Shown here piece after piece: positions 1 to 64,000 of a DNA stretch of 64,000 nucleotides. The first letter of the stretch is position 1; each line of letters opens with the position of its first letter. The notes below the pieces were generated by a model. It had not been told where the DNA came from. It worked only from the letters and a program-made list of their open reading frames with translations, and did not search any database. Source of the stretch: Macrostomum lignano (lineage: Eukaryota). The position numbers and the translations under genes were made by a program. The stretch spans positions 62,001 to 126,000 of the forward strand of contig NIVC01001203.1 in the NCBI GenBank assembly GCA_002269645.1, read 5' to 3'.

Positions 1-3000
1 CGATCTCTATCAAGTTCACCTATCAGCCGTGCTGCAATTCGAGTTCCCTCTGCACTTTCATCCGGGCCTGCAGCGCATCTTTGCCGCCTCTTGCACCGGT
101 AAAATCCCTCCCGTAGCTTGGCGCCTGCTGTGCAACTGTGTGGCAGCTGACACAGCCGATGACAGGGAGCTGTCAATGTCCATCGATCAGATTGCCGATG
201 TACTTCGATGGCTGGCGGCTCTGCTGCAACGAGAGCGGACTGCCAGATTGGAGCTGTACAGCCAGTGGAATGTGTACCTGGAGCACGTGATGTCTCTAGT
301 GGCTAGCCTAGTCAGGTGGGTGTGCTCTGCTCTGTGACCGTTTTGGCTTATCGATATCGCCTGGGCATGCTCAGCGATCAGCTGAATGGGATAATAGATT
401 CTGTAAATCTGAAAGTCATATTACATTAATCTGTTGGGTTTGATTTTTAGTATATTGGGTTCTCTAATGTCAGAGTGAGTCTCCTTAATCTCGGTGTAGC
501 ACTCCCTTATCTCAGGATGAGACTCCATAATCTCAGGTTGGGACTCCGTAATCTCAGGTTGGGACTCCATAATCTCATGGTGAGCCACCCTAATCTCATG
601 TTAAGACTCCATAATCTCAGGTTGAGACTCCATAATGTAAGGGGAAGACTCCATAATTTGAGGGTGAGACTCCATCATGTGAGGGTGAGACTCCATCATG
701 TGAGGGTGAGACTCGATAATCTCAGGTTGAGACTCCATAATCTCAGATTGAGACTCCATAATCTCATGGTGTGACTCCATAATCTCAGGGTGAGACTCCA
801 TACTCTCAGATTGAGACTTCATAATATCAGGATGAGACTCCATAATCTCAGGCTGAGACTCCATAATGTAAGGGGGGGACTCCATAATGTAAGGGTGAGA
901 CTCCATACTCTCAGGGTGAGACTCCATACTCTCAGGTTGAGACTCCATACTCTCGGGGTGAGACTCCATAATCTCGGGTTGGGACTCCATAATCTCAGGT
1001 TAAGACTTCATAATCTCAGGTTGAGACTCCTTAATCTCAGGTTGAGACTCCTTAATCTCAGGTTGTGACTGCTTAATCTCAGGTTGAGACTCCTTTATTT
1101 TAAAACTACTCACCCGCAGGTGCCTCGGCTACAAAGTGTGCCGCTCAGTCTCCAGGCGCCATCTCAACCCGGCCGCTGGAGCCGACACCCTCTGGGAGGC
1201 CGTCCGGCCCGTGTTCGCGCCCTTCCTCGAGCCGCTCGAGTCGACCCATTCCCAATCCCAATCCGTTGGCGCCCCGTTCAACCCCGGCCACAGTGAAATG
1301 GCCGGCCGAGTTCTCGACTGCCTGGTTGAGATTGTCTGCCAGCTCGACCGCGAGTTCCAGCACACTTTGGGATCGAATTGCGTCGAACAGCCTAGCGGAA
1401 CCAGCGCCGCTAGAGCGCCAATTCACGAGCAACTCCTTCTATACTACTGTCAGCGACTGGCTGCTCCTCAATTCCGATTGCCTGCCTACGTGTTGGCTGC
1501 TTTGCACAGCTCGCTGGCTAAGGCCGATTGGCGTCAGTTGCTACCCGGATTGCCAGCTATGCAGGTGATTGCGGATTTCTATCGCACCGCTGTGTCCGCG
1601 TCTCAGCAGTTTCTGGCAGGCATTGTCAGCGAGATTGATTGGTCTAGCGAAGCGCTGACTGATCATCGGCAGATGCTATTCCACCTGGTGCTGTGTATGA
1701 CCACTTCGCAGGTGAGAACTTTATTGAGAATCTGGGATCTGGTCATTGAGGATTCTGGAATCTGGTCATTGAGGATTCTGGGATCTGGTCATTGAGGATT
1801 CTGGGATCTGGTCATTGAGGATTCTGGGATATCGTCATTAAGGATTCTGGGATCTGGTCATTGAGGATTCTGGGATTTGGTTATGGAGGATTCTGGGATC
1901 TGGTCATTGATGATTCTGGAATCTGGTCATTGAGGATTCTGGGATCTGGTCATTGAGGATTCTGGGATCTGGTCATTAAGGATTCTGGGATCTGGTCATT
2001 GAGGATTCTGGGATCTGGTCATTAAGGATTCTGGGATCTGGTCATTGAGGATTCTGGGATCTGGTCATTGAGGATTCTGGGATCTGGTCATTGAGGATTC
2101 TGGGATCTGGTAATTGAGGATTCTGGGATCTGGTCATTGAGGATTCTGGGATCTGGTCATTGAGGATTCTGGGATCTGGTAATTGAGGATTCTGGGATCT
2201 GGTCATTGATGATTCTGGGATCTGGTCATTGAGGATTCTGGGATCTGGTCATTGAGGATTCTGGGATCTGGTCATTGAGGATTCTGGGATCTGGTCATTG
2301 GGGATTCTGGAATCTGGTCATTGAGGATTCTGGGATCTGGTCATTGCGGATTCTGGGATATGGTCATGGAGGACTCTGGGATCTACTGGATGTGTTCATT
2401 GAGACCTGGCTATTAAGATTCTATTTGGGGATCACTGGGCTATAGAAGTCCCATTTTGGTATCGTTAGCCTATTGCAATCCCATTTGGGAATCACTGGGC
2501 TATTGGAATCTCATTTGGGAATCACTGGACTATTGAAATCCCATTTGGGGATCACTGGGCTATTGGAATCCCATTTGGGAATCATTGGGCTATTGAAATC
2601 CCATTTGGGGATCACTGGGCTATTGGAATCCCATTTGGGAGTCACTGGACTATTGAAATCCCATTTGGGGATCACTGGGCTATTGAAATCCCATTTGGGA
2701 ATCATTGGGCTATTGGAATCCCCTTTGACATGGCATCCTATCCTATTTTCCCCAGGAGATTATCCGAATGCCCGAGTTCGCTCGCCTCTTGGACACCAGC
2801 GCTCGCCTAAATTGGCACTGTGTTCGATCCGACACCTACGAGTCCATGACAACCTGGCTAGCAACCAAATGGGATCCGATGTGCATGCTAAGGGAGCGAA
2901 CTTCGGCCGCCTATTTAGCCGTGGCTTTCCTGCAGAAGTCGGCAGAGTTTTCGGCTCCACTGCAGCCAGACGATCGTAGCGGACTGATTAAGCAGTGCCT

Positions 3001-4708
3001 GTGCACCCGTATGTGCATTCAGCTGCTGTGCCAGTGCCTCTCTGCTGGGCAGACTGCTCTGTCCAAGGAGGAATTGGCTAGCAAATTTGCTACTGCCGTT
3101 AGCAACCTGCTCACTGAGGTTGAGTCCTGTCTGGTCTATGGTGAGTGCGAGTTTCTGGGTGTGCATTTCATTAGGAAGTAGGATAAGAGTAGTTTCGGCC
3201 ATAGACTATAGAGCTGTACACAGTTAGGATAAAATTAGCTTAGGCCATAGACTATCGATGTACATAGTTAGGGTATAATGGGTTTTGACCATAGACTATA
3301 TATGTACACAGGATTGAATGGGCTTTGGCAATAGACTATAGATGTACACAGTTAGGATTGGGTGGCCTTAGGCCATAGACTATAGATGTACATAGTTATG
3401 ATTGAATGGGCTTTGACCATAGACTATAGATGTACACAGTTAGGATGAAATTAGCTTACGCCATGCACACAATAAAATAGGCTTCGGCCATAGACTATAG
3501 ATGTACACAGTTAGGATTGAATGGGCTTAGGCCATAGACATAGATGTACACAGTTAGGATTGAATTGGCTTAGGCCATAGACTATAGATTTACACAGTTA
3601 GGATTGAATGGGCTTATGCCATAGACTATAGATGTACACAGTTAGGATTGAAATGGCTTTGGCCATAGACTATAGATGTACACAGGATAAAATGGGCTTT
3701 GGCCATAGACTATTCTTATACACAGTAAAATGAGCGGGACTACAAGACTTTTGTGACTTTCAACCATAGACTACGCAAGAACCTTCGTGTTGAACAACAC
3801 TGCCTTCCCTCCCCTAAATCAGCTGCGCTACCAGACGACCAAAAGTTCGCTCACGGCTGCGCCCTCTGCCAGGAGGTGCTGAACCTGTTGCGAAATAACA
3901 GCCCAGCTGTGCAACGGGTCTGTCTATCCAGCCTGCAGGACTGGTGCGAGAACAGCGGCTCCGGCCCGCTGGTCCTGCCGCTTATTCGATGCCTCACAGC
4001 AGCCCCTGCCAACACTGCGTCCACTGTGCGACTGCTCGAGACTCTCATGACCGCCTTTGTGGTTGCTATTGGTGAGCGATGGGAGCTTGCTATAGGGGCT
4101 TTGAGAGTTCTCACCATAGACACTGCTCAGTGATTGATGAGTTCTCACACCAGAGACACTGCTCAGTGATTGATGAGTTCTCACACTGCTCAGTGATTGA
4201 TGAGTTCTCACACTGCTCAGTGATTGATGAGTTCTCTCTCCTTCCCTCTCTGCAGCCTCCAACGAGTCAACGCCCCAGTCGGTGCTGTCCCACCTGTTGG
4301 CAGTGTTCCAGCTGCCCAGCAGCACTTTGGAACCGTTTCTGTCCGAGTGCGTCACAGCGGAGAGCCTGCTCACTCTGCTGCTCTGTCTGCATATCCAGCT
4401 CGGTCTGTCCTCGGTAGCCAATCAGCGTAGAGCTCTGCTAGCCAGATGCTGCGATTGGCTGCGCTCGGTGAAGGTCAGCGTGGACGGTGAGGTTCGGTAC
4501 CTGGCCCTGCTAGATCGCTGCTTTGATGCACTGGTTATGCACTTGACTCCTGAGGATGATCAGTGGCTGAATAGGCAGCTGCACCAGCTGCTGCCCTGTC
4601 TGCTTACCCTGTCGGAGGATAAATCTTCGGCTGGGTTTCTGGGAGCTATCGGACTGGGACGGCGCTCAGCGATGTCTGCTGAGTGAGTGATGATGGGTCT
4701 GTGGATGG

Positions 4709-4744
<36 letters not shown>

Positions 4745-4745
4745 C

Positions 4746-4837
<92 letters not shown>

Positions 4838-5475
4838 GGATAGATAGATAGATAGATAGATGGATGTCTGCTAGTCTAGAGATAGACTAGCAGATAAATC
4901 GTTAGATAGATCTAGTACTCGTAGATAGACTGGCAGCTAAATCGGCAGATAGATCTAGTAGATGGACTGGCAGATAGACAGGTAGATAGACTGGCAGATA
5001 GACTGGCAGATAGACAGGTAGATAGACTGGTAGATAGACTGGCAGATAGACTGGTAGATAGATTCGCAGATATACTGGTAGATAGACTGGTAGATAGACT
5101 GGTAGATAGATTTCTACCCTCTACTCTGTCCGACCCCATCGCAGGTTCCGCTTCACGGCCAGAGCCGCGGCCAGCCTGGTGCAGGTGAAGCTGGACGGCT
5201 GGCAGGGCGCCCGCACTCAGCAGGTGGTCGCCGGCCTGCGCGCCGCTCGCGCCAACCGCGCCTACACTGGCGCCATCAGCGAGGCCACCATCGACCAGGT
5301 GCTGGCATTCGTGGACACGTTCGGTTCGCCAGGCGCAGCCAGACCGAGGCTCGCCGACATCTGTCGAGTTTTACGATTTACGACGCATCGAGCTTATCCC
5401 AGTAGCGGCCTGCCCGCTTGCAAATGCCTGCTGCCTACGGAGAGCGAACTTCTGCCGCTGGGTGGCGCCAACTGA
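1..5475 (+). CDS. EPG5: Ectopic P granules protein 5 (autophagy tether), C-terminal exons; gene begins upstream of the window
   Basis: Exons with GT/AG boundaries and compatible phases: <2-315, 1120-1711, 2756-3140, 3823-4071, 4256-4682, 5145-5475 (stop). Spliced peptide matches the EPG5 C-terminus as recalled from the human protein: [12 protein letters not shown] ~ LFLGSVLCEVNW; GPLVLPLI ~ GLVVLPLL; [24 protein letters not shown] ~ LQVPELTMEEFLQECLTLGSYLTL; [21 protein letters not shown] ~ SSGILGAIGFGRKS..RFRVVAR. Confidence 0.88.
490..1095. repeat. Intronic minisatellite, 21-bp unit (GAGACTCCATAATCTCAGGTT)
   Basis: Tandem array read directly; explains ORFs 475-774, 601-990 and 790-1068. 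Confidence 0.95.
1725..2380. repeat. Intronic minisatellite, 23-bp unit (GAGGATTCTGGGATCTGGTCATT)
   Basis: Tandem array read directly. Confidence 0.95.
2405..2722. repeat. Intronic minisatellite, 30-bp unit (ATCACTGGGCTATTGGAATCCCATTTGGGA)
   Basis: Tandem array; produces the [10 protein letters not shown] pseudo-ORF. Confidence 0.93.
3195..3720. repeat. Intronic minisatellite, ~44-bp unit (GGCCATAGACTATAGATGTACACAGTTAGGATTGAATGGGCTTA)
   Basis: Tandem array read directly. Confidence 0.92.
4115..4236. repeat. Short intronic tandem repeat, ~27-bp unit (CACTGCTCAGTGATTGATGAGTTCTCA)
   Basis: About four copies in EPG5 intron 4072-4255. Confidence 0.85.
4705..5112. repeat. (GATA)n microsatellite followed by degenerate GATAGACTGG(C/T)A repeats
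   Basis: Read directly. Confidence 0.95.
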
Positions 5476-5599
5476 GAACTGATTGAAACTGCTGGTTCTG
5501 GAATTTCTTCATTCGTGTGTTTATTATTCAGTGTTTATGACTATAGCTGGGTCGATTGAACTATATGTGGGAATTTAACCTAGGGAGATCATCTTTATT

Positions 5600-7690
5600 A
5601 GGCTACCTGAGAGATAATCTCCTTTAAGCTACCTGAGAGATAATCCCCTTTAAGCTACCTGAGAGATAATCCCCTATAAGCTACCTGAGAGATAATCCCC
5701 TATATGCTACCTGAAAGATAATCCCCTATAAGCTACCTGAGAGATAATCCCCTATAAGCTACCTGAGAGATAATCCTCTATAAGCTACCTGAGAGATAAT
5801 CCCCTATAAGCTACCTGAGAGATAATCCCCTATAAGCTACCTGAGAGATAATCCCCTATAAGCTACCTGAGAGATAATCCCCTATAAGCTACCTGAGAGA
5901 TAATCTCCTTTAAGCAACCTGAGAGATAATCCCCTATAAGCTACCTGAGAGATAATCCCCTATAAGCTACCTGAGAGATAATCTCCTTTAAGCAACCTGA
6001 GAGATAATCCCCTATAAGCTACCTGAGAGATAATCCCCTTTAAGCTACCTGATAGATAATCCCCTTTAAGCAACCTGAGAGATAATCCCCTATAAGCTAC
6101 CTGAGAGATAATCCCCTTTAAGCTACCTGATAGATAATCCCCTTTAAGCTACCTGAGAGATAATCCCCTATAAGCTACCTGAGAGATAATCCCCTTTAAG
6201 CTACCTGATAGATAATCCCCTTTAAGCTATCTGAGAGATAATCCCCTATAAGCTACCTGAGAGATAATCCCCTTTAAGCTATCTGAGAGATAATCCCCTA
6301 TAAGCTACCTGAGAGATAATCCTCTATGAGCTACCTGAGAGATAATCCCCTATAAGCTACCTGAGAGATAATCTTCTATAAGCTACCTGAGAGATAATCC
6401 TCTATAAGCTACCTGAGAGATAATCCTCTATGAGCTACCTGAGAGATAATCCCCTATAAGCTATCTGAGAGATAATCTTCTATAAGCTACCTGAGAGATA
6501 ATCCCCTATAAGCTACCTAAGAGATAATCCCCTATAAGCTACCTGAGAGTTAATTCCCTATAAGCTACCTGAGAGATAATCCCTATAAGCTACCTAAGAG
6601 ATAATCCCCTATAAGCTACCTGAGAGATAATCCCCTATAAGCTACCTGACAGATAATCCCCTTTAAGCTACCTGAGAGATAATCCTTTATAAGCTACCTG
6701 AGAGATAATCCTCTATAAGCTACCTGAGATAATCCCCTATAAGCTACCTGAGAGTTAATCCCCTATAGGCTACCTGAGAGATAATCCCCTTTAAGCTACC
6801 TGAGAGATAATCCCCTATAAGCTTCCTGAGAGATAATCCCCTTTAAGCTACCTGAGAGATAATCCCCTATAAGCTACCTGATAGATAATCCCCTATAAGC
6901 TACCTGAGAGATAATCCCCTTTAAGCTACCTGAGAGATAATCCTCTATAAGCTACCTGAGAGATAATCCTCTATAAGCTACCTGAGAGATAATTCTCTAT
7001 AAGCTACCTAAGAGATAATCCTCTATAAGCTACCTGAGATAATCCCCTATAAGCTACCTGAGAGTAAATCCCCTATAGGCTACCTGAGAGATAATCCCCT
7101 ATAAGCTACCTGAGAGATAATCCCCTATAAGCTACCTGAGAGATAATCCCCTATGAGCTACCTGAGAGATAATCCCCTATAAGCTACCTGAGAGATAATC
7201 CTCTATAAGCTACCTGAAAGATAATCTCTTTAAGCTACCTGAGAGATAATCCCCTATAAGCTACCTGAGAGATAATCCTCTATAAGCTATCTGAGAGATA
7301 ATCCCCTATAAGCTACCTGAGAGATAATCCCCAATGAGCTACCTGAGAGATAATCCCCAATGAGCTACCTGAGAGATAATCCCCTATAAGCTACCTGAGA
7401 GATAATCCCCTATAAGCTACCTAAGAGATAATCCCCTATAAGCTACCTGAGAGATAATCCCCTATAAGCTACCTGAGAGATAATCCCCTATAAGTTACCT
7501 AAGAGATAATCCTCTATAAGCTACCTAAGAGATAATCCCATATAAGCTACCTAAGAGATAATCCCCTATAAGCTACCTGAGAGATAATTCTCTATAAGCT
7601 ACCTAAGAGATAATCCTCTATAAGCTACCTGAGATAATCCCCTATAAGCTAGCTACCTGAGAGTTAATCCCCTATAAGCTACCTAGGGGA
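5600..7690. repeat. 2.1-kb minisatellite, 26-bp unit (AAGCTACCTGAGAGATAATCCCCTAT)
   Basis: Long tandem array downstream of the EPG5 stop. Confidence 0.97.
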
Positions 7691-8524
7691 TAATCTCTAA
7701 GCTACGTGAGGTGATCAGTGCTAAAAAACGCGTCATTCCAAATGTTCTCGTATTTTCGCAACCTCTACTAACAGTAGTTTCAATGTGTATTTTAAGATAG
7801 ATTTTCCTGCGTGTAAATAAAATGCCAATAAATACATTATTAGTATCGTGTGTATCAATAATGTATTTTACTTGACTCCCAGTAATTATTGATTTTACAA
7901 TCGATTGTACATCATTCATTAATAATAATTCACCTCCTGCTTTCCCTGCGTTGGTCTTTCTTGTAATTAAACAAACCAAAAACAAAGGAAAATTATATGA
8001 AAATTGAAAACTTCATTTTATTGTCACAATTTGATTCTCACTTGGGTTTGCATCTGAGTTTGTTTGATCATAAAAAATGTTGCTATTTTCTTAAACAGAT
8101 TATTTTTGGTACTTTTAACCCTAAATTACGAGCAACCAATTCATTCTAGCATGCGTATTATTTATTAATTATTTAATTGTTTAATTGTGTTTCATTTTCA
8201 GTTGGAATCTTAACTCGAATTTCTTCATCATGTTGGGTTTAATTTTTCTTTTGTCCTGGCCTGCGTTTTTTGAGGAACCTTGAAGATTTTATAATATATA
8301 ATTACGGTAATAAAACTGTTAACAACAGTAATTATGCGTTTGTTTATCCAGATTTTAAAAAAATTGGCTTCCGCTTAATAAAGTGCATGCTGTACTTGGT
8401 GTTGACTTTGGTGTTCGTTTAGTTGTTTTAAATAAACATCTTAGGCTAGACTGAATTTTTCTACATGTCTACATGTCTACATGTCTAAATCTACATGTAC
8501 ATGTGTAATTGAGACCAAGAGAAT

Positions 8525-9150
8525 ATTTAAACTGATGGCGCCAAACTCAAACTGATGGCGCCAAACTCAAACTGATGGTGCTAAACTCAAACTGATGGCG
8601 CCAAACTCCATATACTCGTAGTAGCGCCAGAAACTCAATATATTGGCGCCAAACTGAAACTGATGGTGCCAAACTCAAACTGATGGCGCCAAACTGAAAC
8701 TGATGGCGCCAAACTGAAACTGATGGCGCCAAACTCAAACTGATGGCGCCAAACTGAAGCTGATGGCGCCAAACTCAAACTGATGGTGCCAAACTGAAAC
8801 TGATGGCGCCAAACTGAAACTGATGGCGCCAAACTCAAACTGATGGCGCCAAACTGAAACTGATGGCGCCAAACTAAAACTGATGGCGCCAAACTCAAAC
8901 TGATGGCGCCAAACTCAAACTGATGGCGCTAGGCGCTAAACTCAATACAGTGGCGCCAAATTCAATACAGTGGCGCTAAACTCAATACAGTGGCGCCAAA
9001 CTCAATACTACAGTTGCGCCAAACTCAATACAGTGGCGCCAAACTCAATACAGTGGCGCTAAACTCAATACAGTAGCGCCAAACTCAATACAATGGCGCC
9101 AAACTCAAAACAGTAGCGCCAAACTCAAACTGATGGTGCCAAAAACTCAA
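8525..9150. repeat. Minisatellite, ~20-bp unit (AAACTGATGGCGCCAAACTC) with GGCGCC core
   Basis: Tandem array; right part changes to AATACAGTGGCGCCAAACTC. Confidence 0.93.
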
Positions 9151-11492
9151 TACAGCCCGACCGAAAATAATCGTTCTTTCAAAAACAGTAAAAAAAGTGT
9201 GTCAGTTGTGCCACAAATATGCCCTTTGACAGAGATGTAACTGTCTTTGTACTTTTTGGCATACTTGTTGCTACAATTGTACCAATTGTGCCATAGCTAT
9301 GCCATTTGGCACAGATTGGAAATGTCTTTGTGTGCCCTTTTTGGCACACTTACGCAAATAACGTTTTTATTGCTAACGAAACTGTTTGACACACACCCGG
9401 TGCAACTTGCACGGAGGCTGGCAGGCGGTCATTAACAACATGATCTGTTCAGACGCTCTAAAATGGCACAACCGCGTTTGATTGACGCCATTGCAAAAGG
9501 ATCGAACTAAAAGCATCAAATCAAGCAGCATCTCTCGCTGTCCGTCTAGATCAGCTCGTGGACCCAGCTGTCACAGTTGACGACATGAATCGACATCCCA
9601 GCCAATATGAAAGCGGTTGAAAAGGCCTACGTCCGGTGCTCCATCATCGTCAGTCGACGTAAAAAGCGGTCCGGACGTTTGTCTGTCAAGAAACGTCGTC
9701 AAGGAGCGGCTGCCGGTGTCACTGACACTGCAGTCGGAGGCGAATATTGCTACTCGCGAGGACTGAGCGCGGGATGTCTGTCCGCGGGAAGCTGTTGCTT
9801 CTAATCTACTCGTATTAATACCAAACTTGTTTGGCAGATGCCGGAGCCGTCTAGCTTGGCCTTATCCCCCCACGTTTCTAGTTTTGCTTGATTCTAGCAT
9901 TTTATAATATGCAGACATGCTTGGTTTGGTGCCTTGATAAAGATATCACGATGTTGGGGGTGCCAGCTCGTCAGGGCCGCGTTGTAGCTAGCACTCCGTT
10001 GTTGAAGATTCCGAAGGTCGCCTGTATGTCTACAGGTCAGTCTAAATCTTGTCGCCATCGTCCATTTCATTCACCGATTATGTCTAATGCATGCAGAAGA
10101 GGATTCTTCCATTTCTGCAGTTTTGGAAACGCAGCGTCTCTGAGATGCCGATCGGGTGCTTTTGTTGAAGGTCCCGACGGTCGCCACCATGCTCCAGACG
10201 GTAATGAAGAGGACCATTATGGTTCCTGGGATGCTGAGAGCCAAAGTCGCTGCGACTGATATGCATAGTTTGTTGAGCCGACGTACGAGGAGTTTTATGT
10301 TGAGATTTTGTGAGCAGAAAATTTTGTCTGGATTTTAGATTTTGTCACCGGGCACCACGAGGAGAATCGTTGAATATCTCAACGATGCCGATATTTTGTG
10401 ATTCTCAAAGTTGCTTCATCGAATAAAGCGGAAAATTTTAGCCCGTGTTCTGGATTTTCATGGCAATTCATGGTTGAATATTTTTGGAGATCCAGACAAA
10501 GGAAACAAAGGAAAAATGTGTGTATTTGAAATACACCCTCATGGTCTTTCTACTGTTACGGACATGTCATTTTTTCTCTCAAATGCGCACGGGGACCGCG
10601 GAAGTCAAAGATTCTCAAGCAAACCTCCGTTTTTTTGGAAGCTGGGACACCCGGAAGCGCGTTTGAGTCTCCAGGGGAGACCGCGGAAACCCGAAAACCC
10701 TAAGGTATAAAGCCGGTTGGCATCCAGCTGTCGGATTTCCATCCTCCAAACATTTGTATATTTCTGTTTTGCAATTCAGACTTGTACTTTTGAGATAGCT
10801 CGCATTATTAGATTATTGTCTATTCGACACCAGCATTTTTAACTTGGATATGAAATTTCTGGTTGGACCCGCCATCGAACCTCAATAACTCTTTTTTGTA
10901 GAAATTAAAAGCTTTGTAGTATAGGCAAGACTTCAGACTTGAGTTTAGCATACCTGACACTCAACACTGGTCTACTTTCGCTATGCTGGATATTTCTAGA
11001 ATTTATGTTTCGGAAACAGAGCCTGAAAAACTTTGGATGCCATCCGCATCACTTTGACTTAGTGGTAAATATTCAAAAGCGAAAAGGCAGGCAGAGAGAC
11101 AGACGCACAATCAGCCACTAATACAAGCCGTACCACGTAAAGCTGCTAATAATGCTCTGAAAAACACCGCTCTGCAAATAAATGAACACTTTACTGGCCC
11201 AAAGAAGGACATTAAAAACATTCTTAAAAGCATACAGCAACTTCTTGAGGAACAGCCCTCCTAAATAAAACTGGTAACTGGCATCAGACTGCTACTTTAA
11301 GTAGCAAAGCAGCAGCTACGATAGCAATTATTCTGTAGCCAAGCCGAACCGCACCCAAACCTCATTTATTTCTATTGGCCTGGGCAGCGCTGCCAATGGC
11401 AGGCAATTGTGACACAAATAAGCAAAAAAATTTAAATTCCAGCAAATTTCGGCGCTCTCCGCATTCCACAGCACCGATACCAAACCACAAAA

Positions 11493-13339
11493 ATGGAAGC
11501 TCTTTGGAGAATCCTGACAGCGATTGCAGCAGTTCTGATGCAGACCTTCGGCAGGTCCACAGGCCAAAGCGAGGGCCTTGATGGCACTGAGCAGGAGATC
11601 CGGGAAGCCGTTATGTCCGAAAATGAAGCAAAAATTTCACGATACCTGCAGAAACCTTCTAACGTTGATAGGCTCTTCAGCATCAATGAGACGACATTCT
11701 CACCGCTTCACATTGCGTGTGCAATGGGAAATGTCAAAATTGTCGAAATGTTCATTCGAGCCCAAGCTGACGTCAATCTTCAACAAAACACCGGCGAGTC
11801 ACCTCTCTACATTGCATCAGAGTATGGTCACCACCAAGTTGTGAGCTCACTCATCAAAGCACAAGCTGACGTCAATCTTCAACAAATCCAAGGCGTTTCA
11901 CCTCTCAACATTGCATCACAGAATGGTCACCACCAAGTTGTGAGCTCACTCATCAAAGCACAAGCTGACGTCAATCTTCAAGAAGTCAATGGCTGCTCAC
12001 CTCTCTACATTGCATCACAGAATTGTCACCACCAAGTTGTGAGCTCACTCATCAAAGCACAAGCTGACGTCAATCTTCAAGAAGTCAATGGCTGCTCACC
12101 TCTCTACATTGCATCACAGAATGGTTACCACCAAGTTGTGAGCTCACTCATCAAAGCACAAGCTGACGTCAATCTTCAACAAGTCGATGGCTGCTCACCT
12201 CTCTACATTGCATCACAGAATGGTCACCACCAAGTTGTGAGCTCACTCATCAAGGCACAAGCTGACGTCAATCTTCAACAAGTCGATGGCTGCTCACCTC
12301 TCTACATTGCATCACAGAATGGTCACCACCAAGTTGTGAGCTCACTCATCAAAGCACAAGCTGACGTCAATCTTCAACAAGTCGATGGCTGCTCGCCTCT
12401 CTACATTGCATCACAGAAGGGTCACCAGCAAGTTGTGAGCTCACTCATCAAAGCACAAGCTGACGTCAATCTTCAAGGAGTCGATGGCTGCTCACCTCTC
12501 TACATTGCATCACACCAAGGTCACCACCAAGTTGTGAGCTCACTCATCAAAGCACAAGCTGACGTCAATCTTCGAGAAGTCGATGGCTGCTCACCTCACT
12601 ACATTGCATCACAGAATGGTCACCACCAAGTTGTGAGCTCACTCATCAAGGCAAAAGCTGACGTCAATCTTCAACAAATCCGAGGCGCTTCACCTCTCTA
12701 CATTGCATCACAGAATGGTCACTACCAAGTTGTGAGCTCACTCATCAAGGCAAAAGCTGACGTCAATCTTCAACAAATCCGAGGCGCTTCACCTCTCTAC
12801 ATTGCATCACAGAATGGTCACCACCAAGTTGTGAGCACACTCATCAAAGCACAAGCTGACATCAATCTTCAAGAAGTCGATGGCTGCTCACCTCTCTACA
12901 TTGCATCACATTTTGGTCACCACCAAGTTGTGAGCTCACTCATCAAGGCACAAGCTGACGTCAATCTTCAACAAGTCGATGGCTGCTCGCCTCTCTACAT
13001 TGCATCACAGAAGGGTCACCAGCAAGTTGTGAGCTCACTCATCAAAGCACAAGCTGACGTGAATCTTCAACGAAACACTGGCTCGTCACCTCTCTACATT
13101 GCATCACAGAATGGTCACCACCAAGTTGTGAACTCACTCATCAAAGCACAAGCTGACGTCAATCTTCAAGAAGTCGATGGCTGCTCACCTCTCTACATTG
13201 CATCACAGAATGATCACCACCAAGTTGTGAGCTCATTCATCAAAGCACAAGGTGACGCCAATCTTGAGAATATTCGCAGTCCAGAAGTGACTAAAATGTC
13301 ATCTGCTTTGGAAAAACCGCTAAAAGAGTCAGATTTTGG
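11493..13339 (+). CDS. Exon 1 of ankyrin-repeat cGAS-like receptor: N-terminal segment plus 15 near-identical 33-aa ankyrin repeats
   Basis: ORF 11493-13343; repeats ADVNLQxxxGxSPLYIASxxGHHQVVSSLIKAQ at 11766-13250 (99-bp period). The apparent stop TAG lies inside a donor-like site TTTGG|GTAGGC (GT at 13340), phase 2, matching the acceptor at 14847. Ankyrin identity is certain; the splice link is inferred. Confidence 0.9.
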
Positions 13340-13423
13340 GTAGGCTTCAATAATTAGATTTGCTTTTTTCTCTTCTACCTTTTGCTTGATTTTTAACAGT
13401 AGGAACACCAAGCCATTTTCCGC

Positions 13424-14130
13424 CCGTCGAACTACCAAGGGGGGGGGGCGAACTCCCTCTCCTGACAATTTTTTTTGCTGCGTCGTATTGGAGCAACGGA
13501 GGCACACGAAATTCCAGAACACGGGCTAACTTTTTGTTGCGCACCTTCTCAAACAAGAATCAAGTCGTCAGCCCTGCGGACCGTCGAGATATTCGACGTA
13601 TCTGCCAGAATTACGCTATTCTGCCAGGACCGCGTCAGGGTGATGACGGAATGCTCGAGAGAAGACCAGCTGAGGATATCTAGCAGTTGAGTTTTGCCCA
13701 CTGTCGAGGCTTGATCAGCGAAACTTGAGAAATTCGTATCAGGGTGTCCATAGTCACTTGGTGCCACCTGTTGAAGGTCCAGAAGCTCTGCCTGGGTAAA
13801 GGCTAGTGACCAACGAAGTCAGAGCTGATGCAGACACATGTGGTCGACGTGCTGATGAAATTTGGAGACTTGGCAAGGCTGCACTGAGGCGCAGTGCTGA
13901 TTGGCGCACAGGGGTGTACTGAATACACTGGCGCTTATGGGAAAATCCGACCTTCTGGCAGAATCGTCGAATATCTGGACGGTGTGGAGGTCTGGCGACT
14001 TGATTCTTGTTTAAGAAGGTGCCGAAACAAAAGTTAGCCCGTGTTCTTGAATTTCGTGTGCCTCCGTTGCTCCAATACGGCGCAGCAAAAAATTGTCAGG
14101 GAGGATTCCCCCCTCTTGGTAGTTCAACTG
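13424..14130. mobile_element. Non-autonomous DNA transposon (MITE), ~700 bp, with ~190-bp imperfect TIRs, in intron 1 of the ANK-cGLR gene
   Basis: 13424-~13610 is the reverse complement of ~13953-14130 (e.g. GAACTACCAAG...CCTGACAATTTTTT...GCAACGGAGGCACACGAAATT). No coding capacity; TSD not clear. Confidence 0.8.
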
Positions 14131-14847
14131 TTAATATCATTTTTTTAGTTTTGTGGATTTGACAGTTGGTGAAATTTTAAAAGCAAGCGGGCTTAGGAGG
14201 CTGGTTTGAAATTTTAACAGTAACAGCACACAAACAGTGAATGGCGAAAGAGACCAGAAGGCTGAGTGAAGATGGTTTTGGCATTGCTGATTTAAGCACA
14301 CTGGTAGGAAAAATGCTGGCTTCTACACTTTGCTGACTAGCCATTTGTCGAGGGGGAGTTAGCTATCTCGCCACTCGACTAGGTAACTTTCCGTTTTACT
14401 CAGACCGCTCAGACCAAGACCGTTCGCCAAATAAAGTTGAACCAACCGTACTACAGACACTTCATGGACATTCAGTCGAAATGGGACATCCAAAATTGTG
14501 TTCCGGACACTGTCTGAATCCTATAGACACTTTCCCTTGGGTCATGGACACTCAGCCAGGAGTCAATACGCTCATCCAATGGACCCACCTCCAGCCTGCC
14601 AGCCAGACTTTACCTCCATTACTCTGAAACTAAAATCTTAAGTCCTCGTCCCTAAGTCAATCCTTTTCCTCTTACTCGCACAAGTTAGATAATTTCTGCA
14701 CTGACAGTTTTAGCTAACTTACCGCATTTTTGACCAACTGCTTACAATCAACTCATGCACCGTTCGGGACTGCTGCCCATGCTGCACAAATTTGTCAATT
14801 AACCTTTCTAGAAACGCACGTTTTTTTACAAAAAACTCACATTTTAG

Positions 14848-15191
14848 ATGCAGTCCCAGCGACTCCGAGCTAAGCGAGCAGCTGTACTCAGCACTGGAGC
14901 AGTCAGGCTTCACCGAATCCCGAGCCGCATTGCAGAGCGCGGCTGCCGATGTCCTGCAGCAGATTCTGAGAAGTCGACTGAGTTGCCGTTCATATTTTGT
15001 CGTCGGCAGCTACTCAGAAGGCTGGGGCAACAGCCTGACGACACTGGACGGCAGAACTGACGCCAATTCCGACATTGATGTCATGGATTTGATTCCCGGC
15101 CGAGAATACCACCAGAGAGGTCTGTGCGAGTGCGATGGAGCTCCGGAGCAGCACGAGTTGGTGAACGGGCACATTCAGTGTCCAGGATTCG
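14848..15191 (+). CDS. Exon 2 of ANK-cGLR: nucleotidyltransferase N-lobe of Mab-21/cGAS-like domain
   Basis: Acceptor CATTTTAG at 14847, donor G|GTGAGT at 15192. Motif VVGSYSEGW...NSDIDVM = hGS..EG...SDxD metal-binding signature of Mab-21/cGLR enzymes. Confidence 0.88.
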
Positions 15192-15632
15192 GTGAGTTCT
15201 CTCTTGGCGAGTGAGATGGTCAGTTAGTGCTGTTAGTGATTGCTGGAGATTCTGGCAGTGCAGACGTTTGCTTGTTGTGTGCAAAGCATTGGTGAAGAAA
15301 ATATTCTGTATGCTCAGTAAGCAGATCTGAACAAGAGCCTGACTGTCATCCTTCAGTCTGATTTAATTCCAACGCACATATGCATGCGCATTTAAATATG
15401 TAAATGTATTGAATTTGCTAGGTGTTAAGTAGCTATGCTGTACCCACAAAATAGAAAACTGTATTAACAACATGCATTTAGTCTATATCTTATTTAGTAG
15501 CTTATAGAACATGGGCAACAAAAATTAATTTTCATCATTATTACTCGTTTCCCAATCAGCCCAAAGCATCACTGCAAAGACTCAAACCTTAAGTCAAATT
15601 TTGCCCAATCGGGAACCGAATCGTTTTTACAG

Positions 15633-17077
15633 CCTCCAATCCTGCCCAGCGGACACCCGGATGCACGCTGAGGCCAGCGCTGGACAGTGTCTCTGCATGC
15701 CGTCTCTGCCACTACCCGCCCATCGCGCCGCTGCTGCCAAACCGCGTCTCCAACATCCCCCATCAGGTGCTGGAGGCACTCCGGAAGGTTCTCACCTCCG
15801 CCTCATCGCCCTGTCACGTGGTGCACGCAGCCTCTCCTGATCGAGGAGGCGAAGAGCTCCGCGTGAGCACCAGCTTCCTGGAGAACCGGATGCTGCGAAG
15901 TCTCACTACCCTGCAAGGTCAACTGTTCGTCACACTCAAATACCTGGTCAAGAAGGTCATCTGTCACAAGAATGGCTTCAATCAGCAAGGCTTGAAGTCC
16001 TACCACGTGAAGACCATCACCTTCCGAATGGTGGATGAGACGCCGGTCGAGCAGTGGAAGAAGGAGAACCTCGTGAGTCTCACGAGACAGTCGCTGCAGA
16101 TGCTGCTCGACTGTGTGGAGAAGAGCCGAGAGCAGGACAGACAAACACCTGACACACCTGACCGATCTCGGGGTCGCATCATGAACCATTTCTTTCTCAG
16201 CGATGCGGCCATCTACCTCAAGGGTGCGGACAAGGAGAGAGCGGACCAGCATTTGGACGGCATCATGAGCACACTGAGAACAGTAATCGATCGGCTGCCC
16301 CAACTGCTGCAGCAGTTCATCGGCAGTCTCAGACCTGTGAGCGACTCAGGCACATTCTACTTCCACCCGTTCCAAATCCTGCCGGATCTGAGGCCGATGT
16401 CCCTCACGAAGTCCAGTGCTCTCGAGTACTATCAGATCTACGACGTGGTGAGAGAGTGTCTGGTGCGTCTCTCGCACAGTGACTGCAGCCAGCGATCTCA
16501 GGAGTCGCTCACAGAGCTGATTGCCAGACTGCCAGACTGCGCCCTCTCAGCACGAGAGGCTCTCAGAGCGCTGGCTTGCCTGAAGTTCGGCTACCGAGAA
16601 ACTGCAGAGAGAGTCGTGAGCTCGTGCTCAGGTCACTCGGTGAGCAGAGGCATCGCTTGGTCTCGTGAGAAGTCGGCGACTGAAGCGACTGTGGAGTTCG
16701 TGATGCGGCATCTGAGCAGCCGCGACTCGGCGTGGAAGTTTTGCTTTGAGTTTGACCAGCAACCGAAACTCGAGTTCTTGACAGGAGCTCTGAGGGAGTG
16801 CTTTCCCCTCCGGTTGTCAGGCAGTGCTGACCATTTCTACATGAACTTTGATGCTCTGCTGTGGGCTCTGCGGCTCGAGCTGCGGACTGATCGAGAAGCG
16901 CGCGCTCAGGACTGGATCCGGGATGTGGCTGAGAGACAGGACTCGGATGAGCAGGAGCTGCTGGTTGCCGCTTTGAATTCTTTAAATCCGGAGCAGTTTC
17001 AGGAAATAGTAAAGAAGCTGAAGATGATGAGAGCAGATCTTCACAACTGGCTGAAGGCATATCAGAAGCACATGTAA
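15633..17077 (+). CDS. Exon 3 of ANK-cGLR: remainder of NTase core, Mab-21 C-terminal helical domain and C-terminal extension
   Basis: Acceptor TTTTTACAG at 15632 (phase 1, in frame with ORF 15767-17077; upstream in-frame TAA at 15590). Motifs LDSVSACRLCHYP (candidate third Asp), LRVSTSFLENRML, LKYLVK, LKSYHVKTITFRM, QWKKENL, MNHFFL are typical of Mab-21 proteins. Confidence 0.88.
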
Positions 17078-17391
17078 GCGCAGAAAGAAGCAGAGGAAAA
17101 AGTGGCATTTTTGGCCTGCAAGAAGTGGTTTTAGTGCATATAAACATGTTTTGCTCCAGATGAGCTGCTAATAATATTTTATTTTAAAACTTTAAACTTC
17201 ATCCCTGACTTTCATGTTTGCTGTTTTCAATTTGCTGTTAAATTCACTGAAGTACAACTTGGGGTGCAGAACATCAGCTAGGAGTACAATATAAAGCCAG
17301 TGAAAATTTGCAAGGCAAAATCTGCAGCAAAACATCTGCTTCCACTTGAGAGGCAACATAATACTTGATTCGCTACTTGCTTAATCCTCAA

Positions 17392-18375
17392 TACGAGGGG
17401 TGTCCGGAAAGTAGTGTTACTTTTACTTGTTGCGGACGGTTGGCACGCTGCATTGATATAAATTTGGTGTCGTTTGAAAGCGGCAAGTCTCTTCTTTTTT
17501 AAAATGACGCAAACCACGATTGATTTGGATTTATATTTTAGAGATATGTGCACTTGAGTAGAGGGAGATCGTTCAAGCTCAAATGCGAGTGTACTTGCTA
17601 AAATTGGCATTCTGCTCAATGACAATAGATATTTTTGCATGCATGAGCTGTTTTGTGATCAAATGTGACACAGTAAAAAGCTTTCTCAAAATAATACGGC
17701 TGCACCAGTGGTATCAAAAAATCTTCACTGCTCAAGTTTGATCCATCAATCGTCAAATGGACGTGCATTCAAAGACAGTAGCAGCATGCCATCTTTACAC
17801 TTTGGAGCTCCGGCTGCAAAGCAGCTGACACTCACAGGCAACTCTGAATTGTGCAAGGCTACCATTCCGTCAGCACGATGACAGTGAACAGTGGGTGAAC
17901 GAGTTCAGGGGTGGAAGAACTGACATGAACTGACTGAAGGTCAGGACGCTCTGAGATCCATGCGGCCTCGTCTCGGATCCATTCTCGACCTGATTGATGA
18001 AGACTGCCACCAAAGCATCCGCGAATTCGCCGATGGACTAGATTGCTTGAAGTCCACAGTTTACGAGTCTCTGCAGAAGATGATTAATGCCAAGCTGAGT
18101 GCCCTTTGGGTTCCCCGATGGCTCACTGAGGAGTCGAGGACATGAAGCTGGATCGTCTTTACAGAAGGCTTGTGTCTAGGTTGTGTAAGTCTAGCTATGA
18201 CCGATCTCCCTCTACTTAAGTGCACATATCTCTTAAAATATCCAAATCAATCGTGGTTTGCATCATTTTAAAGAAGAGACTTGCCGCTTTCTAACGACAC
18301 CAAATTTATGTCAATGCAGCTTACTAAACATCGGCAACTAGTAAAAGTAACACTACTTTCCGGACACCCCTCGTA
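17392..18375 (+). mobile_element. Internally deleted mariner (Tc1/mariner) element with ~180-bp inverted ends and TA termini
   Basis: TACGAGGGGTGTCCGGAAAGT at 17392 and its reverse complement ending at 18375. Degenerate transposase HTH (WVNEFRGG; DLIDEDCHQSIREFADGLD...LSALWVPRWLTEE) with the mariner WVPR motif; catalytic domain absent. Confidence 0.9.
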
Positions 18376-18760
18376 AATCACTCTTGGAAAAATTTACAGC
18401 AAAAACATTAAAACAAAAAGGTTCTCAGATGTCTTAAACGGCTTCTATGAAACGCACGTGCCTCATTTCAAATCCGGAAAAAATTTCTGGGCCTAAACTC
18501 CAAAACTCCCAGGTTCCCCACAGCCACGCGCATTATCCTATACCGTGGGTTGAGCTGGTCTGTCCCTTCCCTCGCATTAAGTTTGTCTTCTACAGCAAAA
18601 CCAATGAGTAGCCGCGGCAATCGAAAACTGCAGTTCTGTGTTCATGCAGCTGCTGCAGTGCCATTTATCATGAGCTGGGCTGGGAGACCAACTGCTCACT
18701 TCCCTCTGCCTGCACACACACAGCTCCCCACACACTCCTGTTGCAGCCCCCCCATCCCAG

Positions 18761-18832
18761 GGGGCCGTAGCCCAGCGGTAGCGCAGCTGCTCTGGTGTGC
18801 CAGCGACCCAGGCTCGATTCCAAGTGCAGTCA
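18761..18832 (+). mobile_element. tRNA-derived SINE head or tRNA pseudogene
   Basis: A-box-like TAGCCCAGCGG and B-box-like GGCTCGATTCC at tRNA spacing; acceptor stem does not pair well. Confidence 0.5.
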
Positions 18833-19229
18833 CATTAATTTGGGGCTGAATTGGAATCTCGGCTCGGCTCTGCTCGTGCAATTAACGGCCTTGAGAGCCA
18901 ACCCCCCAAGGCGCAGTGAAGTGTACATGCCTAACGATAATATAAAGTTAGGGCCGCTGTACACTCCTGTGTGAGTGTGTGTCTGCGTACGTATCCGCGC
19001 GCTTGTATGCCTGCTCAGGGGAGTCGGCGGAACGGGCAGTAATGCCTCTCGCCGGTTGTGGGCCTATGTCGCTTAAAGTGCGCCAGGGTGCACACAACCC
19101 CTGCCTCTAATAAAAAAGCCCCCCCCCAACAGACCCTCCCACAATACGCTGAGCTGGAAGAAAAGCTTAAAAACTTCTGGCCGCCTCTTAATCTTCGAGC
19201 AGCTGTTTCATTTGTCTCCCCCCCACAGA

Positions 19230-19432
19230 AGTAGTAAGCATTTTTTGGATGCATAGCTCGTTTTTACATGGCGAAATCAGTATGAAGTTCCAAGCACTAT
19301 TTCAATGGGGGGATACACGCATAGCCTGTTTTTGCATAGCAAATCCATTAGGAAGTCCCAGCCACTAGACGATGAATTTCTATCCTACCCAGGCGCGTTT
19401 ACCAAATCTCGTCCCCTTCATGTTCTTTCTAG
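19230..19432 (+). repeat. Left terminal inverted repeat of the Maverick
   Basis: Aligns with the reverse complement of 25706-25907 (roughly 85-90% identity by eye). Confidence 0.93.
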
Positions 19433-19603
19433 CCACACTCTTTCTTCTACATACGTGGTAGTACAATGCTGCGACCGTTTGTGTCACAGCAAATAAAAAA
19501 GGCACATACACACGCATCGCTTTATTGCCACAATGTTTTTGTGAATCAGTTCGTTTGTAGACGAAAGCTTTTATATTTTTTTGTCTGGATAAAAACTATC
19601 AGG

Positions 19604-20170
19604 TCAAGCTTGCATTAAAACCGGCGGCGCAGTAGGGGTTGAAGAACATGCTTGAGAAAAAGGCTCAGAGAGGAAAACGCGCGCGAGAAAGGGCTGCTGC
19701 GAGCCCGACCATGGCGTCGCATCACCCAGTGGATGAACGAATTTAGATCCCTTTCCACTAGCAAGTTTAAAAAACAGATAGAACAGAATCCAGACTCCAC
19801 AGTGGGCGGTACGGGGATCCTGCACCGCATAGCGCGTGTAACGCCAGTTATTTGGATCTCCACAATTTCGCCTCATCCAGTGGGAGATTTCAGGCAGCGG
19901 GTGCAAACTTAGCGGATCAAAGTATTTGCCTATCCTAGCTCGTCTAACAGCGCCAATAGGGCCTGCACAGACCCAGACAGCAACCCAGTGTTTTCCGGGC
20001 AAATTGCTAGGGTCCGTGTTTACGATGAAAAAATAGTTACGCGTGTCTTTAAAGTACGGACTCGTGTTTAGATTAGGGATCCTTAGTAGAGAATCGTTTG
20101 GGTAAACTCCCATAAAAACTGCATCAGGATAAATACGCAATAGGTTTAGGCAGACCGAGCGCAAAAACAC
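19604..20170 (-). CDS. Maverick adenain-like cysteine protease (PRO)
   Basis: FMGVYPND...IVNTDPSNLPGKHWVAV...YFDP...VQDPRTAHCG: His, Asp, Gln and Cys catalytic residues present. Confidence 0.9.
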   Translation of the reverse strand: MFLRSVCLNLLRIYPDAVFMGVYPNDSLLRIPNLNTSPYFKDTRNYFFIVNTDPSNLPGKHWVAVWVCAGPIGAVRRARIGKYFDPLSLHPLPEISHWMRRNCGDPNNWRYTRYAVQDPRTAHCGVWILFYLFFKLASGKGSKFVHPLGDATPWSGSQQPFLARVFLSEPFSQACSSTPTAPPVLMQA

Positions 20171-20204
20171 ATTAGTTACGCGCTTGATAGAATAGTAGTG
20201 TTAT

Positions 20205-21518
20205 CTACTTCCATACAGATCCAGGTACCACGTCGCGGAACTCCGTCAGATGCAGTTGCTTGTCGAATAGTCCGTCCACGATGACGTTGTAGACTTTGTC
20301 CGTGGCTGTCGCGAAGCGTAGTTCCAATCGTACATTGCCCTCTTTATATAGCTGTGCGCCAGCTCCGACACCCACCTCACTACTCAGTCCGAAGGCGTAG
20401 ATAGTTTAGCCGGCTTTGTACTCTGTCATCGTGAACCCCAAGTCGCAGATGCAACCCCAGCTGCTGCAAAAACCACCCGTACTCCAAAACGCAGTCCCCA
20501 CTATCGCTGTAGTCGCTTTCGAGGGGTCTTGTTGGCACCGGTTCCCCGTTAACAAACACCCCCAAACTGCTCAGGTTGGCATGTTCGAATCTAAACGGGT
20601 TTGTGTCCACACTCCCATTGAACGCTTTGTTGCTCACAAAGGCCAGAAGTAGAAGTTTCGGAACGCCGCTTGGGAAGAGATTCTCACGCGTGTAGCTAGA
20701 CGTACCACTCGTAACAGTAAACGTCCTCATCTGTAGCTGATTTATTGGATAGTGTGCTGTTTCAACCCCGCAGCGTGCGCAGCGAGTACACTCGGCGAGG
20801 GGGTTACGTAGCGTACACGGAGCTCGGCCTTTAGCACCTCTATCTCGTAGCTCTTTAGCGGGTTTTCACCTATCGCACCGACCATAAAGGCGAAGGCAGC
20901 GGAAGACGGAATCAATTTTATTCGCACAGGAGTTTTTGACAAGAGAAACCGCGGCTGGCGGCACATGTCCAAGAACAAGGGCCCCGATAAGCGGCATTCT
21001 CGACCCCCTGCTATCAATGCGCGTCGGCGTTTAGCGCCAACGTTCGCATCGCCGGCTGAATGCATTTGTCCAGCCGTGTCTTTGTAGAAACCCCAGGGCG
21101 TTAGACCACAGGTTTGAGCATCCGATCCATATTCTAAAAGCGTCAGTAGCATGGCCTTTTAGGGGTACATGAAGGTTCCGCCTTCGACAACAGTGTCTCC
21201 AATAAGTTGTACATCGCGGAACAGGCTCGCGATAGGTAAATTAATCAGCGCTACGTTGTTCTTCGTCGCATCAGCGGCTACTCCGTCCGTGTCTCGTACA
21301 CGTATGGCCAGATTTAGAATCGTCTCTTGCAGATCCAGGTAGAGTGCATCCCCTGCGAAGACGACTTCGAACTCGATTGGGGCACCTTTAGAGAGTCCGT
21401 GTTGCGGCTGAATGTGGGTATACTGGCTGTCCACTACACTGCACTGTACAGCAGCCGCATCAAAAAGGGCCAACTCGCTTTTTAGTACTACACTGTCGGG
21501 GCCAAGCAACTGGTTCAT
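20205..21518 (-). pseudogene. Maverick major capsid protein (double jelly-roll, hexon-like), disrupted
   Basis: Pieces 21518-21159 (KSELALF...PIEFEV...YLDLQET...NLPIASLF), 21152-20742 (LSGPLFLDMCRQPRFLL), 20730-20380 (AFNGSVDTNPFRFEH) and a C-terminal piece (EGNVRLELRFA...FDKQL, stop at 20205-20207) match the Polinton MCP; separated by stops/frameshifts. Confidence 0.88.
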
Positions 21519-21529
21519 TTTCGGTTTTC

Positions 21530-21975
21530 CAGGAGACTAAACAGCGATTTAGCAGCAACGGCCTTGCGATTCCGCTTTTTCTTCACCCTTCGCCGTTTCT
21601 TCTTGGTTAGACCCGTTCCTCGCTGGGTTTTTGCTGGTTTTCCACGGGTGTGAGCTTTCTTATCCCGTTTGCTTATAGTCTTCTGGGGGCGTTTTTTCGG
21701 CTGCGTATTTTGGGAACAGCTGCGCTCGCCATCTTGTAACCGCCTCCCGTGTGCTTTCGTTTGCGATTAGCGTTTGTTGTCTCGTTGCTAGTGACTGATA
21801 GGTATTCCAAGCCCCGTGCCAAAAGATCCTTTCCCGCACTCCGCATAACCGGGATCAACACTCGATTAGAGAGGTTGAAAAGGAATCCATAGCCTTCGTA
21901 GATCGGAATCGCTCGGGCGGAGGATCCTCCCCCGCTTTGAGTGGGTCCAGAATAGAAACTGGATCCATCAAGCGT
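21530..21975 (-). pseudogene. Maverick basic core-like protein (pVII-like), frameshifted
   Basis: FYSGPTQSGGG...IPIYEGYGFLF...LIPVMRSAGKDLLARG, then a K/R-rich tail (TQRGTGLTKKKRRRVKKS) in another frame; lies between INT and MCP. Confidence 0.6.
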
Positions 21976-22026
21976 TTAATTGCTATTATGTTCCAATTTC
22001 TATTATGTTCCAATTTCACAGTTTAC

Positions 22027-23205
22027 TTATAAACGCGCCGAAAAAGCCGTCGAGTCTGAGCCTTGTTCGTAAGCGTCTACACGCTCGATGACTGACGGCT
22101 CCGTATTTTCTTTTGCTACACGCTGTAGTTCTCCCTCATTGAAGTAACCCTCTAGTGCGCTATTTCCGTCTTCCGGATTCTCTAGTTTCTACGACGCTGC
22201 TCGGCGAGGATTCGTAGCACGGATCCGAAACACTGTGTTGCTCCACACTGTCGAATAGCCCTTCTCGAAGGCACCCCGCTGTCGTGCGATTATTACCCAG
22301 TCTCCTACCTTTAGTGTTGATAGAGGCTGCTGCAAGGCATCATTCTCTATAATCTCAGACCCGATGATTCCCTGTAGACGCGGATCCACCGCCGTGTTGT
22401 GAAGACTCTGACCAAACAGCGCCCGGTGAGGGCTTGAGTTCAAATTTCGTTCCATTTGGGGTAGAATGTCATACCAGCGTTCCAGGTTTCGAGCCCAAAA
22501 ATAACGGCTGAGTCGCTCTTTCAGAGTACGGATTAACCTTTCAGCGATCGCAGCCTTGTAATAGCTTTGGCTAACAAAAAAGCGTTCACCCGCCCGTTTT
22601 AGTACAGCTTGAGTTTCACGCCCTAGGAACTCCTTTCCCGCGTCGCCCTGAAGATAGAGAGGTCGGAAGCCTTCAAGAAACAGATTTTCAAGTTCGGCGC
22701 CCACCTCTTTATCAGTTTTCGTTCGTAGAGGTCGCAGACGTACTTCGCAAGTGAAACAATCAATCAAAACGAGGATGTAGCGGTATCCCTTGTTATTTGA
22801 CTTGTATTGAGGGAGATCCGCCAGGTCGATTTGGAATTGAAAACTAGGGATATGTGGTACACCAATTCTGCGGGTTTTGAATATTCGTTTAGTTTTGCGA
22901 AACAGGTTATATTCTTTGGTCTCCCGGGCCCATTCGTCTACGATTTCTGCCGCTCGTTTAGATGCTAGTGACGGAAACTGGGTTTTAACATGTCTTAATA
23001 GCTGTTGCTTACTTCCTGCAAAAGCAGTAGGGCGGTCCAAATCGTAAAATTGTCTGTCTAAGAAGTTCTTGACATCTAGCGAGTTGTTATTTCTAGTCCG
23101 TTCTTTTGCGTTTTCGGACAGCTGATGGCTCTGGTGTTTCGCCTTTCGCATAGGAGGTCTCTTTTTCAGTGCCATCGGTTTTTGTATCGGTGATTCCTCC
23201 CACAC
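22027..23205 (-). pseudogene. Maverick retroviral-type (rve) DDE integrase with one premature stop near the C-terminus
   Basis: FYDLDRPTAFAG, FQIDLADL (D), LQGDAGKEF (D), KAAIAERLIRTLK (E). TAG at 22189-22191 is followed in frame by KLENPEDGNSALEGYFNEGELQRV, the usual Polinton integrase tail, to a stop at 22027-22029. Confidence 0.92.
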
Positions 23206-23472
23206 TGCTGCTCTGTGGCAAGTTATTAGTTGATGCAGAACGCGTCACCGTCATGCAGCACCTAATAATGTTCTGTATGGTGATATCGCCCGCGTCGGGA
23301 GTGTCCTCGTTATGGTGGAGCGCCCCGCCTAAGCAGCCTTGCAAAAGTCTCACAACCAAATGAAAAACAAAGCGTAAAATTTCGCGTAGTTCCATTATCA
23401 GAATGTGTTGACACTCAATCCGCGATGCGCCGACCAGTTAGCTTATAGCTGCTACAATATTTAACTACAAGC

Positions 23473-24185
23473 TTAGCTTGTCAATGTCTCGTAATTTTCT
23501 AGGAAATCCATTTCTTCGTCCCGCGTTTCTTTGTCCTCGGTGAAGGCGGGTGGAAGCTCTTTCTCTGCTGCAGCTGACAATTCCGTTCGAAATTGTTTTC
23601 CGACAAGCTGAGGATCCGCTTTTCGTTGACGCAGAAAACTCAAAAAGTTTTCCAGCCCACCTGGCAGGTGCCCCTCATGCATGCCTCTTCAGGGGTTTGT
23701 CGCGAACAACGTAGTCCATCAAATCGCGCATCTCCGTTTCGGTTAGTTCGGTCCCGTTTGCCGCCAGATTTTCTTTCTCATTTTCGATGAAAGTTTTAAG
23801 ACGTCGCCAGCGAGCCTGAAGTGCTTTTGGAATTCGTATTGTTTCGCTCTCTTCCTTCGCGCTATTGACTAAACGGATCTTCACTCGCTTGAGGGTTATC
23901 ATCTGGCTTCAAAAACGTCTCGCGTGTTTGTAGGAGCTAGCTTTCCATTCTGTTTCTGGCCAGACGAGCAGTCGAATTTGGGCTAGATTGATCCGTAGCA
24001 ATAATCTCGTCTAACCCATCGATTTTCTGTTTCATCCGCACGAGTTCTTGTCCCATCGTGTCACTTGGCATCTCCAAAACCTTTGCTCGTTCGTCAGCGC
24101 ACTTGTTTTGCGCGACCAGCTGCGAATATTGTGAGATGGGAATAACAACCATCTTTTGCAGTGCCTCGGATAAGCGAGTTCCCAT
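23473..24185 (-). pseudogene. Maverick conserved hypothetical protein, frameshifted fragments
   Basis: MGTRLSEALQKMVVIPISQYSQL..., DLMDYVVRDKPLKR and GLENFLSFLRQRKADPQLVG resemble a small conserved Polinton protein that lies next to the integrase (recalled, not searched). Confidence 0.5.
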
Positions 24186-24189
24186 GCTT

Positions 24190-24642
24190 TCAGTTTCGTT
24201 TGTTCTGTATGCTGCGCACGAGACTAGCAGTACCCGCAGCTGTACCTGCAATGCCGGAGGTGATTCCAAGAGCCGTGGTGATGGATGGTAATGCTGCCGT
24301 TACTGCGGCCACAATCGGCGCGAGGAACGGCAGAAAACCTCCGTGTTGTACAATGATTCTTTTTTTCTCAGTCAAAGAATGACCACCCGAAACGAGCTTC
24401 TGAATAGGCCGACAATGTTTTTCTAATCTTTTCCGGTCCGCGTGGCGGAGTGGCACTCGCTGCCGCACGATATTGATCAAGAACTCGACTATACAACGCA
24501 CTTCCGCTAGACTGAGAGTCTTAAGGAAATCTCGTCTGGTTTTTCTATCACGCAGTCGAGCAACAATGTGCAGAATTTCCGCGCAGTTTGTGATCGAAGA
24601 TGCACTCTTTCTCGCTTTATGCGTTAATCGTCGTGCGGCCAT
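24190..24642 (-). CDS. Maverick small conserved protein with adenovirus pX (mu precursor)-like C-terminus
   Basis: Intact 150-aa ORF: RCIVEFLINIVRQRVPL...RLEKH...KKRIIVQHGG followed by FLPFLAPIVAAVTAALPSI. Confidence 0.75.
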   Translation of the reverse strand: MAARRLTHKARKSASSITNCAEILHIVARLRDRKTRRDFLKTLSLAEVRCIVEFLINIVRQRVPLRHADRKRLEKHCRPIQKLVSGGHSLTEKKRIIVQHGGFLPFLAPIVAAVTAALPSITTALGITSGIAGTAAGTASLVRSIQNKRN

Positions 24643-24693
24643 ATCCTACTCTGCTTACTCCATATTTAATGATGTGCTTGTTTGCTTATAAAT

Positions 24694-25640
24694 CTAGTCG
24701 GTTTTTGGGTGGAAATGCAGCACCACTACGCAATGTGCATCCGGCTGGAAAGTGAGAGGATTTCCCTGTTCGTCCCCTAACCGAATGGTGATTTCGTCGA
24801 TGTTTTGTCGATTCGTTGGCAAATAGTAGGGATTTGGGATCATACCGTCTTGGGGCTGAAGTTGGCCCCCTGTTTGAGGGTGCAACGGCATAATCCGCAG
24901 AAGGGGCACAAGGAGACTGCCAACCGCTTGGTATTCAATTATATCAGTGTAGCAGTGCATGTAGACAGTCTTTCCCCGAACGCTTTTTTCGATGGGTGAT
25001 GTTAGCGCTATGGCTCTAATCATCCAGGCCTTGTTCTTCTGCCAATACTTATCTAGCGCTCGGTCCCCCTCGCTCTTCCCAGGCGCCTGTCTCATTATTA
25101 ATTCTGTACTACCAATAAGAGCTATAGCTTCGCTTGGTCTCAGACGGAAATCGAAATCAAGGTCGGCTATGTATTCAGTTGAGCTTTTCGCTCTCTCGTA
25201 ATAGCTGCTATAGCTTCCTTCCTCACCAATGAGTGGACTCCGAGTACATGTAAGAGATTCAATGCTAAGGAAATCACTATCCTTCCCGCGCATTATTTTC
25301 CACTGATCGAAGCCATAGATAGACACGCATGAAATGTGAAGGTAAACGGATCGCTAATTGACTCGCGCCACCGTTTCGGAGATACCACAGGTACTGCCGC
25401 TCTTCCGGGCGACAAAGCAGATAAGCTTCCAGGTCGCCTTCCTGCCTAATTTTTGTCAAAGCAGCCAAAGCATTTAAAAGCAGGAAGACTGTTGCCACGA
25501 GTCTAGCAAGAAAGCGAATACCTAGAAAGGATGAGATTTGGAAATTAAGGGACATGCAGGACACGCGCTGGGCAACACGGTCTGAATCGACTAGTGGTTG
25601 GTATTGGGGCTTTAGCGTGGAGGCAAACATAGCTGATACA
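24694..25640 (-). pseudogene. Maverick minor capsid protein (penton, single jelly-roll); N-terminus missing or frameshifted
   Basis: MHCYTDIIEYQAVGSLLVPLLRIMPL...NPYYLPTNRQNIDEITIRLGDEQGNPLTF...VVLHF is the Polinton penton C-terminal signature (ORF 24694-25326). Confidence 0.85.
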
Positions 25641-25705
25641 GGCTGGGAGTGACTACTCCCTATACCAGATTGCTTCTGAAGTTGCGCATGAGAGTGGCCG
25701 CGAGC

Positions 25706-25907
25706 CTAGCAAGAAAATGGAGGGGACGAGATTTGGTAACCGTGCCTGGGCAGGAAAGAAATTCATCGTCTAGTGGCTGGGACTTCCTAGTTTCGCCATG
25801 CAAAAAAAAACAAGCTATGCGTGTATCCCCATTGAACTAGTGCTTGGAACTTCATATTGATTTCGCCCTGTAAAAACGAGCTATGCGTCCAAAAAATACT
25901 TACTACT
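25706..25907 (-). repeat. Right terminal inverted repeat of the Maverick
   Basis: Reverse complement of 19230-19432; ends ...TACTTACTACT, then TSD CACAGA. Confidence 0.93.
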
Positions 25908-28900
25908 CACAGAGCTTCCTTCAACTGTCTCAGAGAGCTGTGGCGGTGAGCAGGATACATGTAAGTCGCAGTACGAAAGCTTGGGATTGGAGTGGGAATC
26001 CTGAAATTTAGTGTCTACGTATTTCTAGGAGTATATTTCATTTCACATTGTTATATTGCATCTAATGAAATTTATTATAGTCCTGTGTACTCGTAGCAAC
26101 TATCGCATTAATAACTCACTAAATTTGTTTGCGTTTTATCATACTAATACATGCTTCATCAAGTAATTGAAAATTCATGTAGAAATATAAGAGAGCAAAG
26201 AGACAAAGTAAGAGAGAAGAGATTTTTTACAGCTTTCTGTGATTTTCATCTGATTCAGCCAAACCAGGGGTACATGCGGCTCGTGAAGCCTCTCTATCCT
26301 GCCCTCGGGCCCTTTTATCTGTCCTCTCTAATCCTTTTCCCTCTCCTCTCTCCTCTCTCCTCTCTCCTCTCTCTTCTCTCTTCTCTCCTGTCTCCTCTCT
26401 CCTCTCTCATTTCTCCTTTATTTATACCTGTATATTAGTGATGGGTTTCGGCCTTTTGGGCCCCCTTGTGGGGAAGCCTTCGGGCCTCAGGTCTCAGAAA
26501 TAAATCAATTAGAGTCCTGCCCCCCCCACTCCTGTCAGATGGTCAGCCCCATGGTAGCTTGATCGTGTGGCCAGCAGTCTAGGTCCTATAGCTAAGAGAG
26601 GGACAGCGAGAGACAAGCAGGGAGAATTTTGAAGGTAGAAATTAGTTAATCCGCAGATTAGCTAACTCGCTGCCACCAGCCCGTGTGAAACGACAATTTA
26701 TATGGGTTTTTCCCATGTTATCGTTTCCTTCTGCCAACAGTTCAGGAAGACAACGAACTATGGACTTCGATGGTAACTTTCTCTGTGTGATCTCTAGAGT
26801 CACATTCTAAAACTTCAGGCTCCTCTTCAATCAGTATATTTTATAAGTTAACAGACTGTACGCGAGCAAGGAGGAATTGGGGAAGAAAGTGGAATGGGGA
26901 GGCTCAATAGGAGCCGTCGGCCAGAGGAGATTCATGCATCACGCGAGGGTCGTATGGCTGGGCTTCTCGCTCGCCGATCATCAGGACTATTTTTAGGCAT
27001 GCAGATCTTGTGCATCTGGGGAGTTGCTGCCAAGGCTGGATGCTTGTTCACGCATCACGCGCGTGTCGGCTGATTTCTCCCATCCTCTTGCTAACGGCGC
27101 GGTTTCGTTTCACTTCACGTGCTTCCTGGCTCACCACACCGGGACTCTCGAAATCGGGCTTTGCACTTACCTACCAACTAGTGTCTTTTTGCTGTCAATC
27201 TCGAAGTCATAGCCGATGATAAGGGACACTACTGGGACTAGATCGCATTGGCCATGCAGGTACAGAGGGGACTTGTGCAGGGGATTTTTGCAGTGGCGCG
27301 ACTATGGGGCAGCCACATGTACGGATTGTACTTTTGGCCTTCAACGCGCCAACCAGCCTCTCCAAGCGCAATCATTCGCATCCCCTCAGACCATCTGGCG
27401 CCAGCCTCAGCACTGAGTGAGGCCCAGGCGGCTGTCAGACCAGCTTCACAAGGGATGATTTATGACCCAAAAAGCTGCGCCTATGTTATTATGACTACTA
27501 GTATGACCAAACCATATATTTTTTATCTAGTATAAATAAATGAAATTTATACTAGATAAAAAATACCCATAGCCTGCTGTTAGTAGGCTAGTAAGTTTAG
27601 AGCCCATGTGCTAGCGCGAGATTTGGAGAAAAAGTGCGTCCTCATATCATTAAAACGTAGAGGGGATGACCGTCATGTCATGCAAACGGTTTGGATGTTA
27701 AAGAGAGTGGAGAAAGACAGACTCAAATATTGTAAACTTTTTTTATTAAATCACATTTCATCAGATCATTTGATTTCAGCAAAGTTACATGTACAGTCGC
27801 TGTCATCAGTCATCCTTAGTCATTACTCCATGCTGTTGCAACCAGCGAGTTTTGAGTGCCTGTGGATTTGTGTTCGGGACTTTAATTTCTACTTGGATCC
27901 AAAACTTTTGCATGCAACTGGGTTCAGTCCATCTTGCACCGGTCATTGGATCATTGGATTTGGCTGAGACAACAGAGTACATTTTCTATTGTATTTGCAT
28001 TTTCTATTGTCAATTTAGCCAAAGCATGGATTAATGGCTGGTGTCTCACTCAGTAGGTTACTCAGTACTCGTATGATGAAAATCGAATAATGTTACGATA
28101 TAGAACGCAAGAGACGAATCATGATTATCATTTACAGCGCCACTAATGAACCAACGACCCCAAATATGGTAAACGGTGTCCTCACCCTATTGTATTAGCA
28201 CAAATTCTATTCTGTTGTCAAAAGGCGTTTCACCTCATCAAACTAAACCGGAAAAACCGGTTTCCATGAAATTTGTGTAAAAACCTCAGACTCGGAGCAG
28301 TCCCAAAGAATCTGGAGGCAATTAGACATCATAGGGACTAGTCATCTCTGAGAGGAAATCTGTACCGTTTGGTAAGCTGTGGAGATGTCTTTGATTATTT
28401 GCTTTTGAAAGCTGAGTTATTATATTATAGGCGTTTGTTTATCAATTATTGTTTGTTGAACTACGAGTTTAGAGGCCTCCCTGTTCCTAAAGGATTGAAT
28501 AGGACGTTCACTGACTTTGGTACCCTAAAGTAACAGATGGGGCATACGACTTCGATTCCGTTATTTCTAAAAGAAGACGCCCTTTCTGGAGGACCTCATT
28601 GTTATTTATTTAATTTTATACTATTAAGGCGCATTTCTGATATTGATTATCGAGCTCAAGGAATGAATCAACGCCGACAATTCGAATTGATACGCTTATT
28701 ACAAGTTGCTCTCTTATATGGTTAGAGTCGACGAGACAAACTCCGGAGAAGATTAGGACAAGTACCGCGCGCTACACGCCCGGATTGACAAAGAAGAGGA
28801 GCCCGCACTAGTAACTGATCACTCAGGGGCGTCGCCAACGGGGGGACAGGGGGGACATGTCCCCTCCAGTAAAAGATCTGGGGGACATGCCAATGCTTTG

Positions 28901-28964
28901 TCCTCCCACCCCCACTTTGTGGCCCGTTTTGAAAATCAATAATTTTTTGCTGCATGGCAACAAA

Positions 28965-29108
28965 ATGAGTGCCTGCGGCGCTAAAATGAGTGCCTGTGGC
29001 GCTAAAATGAGTGCCTGCGACGCTAAAATGAGTGCCTGTGGCGCTAAAATGAGTGCCTGCGGCGCTAAAATGAGTACCTGCAGCGCTAAAATGAGTGCCT
29101 GCGGCGCT
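28965..29108. repeat. Minisatellite, 21-bp unit (GCGGCGCTAAAATGAGTGCCT)
   Basis: About seven copies; produces the MSACGAK pseudo-ORF. Confidence 0.9.
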
Positions 29109-29764
29109 GAACTGACAGTCGCTCATCAGTATGGGACGTGGAGTGCGGAGGTTTCGTAGACACCTCCAATAATTAAAAAATCCATGCGCGTGAGGCCGAT
29201 CCATATCTCACAGGCCGAGTAGCGAATTCCAAGAAGTCCCCTTCCTGCTTGACGGCGAAGAACGGAAAAACGGAAGAACTTCCATGGTTCGTCAACCTGG
29301 GCCGCTATTAAACGACAATTATGTAAAAATTCTGTCATCAAGGTTTTTAAGTGTGCGCATTTAATCTTCCCGATCTTATGGCCCCGAGCAAATATCAGAG
29401 AAATCATAAAGACAGGCAAGGCAGTGCGATGCATTTCAAGAGCACACTTTGAGAACAGCCATACATGCAGACAGAATGCACTTATACTATGTTGTGTAAC
29501 ATAGCTAAATATAATTTTGAGCCCAAACAGATGCTTATTATAGTGAGATTTACATGTATTGCGAGCATTAACAATTTATTAACAGTTTTAATGCATTAAT
29601 GCAAGTATAGTCCATGCACACTACTCTTGTAGTAAAAGATTTCAGTAGGCAAGTAACGAATATTAATTTCTAGATTAGTTTGTATTGTAAAATCGCTGGG
29701 GTTTTAATGGGAGGGGCCCCGCAACCCTGAGGGGCGTCAATATTTAGTCGCCTGGTGGGCGCTG

Positions 29765-30450
29765 ATCCTGTCTCTTGGTGGGTGCCCCTGTCTCTTGGTG
29801 GCCGCCCCTTGTCTCTCGGTGGCCGCCCCCTTGTCTCTCGGTGGCCGCCCCCTTGTCTCTCGGTGGCCGCCCCCTTGTCTCTCGGTGGCCGCCCCCCTGT
29901 CTCTTGGTGACCACCCCCTTGTCTCTTGGTGGGTGCCCCTGTCTCTTGGTGACCACCCCCTTGTCTCTTGGTGACCACCCCCTTGTCTCTTGGTGGGTGC
30001 CCCTGTCTCTTGGTGACCACCCCCTTGTCTCTTGGTGACCACCCCCTTGTCTCTTGGTGACCACCCCCTTGTCTCTTGGTGACCACCCCCTTGTCTCTTG
30101 GTGACCACCCCCTTGTCTCTTGGTGACCACCCCCTTGTCTCTTGGTGACCACCCCCTTGTCTCTTGGTGACCACCCCCTTGTCTCTTGGTGACCACCCCC
30201 TTGTCTCTTGGTGACCACCCCCTTGTCTCTTGGTGACCACCCCCTTGTCTCTTGGTGACCACCCCCTTGTCTCTTGGTGGGTGCCCCTGTCTCTTGGTGA
30301 CCACCCCCTTGTCTCTTGGTGACCACCCCCTTGTCTCTTGGTGGGTGCCCCTGTCTCTTGGTGGGTGCCCCTTGTCTCTTGGTGGCGGCCCCCTGTCTCT
30401 TGGTGGCCGCCGGCCCCTTGTCTCTTGGTGGCCGCCCCCCTGTCTCTTAG
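29765..30450. repeat. Minisatellite, ~22-bp unit (CCACCCCCTTGTCTCTTGGTGA)
   Basis: Tandem array; explains five overlapping repetitive ORFs. Confidence 0.95.
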
Positions 30451-30804
30451 TGGGCGTCCCTACCACTATCCCCTGTGCAGGTGAATGTCAGGTACAAGGG
30501 GTGTCAAAAGTTGAGGTCCTGTCATTGTCAAGCTTGGTCATCTCATTCTTCATTGATAATAATTTGATAGCAATTTTGTGAGGCGCGACTAAAAGAGCAA
30601 TTCAAGCCAAAATTAACAGACACCAGCAAGATGTGCATGCGACCTTATTAAATGCTTTTAATTCAGTGCAGATGCACTTGCTGCAGCTCCTTCACTTCAC
30701 AATCTCGAGACTTCTCATATTGTCAAAAAGCCCTTATGGTTACTTTCCAAAATCGTTCAAAACTCAAACGTGAGTCAGTGACTTCAAACTTCATTCATGA
30801 TTCG

Positions 30805-31915
30805 GTTTACCTGGATGATTTTCTGGTTGCGGCCGAGAGCGAGAAAGAGTGTATGGATGCTCTGAAAGAGCTGATTAAGCTGGTTCGCCAGTTAGGTTTT
30901 GGTGTCAATTGGAACAAAGTGGTTGAACCTACGCAATGCTTGGTGTATCTCGGTGTGAAGATTGATACTGTCCGTGGAGTTCTTAGTGTGCCGGCGGAAA
31001 AGTGTGAGGAAATGCGCACCACACTGCTTAACTTTTCGCAGCGCAGGCGTCTCTCGAAACGACAGCTTTCGTCGCTTTGTGGCAAGCTCAGCTGGGTCGT
31101 CCAGGTGGTGCACGCTGGGAGTTGCTTCCTAAGACCCCTGTTCGACCTGCTTAATGCCCTGGAATAGCCACATCACAAAGTGCGTGTGTCCGCTGACACT
31201 GCGTATTTTACTCTGGTGGCGAGGTGCCCTTCTGAAGCTGCCTGATTTTCAGCTTTGGAGAAGTTGCACAAACGGCTGGATCATCGAAACCGATGCGAGC
31301 AGTGCTGGTGGCGGAGCCATTTTGCGCAATGGTAGCGGTATGGTGGATTGGCTGTACGTCAATTGGGATCTGGATGCTGGAGGAAAGTTTAAAGACAAGC
31401 ATATCACGTACAAAGAAGCTATTGTTCCGCTACTGGCTATGGTTCGCTGGGGTGCCTTTTTAAATGACAGTTCGGTCGTGGTCTACTCCGACTCTAGTGC
31501 GGCTGTTGGCATGATTAACAAGGGTTGCTGTCGGTAGCCTGAGTTGCAGCCGCTGTTCCAGACTGCCATGCTCATTGCTGTTAGGCGTGGGGTTGAGGTG
31601 CGCGCTTTTCATGTGCCTGGCTGGTACCACGTCTTTGCGGACCCGTGCTCTAGGCTGCACGCCGTGGACAAAATGCGCGATTTTTTATTTCGGGTGTATG
31701 GCTCTGTTCACTGCTGTTTTAACGAGATCGCTAGCCATGCTTTCTGCCCTGCTGCCTCCGTTTTTCTCATTTTACAGGCCCTCCGCGCCAGACTTCCGAC
31801 CGCCTCAACAAGCGTTGCGCGTTTATCCTGGGCAATGCCTACGCGCCCCGCACGAAGCGGAGTTACCGGTCACAGCTCGCGTCCTGGCTGCAATTTTGCA
31901 ATTCCCGGCACCTGA
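30805..31915 (+). pseudogene. RT / RNase H of the Ngaro-type element (truncated; frameshift near 31160, stop at 31535-31537)
   Basis: ORF pieces 30652-31167, 31154-31537 and 31544-31915; only the RT C-terminal half from YLDD is present. Confidence 0.85.
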
Positions 31916-32778
31916 CGCCGCTGCGGGCAGAGCCTGTGCACGTGGCTGAATACCTGGCCGAGCTGTCCACCCGGCTGTCAGCCTTTCGGAGTTGCCAGGC
32001 GTATGCTAACGCGGTCTCGCTGTACTTCAGAGCTCTCGGCCGGCCAGACCCGTGCGAGTCGCCGATGGTTAAGCTGGTGCTTCGTGGTCTTCGCCGATGT
32101 CTCAGTCGGCAGCAGCGCTCAAGGGAGCCATTCAGAGTCGCGGATCTCCTCAAGCTGCACGCCCACCTGGACCAACGTCTGAAGAGTGACATCGCGTTCT
32201 GGGCAGCAGTTCTGGCAGCCTGGTGGGGTATGCTGCGAAAAGCGAATGTGACGACGCAATCGGGGTAGCTCGATCTGTGGTGCGACCTGGCAGCATCGAG
32301 CATCGTCTTTTCAGAGTACGACTGTGAGCTCACTGTGCGGCATTCGAAGACCAACCAGTTTGGCGATCGAGTTCAGCGAGTGTTTCTTCCGAAACTGCCT
32401 GATGGAAGCTTGGGTGTCCTGTGCCCGTTCCGTGCGCTCGAGCGGCAGCTACGGACAAACCGAATCGGCCAGGCGCCGCGTCCGGTTCACCTGTTCTCCA
32501 CGTGGTCGTCCGCGGGATGGTTGCCTCTGACGGCTAGCAGGTTTGATAGCCGGCTTCGTTCGCTCTGCACATCGGCGGGTTTGTCGCCACGCGAGTTCAC
32601 TGGCCACGGGCTGCGGCGGGGCGGCGCTACGGCAGCCATGCAGCTCGGTGTTCCACTGCCGATGATCAAGAAGCTGGGCGACTGGAAGGGCAACTCAGTG
32701 TTTCGCTATCTATCTGTTCGGGACTCGGATGCCAGGGCGGCTGTGCATGGCTTGGCTCGTCGGGTTGGCGCGCTCTAA
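31780..32778 (+). pseudogene. Tyrosine recombinase of the Ngaro-type element (one internal stop at 32266-32268)
   Basis: N-terminal ILGNAYAPRTKRSYRSQLASWLQFC; catalytic R (MLRKAN), K (HSKT), HxxR (GHGLRRGGAT), W (LGDWK), Y (FRYL). Confidence 0.88.
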
Positions 32779-34264
32779 CTCTCTCTCTCTCTCTATGTCG
32801 AACTTTCTGGTTTGGGTTGGGCCAGGCTCGAACCTGCGCCTCTCGTGCCAACTGCCTTGACTTCGTCTCACTGGTTTAATGGTCCGACCGGGCGTAGCTT
32901 GGTTGGGTGTTAAACCAGTGGGGCGTGGCTCTTGTGCGTTGGTGCGGGGGGTGGTGGGCCGGACCTTGGTCACGTGCTCGCGGCCTGGGTGGCGTTTATT
33001 TAATACGGTGCGGGCTGTCGCTGACCCGCCAAGCGCGTATTGATTTTTTTCTCGCTTTTAAGTCTCCAAGGTTTTTATTTGGCTTTTAAGTCCGGTAAAT
33101 TAAAGTTAATAAATGCGCTCGAATACTCGTACAATAGGGCCAGGCTCGAACCTGCGCCTCTCGTGCCAACTGCCTTGACTTCGTCTCACTGGTTTAATAG
33201 AGAGACACCACACCAAAACGGTTGCATGGATATGAAAATAATTGATCAGCCACTCTCTGTCAGTCTGGTGCCAATTGTCATGCCATTCCAATATTTGTTA
33301 CAGGATAAGCATTTTGGGTAATCCAAGCTAGTTTCCTTGGCAATTGGATATTTTGAGAGCTCAGCAGCAATTAGGTACAGCAGCTGGAACTCCGCCATGT
33401 GTGACTCAGTGTTGACTTCGAACAATCAGTGCATGAGTAGACAGGGATAGCAAATTATAGGAAATGATCCGTGAGTCATTCAGACTTTATTGTAGCTATT
33501 AAAAATATTGCATGACTGACTGCTGCAGTGTTGCGTGGGAATTGCACAGCACTTTGTGTCTGCGGTTGCTTTGGGTCGTCATGAGCAGCCATCGATGAGA
33601 CATCAAACTCCACACGACACGGATGTATTGAGGACTAAAATTCAAGCAAAAATTGTGTCATCAAGGATAATTTATGTAATTCAGTGCCATGCAAAAAATG
33701 GCAATGGCAATGCGGTGAGGAAAAGGTAAAAAAGCGGAAACTTTAAGCCCGTTTTCTGGATTTTCATGGCAATTGGTTGAATTATTTGGAGGTCCAGACA
33801 AAGGAAAAATGTGTGGAGTATTACATGTACGTTGTTTTTGTCTCCGATCTGTGTGTATGTTTCTTTCTGTTATAGCTTCCACTTATGCATTTTTAATTCC
33901 GCAGACTTCGCTTTCCTGTTTTACACATTTTTTTGTCCCATTTGCTACTTCTTATCAAATATATACTATTATATAAATATATACAGCATCAGGTAGCACA
34001 TTATGCGCCTAGTTTAACTGCTTTAAACAGCCCACTTACTCGTATGGTGCCAAATGGTACATTTATGGCACAGTTGTGTACAATTACAATTATAAGCATT
34101 CAAAAATAGCTTCAATTGATTCTTAATTGTCACATGTGCCACCAATTGTCGATTCACACGAATTCTAACGAAAGAATCAATCTATTGGCGCCAAACTCAA
34201 TCTGATGGCGCTAATTTACTGCATGTAAGCGTACTAACAATACACTGTATGCATATTTACTGTA

Positions 34265-34915
34265 TGCTTGTCACATTCTCCCCTCTCCTTGTCACCCTCT
34301 CCCTTCTCCTTGTCACCTCCCCTCTCCTTGTCACCCTCTCCCCTCTCCTTGTCACCCTCTCCCTTCTCCTTGTCACCTCCCCTCTCCTTGTCACCCTCTC
34401 CCTTCTCCTTGTCACCTCCCCTCTCCTTGTCACCCTCTCCCTTCTCCTTGTCACCCTCTCCCTTCTCCTTGTCACCTCCCCTCTCCTTGTCACCCTCTCC
34501 CCTCTCCTTGTCACCTCCCCTCTCCTTGTCACCCTCTCCCTTCTCCTTGTCACCCTCTCCCCTCTCCTTGTCACCTCCCCTCTCCTTGTCACCCTCTCCC
34601 TTCTCCTTGTCACCTCCCCTCTCCTTGTCACCCTCTCCCCTCTCCTTGTCACCTCCCCTCTCCTTGTCACCCTCTCCCTTCTCCTTGTCACCCTCTCCCT
34701 TCTCCTTGTCACCTCCCCTCTCCTTGTCACCCTCTCCCTTCTCCTTGTCACCTCCCCTCTCCTTGTCACCCTCTCCCCTCTCCTTGTCACCTCCCCTCTC
34801 CTTGTCACCCTCTCCCTTCTCCTTGTCACCCTCTCCCTTCTCCTTGTCACCTCCCCTCTCCTTGTCACCCTCTCCCCTCTCCTTGTCACCTCCCCTCTCC
34901 TTGTCACCCTCTCCC
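34265..34915. repeat. Pyrimidine-rich minisatellite, 18/21-bp units (CTCCTTGTCACCCTCTCCCCT)
   Basis: Tandem array; explains the GDKERG, SPLLVTL and SLSP pseudo-ORFs. Confidence 0.95.
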
Positions 34916-35499
34916 AAAAAAATAACAAATACCGAAACAAAAGACAAAGAGTTTACATTTTCACCCGCAAATGTTTTTAGTTGTCAAATAGTTGTTATTA
35001 CAACTTCGAAAACTGACTAAAATAGTACATGGATAAAGCATATATAGAGAAATACAATAGTAAAAACAGGTTATATAAAACAGTACATATTCGGTATTTA
35101 CAAGCAAGCAGAATTAATTTTAATAACTTTTATACAAGTAAATTGTATAAATTGCTACTGGCACGGAAAGTCAAAGTTTATCAAGCAATGAGCTGCATTA
35201 TAAGTAGATGAATGCAAAATTAATTTGTTTAACGACTAAATATTCAATATTTAAGCAATTAGCAGCTAAAAGTTTAAGGTATTAGTGTAAGTATAAGGTA
35301 TTAGTTTATAAGTGTAAGGTATATAAAGGTATCAGGTGTCTGCACTACTGCAGGCTTATCTACTGTACCAGCTTCCCTGTTCTTCTCATCATATTCTCTC
35401 TACTCTCCATCTCCCTTTTCTCACTCGTATCATCTCTCGACCTCTTATTTAATCTTACTCTCTCCTCTCCTCTCCCTTCTCTCCCCCTCACCCTCTCCC

Positions 35500-36290
35500 A
35501 TCTCCTCACCCTCTCCTCTCCTTGTCACCCTCTTCTCTTTCCTTGTCACATCACATTATCCCTCTCTTTGTCATCCTATCCCCTCTCCTTGTCACCCTCT
35601 CCCCTCTCCTTGTCACATTCTCCCCTCTCCTTGTCACCCTCTCCCCTCTCCTTGTCACATTCTCCCCTGTCTTTGTAACATTCTCCCCTCTCCTTGTCAC
35701 CTTCTCCCCTCTCCTTGTCACCCTCTCCCCTCTCCTTGTCACCTCCCCTCTCCTTGTCACCTTCTCCCCTCTCCTTGTCACCTTCTCCCCTCTCCTTGTC
35801 ACCTCCCCTCTCCTTGTCACTTTCTCCCTTCTCCTTGTCACATTCTCCCCTCTCCTTGTCACCTTCTCCCCTCTCCTTGTCACCTTCTCCCCTCTCCTTG
35901 TCACATTCTCCCCCCTCCTTGACACCTTCTCCCCTCTCCTTGTCATCCTCTCCCCTCTCCTTGTCACCTCCCCTCTCCTTGTCACCTTCTCCCCTCTCCT
36001 TGTCACCTCCCCTCTCCTTGTCACTTTCTCCCTTCTCCTTGTCACATTCTCCCCTCTCCTTGTCACCTTCTCCCCTCTCCTTGTCACCTTCTCCCGTCTC
36101 CTTGTCACCTTCTCCCCTCTCCTTGTCACATTCTCCCCCTCCTTGACACCTTCTCCCCTCTCCCCGTCACCTTCTCCCCTCTCCTTGTCACCTTCTCCCC
36201 TCTCCCTGTCACATTCTCCCCTCTCCCCGTCACCCTCTCCCCTCTCCCCGTCACATTCTCTCCTCTCCTTGTCACCCTCTCCCCTCCACT
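35500..36290. repeat. Second array of the same CTCCTTGTCAC minisatellite family
   Basis: Same unit as 34265-34915, separated by an AT-rich spacer. Confidence 0.93.
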
Positions 36291-36442
36291 TCTCAATGGC
36301 ATGACATCGCAAAGAAACTTATAGCTAACACGAAAAATGAATATCATATCATTATCAACTACACACTAATAAAAAACCGCACACAGAGACAGACAGCAAA
36401 CAATTCAACATCCCACTTAGCAGCCGATGTGCGATCAAGATC

Positions 36443-38878
36443 TCATTTCCCCTTTTTCTTAGCGGCCGCGGCTCTGGCACGGGTGGTGACGCCACCGCTG
36501 CTGCTGCTGCTGCTGCTGCCTCCGCTGCGGCGCTTTCCCCAGGCCTCGTCAACCAGCAAGTTAACAGCTGTGGCCAGGAAACCAAAAAATCGGAATCCGT
36601 GGAAAGCCAGAGCTGGGCGAAGGTCCACAGCAGGTGCTGGCGGAGGCGGCTTTCCGGCGGCTGGTGATGGGAAGGATGCGATTTGAGAATTGAGATAACT
36701 ATTTTCTGGGATTCTGATCCCTAATTTAGGGATTTTTATCCCTACTTACTTCTATGATTTTATCCCTATTTCTGGGGATTTCTATCCCTGCTTATGGAAT
36801 TTTGATCCCTTTTTCTGCGAAGTTGATCCCTACTTATGGGATTTTGATCCCTTTTTCTGGGGATTTTGATCCCTTTTTCTGCGAAGTTGATCCCTGCTTA
36901 TGGGATTTTGATCCCATATTTCTGGGATTTCGATCCCGATTTCTTGGATTTTGATCCCATATTTCTGGGATTTTGATCCCATATTTCTGGGATTTTGATC
37001 TCTATTTCTGGGGATTTTGATCACTGTTTCTAGGACTTTGATCCCTATTTCTGGGATTTGGATCCCTATTTCTGGGATTTTAATCCCTATTTCTAAGGCT
37101 TGATCCCTATTTCTAAGGTTTGATCCCTATTTCTGGGATTTTAATGCCTATTTCTGGGATTTTGATCCCTGCTTATGGGATATTGATCCCTATTTCTAAG
37201 ATTTCGATCGCCACTTCAGGAATTTTGACCCCCAATTCTAGGATTTTTATCTAAGCTAATACACGTTCTGATTAAAATTCTAACTCACCAGCAGAAGCAG
37301 CAGGGCAGATTTTTTCCGTAGCCCAATAATGGAGCAGGATCTGTAGATCCAAAACCGCTGCGCAAGCGGCCAGCAGCATTAGCGGGCAACGGAAACTCGG
37401 ACGGCCACCTAGATTAATTGGCGATTTTTTTTAATTTAGTAATGCTTCTACTAGCAGTAGCAAAACAAGTAGCTGATTTAACTGATTTTTTGTCAATTCT
37501 ACTAACCTTTTAACACGGAGGGCAACATGTAGACAAGAGCCGGAGTTGCTAGTACGGCCAGGGCGGCGCTGACTCTAACCCAAACCGGTGGCGAAGAAGT
37601 GAGGCAGTCGCCTGTGCTGTCAACATACATTCGTAGCACCCGGAGAGGCTGGATAGTTAATAATTTCAATTAATTCGAATGATTAATTCATGTTTTGACT
37701 AATTAATCCGACAATTATTCTTAATCTTGTTGCCTTCGCCAAGATACCCCTGTGGCCTGTACATAGCTTTGCCTTTAGTCTGCTTTGGTTTGGTTTGGTG
37801 GCATGAGGCATATGCCACGCCACGCCCAAGTTCAAAGCCTTGGGTCTTTATCTTGGTTCAGCTAAGTTAATTCACTCAATGGAGGCCCAAGTTCAGTTCA
37901 ATTCAGTTCGCGCCATAAATTTTGGGCCGGCCCGAGCCGGAGGAATCGGGGTGAAAGAGGGCAGAAAACTAAAGGTGAACTGGGCTCCCAGAGGAGGGCC
38001 CCAAATTTGCTGAGTCATAAAACCTTACGCCTATAGGCGCCAGCATACGGGAACTCTGTCGCTGGAGGGAGGGGGGTTGGGGGTTGTTTTGGGCCCCAAG
38101 GCCGAAAAATAAAATCAATTCTCTCTACAGTGTACATCTTGGCTATGTACATTGCTTTAGTTTTAAAGCTGTGGGTCGGCGGGGGGTTGACCCCAAGGCC
38201 CAACCAAGGGCAGAGGAATGAAGGGAGGGGGAAAGGGCTTGTGGGAGAGAGAAGTAGAGAGAAGGCCCTATGGGCTGCCGAACCGCAAGGGCTCCAAAAC
38301 TGACTGCGAACAAAGACAAGGAAGGTAAAGGGAACCAAAACTGACTGACAAGGGGGAACCCGAGCGGCCTAAACTAAACCGACCGACACAAGAAGCGATG
38401 ATAGTGATAGATTAGATGAAGCCACTTCCAGACTCTCAGTGCGTTGAAAATCCTAAATATTCATTTTTTCCAACAGACTACCATTTTTAATGAAATTTAA
38501 TATGCAATATACAAAACCTTATAAGCTACTGTAGTAGTTATGCAATACGCGCATAAAATACAATAACTATAGTTTACACAAATATTATTTTCTTATTTAG
38601 ACATTCTACTTTTCATGGCTGCAAATTTTTGCTTCTTTCTAATATCAAACGGTTTTGTAATGACGATGAACTCGAATCGAACTTTCAAAGAATCAAAATC
38701 AAACGCTTCTTTAGTTAACTTTGAACGCATTGAAATTAGACTCAATTTAAAGATTAGTTAGAAAGCGAGAATGCAAAACAAGAGATAAGATAACTCACCA
38801 GTTCACTGGGATAATGTGCTTTAATGCCATCTGGCAACGCTATATGCAATTCCATCAGTAGGACGGATACGCTATGTA
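36443..38878 (-). other. Unidentified spliced exon-like segments (about 38807-38878, 37290-37413, 36443-36660)
   Basis: GC-rich islands with minus-strand donors (CTG|GTGAGT twice) and AG acceptors; reading frame and product not resolved. Confidence 0.3.
36700..37250. repeat. Degenerate minisatellite, ~21-22-bp unit (GGGATTTTGATCCCTATTTCT)
   Basis: Tandem array read directly. Confidence 0.88.
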
Positions 38879-39891
38879 CAAAAATAGTGAAACTCGTTAA
38901 GTAGTTTAGTAGCATTGTTGTGCTAATCTAAGAAGCTAATTAACAAATAAAGCAAGAAATTAGCTGTGTTTATTATTATAATTAAAGGATCCTAACTAGG
39001 TAAGGACTAAGGAGACTGCTAGCAACTGCGTCTGCAAGGACGATTGAGGCTAAAAGAAAACGGGGAGGATTTCATACGGGCCTGGCCTCCCATGCATGGC
39101 CTTATAGCATCAGCCTGCCCTCCCAAACAGACCCCACCTCCCCGACAGCCGAAATGAACGCATGGAGTGGGGTGGGTGCCCGGTAGCCAATAAAAGCATG
39201 GAAAAAAGCCTCGCGTGGCCTTGGCTATCCCATCTCTCTGTGCTACTACTAGTAGGCAATAAAGTCTAAAAAAGGCTAATAATCAGCGGCGCAGATTGCA
39301 CGCGAAGGTGTATTCAGCACGCCAGTGAAGTATGAGACAGACCAGGCCTAAGGGCTACGGTCTGCGATGCTTCACGCCTGCCCCTATATTCAGCAGGTCA
39401 AGGCTGGAGAGGGAGGTCTGCACCCGCTATTTGCCACTGGCAGCCGCAGACCCCCCCCCTCACGCTGTTTCACAAGTCGACCCAGGGTACTCGTCCCCGC
39501 GTGTGTTCAAGGCAGACCCTAGGGCTGCTGGACAGACTGGGCTCCGACGCTGGCGACCCATCCAGTGGCTTCGGCCGAATTTGGGTATGCGGGTCTGGCT
39601 TGCCAGCCTGCAGGCCGTGGTACTGCTTAACGTACCCCCTAATGCCTAAGGTGTTTGACCGTGCCGATGGGCTGGAAGGCCGGGGGGTTGTCCGGTCGCT
39701 AGCGGTCCTTTTCTTTTTCTTCTTTCCTCTTTCTTTTGTGACTCAGCTCACTCCTTCCCGCTTTCAGCTATGGCGTCATCCGCCTCTTTAACCCCGCTGA
39801 AGCCGGGGCCCCGGCAACTCCGGCCGGTGACTCTGGCACCAGCGCCGCCCCACCGGGGGCAGATGGGCTTGCCGCCGGCTCGGCTGGTGAC

Positions 39892-41235
39892 ATGCCCGCA
39901 CGCGCAACCGGGCCCTCCGCTGAAGCCCGACGCACCCGCAACCAACGCCGCAACGAGCGGCGACGGCGACTACGGGGTACTGCGGGCCGGCCACCGGCGG
40001 AAGGGGAACCTAGGGAGGGCGAGGCTGCTGTTGGGCCGAAAGGAACCACAGCAACCCCTGCCCCCCAGGATACAACCCCCGCTGGTGAGCCACCCAGTAT
40101 ACCTGCTACAAGCGCGGCCGGGCCTTCGGGAACCGCCGCCACCAACTACGCCTCAAAGGTCAAGCTCCAACCGGCGGTCATCGTCTTCGGGGAAGAGCAG
40201 GACCTCACGGCCGACGAGCTCGACAGTGCCTGGCGCACCATCGATGCTGCGCTCATCGACCAGCTCCTGGCGGGCCGCCCTGTGAGCGTGGTCAAGTCTG
40301 CCAAGACCGACGGCTGCATCTTCATCTGGTGCAGCTCGGAGGAGAGCAGCCGCAATCTACGCGAGCTTCTGCCAAAGCTGAACTGGCCCAAGAAGCTCGG
40401 CAAGCTCGTCTTCGCCAGCGAGGGCGAACGACAGAAGACCCAGCGCTTTCGCGTCTGGATCCCGGCCGGCAGTGCCATTAAGTCCGGAGATCAGCTTAGG
40501 CAAATATTGCTAAAGCTGCACCCCGACCTTAAGGTCAACGGGCTCCTACACCACGCCACTTCCCGCAAGGAGAAGGGGGCTACGGTGATCCTAGGGCTCT
40601 CTGATGACTGGGCTAAGCGCTTGCCGCCTAAGTCCACAATTCATATTGGTCTGACTCAGCTGACCATCCTCCGTTGCGAGGAGCGGAAAGCTGATGAAGC
40701 CAAGAATGCCAAAGCTTCCGAAACCGGAACTGGGGCCCAGGCTCCTCCGGCAAAGAAGCCGAGGCAAACGGCCGATCCTATGCCCGGTAAGGCAGTTCGC
40801 GCTGCTGAAACCGGAAATCGCAATCGCAGACCCGCCAGGAGCACCCGGAGGTCCGGCCTGATCCAGCGCGCGCTGGACCAGGCCAAGAACCTTCGTGCGC
40901 ATCGTGAGCGGGCCCGCGCTTCTCGCGCTCCACCCCAACAGCCAGAAGGCCAGACTCTAAGCGGGGAGGCTCCGACCGACTGGTTCGAGTCTGTGACTCA
41001 CCAGGAGGCTGGCGCCACCCGCATCGACCTGACCGACGAGGCAGAGGGGACGGGCAGTGACAGCACCGAAGCACGCAGGAGAGGCGACGGTAACGTCCAC
41101 GCTGGGCTCACGTCCGCGGAGGACTCCACAGCCACCCTAACTGCTGAGGACGCTGAAACTCCCATGGAGGTCTGCGGGTCACCCACCACTGAAAAGGAGG
41201 AGGATGACCTGCTCAACGATTCCCCAACTGCGTGA
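39892..41235 (+). CDS. LINE ORF1 (DUF4780-like nucleic-acid-binding protein)
   Basis: 447-aa ORF directly upstream of ORF2; IFIWCSSEESSRNLRELLPKLNW...RFRVWIP resembles the DUF4780 ORF1 of LOA-type elements. Confidence 0.75.
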   Translation: MPARATGPSAEARRTRNQRRNERRRRLRGTAGRPPAEGEPREGEAAVGPKGTTATPAPQDTTPAGEPPSIPATSAAGPSGTAATNYASKVKLQPAVIVFGEEQDLTADELDSAWRTIDAALIDQLLAGRPVSVVKSAKTDGCIFIWCSSEESSRNLRELLPKLNWPKKLGKLVFASEGERQKTQRFRVWIPAGSAIKSGDQLRQILLKLHPDLKVNGLLHHATSRKEKGATVILGLSDDWAKRLPPKSTIHIGLTQLTILRCEERKADEAKNAKASETGTGAQAPPAKKPRQTADPMPGKAVRAAETGNRNRRPARSTRRSGLIQRALDQAKNLRAHRERARASRAPPQQPEGQTLSGEAPTDWFESVTHQEAGATRIDLTDEAEGTGSDSTEARRRGDGNVHAGLTSAEDSTATLTAEDAETPMEVCGSPTTEKEEDDLLNDSPTA

Positions 41236-41237
41236 TA

Positions 41238-44200
41238 ATGATCAGCAACCAGGGAATCCATTGCCTGCAGATTAATCTGCAGCACTGCGTCGCAGCCTCG
41301 GTCAACCTTATGCGTTACGCCGAGCTCGACAAGCCGGGGCTCATCCTCGTCCAGGAACCCTGGACTCTCAGAGGTAAGCCTCAAAACGCCCCTGCTGGCT
41401 ACAATTGTTTTTATACTTACCCTCGCGAGGCCAACCAGCCTCCCAGAGCTTGCATCTTTGCGAGCAAAACGCTCAGTGCGTGGCTCAGATCGGACCTGTC
41501 CAACAGGGACATCTGCGTCATCCAATCCGAGGACCTTCTTCCTGGGAAGACCACCCTCATTGCCTCGGTTTACCTACCAGGCGATGCTGCGGTCGTCCCC
41601 AGAGCCCTCGCTACGCTGGTAGAGCTCTGCTCTGCCAAAAACTACGAGCTCATGGTTGCCGGCGACATCAACGCCCACCACACTCACTGGGGCAGCACTG
41701 GCATTAATCAGAGAGGCGAAGACCTCCTAGCCTACGTTGCCTCTACGACCCTCGAGTTCTGCAACTCTGGGTCCACCCCTACCTTTGACAACGGACGGTG
41801 GTCGGAGGTGATCGACGCTACGCTCGCAACGCCCAGACTCTACCAGAGTATTGGGGCGTGGCGGGTGCTTCCAGTGTCCTCACTATCGGATCACAAGTTC
41901 ATCTCCTTCAACCTAATGGCCGCGCGTAGCGCAACTCGTGTTATGTGGAGACGGAACGCCAGAAATACTGATTGGGAAACCTTCGGGCTCGCCCTGAAGG
42001 AATTCCATCGGTCTCCTGGCCAACCATTCACGATCACGTCGTGCCGAGAGGCGGATGAGTGCGCGACTGTTTTGACAGAGACGCTAACCGCCGCCTTTGA
42101 GGCGTCCTGCCCTTTAAAAGCCTATAAAGGGAAAAAATCGGCGCCGTGGTGGAATCCCGAGCTCGGCAACCTCCGTCGCAGGGCTAAGAGACTCCACCGC
42201 AGAGCAACTAAAACTAAGAGCCCTGCAGACCAAACCGCCTATCATGAAGCAATTCATGAGTTTAAAAGGCAGGTTAGGAATGCAAAGGCTCAAAAATGGC
42301 GACAATACTGTGAGGAGCTAGAGGGCTCACGCCCCACCTCCAGAGTTGTGAAAGCGCTCACGCTGGACAAAATGTCTAAGCTCTCCTCGGTCAAACGCAC
42401 CGACGGTACGTCCACGGACAACCCAGGGGAAACGCTTGATGTAATGCTCACTGCGTTTTTCCCTAACGAGCCAGCTAACCAGACCACTCCGGATCACTCG
42501 GAGGGAGGTCACGCGCTGGCTGCATCTATCATCACGGAGGACCGCATTGTGAGAGCGGCAAATTCCTTCAAGCCTTTCAAAGCCCCAGGACCCGACGGCA
42601 TTGTACCGGCCCTTCTAAGAGAGGCGGTTAAATGCCCAGGCTTCCTGCGCAAACTTTGCAGCCTTCTTCGGGCATGCATCACGCTTGGTTATGTCCCGCA
42701 GGCATGGACCGAGGCAAAGGTGATCTTTATCCCTAAGCCAGGCCGCCCGGACTACCATTCTATCAAATCCTTCAGACCGATCAGCTTGACCTCCTCCCTG
42801 GTCAAGCTGATGGAGAGACTGGTGCTTTGGCGCCTTCTCTCTGTTGAGCTGAAGAACAAACCTCTCAGCGAGAACCAGCACGCTTTTCGGGCGGGTCGCT
42901 CCACTGAAAGCGCGCTGCACGTCCTGGTCGATAAACTCGAGAAGGCCGTGCTTGGTAGTGGCTTTGCTCTGGGGATCTTCCTGGACATCATTGGCGCCTT
43001 CGATAACGTCCTCTTTGAGGCGTTCCGAAGAGCTCTTTGTGAGAGGCTAACGCACTCACATCTCACCAGATGGATCATGTACATGATCAGCCATCGCACG
43101 GCCACCGCCAGTCTGCTGGGCTACCAGAGGACGGTCCCCGTCTGCAAAGGTAGCCCGCAAGGTGGGGTGCTGTCTCCAGTTCTCTGGAATATGGTCATCG
43201 ATGAGCTCCTCCGGGATGTTCGGCCTGACCCCATTCTGAAAGTTGGATATGCGGACGATGTCACCGCGGTGGCATCTGGTCCGTCCCCTGATACCCTCAG
43301 GGACCTTCTTCAGAACTTCATCTACGCTGCTGAGCAATGGGCGGACCGCTGTGGTTTAAGGCTCTCTGAGACTAAGACCGCAGCGATCATGTTCACCAGC
43401 AGGACCAAGTGGCAGATTCGGCCGCTCACGCTTTACGGAAGGGAAATCCCCTTCTGCAAGCAGACTAAATGTCTGGGTATTACCCTGGACCACAGGCTGA
43501 ACTGGTCTCCCCACGTTCAAACAAAAGCCAAAAAGGCCTTCGCAGTCCTCGCGCAATTGCGCAGGGCCGTCGGCACCACCTGGGGGCTCACCCCCAAGCG
43601 CCTCTGGTGGATCTACACTGCAATGGTTAGGCCCGCTATCTCGTATGGCGGCCTGATCTGGGCTAGCGCCCTGCAGATAAAGACCTGTCTAGAGGCTCTC
43701 AGGAGAGCGCAAGGGCGCGCTTGTCGCACGATCATGAGCGCCCCTCCGTCTGCTCCTTACGATGGCCTCAACGCCTTCCTCAACATTCCTCCGCTGGACA
43801 TCTTTGTCCGCAGGGAAGCGGCTAAGACTGCCCGCCGTCTAGCTGACGCTGGCATTCGAATCCAGCCCCATAGGGCCATGGCTAAGCGCAAGCTTCTGCC
43901 CCACGCTGACCTCTGCCTCAAGGACTTGAGAGACAGCGGCGGGCTCCACGTCCTATCTGACGGCGAACCCCGCACTCTCAACCTCTTTCAGCGCTACAAG
44001 GTCACCATCCCCTCTAGGGATGCTGCCAATGACCACTGGAATTTCCAGGAGGTCCATTGCTACACGGACGGATCCATCAAAGACGGTCGCGCCGGCTTTG
44101 GGGTCTGCATCATCATCAACGGCCGCGTAATTGCCACGCATGCCCAGCACACTGGTAGACTCTCCACAGTCTTCCAGAACGAAGTCCTTGCCATCAGCTC

Positions 44201-44941
44201 TTGCGCTGCAGAGCTAAACGCCAAGGTTACGAGAGGAAAGACTATTGTCATCCACTCCGACAGCCAAGCGGCCTTACAGGCCCTTTGCCACACCACAACG
44301 AACTCCCGGACAGTCGCCGACTGCGCCCGGCAGCTCAACCTCCTGGCCAGAAGCAATACTGTCAGGCTGAAGTGGATCCCAGGGCACGCAGGGTTTCCGG
44401 GGAACGAGCTGGCAGACACCCTCGCCAAGAGGGGCGGCTCTGGCTCTTTTTTCGGCCCTGCCCCCTGGTCCCTATGCCCTTGACAGTCATCAATCGTCAG
44501 ATCGACGACTGGGCTGACTCCCTCCACAGGGACAGATGGGCGGGCACCCAAAACTGCCGGCAATCTCGTGCCGCGGTTCCTTGCCCGTCTCACAGGCTCA
44601 GAAACATCCTTCTGAACCAGAATCGGAAGGATATTCGAGCCCTTGTCATGACCCTTACCGGCCATGGCTACCTCGCCAGGCACTGCTTCCTCCGAGGCGA
44701 CCTCGAGAGCGAAATTTGCCCCTTTTGCGAGTGCGACAATGAAGATGCTCAGCACTTTGTCTGTCACTGCCCTTTCTTTAACAGAGACCGGCTACGCTAC
44801 CTCGGGCCGAACCCGTCCATTGACGAGGTTTGCCAGCCCGACAGCATCCCACGGCTCATCCAGTTCCTTCGGGCGACTAGACGAGCCAGTTTCTTCCCAA
44901 CGGAAGATCACGCTGCAGGACGGACCGGCGGACCACCCTGA
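41238..44941 (+). CDS. LINE ORF2: AP endonuclease, reverse transcriptase, RNase H and CCHC finger; one frameshift near 44461-44465
   Basis: LQINLQH..LVQEPW, GDINAHH, SDH (APE); KAPGPDGI, FRPISL, QHAFRAGRST, FLDIIGAFD, GSPQGGVLSP, YADD (RT); YTDGS, E, SDSQAAL, WIPGHAG..GNELAD (RNase H). The tail TLTGHG...CPFC...HFVCHCP is in the shifted frame (ORF 44201-44941). Confidence 0.93.
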
Positions 44942-45061
44942 CCGGCCCCACGCCTCTGCCTGTCTGCGGGCCTTCAGGGGCTAGCGGAATGGGCGACCCT
45001 CGCCTCCCCGCTGTGTCTACGGACCACCCTGCAGCTAAGTCTAAGCGGCGCAGATTTCAAA

Positions 45062-45300
45062 TTCAGTGGCGCCAATCTAAAATTGAGTGGCCCCTAATGT
45101 AAAATTGAGTGGCGCCAATCTAAAATTGAGTGGCGCCTAATGTAAAATTGAGTGGCGCCAATCTAAAATTTAGTGGCGCCTAATGTAAAATTAAGTGGCG
45201 CCAATCAAAAATTCAGTGGCGCCTAATGTAAAATTGAGTGGCGCCAATCTAAAATTTAGTGGCGCCAATTAAAAATTCAGTGGCGCCAATCTAAAATATA
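45062..45300. repeat. GGCGCC-core minisatellite (AGTGGCGCCAATCTAAAATTG) directly after the LINE TSD
   Basis: Tandem array read directly. Confidence 0.9.
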
Positions 45301-45835
45301 CTGGTGTCGCCAGTTTGAAATTCAGCTGTGAATCAATGCAAACGCGTCCTATAACTATATACTACTGTTGCGTCAAGTAGTAAGCCAAAACTACAGTCAG
45401 ACAATTAAAATACTCAAACAGCTTCTACTTGGCTGGACAGAAAAGAAACTGCATAATTCGACAAAAATGCTAAGGTTGTATGCTCTGTGAGATATTGAGA
45501 GGGAGGGAGAGAAGGAGAGAGAGGTAGAGAGAAGAGAGCCTTAATGAGAGATTTTAGTGAGAATATAAATGTACACCAAAAACAAAATATGTATGGAGAA
45601 GGGGGTTCCTGCTGGCCTCAGTGTATTTGCCTGTCTGAATGTCCCTCACTCAGTGTCTCATACAGACAACTATAACTTTAACCTTCTCACCCCAGTCTTA
45701 ACCTACCTTCGCCTCTCAAGCTGCTTTGCTACATTCGGTGTTCAAAGCAACGTACACTCATCCATTCACCTGTACAGTACTCGCGTTTTCCAAGCTCGAA
45801 CTCTCTCCCCCCCCCCCCCAGCGCCTGCCAAGCAA

Positions 45836-45849
45836 TTCACCATGGTAAC
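45836..45849. promoter_or_regulatory. RFX X-box-like motif upstream of the first ADGB start
   Basis: TTCACCATGGTAAC (minus strand GTTACCATGGTGAA); one perfect half-site of GTNRCC-n-RGYAAC. Confidence 0.4.
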
Positions 45850-45971
45850 GGCGTAGTAGCGAGTCTTTCGCATAGAAATATATGGCATTTAAAGCCTAAA
45901 ATCTTCGAAAAGCAACGGGGCGCTGTTTTTGTTGATTAAAAAAAGCAAAAATCAAATCTCAGGTACTGCAG

Positions 45972-48900
45972 ATGCCGCCGAAGAAGTCTGCGGAAGATCG
46001 GCATAAAAGCGGCAGGAGCGGCTCGCCTGGGAAGAAGGGCAAAGATGGGTGAGAGATTTATTTTATTATTGGAATCATCATTAACGTATTTCTACAGGTA
46101 ATTAGCAGTTTTGACGCCTTTGGTTTTCCTAATTTGGCGCCATGGATTTCTCTAATCTGGCGCCAAGGATTTCAATAATTTGGCCCCATAATTTCCTCTA
46201 ATTTGGCGCCATTGATTCTTCTAATTTGGCGCCATGGATTCTACTAATCTAGCGCCAAGGATTCCCATAATTTGGCGCCATGGATTCCTGTAATTTGGCG
46301 TCATAATTTTCTCTAATTTGGCGCCATATATTTGTCTAATTTGGCGCCATGGATTCCTGTAATTTGGCGTCATAATTTTCTCTAATTTGGCGCCATATAT
46401 TTGTCTAATTTGGCGCCATGGATTCCTATAATTTGGCGCTATTGATTCTTCTAATTTGGCGCCGTAGTTTCCTCTAAATTGTCGCAATGAATTCTCCTAA
46501 TTTGGCGCCATCGATTCTTCTAATTTGGCGCCGTAGTTTCCTCTAATTTGGCGCCATGGATTCCTATAATTTGGCGCCATGGATTTTTCTAATTTGGCGC
46601 CATGAATTCCCTAATTTGGTGCCTTAAGATTCTGTTATCATTATTCCCAAATCTGTCTGTTCTCTTCATTCTTCTCTCCCTTCACGTCTTCCCCACTTTT
46701 TTACCCGCGCGTGAGCACATTTTGTAATTTTCGTACGTTGGATTTTTACTCAAATTTTTCTGGACGAAAAGAGAGAGAGAGAATTTTCTAAAGCGACCAT
46801 GACAACGGCAAAGTCTTTCCCATAGCAACAGAGAGCATGAAGGGGTGAGAGGAGGTAAGGGAGAGAGCCGGTGGCCTGTTGAGACAAGGCGAGACCAAGC
46901 GCTCAGGAAATGTACATCAATTGTAGCAGGAGGAAGTTTCTGTTCCAGCCCAGAATTGCAGCAAAGCAGGTGATAGAATTTTGCTTTTTTTCGCGGTCTT
47001 CCCTCTCCCTGTGCTCTCCTCTCTCCTGCCCGGGGAGGGGATGTTGGTAGGAAGGATTGGCTTTTATTTTAGCGTAAGGCTTGAGTACCAATGCTAAGTT
47101 TGGGAGGCTGTTGTAGCCATGAAGCAGAAAGGCGCTGCAGCCGGGACCAGCTCCAGAGCCAGCTCCAGGACCGGTTCCAGAAATGTGTCCTTCCGGGAGC
47201 AGAAATCGCCCAGCGGCCAGCATCCGCCATCGTCGAATGACGGTTCGTGGAGCGCTCGGTCTCAGGACGACCGGAGAAGGTGAGGGATGAAGCTGACAGT
47301 GCTCTAGGGCTGTGTAGCAACCGGACACTGAGGTGCAGCTTCTATCAAGGGCAGATTCTATCAGTGGTAGATTCTATCAGGGGTAGATTCTATCAGGGGT
47401 AGATTCTATCAGGGGTAGATTCTATCAGGGGCAGATTCTATCAGGGGCAGATTCTATCAGGGGTAGATTCTATCAGGGGCAGATTCTATCAGGGGTAGAT
47501 TCTATCAGGAGCAGATTCTATCAGGGGCAGATTCTATCAGGGGTAGATTCTATCAGGGGTAGATTCTATCAGGGGCAGATTCTATCAGGGGCAGATTCTA
47601 TCAGGGGTAGATTCTATCAGGGGTAGATTCTATCAGGGGTAGATTCTATCAGGGGTAGATTCTATCAGGGGCAGATTCTATCAGGGGCAGATTCTATCAG
47701 GGGCAGATTCTATCAGGGGCAGATTCTATCAGGGGCAGATTCTATCAGGGGCAGATTCTATCAGGGGCAGATTCTATCAGGGGTAGATGCTATCAGGGGT
47801 AGATTCTATCAGGGGCAGATTCTATCAGGGGCAGATTCTATCAGGGGCAGATTCTATCAGGGGCAGATTCTATCAGGGGTAGATTCTATCAGGGGTAGAT
47901 TCTATCAGGGGTAGATTCTATCAGGGGTAGATTCTATCAGGGGTAGATTCTATCAGGGGTAGATTCTATCAGGGGCAGATTCTATCAGGGGCAGATTCTA
48001 TCAGGGGTAGATTCTATCAGGGGCAGATTCTATCAGGGGCAGATTCTATCAGGGGCAGATTCTATCAGGGGCAGATTCTATCAGGGGTAGATTCTATCTG
48101 GGGCAGATTCTGTTTTAAATGGCCGATTCACGTGGTACTTGGGGGAAAAGCAGATTTCTCTACCTGTGCAGATCTCCTCACAGGAAACTGTAGTGGAGCA
48201 CAAAGGCCCAGCAATTGAAGCCAGGAAATCCTCATTCAGAATTTTCCCACTTTCATACACTTCTCGATACTCCTCCAACTCTGCCATTGACATTCTCTTC
48301 CGCCCCTCGGGCAATGGACAGAATAGAAATGTAGAAACGGCTTCTTCTACTGGGGGCCTTTAGGGTTATAAAAGCCAGCGATTCTGCTTTTAGAAGAGCT
48401 GACAGGGGCTTTAGCAGCAAAATTAAGCATTAAATGGACTCAACCAGAGCCAGCAGCCGGGCCACCACAGCTCGGAGTGTTGCAAGCAAGGTTGGTAGTC
48501 GGAGGAAGTCGGTGATTAATCCCAATGCCGCTTCCACAGCCGCTTCTAGCAGACTGGAACTGGCGCTGCAGCCTGAGACTGAGTCGTGAGTTCGAATCCC
48601 GAACACCTCGATTCTTCACAGGTCTTATTGGGGAGACCGCATATTGTCTCCATGTAGATTCTCCTCAGTTTACACTCTAAACACCCCTCAGTCTACTCTC
48701 TAAACACATCTCAGTCTGCACTCTAAACACCTCCGAAACTACACTCTAAACACCTCTCAGTCTACTCTTTAAACACCTTTCAATCTACACTCTAAACACT
48801 TTTCAGTCTACTCTTTAAACACCTCACAGTCTACACTCTAAACACCTCTCAGTCTACACTCTAAACACCTCTCAGTCTACTCTCTAAACACCTCTCAGTC

Positions 48901-51900
48901 TACTCTCTAAACACCTCTCAGTCTACACTCTAAACACCTCTCAGTCTACACTCTAAACACCTCTCAGTCTACTCTTTAAACACCTTTCAATCTACACTCT
49001 AAACACTTTTCAGTCTACTCTTTAAACACCTCACAGTCTACACTCTAAACACCTCTCAGTCTACACTCTAAACACCTCTCAGTCTACTCTCTAAACACCT
49101 CTCAGTCTACTCTCTAAACACCTCTCAGTCTACACTCTAAACACCTCTCAGTCTACACTCTAAACACCTCTCAGTCTACACTCTAAACACCTCTCAGTCT
49201 ACTCTCTAAACACCTCTCAGTCTACTCTCTAAACACCTCTCAGTCTACACTCTAAACACCTCACATTCTACTCTCTAAACACCTCCCAGTCTACTGTCTA
49301 AACACCCCTCAGTCTACTCTCTAAACACCCCTCAGTCTGCACTCTAAACACCTTTCAATCTACACTTTAAACACTTTTCAGTCTATTCTTTAAACACCTC
49401 TCAGTCTACTCTCTAAACACCTCTCAGTCTACTCTCTAAACACCCTCAGTCTACTCTCTAAACCTCTCCCCTAAAAGCAGATTCAGCAAGCATCGATCTC
49501 TCATGCTCCCAAAATTGCTTTTAATAGCATCTGCCATTAACGGGCACTGAATTTGCATGCAGCCTCATTTTCTTCATCCAGCAGCTGCGCAAGCTTCCTT
49601 TCTAGCAAAAACATCCTCAACTTCTCTAGATACAGTGAGCCTTGATATGTGTTTCTTTTTTTAAATCCCGGATGTTAAATCCATTATTCCCTAGTAACAA
49701 TAAATGCATACAATGGGCCGCGGTTTAGTATAAATCCAAGATCAAAGTCTGGGAGCAGAAATTGGGTGTCCCGGACACAACGATCCTGACATGGACATCA
49801 CTTCGGATGTCACCAAGAAGTTGCAGTCGAAAGCTGCCGCTGCAAGAAGTTCAGCAGCTGTGGCTGTCACCTCTGCGACATCGGGAAGTCTGAAAGATCG
49901 GCTGAGGAAGAATGGAGAGCTGCTGCCGCTGCTGCTGGCTGCCACAAATGGTGGTGGAGCGTCGGCTAGTCACCACAGCGGGTCGCGAGCTCCTTCGTTG
50001 CACTCCACCGCGGAGGAGGCCGCGATGACTTCGGCTGGGTTGGTAGCTAAGAACGATTCATGATTTATTAGTTAGGAATAGTGAAACAAGTAGTTTGTGA
50101 AGAGAATGGTAGATTTGGGAAGAGAATGGTAGATTTGGGAAGAGAATGGTAGATTTCTGAAGAGAATGGTAGATTTCTGAAGAGAATGGTAGATTTCTGA
50201 AGAGAATGGTAGATTTGGGAAGAAAATGGTAGATATGGGAAGCGAATGGTAGATTTCTGAATAAAATGGTAGATTTGAGAAGAGAATGGTAGATTCGGGG
50301 AGAGAATGGTAGATTTGTGAAGATAATGGTAGATTTGAGAATAGATTGGTAGATTTGGGAAGAGAATGGTAGATTTGTGAAGATAATGGTAGATTTGAGA
50401 ATAAATTGGTAGATTTGGGGAGAGAATGGTAGATTCGGGGAGAGAATGGTAGATTTGTGAAGATAATGGTAGATTTGAGAATAGATTGGTAGATTTGGAA
50501 GAGAATGGTAGACTTGTGAAGGAATGGTAGATTAGGGAAGAAAATGGTAGATATGGGAAGCGAATGGTAGATTTCGGAATAAAATGGTAGATTTGAGAAG
50601 AGAATGGTAGATTCGGGGAGAGAATGGTAGATTTGTGAAGATAATGGTAGATTTGAGAATAGATTGGTAGATTTGGGAAGAGAATGGTAGATTTGTGAAG
50701 ATAATGGTAGATTTGAGAATAAATTGGTAGATTTGAGAAGAGAATGGTAGATTCGGGGAGAGAATGGTAGATTTGTGAAGATAATGGTAGATTTGAGAAT
50801 AGATTGGTAGATTTGGAAGAGAATGGTAGACTTGTGAAGGAATGGTAGATTAGGGAAGAGAATGGTAGATTTTAAAAGAGATTGGTAGATTTGGGAAAAG
50901 AATGATAGATTTGGGAAGAGAACGGTAGATTTGGGAATAAAATGGTAGATTTGGGAAAAGAATGATAGATTTGGGAAGAGAATAGTAGATTTGGGAAGAG
51001 AATGGTAGATTTGGGAAAAGAATGGTAGAGTTGGGAAGAGAATAGTAGATTTTGGAAAAGAATGGTAGATTTGGGAAAAGAATGGTAGAGTTGGGAAAAG
51101 AATGGTAGAGTTGGGAAGAGAATGGTAGATTTGGGAAAAGAATGGTAGATTTGGGAAAAGAATGGTAGATTTGGGAAAAGAATGGTAGATTTGGGAAAAG
51201 AATGGTAGATTTGGGAAAAGAATGGTAGATTTGGGAAAAGAATGGTAGATTTGGGAAAAGAATGGTAGAGTTGGGAAAAGAATGGTAGATTTGGGAAAAG
51301 AATGGTAGAGTTGGGAAAAGAATGGTAGATTTGGGAAGAGAATGGTAGATTTGGGAAAAGAATGGTAGATTTGGGAAAAGAATGGTAGAGTTGGGAATAA
51401 AATGGTGGATTTGTGAATAAAATGGTAGATTTGGGAATAAAATGGTAAATTTCGGAAGAGAATGATAGAGTTGGGATGATAAACTCCCTCTCTTCAATCA
51501 ACATCATCGTTTAGCGCAATGCAGTTTCCCACCGCTGACCCGAGTCGCCTCACAGAACTCAATCCTTCCATCGCACAGTGTCTCCTTTCACATCCCTTTT
51601 GTGCTCAATCCGTAACCATTGACAACGAGGTGAGTCTAAATATCTTAGTACACCTTTCCCACTGTACTCTCAAATCTGAGCACATCCGCCTGTACACTTG
51701 AGCACTCATTATAGCGTTTCGACCCCCTCTAGCGAGGTATTTTATCCCCAGCTCCCAGAGATCCTAAACCTTGCCAAACTAATGAGTAAAGAAATGAGCT
51801 CTCAGTCGCAACACAGCAGTCAGCAGCCGGGTCAGGCGCCGGCTCCATCGGGTCAGAAACGCAATCACCGACCGAACCTGCCGCTGCCGGCATCGCCTCA

Positions 51901-54900
51901 GCCGTCGGAACCCATCGAGTGCGAAATTCTGGCTTCATCAATGTTGTATATTTGCTTATCGAATATTTTCGCCCTGCCAAAAACTAACCCTGTTCCAAAA
52001 CTGGCGCCTTCCAGTTCTAAACTGGCGCCTTCCGATTCTAAACTGGCGCCTTCCGATTCTAAACTGGCGCCTTCCGATTCTAAACTGGCGCCTTCCAATT
52101 TTGAACTGGCGTCATCCTATTCTGAACTGGCGCCATCCTATTCTGAACTGGCGTCATCCTATTCTGAACTGGCGCCATCCTATTCTGAACTGGCGCCATC
52201 CTATTCTGAACTGGCGCCATCCTATTCTGAACTGGCGTCATCCTATTCTGAACTGGCGCCATCCTAGTCTAAACTGGCGCCATCCTTTTCTAAACTGGCG
52301 CCATCCTATTCTGAACTGGCGCCATCCTAGTCTAAACTGGCGCCATCCTTTTCTAAACTGGCGCCATCCAATTCTAAACTGGTGCCTTCCTAATATAAAC
52401 TGACACCTTCCAATTCTAAACTGACGCCTTCTAACTCTAAACTGGCGCCTCTTTATTCTAAACTAGCGCCTTCTAATTCTAAGCTGGCGCCTTTCCAATT
52501 TAAAACTGGCGCCTTCCAATTCTGAACTGGCGCCAACCAATTCTAAACTGGTGCTTTTCTAGAAACGGCGCCATCCAATTCTAGACTAGCGCTTTCCAAT
52601 TCTAAACTGGCGCCTTCCAATTCTAAACTGGCGCCATCCAGTTCTAAACTGGCGCCTTCAAATTCTAAACTAGCGCTTTCCTAAAAAACGGCGCCATCTC
52701 AAACGTGCCTCATTTTCAACACATTTTCTGCTCAATTAAAAAAGTTGCCTACTAACAAGTAGTAAGTAGCCCGAGGCCTAAAAATAATAGCCATGTCCCT
52801 CTCTGCTGCAGAACTGGGTCTGACGCTAGTAATATTTTTCGCCCGAACTCAAAAAACACCACTAAGGCCTTACAATTATAGATAAGATAAATTAGTGGCA
52901 ATTGACTGACTGCTAGTAGGTCGGTCCGTTATCTCAAAACCTTGGCTGCGACGCCTCACACGGCACTGCGACTGTCTCTAATCTCGATTTACTCATTGCA
53001 TTGCAACAACCTGCCGACCAACCAAACCGATCTCTTCCATTGCAGAGGTCAGGGCGCCAATTCGCCGCAAGAGCCGAAAAAGCCAAAATTGTTGATTTGG
53101 CCTGAGTTCTCCGAGACTGAGATTAACAATGAGAAATGGGTGAGGAATTCTATGTGTTAATCTGATAGGGTCTGTAGTCTGAATTTTCTAATGTGGCGCC
53201 CTTTGAATTCCTAATTTGGCGCATTAAGATTTCTAATTTGGCGCATTAAGATTTCTAATTTGGCGCCCTTTTAATTCCTTATTTGGCGCCCTTTGAATTC
53301 CTAATTTGGCGCATTAAGATTTCTAAATTGGCGCATTAAGATTCCTAATTTGGGGCCCTTTGAATTCCTAATTTGGCGCCATTAGGATTTCTAATGTGGC
53401 GCCCTTTTAATTCCTTATTTGGCGCATTGAGATCCTAATTTGGCGCCATTTAGATTTCTATTTTGGTGCCATTAAGATTCCTAATTTGGAGCTTTTTGAA
53501 TTCCTAATTTGGCGCCCTTTGAATTCCTGATTTGGCGTAATAAGGTTGCGAAATTTGGCGCCATTAGGATTCCTAATTTGGCGCCCTTTGAATTCCTAAT
53601 TTGGCGCCCTTTGAATTCCTAATTTGGCGCCATTAGAATTCCTAATTTGGCGCCCTTTGAATTCCTAATTTGGCGCCCTTTGAATTCCTAATTTGGCGCC
53701 ATTAGGATTTCTAATGTGGCGCCCTTTTAATTCCTTATTTGGCGCCCTTTGAATTCCTAATTTGGCGCAATAAGATTTCTAATTTGGCGCCAATAAGATT
53801 CCTAATTTGAAGTTTTTTGAATTCCTAATTTGGCGCCCTATGAATTCCTAATTTGGCGCCCTTTGAATTCCTAATTTGGCGCCATTAAGATTCCTAATTT
53901 GGCGCCCTTTGAATTCCTAATTTGGCGCATCAAGGTGACTAATTTGGCGCCATTAGGATTCCTAATTTGGAGCCATTAGGATTCCTAATTTGGCGCCATT
54001 AGGATTCCTAATTTGGCGCCTTTCGAATTCCTAATCTGGCGCCTCCTTAATTTCCAATCTGGCGCCCTAAAACTCCATAATTACGAGCTAGTGATAACTC
54101 GCCCGTAATTTCTAATAGACCGATTCATATATAGGTCTATTTTATAAATTGTATATCAATTGTGTACCATTGCAACATTCAACCCACCCCCTTAAGAGGC
54201 GATATGTTGCGAAACGAGAATCAATTTTACAACCTGTATTCTCGTATTTCTGAAAGTTCTCCAACCGATTAAAACGTATCATATTATCATATCAGATAAC
54301 AGGTTGGCCAGTAAGGTAGACAGTTTAACATAGTCAGGCAGCCTAGGGTTTATCCTTATAGAATTTATACTTTAACCAATATGCTCATTTCTCATAACTG
54401 TGCTTGATGTTTCGTTACATGCAGCCTATTCACTACATTATGTATATATGCACAAAATCTTGCTTTCTTGTTAGTTCTTATAAGTGCGCGTGCATAGCGA
54501 GACTATAAAAAGCAGCAGGCACAGGTTCCATGTTCTCACGGGGAATCTCACCGTACTCAATATGATCTTGAGATAGCATGGTCCTAAAGATTACCCCTGA
54601 GTCAGCGCCTCTGAGACAGTGCTCCTGAGACAGCGCCATTAAGACCGCGCCCCAAAGACAGCGCCCCTGAGACAGCGCCCCTGAGACAGCACCTCTGAGA
54701 CAGCACCCCTGAGACAGCGCCCCTGAGACAGCGCCCCTGAGACAGCGCCCCTGAGACAGCACCCCTGAGACAGCACCCCTGAGACAGCGCCCCTGAGACA
54801 GCACCCCTAAGACAGCGCCCCTGAGACAGCACCCCTAAGACAGCACCCCTGAGACAGCGCCCCTGAGACAGCGCCCTTGAGACAGCGCCCCTGAGACAGC

Positions 54901-57900
54901 GCCCCTGAGACAGCGCCCCTGAGACAGCACCCCTGAGACAGCGCCCCTGAGACAGCGCCCTTGAGACAGCGCCCCTGAGACAGCGCCCCTGAGACAGCAC
55001 CCCTGAGACAGCACCCCTGAGACAGCGCCCCTGAGACAGCGCCCTTGAGACAGCGCCCCTAAGACAGCGCCCCTGAGACAGCGCCCCTAAGACAGCGCCA
55101 TTCATTTCAACTTCCCAACACACAAAAACTTATCGTCTTCTTTTTTCTTACTAATAAAACTATTTATTGCTTCAGAGATTCTTAAACTAATTTCGATGGC
55201 AATTAGTTCCATCTGCCCAAACACAGTGGGAAATATTGTCGCTTGTAAAACAACCAAAGAGAGTTTCTGTTCACAGCTGACTCAAAGAGAAAAATTAGAA
55301 AACCTGCGGAGCATACTATTAGGCCATAGCAACTGGCCTGCAGCAAACTTGATACAACAGACTCCATTTAACAAAGTCTTTGTTGCTATTCAAAACATGC
55401 CCTATCCTGCTGCCCGCTAGTCTCAATAGAAAAGAAATTGCAAGACATAGAAAGAGCCCACGCTGTTGCAGATTCTGGCTTTCTGCTTCTAAAATACCAG
55501 GCGGCTCAAGAATCAGACACAGAAGCAGAAACCAAAAAAATATAATTGATTGTTGCGAACACAAAAGACAGGCAGAAGACACGCGCTAGAACAGCCAGAC
55601 TTCACCGGTCAATATGATTCCTAAAATGGGAGGGTGAAGGGGTTGGTTTGGTGCCTGCGTGCTCGTGTGCTCAGCAAGGACTCGGGAAGTGCGGGGGCTT
55701 ACTGTCACAATAACTCCCTTCCCAGTTCCCACCCTTAGCCTTCCCAACAATGCCCACCCTCGCGCACTCACAGCCACGTGGCTGACTCAGCCAAATCCTA
55801 GCCCTCACAGTTCCCCCTCCAATTCCTAGCAGTTGCTTTTATATTTATTGTTCCCAACCCGACATTTCTAACAAGCTACGCGTTCTAATACTGGGACAAG
55901 GACTTTGGATAATTAGTATCTGGACTGATACAAGCTTTTTTTAGCTTTAGCAACCGACGATAACCAATATTACACCCCTGGATTACCCGATTCGGCGCCC
56001 CTAGATTACCCAATTTTGCGCCCCTAGATGACCCAATTTGGCGCCCATAGACTATCCAATTTGGCACCCTAGATTAACCGAATTCGCGTCCCTAGATTAC
56101 CCGATTTGGCACCTCTAGATTGCCCAATTTAGCGCCCATAGACTATCCAACCTGGCGCCCCTAGCCTGCCCGATTTGGCGCCCGTAGATTATCTTATTTG
56201 ACGCCCCTAGATTCTCCAATTTGGCGCCCTTCGATTCTCCAATTTGGTGCCCCTAGATTACCCAATTGACGCCCCTAGATTCTTCAATTGGCGCCCCTAG
56301 ATTACCAAATTTGGCGCCCCTGGATTCTCCAATTTGGCGCCCGTAGATTATCTTATTTGACGCCCCTAGATTCTCCAATTTGGTGCCCCTAGATTACCCA
56401 ATTGGTGCCCCTAGATTCTTCAATTTGGCGCCCCTAGATTATTCAATTTGGCGCCCCTAGATTATTCAATTTGGCGCCCCTAGATTATTCAATTTGGCGC
56501 CCCTAGATTCTTCAATTTGGCGCCCCTAGATTACCAAATTTGGCGCCCCTAGATTACACATGTTGGCGCCCGTAGATTATCTAAATTGGCGTAGATTACC
56601 CAATTCGGCGCCTATAGATGATGTAATTTTGCGCCTCAAGATTGTCAATCTGGCGCCCCTAGGAGAACGGCGCCTTTACCTATGCCTTTCAATCCAGATC
56701 ACAGCACAAAATCCAAAAAACACCAGACCCTGTCCACTCTGCTCTGACATTTTTTTCTGACATTAGCATGTGAAGGACGGGATAACAGCAAGCACGGTGT
56801 TATCGCATTAGACTGGGTTGAGGAGTGAGACCAACGTGCTGAGTCCGCCCGCCGTGCTACTGTCTTCCTCTGTTCTCCAAGCTGCCCAGTTCCTGGCATT
56901 GTGCTGTACCGGAGGCCCAGCATGCCTTTGTGACATCCAGATCTACACCTCCCCACCCCCCTACCTCCAGCGTACACACGGGGTGTGGTGGGTTGCGGAC
57001 TTGGGCTCAGGCGCGTGTGTTTTTTTCCTTCTGCGCAGCTGCGAATCTGCAGGAGGGGGGTTGAGTGAATGGGGGGGGGTGCGCGGCAGGACAGGGAGAG
57101 CGGAGGGGGGGGGTTGGTTGGGGGCGCCGTGAGTCTCCAGTTGCTGTGTAAAGGTGAGGCCATGCATGGCAGGGCGATTGTGTTCTGGAGGCGTTGCCCC
57201 GGGTTGGAGCGCATGTTGGCTGGGGTTGGGGGGGGGGGTTCGATCGTAGCTCCGGTCTGCCCCTCTCCGCAGCAAAACGGGTGAGCTTATAAAAGCTTAA
57301 CCAGCTCGCTGGTCTGCTATCGATTCAAGTCTGGAGTCATTTGTTTGAGTCAAAGAAAAACGGATTAGGCGACTGTAGAACCGAGGCTTCGAGAAGCCCC
57401 CCCCCCTGCGGGGCCACGGGGGTCTAGGTGGGGGCCTGCCCTCCCCCTTCTGACCCCCCATCTTTGTCAATTAATCTACTAGACAAAAAACATTTCAGGA
57501 CTCCGCCCATGGCGGCAAGGCCAAGGCGCCCGAGAAGGGCAAAGCACCTGTTGCTGTAAGTGCATGCGAATTTGCTTTGTTGACTTGATTCTCAAGTTCA
57601 ATCACTCTGCTCCCTTCACTCTGCTCCCTTCACTCTGCTCCCTTCACTCTGCTCCCTTCACTCTGCTCCCTTCACTCTGCTCCCTTCACTCTGCTCCCTT
57701 CACTCTGCTCCCTTCACTCTGCTCCCTTCACTCTGCTCCCTTCACTCTGCTCCCTTCACTCTGCTCCCTTCACTCTGCTCCCTTCACTCTGCTCCCTTCA
57801 CTCTGCTCCCTTCACTCTGCTCCCTTCACTCTGCTCCCTTCACTCTGCTCCCTTCACTCTGCTCCCTTCACTCTGCTCCCTTCACTCTGCTCCCTTCACT

Positions 57901-58409
57901 CTGCTCCCTTCACTCTGCTCCCTTCACTCTGCTCCCTTCACTCTGCTCCCTTCACTCTGCTCCCTTCACTCTGCTCCCTTCACTCTGCTCCCTTCACTCT
58001 GCTCCCTTCACTCTGCTCCCTTCATTCTGCTCCCTTCACTCTGCTCCCTTCACTCTGCTCCCTTCACTCTGCTCCCTTCACTCTGCTCCCTTCCCTCTGC
58101 TCCCTTCACTCTGCTCCCTTCACTCTGCTCCCTTCACTCTGCTCCCTTCACTCTGCTCCCTTCACTCTGCTCCCTTCACTCTGCTCCCTTCACTCTGCTC
58201 CCTTCACTCTGCTCCCTTCACTCTGCTCCCTTCACTCTGCTCCCTTCACTCTGCTCCCTTCACTCTGCTCCCTTCACTCTGCTCCCTTCACTCTGCTCCC
58301 TTCACTCTGCTCCCTTCACTCTGCTCCCTTCACTCTGCTCCCTTCACTCTGCTCCCTTCACTCTGCTCCCTTCACTCTGTTTTCTTCACTCTCCTCCCTT
58401 CAATGGGCT

Positions 58410-58449
<40 letters not shown>

Positions 58450-61400
58450 CTCATTGAATCTCCCTTCAATCCCTAAATCTCCCCCTCTCTCTTCAGGCCG
58501 CTCCTCAATACTTTGACGACCCGGACGGCCCCCTGCCGCTGCCCAGCTCGCTGCGGCCAGAGAAATGGAAACGACCCCAGGAATACTTCGGCGAAGGCCG
58601 GCCAGTCGTGGTGGTGGACGGCGAGAACAATGGCTACTTCGGATTCGATCTGATGGGCGCTAATGAGCACATCCTGCACTGCGAGGTGAGCGCGCGGTTA
58701 ACTTGAGACTTAGGGGAGGTTGGGGCGATAGCTTAATGAGAAAGCTTCAGTTCTAACCCAAACAAAGGAAGATGGGGTTGCGCACACCTGTATTCTGTGG
58801 TATGACGTCATCACATCTCTTATAACCGGATTTCTTACATACGTCGCCGTGAAATAGAATACCCTATATTCGTATATTGAATATGCTAATAAAGTGAAGT
58901 TTGCAAAAGCCTTCAGAGCCTGACTCTCAAGTCAGCTTGCCGCTGCGGTTTCTTTTGCATAGAGAAAGCCGTGAATTCAGAAAGGTAGAGGGGGGGGTGG
59001 TTCGTTACCTGAGCTGCCGGAAGTTCCAAGGTAAGGCAAAGGGTTGGCCTTAGCGTTTTTTTTCTAAGCTCTCTCTTCTCTTTTTCTCGCTTTTAAAATG
59101 GAACGTTCACTGAGGCGCAGTTTGTAGCGAGACTTGGCCCCAGCTCGGGGTCGTTGGGTTGACTTTGTTTTAGCTAATTATCTCGCTTTAGTTGAGCTTT
59201 CTTAACTAAAGCGTTAGAGAGATCTGGCTACTCTGAGACTGAACGGCTGTAGCAATTTTTAAGTGGCAGAGTTTTTTAACTCAAATTTTAGTCACCGGAA
59301 CTGACTCTGCCTCACTGACTCTTTTCATCGTTACACTCCCTTCACTCTCCTCCCTTCACTCTCCTCCCTTCACTCTCCTCCCTTCACTCTCCTCCCTTCA
59401 CTCTCCTCCCTTCACTCTCCTCCCTTCACTCTCATCCCTTCACTCTGCTCCCTTCACTCTGCTCCCTTCACTCTCATCCCTTCACTCTCCTCCCTTCACT
59501 CTCATCCCTTCACTCTGCTCCCTTCACTCTCATCCCTTCACTCTCCTCCCTTCACTCTCATCCCTTCACTCTCCTCCCTTCACTCTCCTCCCTTCACTCT
59601 GCTCCCTTCACTCTGCTCCCTTCACTCTGCTCCCTTCACTCTGCTCCCTTCACTCTCCTCCCTTCACTCTCATCCCTTCACTCTGCTCCCTTCACTCTCA
59701 TCCCTTCACTCTCCTCCCTTCACTCTCATCCCTTCACTCTCCTCCCTTCACTCTGCTCCCTTCACTCTGCTCCCTTCACTCTCATCCCTTCACTCTCATC
59801 TCTTCACTCTCCTCCCTTCACTCTTATTCCTCCACTCTCATTCCTTCACTCTCATCCCTTCACTCCTATAAATTCACTCTCATCCCTTTACTCTCATCCT
59901 TTCATTCTCATCCCTTCACTCTCATCCCTTCACTCCTATCAATTCACTCTTATCCCTTCACTCTCATCCATTCACTCTCCTTTCTTCACTTTTTTCTCTT
60001 TTCACATCCTTATTCGTATAATCTCTTCGCTAAATTCTCCCTATATTCTCCTAGGAAGGGGAATCACACACCAATAGTGCAGTCCCAAACCTCCCTACAA
60101 AATCACTGAAACCAACGTCACGCCCGCAGCTGGTCCGGTGGATCATCACCCAGGTGGACGCACTGTTCAAGATGCACGCCAGCAAAGCCACGGGCACGGA
60201 GCCAGCGGAGGTGCTGGTGTCACCGGACGGCATGGTGTACAGCTTCCGGCCGTGGGAGCACATCTATGCCATCAACAAAGTGGTCAAAGGTCCGAATATC
60301 CCAGCTTTCAATCCGTACGGAAAATATGTTGTGCGACTGTTCTGGCTAGTAAGTGCATGCGTGTATTTAGAATTTTCTGTGCGTTTTATTCTGTGCTACT
60401 CATAGTAGAGTAGTTGAAATTTATTGAGTTTTTTCATCCTTTGCGGGGAGATTCATTAAAAGATTTAAAAATCTACAGAGCCAAGATTTCCAAATTTGGC
60501 GCCTTTTGGACTAACCCATTTGGCACCCCTGGATTAATCAATTTGGCGCCCCTAGATGATCAAATTTAGCGCACCTAGATCACCCAATTTGGCGCCTCTA
60601 GATTACCCGATTGGACGCTTCTAGATTACCCAATTTTGCGCCCCTAGATTACCCATTTTAGTGCCCCTAGATTACCCAATTTGGCGCCCCTAGATTACCC
60701 ATTTTAGTGCCCCTAGATTACCCAATTGGGCGCCCGTAGATTACCCATTTTAGTGCCCCTAGATTACCCAATTAGGCGCCCGTAGATTACCCAATTTAGT
60801 TCCCCTAGATTACCCAATTGGGCGCCCATACATTACTCAATTTGGCGCCCCCGATTATTCAATTTGGCGCCCCTAGAATACCCAATTTGGCGCCCCTAGA
60901 TTACTCAATTTGATGTCCCTGGATTACCCAATTTGGCGCCCCTAGATTACTCAATTTGGCGCCCTCGATTACCCAATTTGGCGCCCTCGATTACCCAATC
61001 TGGCGCCCCTACATTACCTAATTTGGCACCACTAGATTCGATCTCGCGCTCCCAGATTCTTAAATTCCCTAATTTGGTTGGTTGAAATTTAAGTACAATA
61101 TCCCATCGTCATTTATACAAAAAAACAAATGAAATTTCTGCGCAGGGCCAATGGCGCAAGATCTACGTTGATGACAGCTTGCCTCTTGACGAGAACGACA
61201 ACATTTTGCTGCCAATGACAGCCAGACAGAACGAACTGTGGCCCATGCTGCTCACTAAGGCCCTCATCAAAGTGGCTGCACTCGAGTGAGTTTGAAAATC
61301 CGATTGATTTGATTATTAGCGACATGGTATCGAAATTATAATAGTTAATGGAGTTTAGAGCTATTATTTAAAATTGATATAAATTTTGATCTAGAATAGT

Positions 61401-63251
61401 CAAATTTACTTAACGAAGAATAAGCTACTATATTATTAAAATAAATAATTTGTGTCTTTTTTGTAACACCGGAAAAAATTAACGACGATTAAAATGTAAA
61501 AACACAACATATCGGCGGAAATTCTTTTTTTTACAGTTACGGAGGCGGCAGCGGCACCCAGGAGTTTGGCGACTTTTCACCGATTCACTGCCTCACTGGC
61601 TGGCTGCCACAGACCATTATGGTCAGGTGAGCTGAGGTGTGATTTTTTATTATATTAGGCCCACTATAGTGGTTAGAGCGTCGGACTTGCCACTGAAAGG
61701 TCGGGGGTTCGATTCTATACCCACTCGGAACAATTTGTGTCCTTGAGCAAGACACTGAACTCTGCATTGATTCAGTTCAAACAGCTTTAAAATGGGTGCC
61801 AGCAGTAGCTGGGGTAATTGAGGGTGTGTGGCGACCCCCCAGTCCTTGGACTGAACAGCCGTACGCAGCCTTCAGATGCGCCACGCAATAGCTGCGGCTG
61901 AGCTGTCGGTTGCACATCTGGCCATTAGGGGAATCAATTATATTTTTATTTATAAAAATTATTTAGGAAATAATCCGCTTTTTAACTACTGGTCTAGATT
62001 TGAAATGTAAGTAGTATGTAATCATTTTTAAAAACACGGTTTCTATAATTTTTTTCACACCCAATCAGGAAGGAGAGCTCGGAGAAGCTGTGGCAGATGT
62101 TGCAGAAATTGCTTCCGGAGTGGAAGCTGCCGGAGCCGGCGGAGAAGGATCCAACAGCCGAGGGGATGGAAGAGGTTCCGGCTGGAACCGTGAGTGCAGT
62201 TTTTACCATAGACACTTTGAACTAAAATTTGCATTGGAGGCTACCGAATTAACGCGCGTGTTTTTGTCTGGCTTGTTCAATTAGAAAGATTCAAAAAATC
62301 ACTAATAATATTTTTATACCTTACCGAATGTCATCGAAAAATCAAGGGTCAGATTGCTCCAGCCTCTAAGAGCAATCTTCATCAACAGCATCAACAACAG
62401 CATCAGCAGGCTCAGCAGCCGCAAGCTGCAGTCCCAGCAGACGGGCAGTCCTCCGGAGCCCATTTAAACTTGAGCTCCTCAGCCTCAACAGTCAGGCTGG
62501 GCCAGGCCCCCAAAATGACGGTTGGTAAAACTCGAACAAAAAAATTGTCGAGTGGCCAAACAATACCTTCCGCTGAGCATTCGCGATGTAGATTCCTGCT
62601 CTTGAAACCTCGCTGATTTATCTGATTTGTTTTGCTAAGCTATGAAATCTTTCGTTTCTAAGAAACCATCGGAATTTTTTCATTTTATCGACTGAATTTT
62701 TGTTTTTTCTTAGAAATCGTCTAGATATTATGCTGTTTTTCTTAGAAAATTTCGATGAAACAAATTACATTTGCGGAAAATCATTTTAATCTTTATTGGG
62801 TTTCCAAGAAACCATCGAAATTATTTTTTCGACTAAATTCGTGTTTTTTTCTTAGAAATCTTTTAGACATTACGCTGTTTTTCTTAGAAAATTTCGATAA
62901 AAGTTAAATTTGCAGAAAATCTTTTTAGTTTTTATTTTCGCAGCCAAATTTCTATTTATTTAATTTATTTACTTCCTAAATTGTTCTATCGTTCAAGAAA
63001 ATATTTTGTTAATCTGCAGACGCCGGACGTTGAGAAGCAGCCGGAGCAGCCGCAAGGCAAAGGCAAACCGCCGGGACCCGCTGACAAAGGCAAAGGTAAA
63101 ACTGCTAATTGGTTTTTCCTAATAGTCAAGTTTAACCGCCAAAGATTCGAATTCAAAATTTGGAATAACACCTGCAATTTTGCAATTTTCGTGTCAATTT
63201 CAGGAAAAGAAGATAAAAAAGAGGCGAAAGCTTCCAAAGGAGACAAAGCCA
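45972..63251 (+). CDS. ADGB: Androglobin, 5' part (N-terminus and calpain-like protease domain); continues beyond the window
   Basis: Exons 45972-46048, 53046-53139, 57499-57555, 58497-58685, 60130-60348, 61146-61285, 61537-61626, 62069-62189, 62353-62520 (weaker), 63020-63095, 63204-63251, all GT/AG with compatible phases. Peptides LLIWPEFSETEINNEKW, YFDDPDGPLPLP...WKRPQE, FDLMGANEHILHCELVRWII, RPWEHIY...FNPYGKYVVRLFWLGQWRKIYVDDSLP...ELWPMLLTKALIK, IHCLTGWLP match human ADGB as recalled. Confidence 0.93.
46125..46625. repeat. GGCGCC-core minisatellite (AATTTGGCGCCATGGATTCCTCT-like, 22-23 bp)
   Basis: Tandem array in ADGB intron 1. Confidence 0.9.
47119..47279 (+). CDS. ADGB: Candidate alternative first coding exon B of ADGB (MKQKGAAAGTSSRASSRTGSRNVSF...DDRR)
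   Basis: ATG with upstream in-frame stop; ends AG|GTGAGG, phase 2, matching the acceptor at 53045. Confidence 0.5.
47345..48105. repeat. Homogeneous minisatellite, 16-bp unit ((T/C)AGATTCTATCAGGGG)
   Basis: Tandem array read directly. Confidence 0.96.
48434..48585 (+). CDS. ADGB: Candidate alternative first coding exon C of ADGB (MDSTRASSRATTARSVASKVGSRRKS...ETES)
   Basis: TAA immediately before the ATG; ends TC|GTGAGT (consensus donor), phase 2. Confidence 0.55.
48655..49470. repeat. Minisatellite, 23-bp unit (AAACACCTCTCAGTCTACACTCT)
   Basis: Tandem array read directly. Confidence 0.95.
49791..50038 (+). CDS. ADGB: Candidate alternative first coding exon D of ADGB (MDITSDVTKKLQSKAAAARSS...AMTSAG)
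   Basis: Open from the ATG; donor-like GG|GTTGGT, phase 2 (same donor hexamer as at 62521). Confidence 0.45.
50095..51480. repeat. Purine-rich minisatellite, 20-bp unit (AGAGAATGGTAGATTTGGGA)
   Basis: Tandem array; explains ORFs 50850-51497 and 50872-51507. Confidence 0.96.
51782..51918 (+). CDS. ADGB: Candidate alternative first coding exon E of ADGB (MSKEMSSQSQHSSQQPGQAPAP...EPIE)
   Basis: S/Q/P-rich GC island; weak donor GA|GTGCGA, phase 2. Confidence 0.35.
52000..52700. repeat. GGCGCC-core minisatellite, 21-bp unit (AAACTGGCGCCTTCCAATTCT)
   Basis: Tandem array read directly. Confidence 0.93.
53190..54070. repeat. GGCGCC-core minisatellite, 22-23 bp (AATTTGGCGCCCTTTGAATTCCT)
   Basis: Tandem array read directly. 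Confidence 0.93.
54605..55100. repeat. Minisatellite, 14-bp unit (GAGACAGCGCCCCT)
   Basis: Tandem array read directly. Confidence 0.95.
55975..56660. repeat. GGCGCC-core minisatellite (AATTTGGCGCCCCTAGATTACCC-like)
   Basis: Tandem array; same family recurs at 60490-61030. Confidence 0.92.
57603..58385. repeat. Near-perfect minisatellite, 14-bp unit (CCTTCACTCTGCTC)
   Basis: Tandem array; explains the 297-aa HSAPFTLLPSLCSL pseudo-ORF. Confidence 0.97.
59336..60000. repeat. Diverged sister array of the 14-bp CCTTCACTCT(G/C)(C/A)TC minisatellite
   Basis: Same unit with variants, in the next ADGB intron. Confidence 0.93.
60490..61030. repeat. GGCGCC-core minisatellite (AATTTGGCGCCCCTAGATTACCC-like)
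   Basis: Same family as 55975-56660. Confidence 0.92.
61655..61885 (+). mobile_element. tRNA-derived SINE with a CORE-like central domain, in an ADGB intron
   Basis: A-box-like TAGTGGTTAGAGCG and B-box GGGTTCGATTC, then TGTGTCCTTGAGCAAGACACTGAAC...CTTTAAAATGGG, resembling the CORE/Meta-type conserved SINE body (TGTGACCTTGGGCAAGTCACTTAAC...CTGTAAAATGGG). Confidence 0.7.
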
Positions 63252-63309
63252 GTAAGTGCATTTTGTAGTTTTGGCCATAGACACCTGTTTGGCAACTATA
63301 TGACGATAA

Positions 63310-64000
63310 TTAGACACTCATTAGACATTCAAATAGGCACCCATTAGATACCCAATGGACACTACATAGACACATATTAGATACCTTTTACACACCCACT
63401 ATATATACATACTAGATATCCAGAGACCCATATAAGTCAATCAATAGATACCAATTAGATGTCCATTAGAGACTCATTAGACACCCATTAGATACTCAAT
63501 AAATACCGATTGAATATTAATAGGACAGCCATTAGATAACCATTAAACACCAATTTAGACACCTATTAAACATCTATTCGATACCAGTTAAACACCCATT
63601 AGACACCCATTACACACGTATTAGATACCAAACAAACGCATATTTGACACCCATTAGACAACCATTAGACACCTATTAAACATCTATTAGATACCAATAA
63701 GATACCAATTAAACACCCATTAGACACCCAATAGATCCCAAATAGACAACCGTTAGATACCAATTAGACACCCATTGGATACCAATTAGACAACCATTAG
63801 ATACCAATTAGACAACCGTTAGATACCAATTAGACACCCATTGGATACCAATTAGACAACCATTAGATACCAATTAGACACCCATTAGATATTATAATTA
63901 GACAACCATTAGATACCAATTAGACACCCATTAGATATTATAATTAGACAACCATTAGATACCAATTAGACACCCATTAGATACCAATTAGACACCCATT
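63310..64000. repeat. Degenerate minisatellite, ~11-bp unit (AGACACCCATT)
   Basis: Tandem array running to the window end. Confidence 0.9.

Follow-up and report, generated by a model that had tools for sequence, protein, structure and literature searches.

Introduction

Approximately 3000 cGAS-like receptors (cGLRs) are predicted in animals, and most of them are orphan. To our knowledge, the known ligands of cGLRs are nucleic acids only, and we know of no cGLR fused to ankyrin repeats (i.e., ANK-cGLR) with a known ligand or product. ANK-cGLR fusions, including those of Stylophora pistillata, were described by Li et al. (2023; Cell; bioRxiv 10.1101/2023.02.22.529553, PMC9980059), whose Table S2 lists Macrostomum lignano PAA accessions with Ank_2 domains. 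Five M. lignano cGLRs were cloned for their screen, and the five constructs, which contained the nucleotidyltransferase (NTase) only, were outside the 15 selected active enzymes (Li et al., 2023, PMC9980059), which would fit a requirement for a different ligand or for the ANK part that these constructs lack. Table S5 of the same study is without Macrostomum, and the other flatworms listed in it have no cGLR and no STING (Li et al., 2023, PMC9980059). Our search of the literature on Macrostomum with cGAS, STING, Mab21 or cGLR yielded no account in a main text, and no enzymatic activity of M. lignano family members is reported. The ANK-cGLR architecture, which a preliminary description of the locus studied here had recognized, has thus been known and catalogued since 2023, M. 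lignano included, and the gene analyzed here is an additional family member.

Gene structure and splice junctions

The gene is located at positions 11493-17077 on the forward strand of the window (i.e., the whole stretch of 64,000 nucleotides analyzed), the rest of which is taken up by minisatellites, a LINE and integrase fragments. It is predicted to have three exons and to encode a protein of 1211 aa. Exon 1 (11493..13339) contains the start codon and encodes a conserved hydrophobic N-terminal peptide (MEALWRILTAIAAVLMQTFG), which is followed by the ankyrin array and a short linker. The 3′ end of this exon (...GATTTTGG/gtaggc; slashes mark exon borders) closes on the GG of a split Gly codon as a phase-2 donor, within which lies the TAG stop codon of the ankyrin open reading frame (13341-13343). 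Intron 1 (13340..14847; phase 2, gtaggc...ttttag) is followed by exon 2 (14848..15191; cattttag/ATGCAGT...GGATTCG/gtgagt), which encodes the N-terminal part of the NTase core, including the spine helix, and intron 2 (15192..15632; phase 1, gtgagt...ttacag) falls at the conserved position PG[FY]/A. Exon 3 (15633..17077), with the acceptor ttttacag/CCTCC... and a TAA stop codon at 17075-17077, completes the NTase core and adds the Mab-21 C-terminal helix bundle and a family-specific C-terminal domain. The joined exons comprise 3636 nt and 1211 codons with no internal stop, all borders are GT-AG, and the split codons are GG/A (Gly, phase 2) at junction 1 and G/CC (Ala, phase 1) at junction 2. The preliminary description had proposed these three exons in one open frame, with the ankyrin stop inside a phase-2 donor and the acceptor at 14847/14848, and all of this is seen in the sequence at exactly the coordinates proposed.

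In BLASTP searches, the spliced product matched PAA87022.1 in one colinear alignment of 1187 columns (residues 16-1193, 54.6% identity), PAA61028.1 in a single colinear high-scoring segment pair (HSP; residues 7-1205, 48% identity) and A0A1I8HGT1 over residues 536-1192 (82.9% identity). With PAA87022.1 and PAA61028.1, single HSPs that span both junctions cover >95% of the length, and the annotated M. lignano proteins that are colinear with the whole product have 1146-1168 aa. One paralog model, with 88% identity in its enzyme half, spans the identical exon 1/exon 2 junction; around junction 1, P0002 reads ...EKPPKEPEFE/CSLSDSELSEQ and the window gene ...EKPLKESDFG/CSPSDSELSEQ. Position and phase of both introns are kept in the paralog loci L001, L002 and L003, and the phase-2 intron 1 lies at the boundary between ANK and enzyme in L002 and L003 as well. 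No in-frame ATG precedes the catalytic GS...DID in the enzyme frame of exon 2, and the ATG at 14848 opens another frame, of 70 aa. Given the colinear annotated paralogs, the conserved intron phases and an enzyme frame without a start codon, the ankyrin open reading frame and the two downstream ones are best read as one gene of ANK plus Mab-21 architecture, as previously proposed. Homology thus supports the predicted join of the three exons into one spliced gene, and we consider this gene structure and the assignment to the Macrostomum ANK-cGLR family highly probable.

The N-terminal peptide encoded by exon 1 is common to the paralogs P0042, P0040 and P0008. In P0042, which is without ANK, a peptide of this type is joined to the enzyme part, and an ANK-skipping isoform of the window gene, as this paralog suggests, was considered. 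A membrane anchor was not called for the peptide, the 19-mer Kyte-Doolittle mean of which (1.29) is under the transmembrane threshold. Within intron 1 lies a MITE-like insertion, the inverted arms of which occupy 140 nt each (13471-13610 and 13953-14092). The intron also contains an AATAAA at ~14431, which leaves room for an ANK-only isoform.

The Macrostomum family

A profile search retrieved 91 cluster representatives at E<=1e-30, and all those looked up were from M. lignano. Likewise, the close homologs are all from M. lignano, and many of them have ANK and PF20266 in one protein. The window gene has the colinear architecture, the intron positions and the N-terminal peptide of the Macrostomum ANK-Mab21 proteins (BOX15_Mlig...) and, as far as sequence can tell, belongs to a large Macrostomum-specific ANK-cGLR expansion. 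The closest paralog (P0001/L001) is 92% identical in the enzyme half. Its locus contains exons 2-3 in a 5′-partial gene model, and no ANK exon was found within 10 kb upstream; therefore, the fusion is not universal in the family. Between this paralog and the window gene, the dN/dS of 0.81 (22 synonymous and 58 non-synonymous differences) cannot decide on constraint, as the differences are too few and the partner is probably truncated. No identical or near-identical protein was found in the protein sets searched, and the search with the ANK exon found no M. lignano protein of >60% identity. The window gene is a paralog or a locus that is missing from the protein sets searched, with M. lignano as the closest species.

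The ankyrin array

The array consists of 16 ankyrin repeats of 33 aa (99 nt) at 11694..13277 (forward strand), as identified by TRF (period 99, 15.2 copies, 92% matches), by the repeat register, in which all 16 units fall as tandem 33-residue repeats, and by Pfam (Ank_2, E=3.9e-169; Ank, E=1.5e-114, 16 stretches). The internal units share 85-99% DNA identity, and the 99-nt repeats are young. Repeat positions 2, 10, 11 and 31-33 are variable, and these are mostly the target-binding positions that are randomised in designed ankyrin repeat proteins. The distinct codon variants among the repeats include 31 non-synonymous and 3 synonymous ones, and 18 of the 31 non-synonymous variants fall on the 6 binding-face positions (binomial p=8e-7). 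The variable positions thus probably mark a binding face. In addition, the enzyme core is near-neutral (pI 6.9), while the nucleic-acid-sensing cGLRs have a higher pI (Li et al., 2023, PMC9980059). From these features we infer that the array is the sensing module of a receptor, a role that gains support from the concentration of non-synonymous changes on the canonical binding face and from the near-neutral enzyme core. The pattern of repeat variation fits the ligand sensor that the preliminary description had seen in the array, and the role itself is still a putative one.

The enzyme half

Exon 2 encodes a GS activation-loop motif (15005-15010), an Asp-Ile-Asp motif (15071-15079) and a conserved H-x4-C-x-C...H cluster (15110-15172), and exon 3 encodes the third catalytic Asp (15683-15685). 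The resulting motif, VVGS-X20-DIDV-X52-LDS, corresponds to the cGLR motif h[QT]GS X8-20 [DE]h[DE]h X50-90 h[DE]h (Li et al., 2023), with Val in place of Q/T before GS and with a GS-to-DxD spacer of 20 residues, which is the upper limit of that motif. It agrees fully with the looser final criterion of the same authors (i.e., G[S/G] plus [ED]h[ED] X50-90 [ED]). The G-S/D-x-D/D motif is kept in most paralogs, and catalytic residues are lost in P0020, P0022 and P0033.

On the predicted protein, Pfam recognized Mab-21_C (PF20266) at 15932-16126 with 25.2 bits against a cut-off of 24.1. The Pfam model of the NTase core (PF03281) did not match, and the core was recognized by motif and fold only; of the Pfam families anticipated previously, PF20266 and Ank were thus detected. 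A profile built from full-length paralogs (A1) returned only ankyrin proteins from PDB because its ANK columns dominated, and it was replaced by a profile of trimmed enzyme halves (A2), which matched cGAS (E=7e-8, profile positions 187-299); the profile E-value for MAB21L1 was 0.93. The AF2 model of the enzyme half (pLDDT 81.2, pTM 0.85) was compared with PDB by Foldseek, in which the best 39 matches were cGAS, Sp-cGLR1, MB21D2 and MAB21L1 (probability 1.0, E down to 1e-6, ~370-400 aligned columns, TM 0.5-0.58 per target); MiD51 was also matched, and bacterial CD-NTases ranked below the cGAS-type matches. The structural homology to cGAS/CD-NTases that defines cGLRs is thus predicted for this protein as well. 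Motif and modelled fold support the prediction that the enzyme half is a cGAS/Mab-21-type NTase with a complete active site. The signature claimed earlier, including a candidate third Asp in LDSV, is intact, and the structure prediction bears out the expected NTase fold. An MAB21L1/2-type developmental Mab-21 protein was rejected as an identity, given the complete active site, the ANK and C-terminal appendages and the lineage-specific, divergent family.

The C-terminal domain

Further analyses revealed that ANK and enzyme, the two parts recognized correctly in the preliminary description, are followed by a family-specific domain of ~250 aa (16322..17074, forward strand) that had been overlooked. 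Its AF2 model (pLDDT 80.3, pTM 0.83) is mostly helical with a small sheet, and the motifs SRGIxW, DSAWKFCF, YVNFDALL and DWIRDVA are kept in the Macrostomum family. The domain had no Pfam match and no significant fold match in PDB (Foldseek, best E=0.57), and it was not detected in the bivalve relatives (hhalign probability 0.14 against bivalve cGLR-TPR). Profile matches in other phyla end at ~position 333. A degenerate TPR was also considered for the domain and was unsupported, and the same hhalign comparison showed no detectable relation to the bivalve C-terminal TPRs. A regulatory, oligomerisation or effector-docking module is a candidate function.

Alternative interpretations

It should be noted that the same locus could hold two transcription units, one for an ANK-only protein that ends at TAG 13341-13343 and one in which the Mab-21 exons 2-3 are joined to a different first exon or to a trans-spliced leader. 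The coincidence of stop codon and donor, by which the RNA, if left unspliced, would encode an ANK protein of 616 aa, the AATAAA in intron 1 and the 5′-partial closest paralog, with exons 2-3 and no ANK exon within 10 kb, are all consistent with this arrangement. It is nevertheless very improbable, given that the enzyme frame has no ATG before GS/DID (the one at 14848 opening a different frame), that a paralog model spans exactly the exon 1/exon 2 junction, that the phase-2 and phase-1 introns are kept in annotated fused paralogs and that the product as a whole aligns colinearly with proteins of 1146-1168 aa. The gene model could also be right for a young, unexpressed or decaying duplicate without a function of its own in a repeat-rich region, to which the surrounding minisatellites, LINE and integrase fragments, the MITE-like element in intron 1, the dN/dS against the nearest paralog and the lack of an identical protein in the sets searched would point. 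However, the 1211 codons are free of stops and frameshifts, canonical sequences are present at all four splice sites, no catalytic residue is lost, in contrast to P0020, P0022 and P0033, the transposon insertion sits in an intron, and the weak constraint may come instead from decay of the 5′-truncated P0001. We therefore regard a decaying duplicate as unlikely.

With one spliced and intact gene as the preferred reading, the protein could still function without a cyclic-nucleotide signal, either as a scaffold or adaptor, such as MiD49/51, MAB21L1 or a crustacean Mab21 protein, or as an enzyme with another product, such as an OAS-like linear 2′-5′ oligomer or a nucleotidylated protein. The Foldseek matches include MAB21L1 and MiD51, PF03281 is unmatched, and none of the M. 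lignano constructs belongs to the active enzymes selected by Li et al. Another report describes Mab21 signalling outside nucleic-acid sensing, and activation of IKK-epsilon by Mab21 proteins of crustaceans is reported there (PMC12928593). Against such roles, the full G-S/D-x-D/D set is kept across most of a large and fast-evolving family, which is expected only if catalysis matters, and two active enzymes, cGAS and Sp-cGLR1, lead the structural and profile matches. A role of this kind has a modest chance of being the right one, greater than that of a decaying duplicate.

Proposed mechanism and significance

As a working mechanism, to which we give a little less than an even chance, we propose ligand-activated second-messenger signalling by the ANK-cGLR. 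The NTase would be kept inactive at rest, and a ligand, which is probably not a nucleic acid and may be a protein or other macromolecule, would bind to the concave face of the ankyrin solenoid and relieve or reorder the activation loop. The activated NTase would then synthesize a nucleotide second messenger for a downstream receptor to read; by analogy, this messenger would be a cyclic di- or oligonucleotide. More tentatively, and with some doubt, the Macrostomum ANK-cGLRs may constitute a germline-encoded, rapidly diversifying repertoire, in which a homogenised ANK solenoid of variable copy number, with diversifying selection on its binding face, would serve for recognition and have a nucleotide messenger as its output and an undescribed C-terminal fold would couple it to a non-STING pathway. 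If true, such a repertoire would be the first instance of repeat-based (NLR- or VLR-like) sensing on cGAS-type signalling, with proteins instead of nucleic acids as ligands, and would occur in a phylum otherwise reported to be without cGLRs.

Among the orphan cGLRs, those fused to ANK or TPR are obvious candidates for the sensing of non-nucleic-acid ligands. M. lignano is a flatworm model with established RNAi and transgenesis, and the sensor hypothesis is therefore testable there. The locus adds a clean, intact ANK-cGLR with an unusually regular 16-unit array and draws attention to a conserved C-terminal domain. Both the literature and GenBank already document this architecture and its occurrence in M. 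lignano. The advance is therefore incremental and consists of a corrected gene model and testable detail, not of a new type of system.

Comparison with known systems

Like the ANK-cGLRs of Li et al., the window protein is predicted to be a cGAS-like NTase with a complete motif fused to ankyrin repeats, and the M. lignano entries of that catalogue represent the same expansion. The enzyme half is 32-37% identical (E 1e-52 to 1e-69) to the screened M. lignano constructs, 4 of 5 of which were compared, and its identity to the annotated full-length M. lignano members is 48-57%. In the databases searched, the best match reached 92% in the enzyme half and 60% in the ANK half. Relative to the catalogued ANK-cGLRs, the 16-unit array is longer and more homogeneous. 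With cGAS, Drosophila cGLR1, Sp-cGLR1 and Cv-cGLR1, the window protein shares the GS loop, the Asp triad and, as predicted here, the bilobed NTase plus helix-bundle fold. The sequence identity is, however, just 12-17%, and cGAS and the characterised cGLRs recognise dsDNA or dsRNA directly through a basic surface of the enzyme domain and have no repeat array, whereas the window protein has a core with a pI of ~6.9, an ANK solenoid of 528 aa before the enzyme and a domain of 250 aa after it. Outside the flatworms, the closest relatives are Mab-21 proteins of bivalves that carry PF03281 and PF20266 (hhalign probability 98% against the enzyme profile, positions 135-300). In the bivalve cGLR-TPR proteins (such as Sinanodonta KAL3855470.1 and Mercenaria XP_053407825.1), a Mab-21 enzyme is likewise linked to a repeat module, but the repeats are TPRs and are C-terminal to the enzyme.

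Fungal STAND/NLR receptors reportedly have highly conserved internal ANK, WD or TPR repeats. The window array resembles theirs in its near-identical DNA repeats, in the restriction of variation to the binding surface and in a repeat number that differs between paralogs, and by this analogy such a pattern marks a recognition module that diversifies rapidly. The fungal receptors differ in having a NACHT/NB-ARC ATPase and N-terminal effector domains, and the likeness is not one of common descent of the whole protein.

Gene Structure

The locus at 11493–17077 (+) is predicted to encode an ankyrin (ANK) part and a cGAS-like enzyme part in three exons: exon 1 (11493–13339, +), with the 3′ end ...TTTGG/gtaggc (splice borders are marked by a slash), exon 2 (14848–15191, +), with the borders ttttag/ and /gtgagt, and exon 3 (15633–17077, +), which is preceded by ttacag/ and ends with TAA. 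The TAG that closes the ankyrin ORF (616 aa) lies inside the exon 1 donor. The joined exons make up a 3636-nt frame of 1211 codons that runs without an internal stop, and the split codons are Gly GG/A (phase 2) and Ala G/CC (phase 1). The exon coordinates of the preliminary description were exact, and its stop codon inside a phase-2 donor and uninterrupted frame are confirmed in the sequence. The gene occurs once in the window.

The enzyme frame of exon 2 contains no ATG ahead of the catalytic motif, as its first Met is downstream of D-I-D and the ATG at 14848 begins a 70-codon frame unrelated to it. Translation of the enzyme frame must hence start in a coding exon further upstream. Residues 16–1193 aligned with PAA87022.1 (54.6% identity, 1187 columns) and residues 7–1205 with PAA61028.1 (48%), each in one colinear alignment over both junctions, and residues 536–1192 likewise aligned over both junctions with A0A1I8HGT1 (82.9%) in a single colinear alignment, in which ...EKPPKEPEFE/CSLSDSELSEQ of A0A1I8HGT1 corresponds to ...EKPLKESDFG/CSPSDSELSEQ of the window at the exon 1/2 junction. 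Three annotated M. lignano paralogs, mapped exactly to their own loci (L001, L002, and L003), gave an exon plan matching that of the window gene. The phase-2 intron at the ANK/enzyme boundary is found in L002 (GG/gtgagt...cag/G) and L003 (AG/gtgagc...cag/A), and the phase-1 intron at PG[FY]/A is present in all three loci. The join of the ankyrin exon to the enzyme exons, as previously proposed, is supported by the colinear homologs, the annotated models with both parts in one polypeptide, the kept intron positions and phases, the missing enzyme-frame ATG and the N-terminal peptide shared with paralog P0042; this comparative evidence argues strongly that exons 1–3 belong to one gene, and it is unlikely that the ANK and enzyme parts are on separate transcripts.

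Intron 1 contains a MITE-like element with 140-nt inverted arms (13471–13610 and 13953–14092; 89% complementary, spaced 342 nt), to which its unusual length is largely attributed. The matching intron is ~105 nt in L002 and ~580 nt in L003.

Enzyme Half

Pfam searches of the enzyme half matched Mab-21_C alone (25.2 bits vs. a cut-off of 24.1). Of the Pfam models expected from the preliminary description, Ank and PF20266 (Mab-21_C) were matched and PF03281, the model of the NTase core, was not. A profile built from eight trimmed paralogs matched PDB chains of cGAS (E ~7e-8), Sp-cGLR1 (0.006) and MAB21L1 (0.93). The AlphaFold2 model made from 19 family sequences, which is of good confidence (pLDDT 81.2, pTM 0.85), bore out the expected fold: in Foldseek searches against PDB, it matched human, mouse and pig cGAS, Sp-cGLR1, MB21D2, MAB21L1 and MiD51, followed by bacterial CD-NTases, with a probability of 1.0 and TM of 0.5–0.58 per target over ~370–400 columns, and cGAS and Sp-cGLR1 were the best neighbors.

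The active site of cGLRs was defined as h[QT]GS X8-20 [DE]h[DE]h X50-90 h[DE]h (Li et al., 2023, bioRxiv 10.1101/2023.02.22.529553; PMC9980059). The window sequence reads VVGS-X20-DIDV-X52-LDS, with G669/S670 at 15005–15010 (+), D691/D693 at 15071–15079 (+) and D748 at 15683–15685 (+) in full-protein numbering, so that the proposed signature, including its candidate third Asp, is found as a complete GS/DID/LDS set. By sequence-motif and fold criteria, the enzyme half is a predicted cGLR with putative cyclic-nucleotide synthesis. Between D-x-D and the third Asp is a conserved H-x4-C-x-C-x12-H cluster (15110–15172; enzyme-half H88, C93, C95, and H108); two of its residues, H88 and C93, do not vary in the trimmed family alignment. 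The cluster may be a zinc site and is located differently from the zinc thumb of cGAS.

The Macrostomum Family

The close homologs of the enzyme half all come from Macrostomum lignano, and many annotated M. lignano models combine ankyrin repeats and Mab-21_C in a single polypeptide, as the anticipated paralogs would. An exhaustive search by profile yielded 1297 relatives (91 at E<=1e-30), many of which span 1100–1400 aa and carry the enzyme part C-terminally; those looked up individually proved to be M. lignano proteins of the BOX15_Mlig series in GenBank.

The closest paralog of the enzyme half is P0001 of locus L001 (NIVC01001460.1:51843-73988), with 92% amino acid identity and 95% nucleotide identity in exon 3. 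DNA similarity between L001 and the window runs from 14746 on, covering ~100 nt of intron 1 and exons 2–3, and stops 17 nt short of the window stop codon, such that the final residues of the two proteins differ. In L001, no ANK exon lies within 10 kb upstream of the paralog, which looks like a 5′-truncated duplicate; this closest copy is a caveat to the evidence for the join. In P0042, an M. lignano representative of 1099 aa whose enzyme half is 86% identical to that of the window, the N-terminal peptide adjoins the enzyme part with no ankyrin repeats, and ~560 low-complexity residues ahead of that peptide look like a gene-model artifact.

Among P0037 (1346 aa) and P0015/P0048 are members annotated with two complete Mab-21 halves in tandem, separated by a short ANK segment, and members of a distinct subfamily whose N-terminal repeats differ. 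Such annotations may reflect real OAS2/3-like tandem fusions or the merging of neighboring genes. P0032, a 347-aa fragment with 41% identity to the window protein, is filed under a "Kangiellaceae bacterium" MAG (1065-nt contig, NCBI); it almost certainly derives from eukaryotic, flatworm-like DNA that contaminates a marine metagenome bin.

The Ankyrin Array

The array consists of sixteen repeats of 33 residues; at the DNA level, a 99-nt unit recurs in 15.2 copies with 92% matches. Counting each distinct codon variant once over the 14 internal units gave 31 non-synonymous vs. 3 synonymous variants, and 18 of the 31 fell on six binding-face positions (binomial p 8e-7 vs. uniform spread). Based on the published consensus of designed ankyrin repeat proteins, we take these six to be the target-binding positions randomized in such proteins. 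The pattern is suggestive of positive selection on the array, with variant counts that are not phylogenetically independent.

The public gene models of the paralogs at L002:4284–6000 and L003:6365–7364 look imperfect. At L002, where the repeats are old and diverged, the model of P0006 (PAA, 890 aa) begins within the array, and an ORF resembling the N-terminal peptide and further ANK repeats are found 1.7 kb upstream. L003 carries a 10-unit array with 93% matches, akin to that of the window, of which the annotated P0008 (871 aa) retains only ~5 repeats, with an "intron" placed inside the array. Given the differences among the arrays of the window, L003, L002 and P0042, repeat number varies widely across the family.

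N-Terminal Peptide and C-Terminal Domain

Residues 1–21 (11493–11555, +) form a conserved, hydrophobic or amphipathic peptide, MEALWRILTAIAAVLMQTFG, which is nearly unchanged in P0042. P0008 and P0040 begin with diverged versions of it, and another lies upstream of the P0006 model, which is truncated; the P0008 start, MGFLQRLFSAVAACC, is a possible myristoylation/palmitoylation context. No other 19-mer in the protein is as hydrophobic as this peptide, yet it is under the transmembrane threshold, and it may associate with membranes.

After the Mab-21 helix bundle, residues 962–1211 (16322–17074, +) form a C-terminal domain that is conserved throughout the Macrostomum family and has no match in relatives from other phyla. 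Modeled alone, it folds confidently (pLDDT 80.3, pTM 0.83). It has no significant PDB neighbor (best E 0.57; TPR-like matches were weak) and no detectable relation to the C-terminal TPRs of bivalve proteins.

Other Elements of the Window

A large share of the 64 kb is occupied by ~25 minisatellite arrays with periods of 14–26 nt and 25–80 copies each, such as those at 465–1093, 1723–2384, 5602–7695, 8529–9143, 29785–30452, 34267–36286, 45059–46623, 47331–49463, 50090–52681, 53180–56662, 57602–61038, and 63309–64000. Several unrelated-looking units have a common core, TTTGGCGCC/GGCGCCA. These arrays account for the blocks of extreme GC skew in the window and for the majority of its long spurious ORFs. 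An apparently intact non-LTR retrotransposon (39892–44483, +) has overlapping ORF1 (447 aa; no Pfam match) and ORF2 (1083 aa; endonuclease [Exo_endo_phos], reverse transcriptase and RNase H domains), and RT and integrase fragments are found at 30652–31167 (+) and 22189–23205 (−).

Proposed Mechanism

Sequence comparison and modeling show a single gene whose active site is complete and of the cGAS type, whose predicted fold is cGAS-like, and whose young array varies on its binding face. We propose that the ANK solenoid would bind a non-nucleic-acid ligand and thereby activate the NTase, that a nucleotide second messenger released by the NTase would reach a receptor downstream, and that the C-terminal domain would regulate the NTase step or dock the pathway. 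The pI is 6.9 for the enzyme core and 6.4 for the whole protein; cGLRs that sense dsDNA and dsRNA have higher pI (Li et al., 2023).

A less probable rival explanation is that the window gene is an unexpressed young duplicate. No identical or near-identical protein was found in the databases searched, where the best match reached 92% in the enzyme half and 60% in the ANK half, and an exact search for the exon 1 product gave no match. Another rival is a non-catalytic or non-cyclic-nucleotide role, of the kind described for crustacean Mab21 proteins (PMC12928593); most paralogs keep the active-site residues, and a few (P0020, P0022, and P0033) have lost them. Five M. lignano NTase-only constructs have no entry in the active-enzyme column of the table of Li et al. 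(2023). Such blanks would fit the absence of an activator or of the ANK part, and they would fit plain inactivity equally well.

Relation to Known cGLRs

The interpretation of the locus as a hidden ANK-cGLR is supported in every testable part. Fusion of some cGLRs to ankyrin or TPR modules was reported previously (Fig. 1C, S2A; Li et al., 2023), including ANK-cGLRs of Stylophora. M. lignano PAA accessions with Ank_2 are listed in Table S2 of the same study, whose screen took in five M. lignano cGLRs (Table S3, rows 89–93), and these entries appear to be an exception among flatworms, which are otherwise reported without cGLRs. ANK-cGLRs are thus a known and catalogued kind that is functionally uncharacterized, to which the window locus adds one more member, and its novelty is low. 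The literature searched contained no main-text discussion of the Macrostomum family and no description of how the repeats vary, of the array's plasticity in copy number or of the C-terminal domain without an assigned fold, three features in which the remaining interest lies. The enzyme half of the window protein is 32–37% identical to the four screened M. lignano constructs compared, and outside flatworms it is most closely related to bivalve proteins that carry both PF03281 and PF20266, some of them with C-terminal TPRs.
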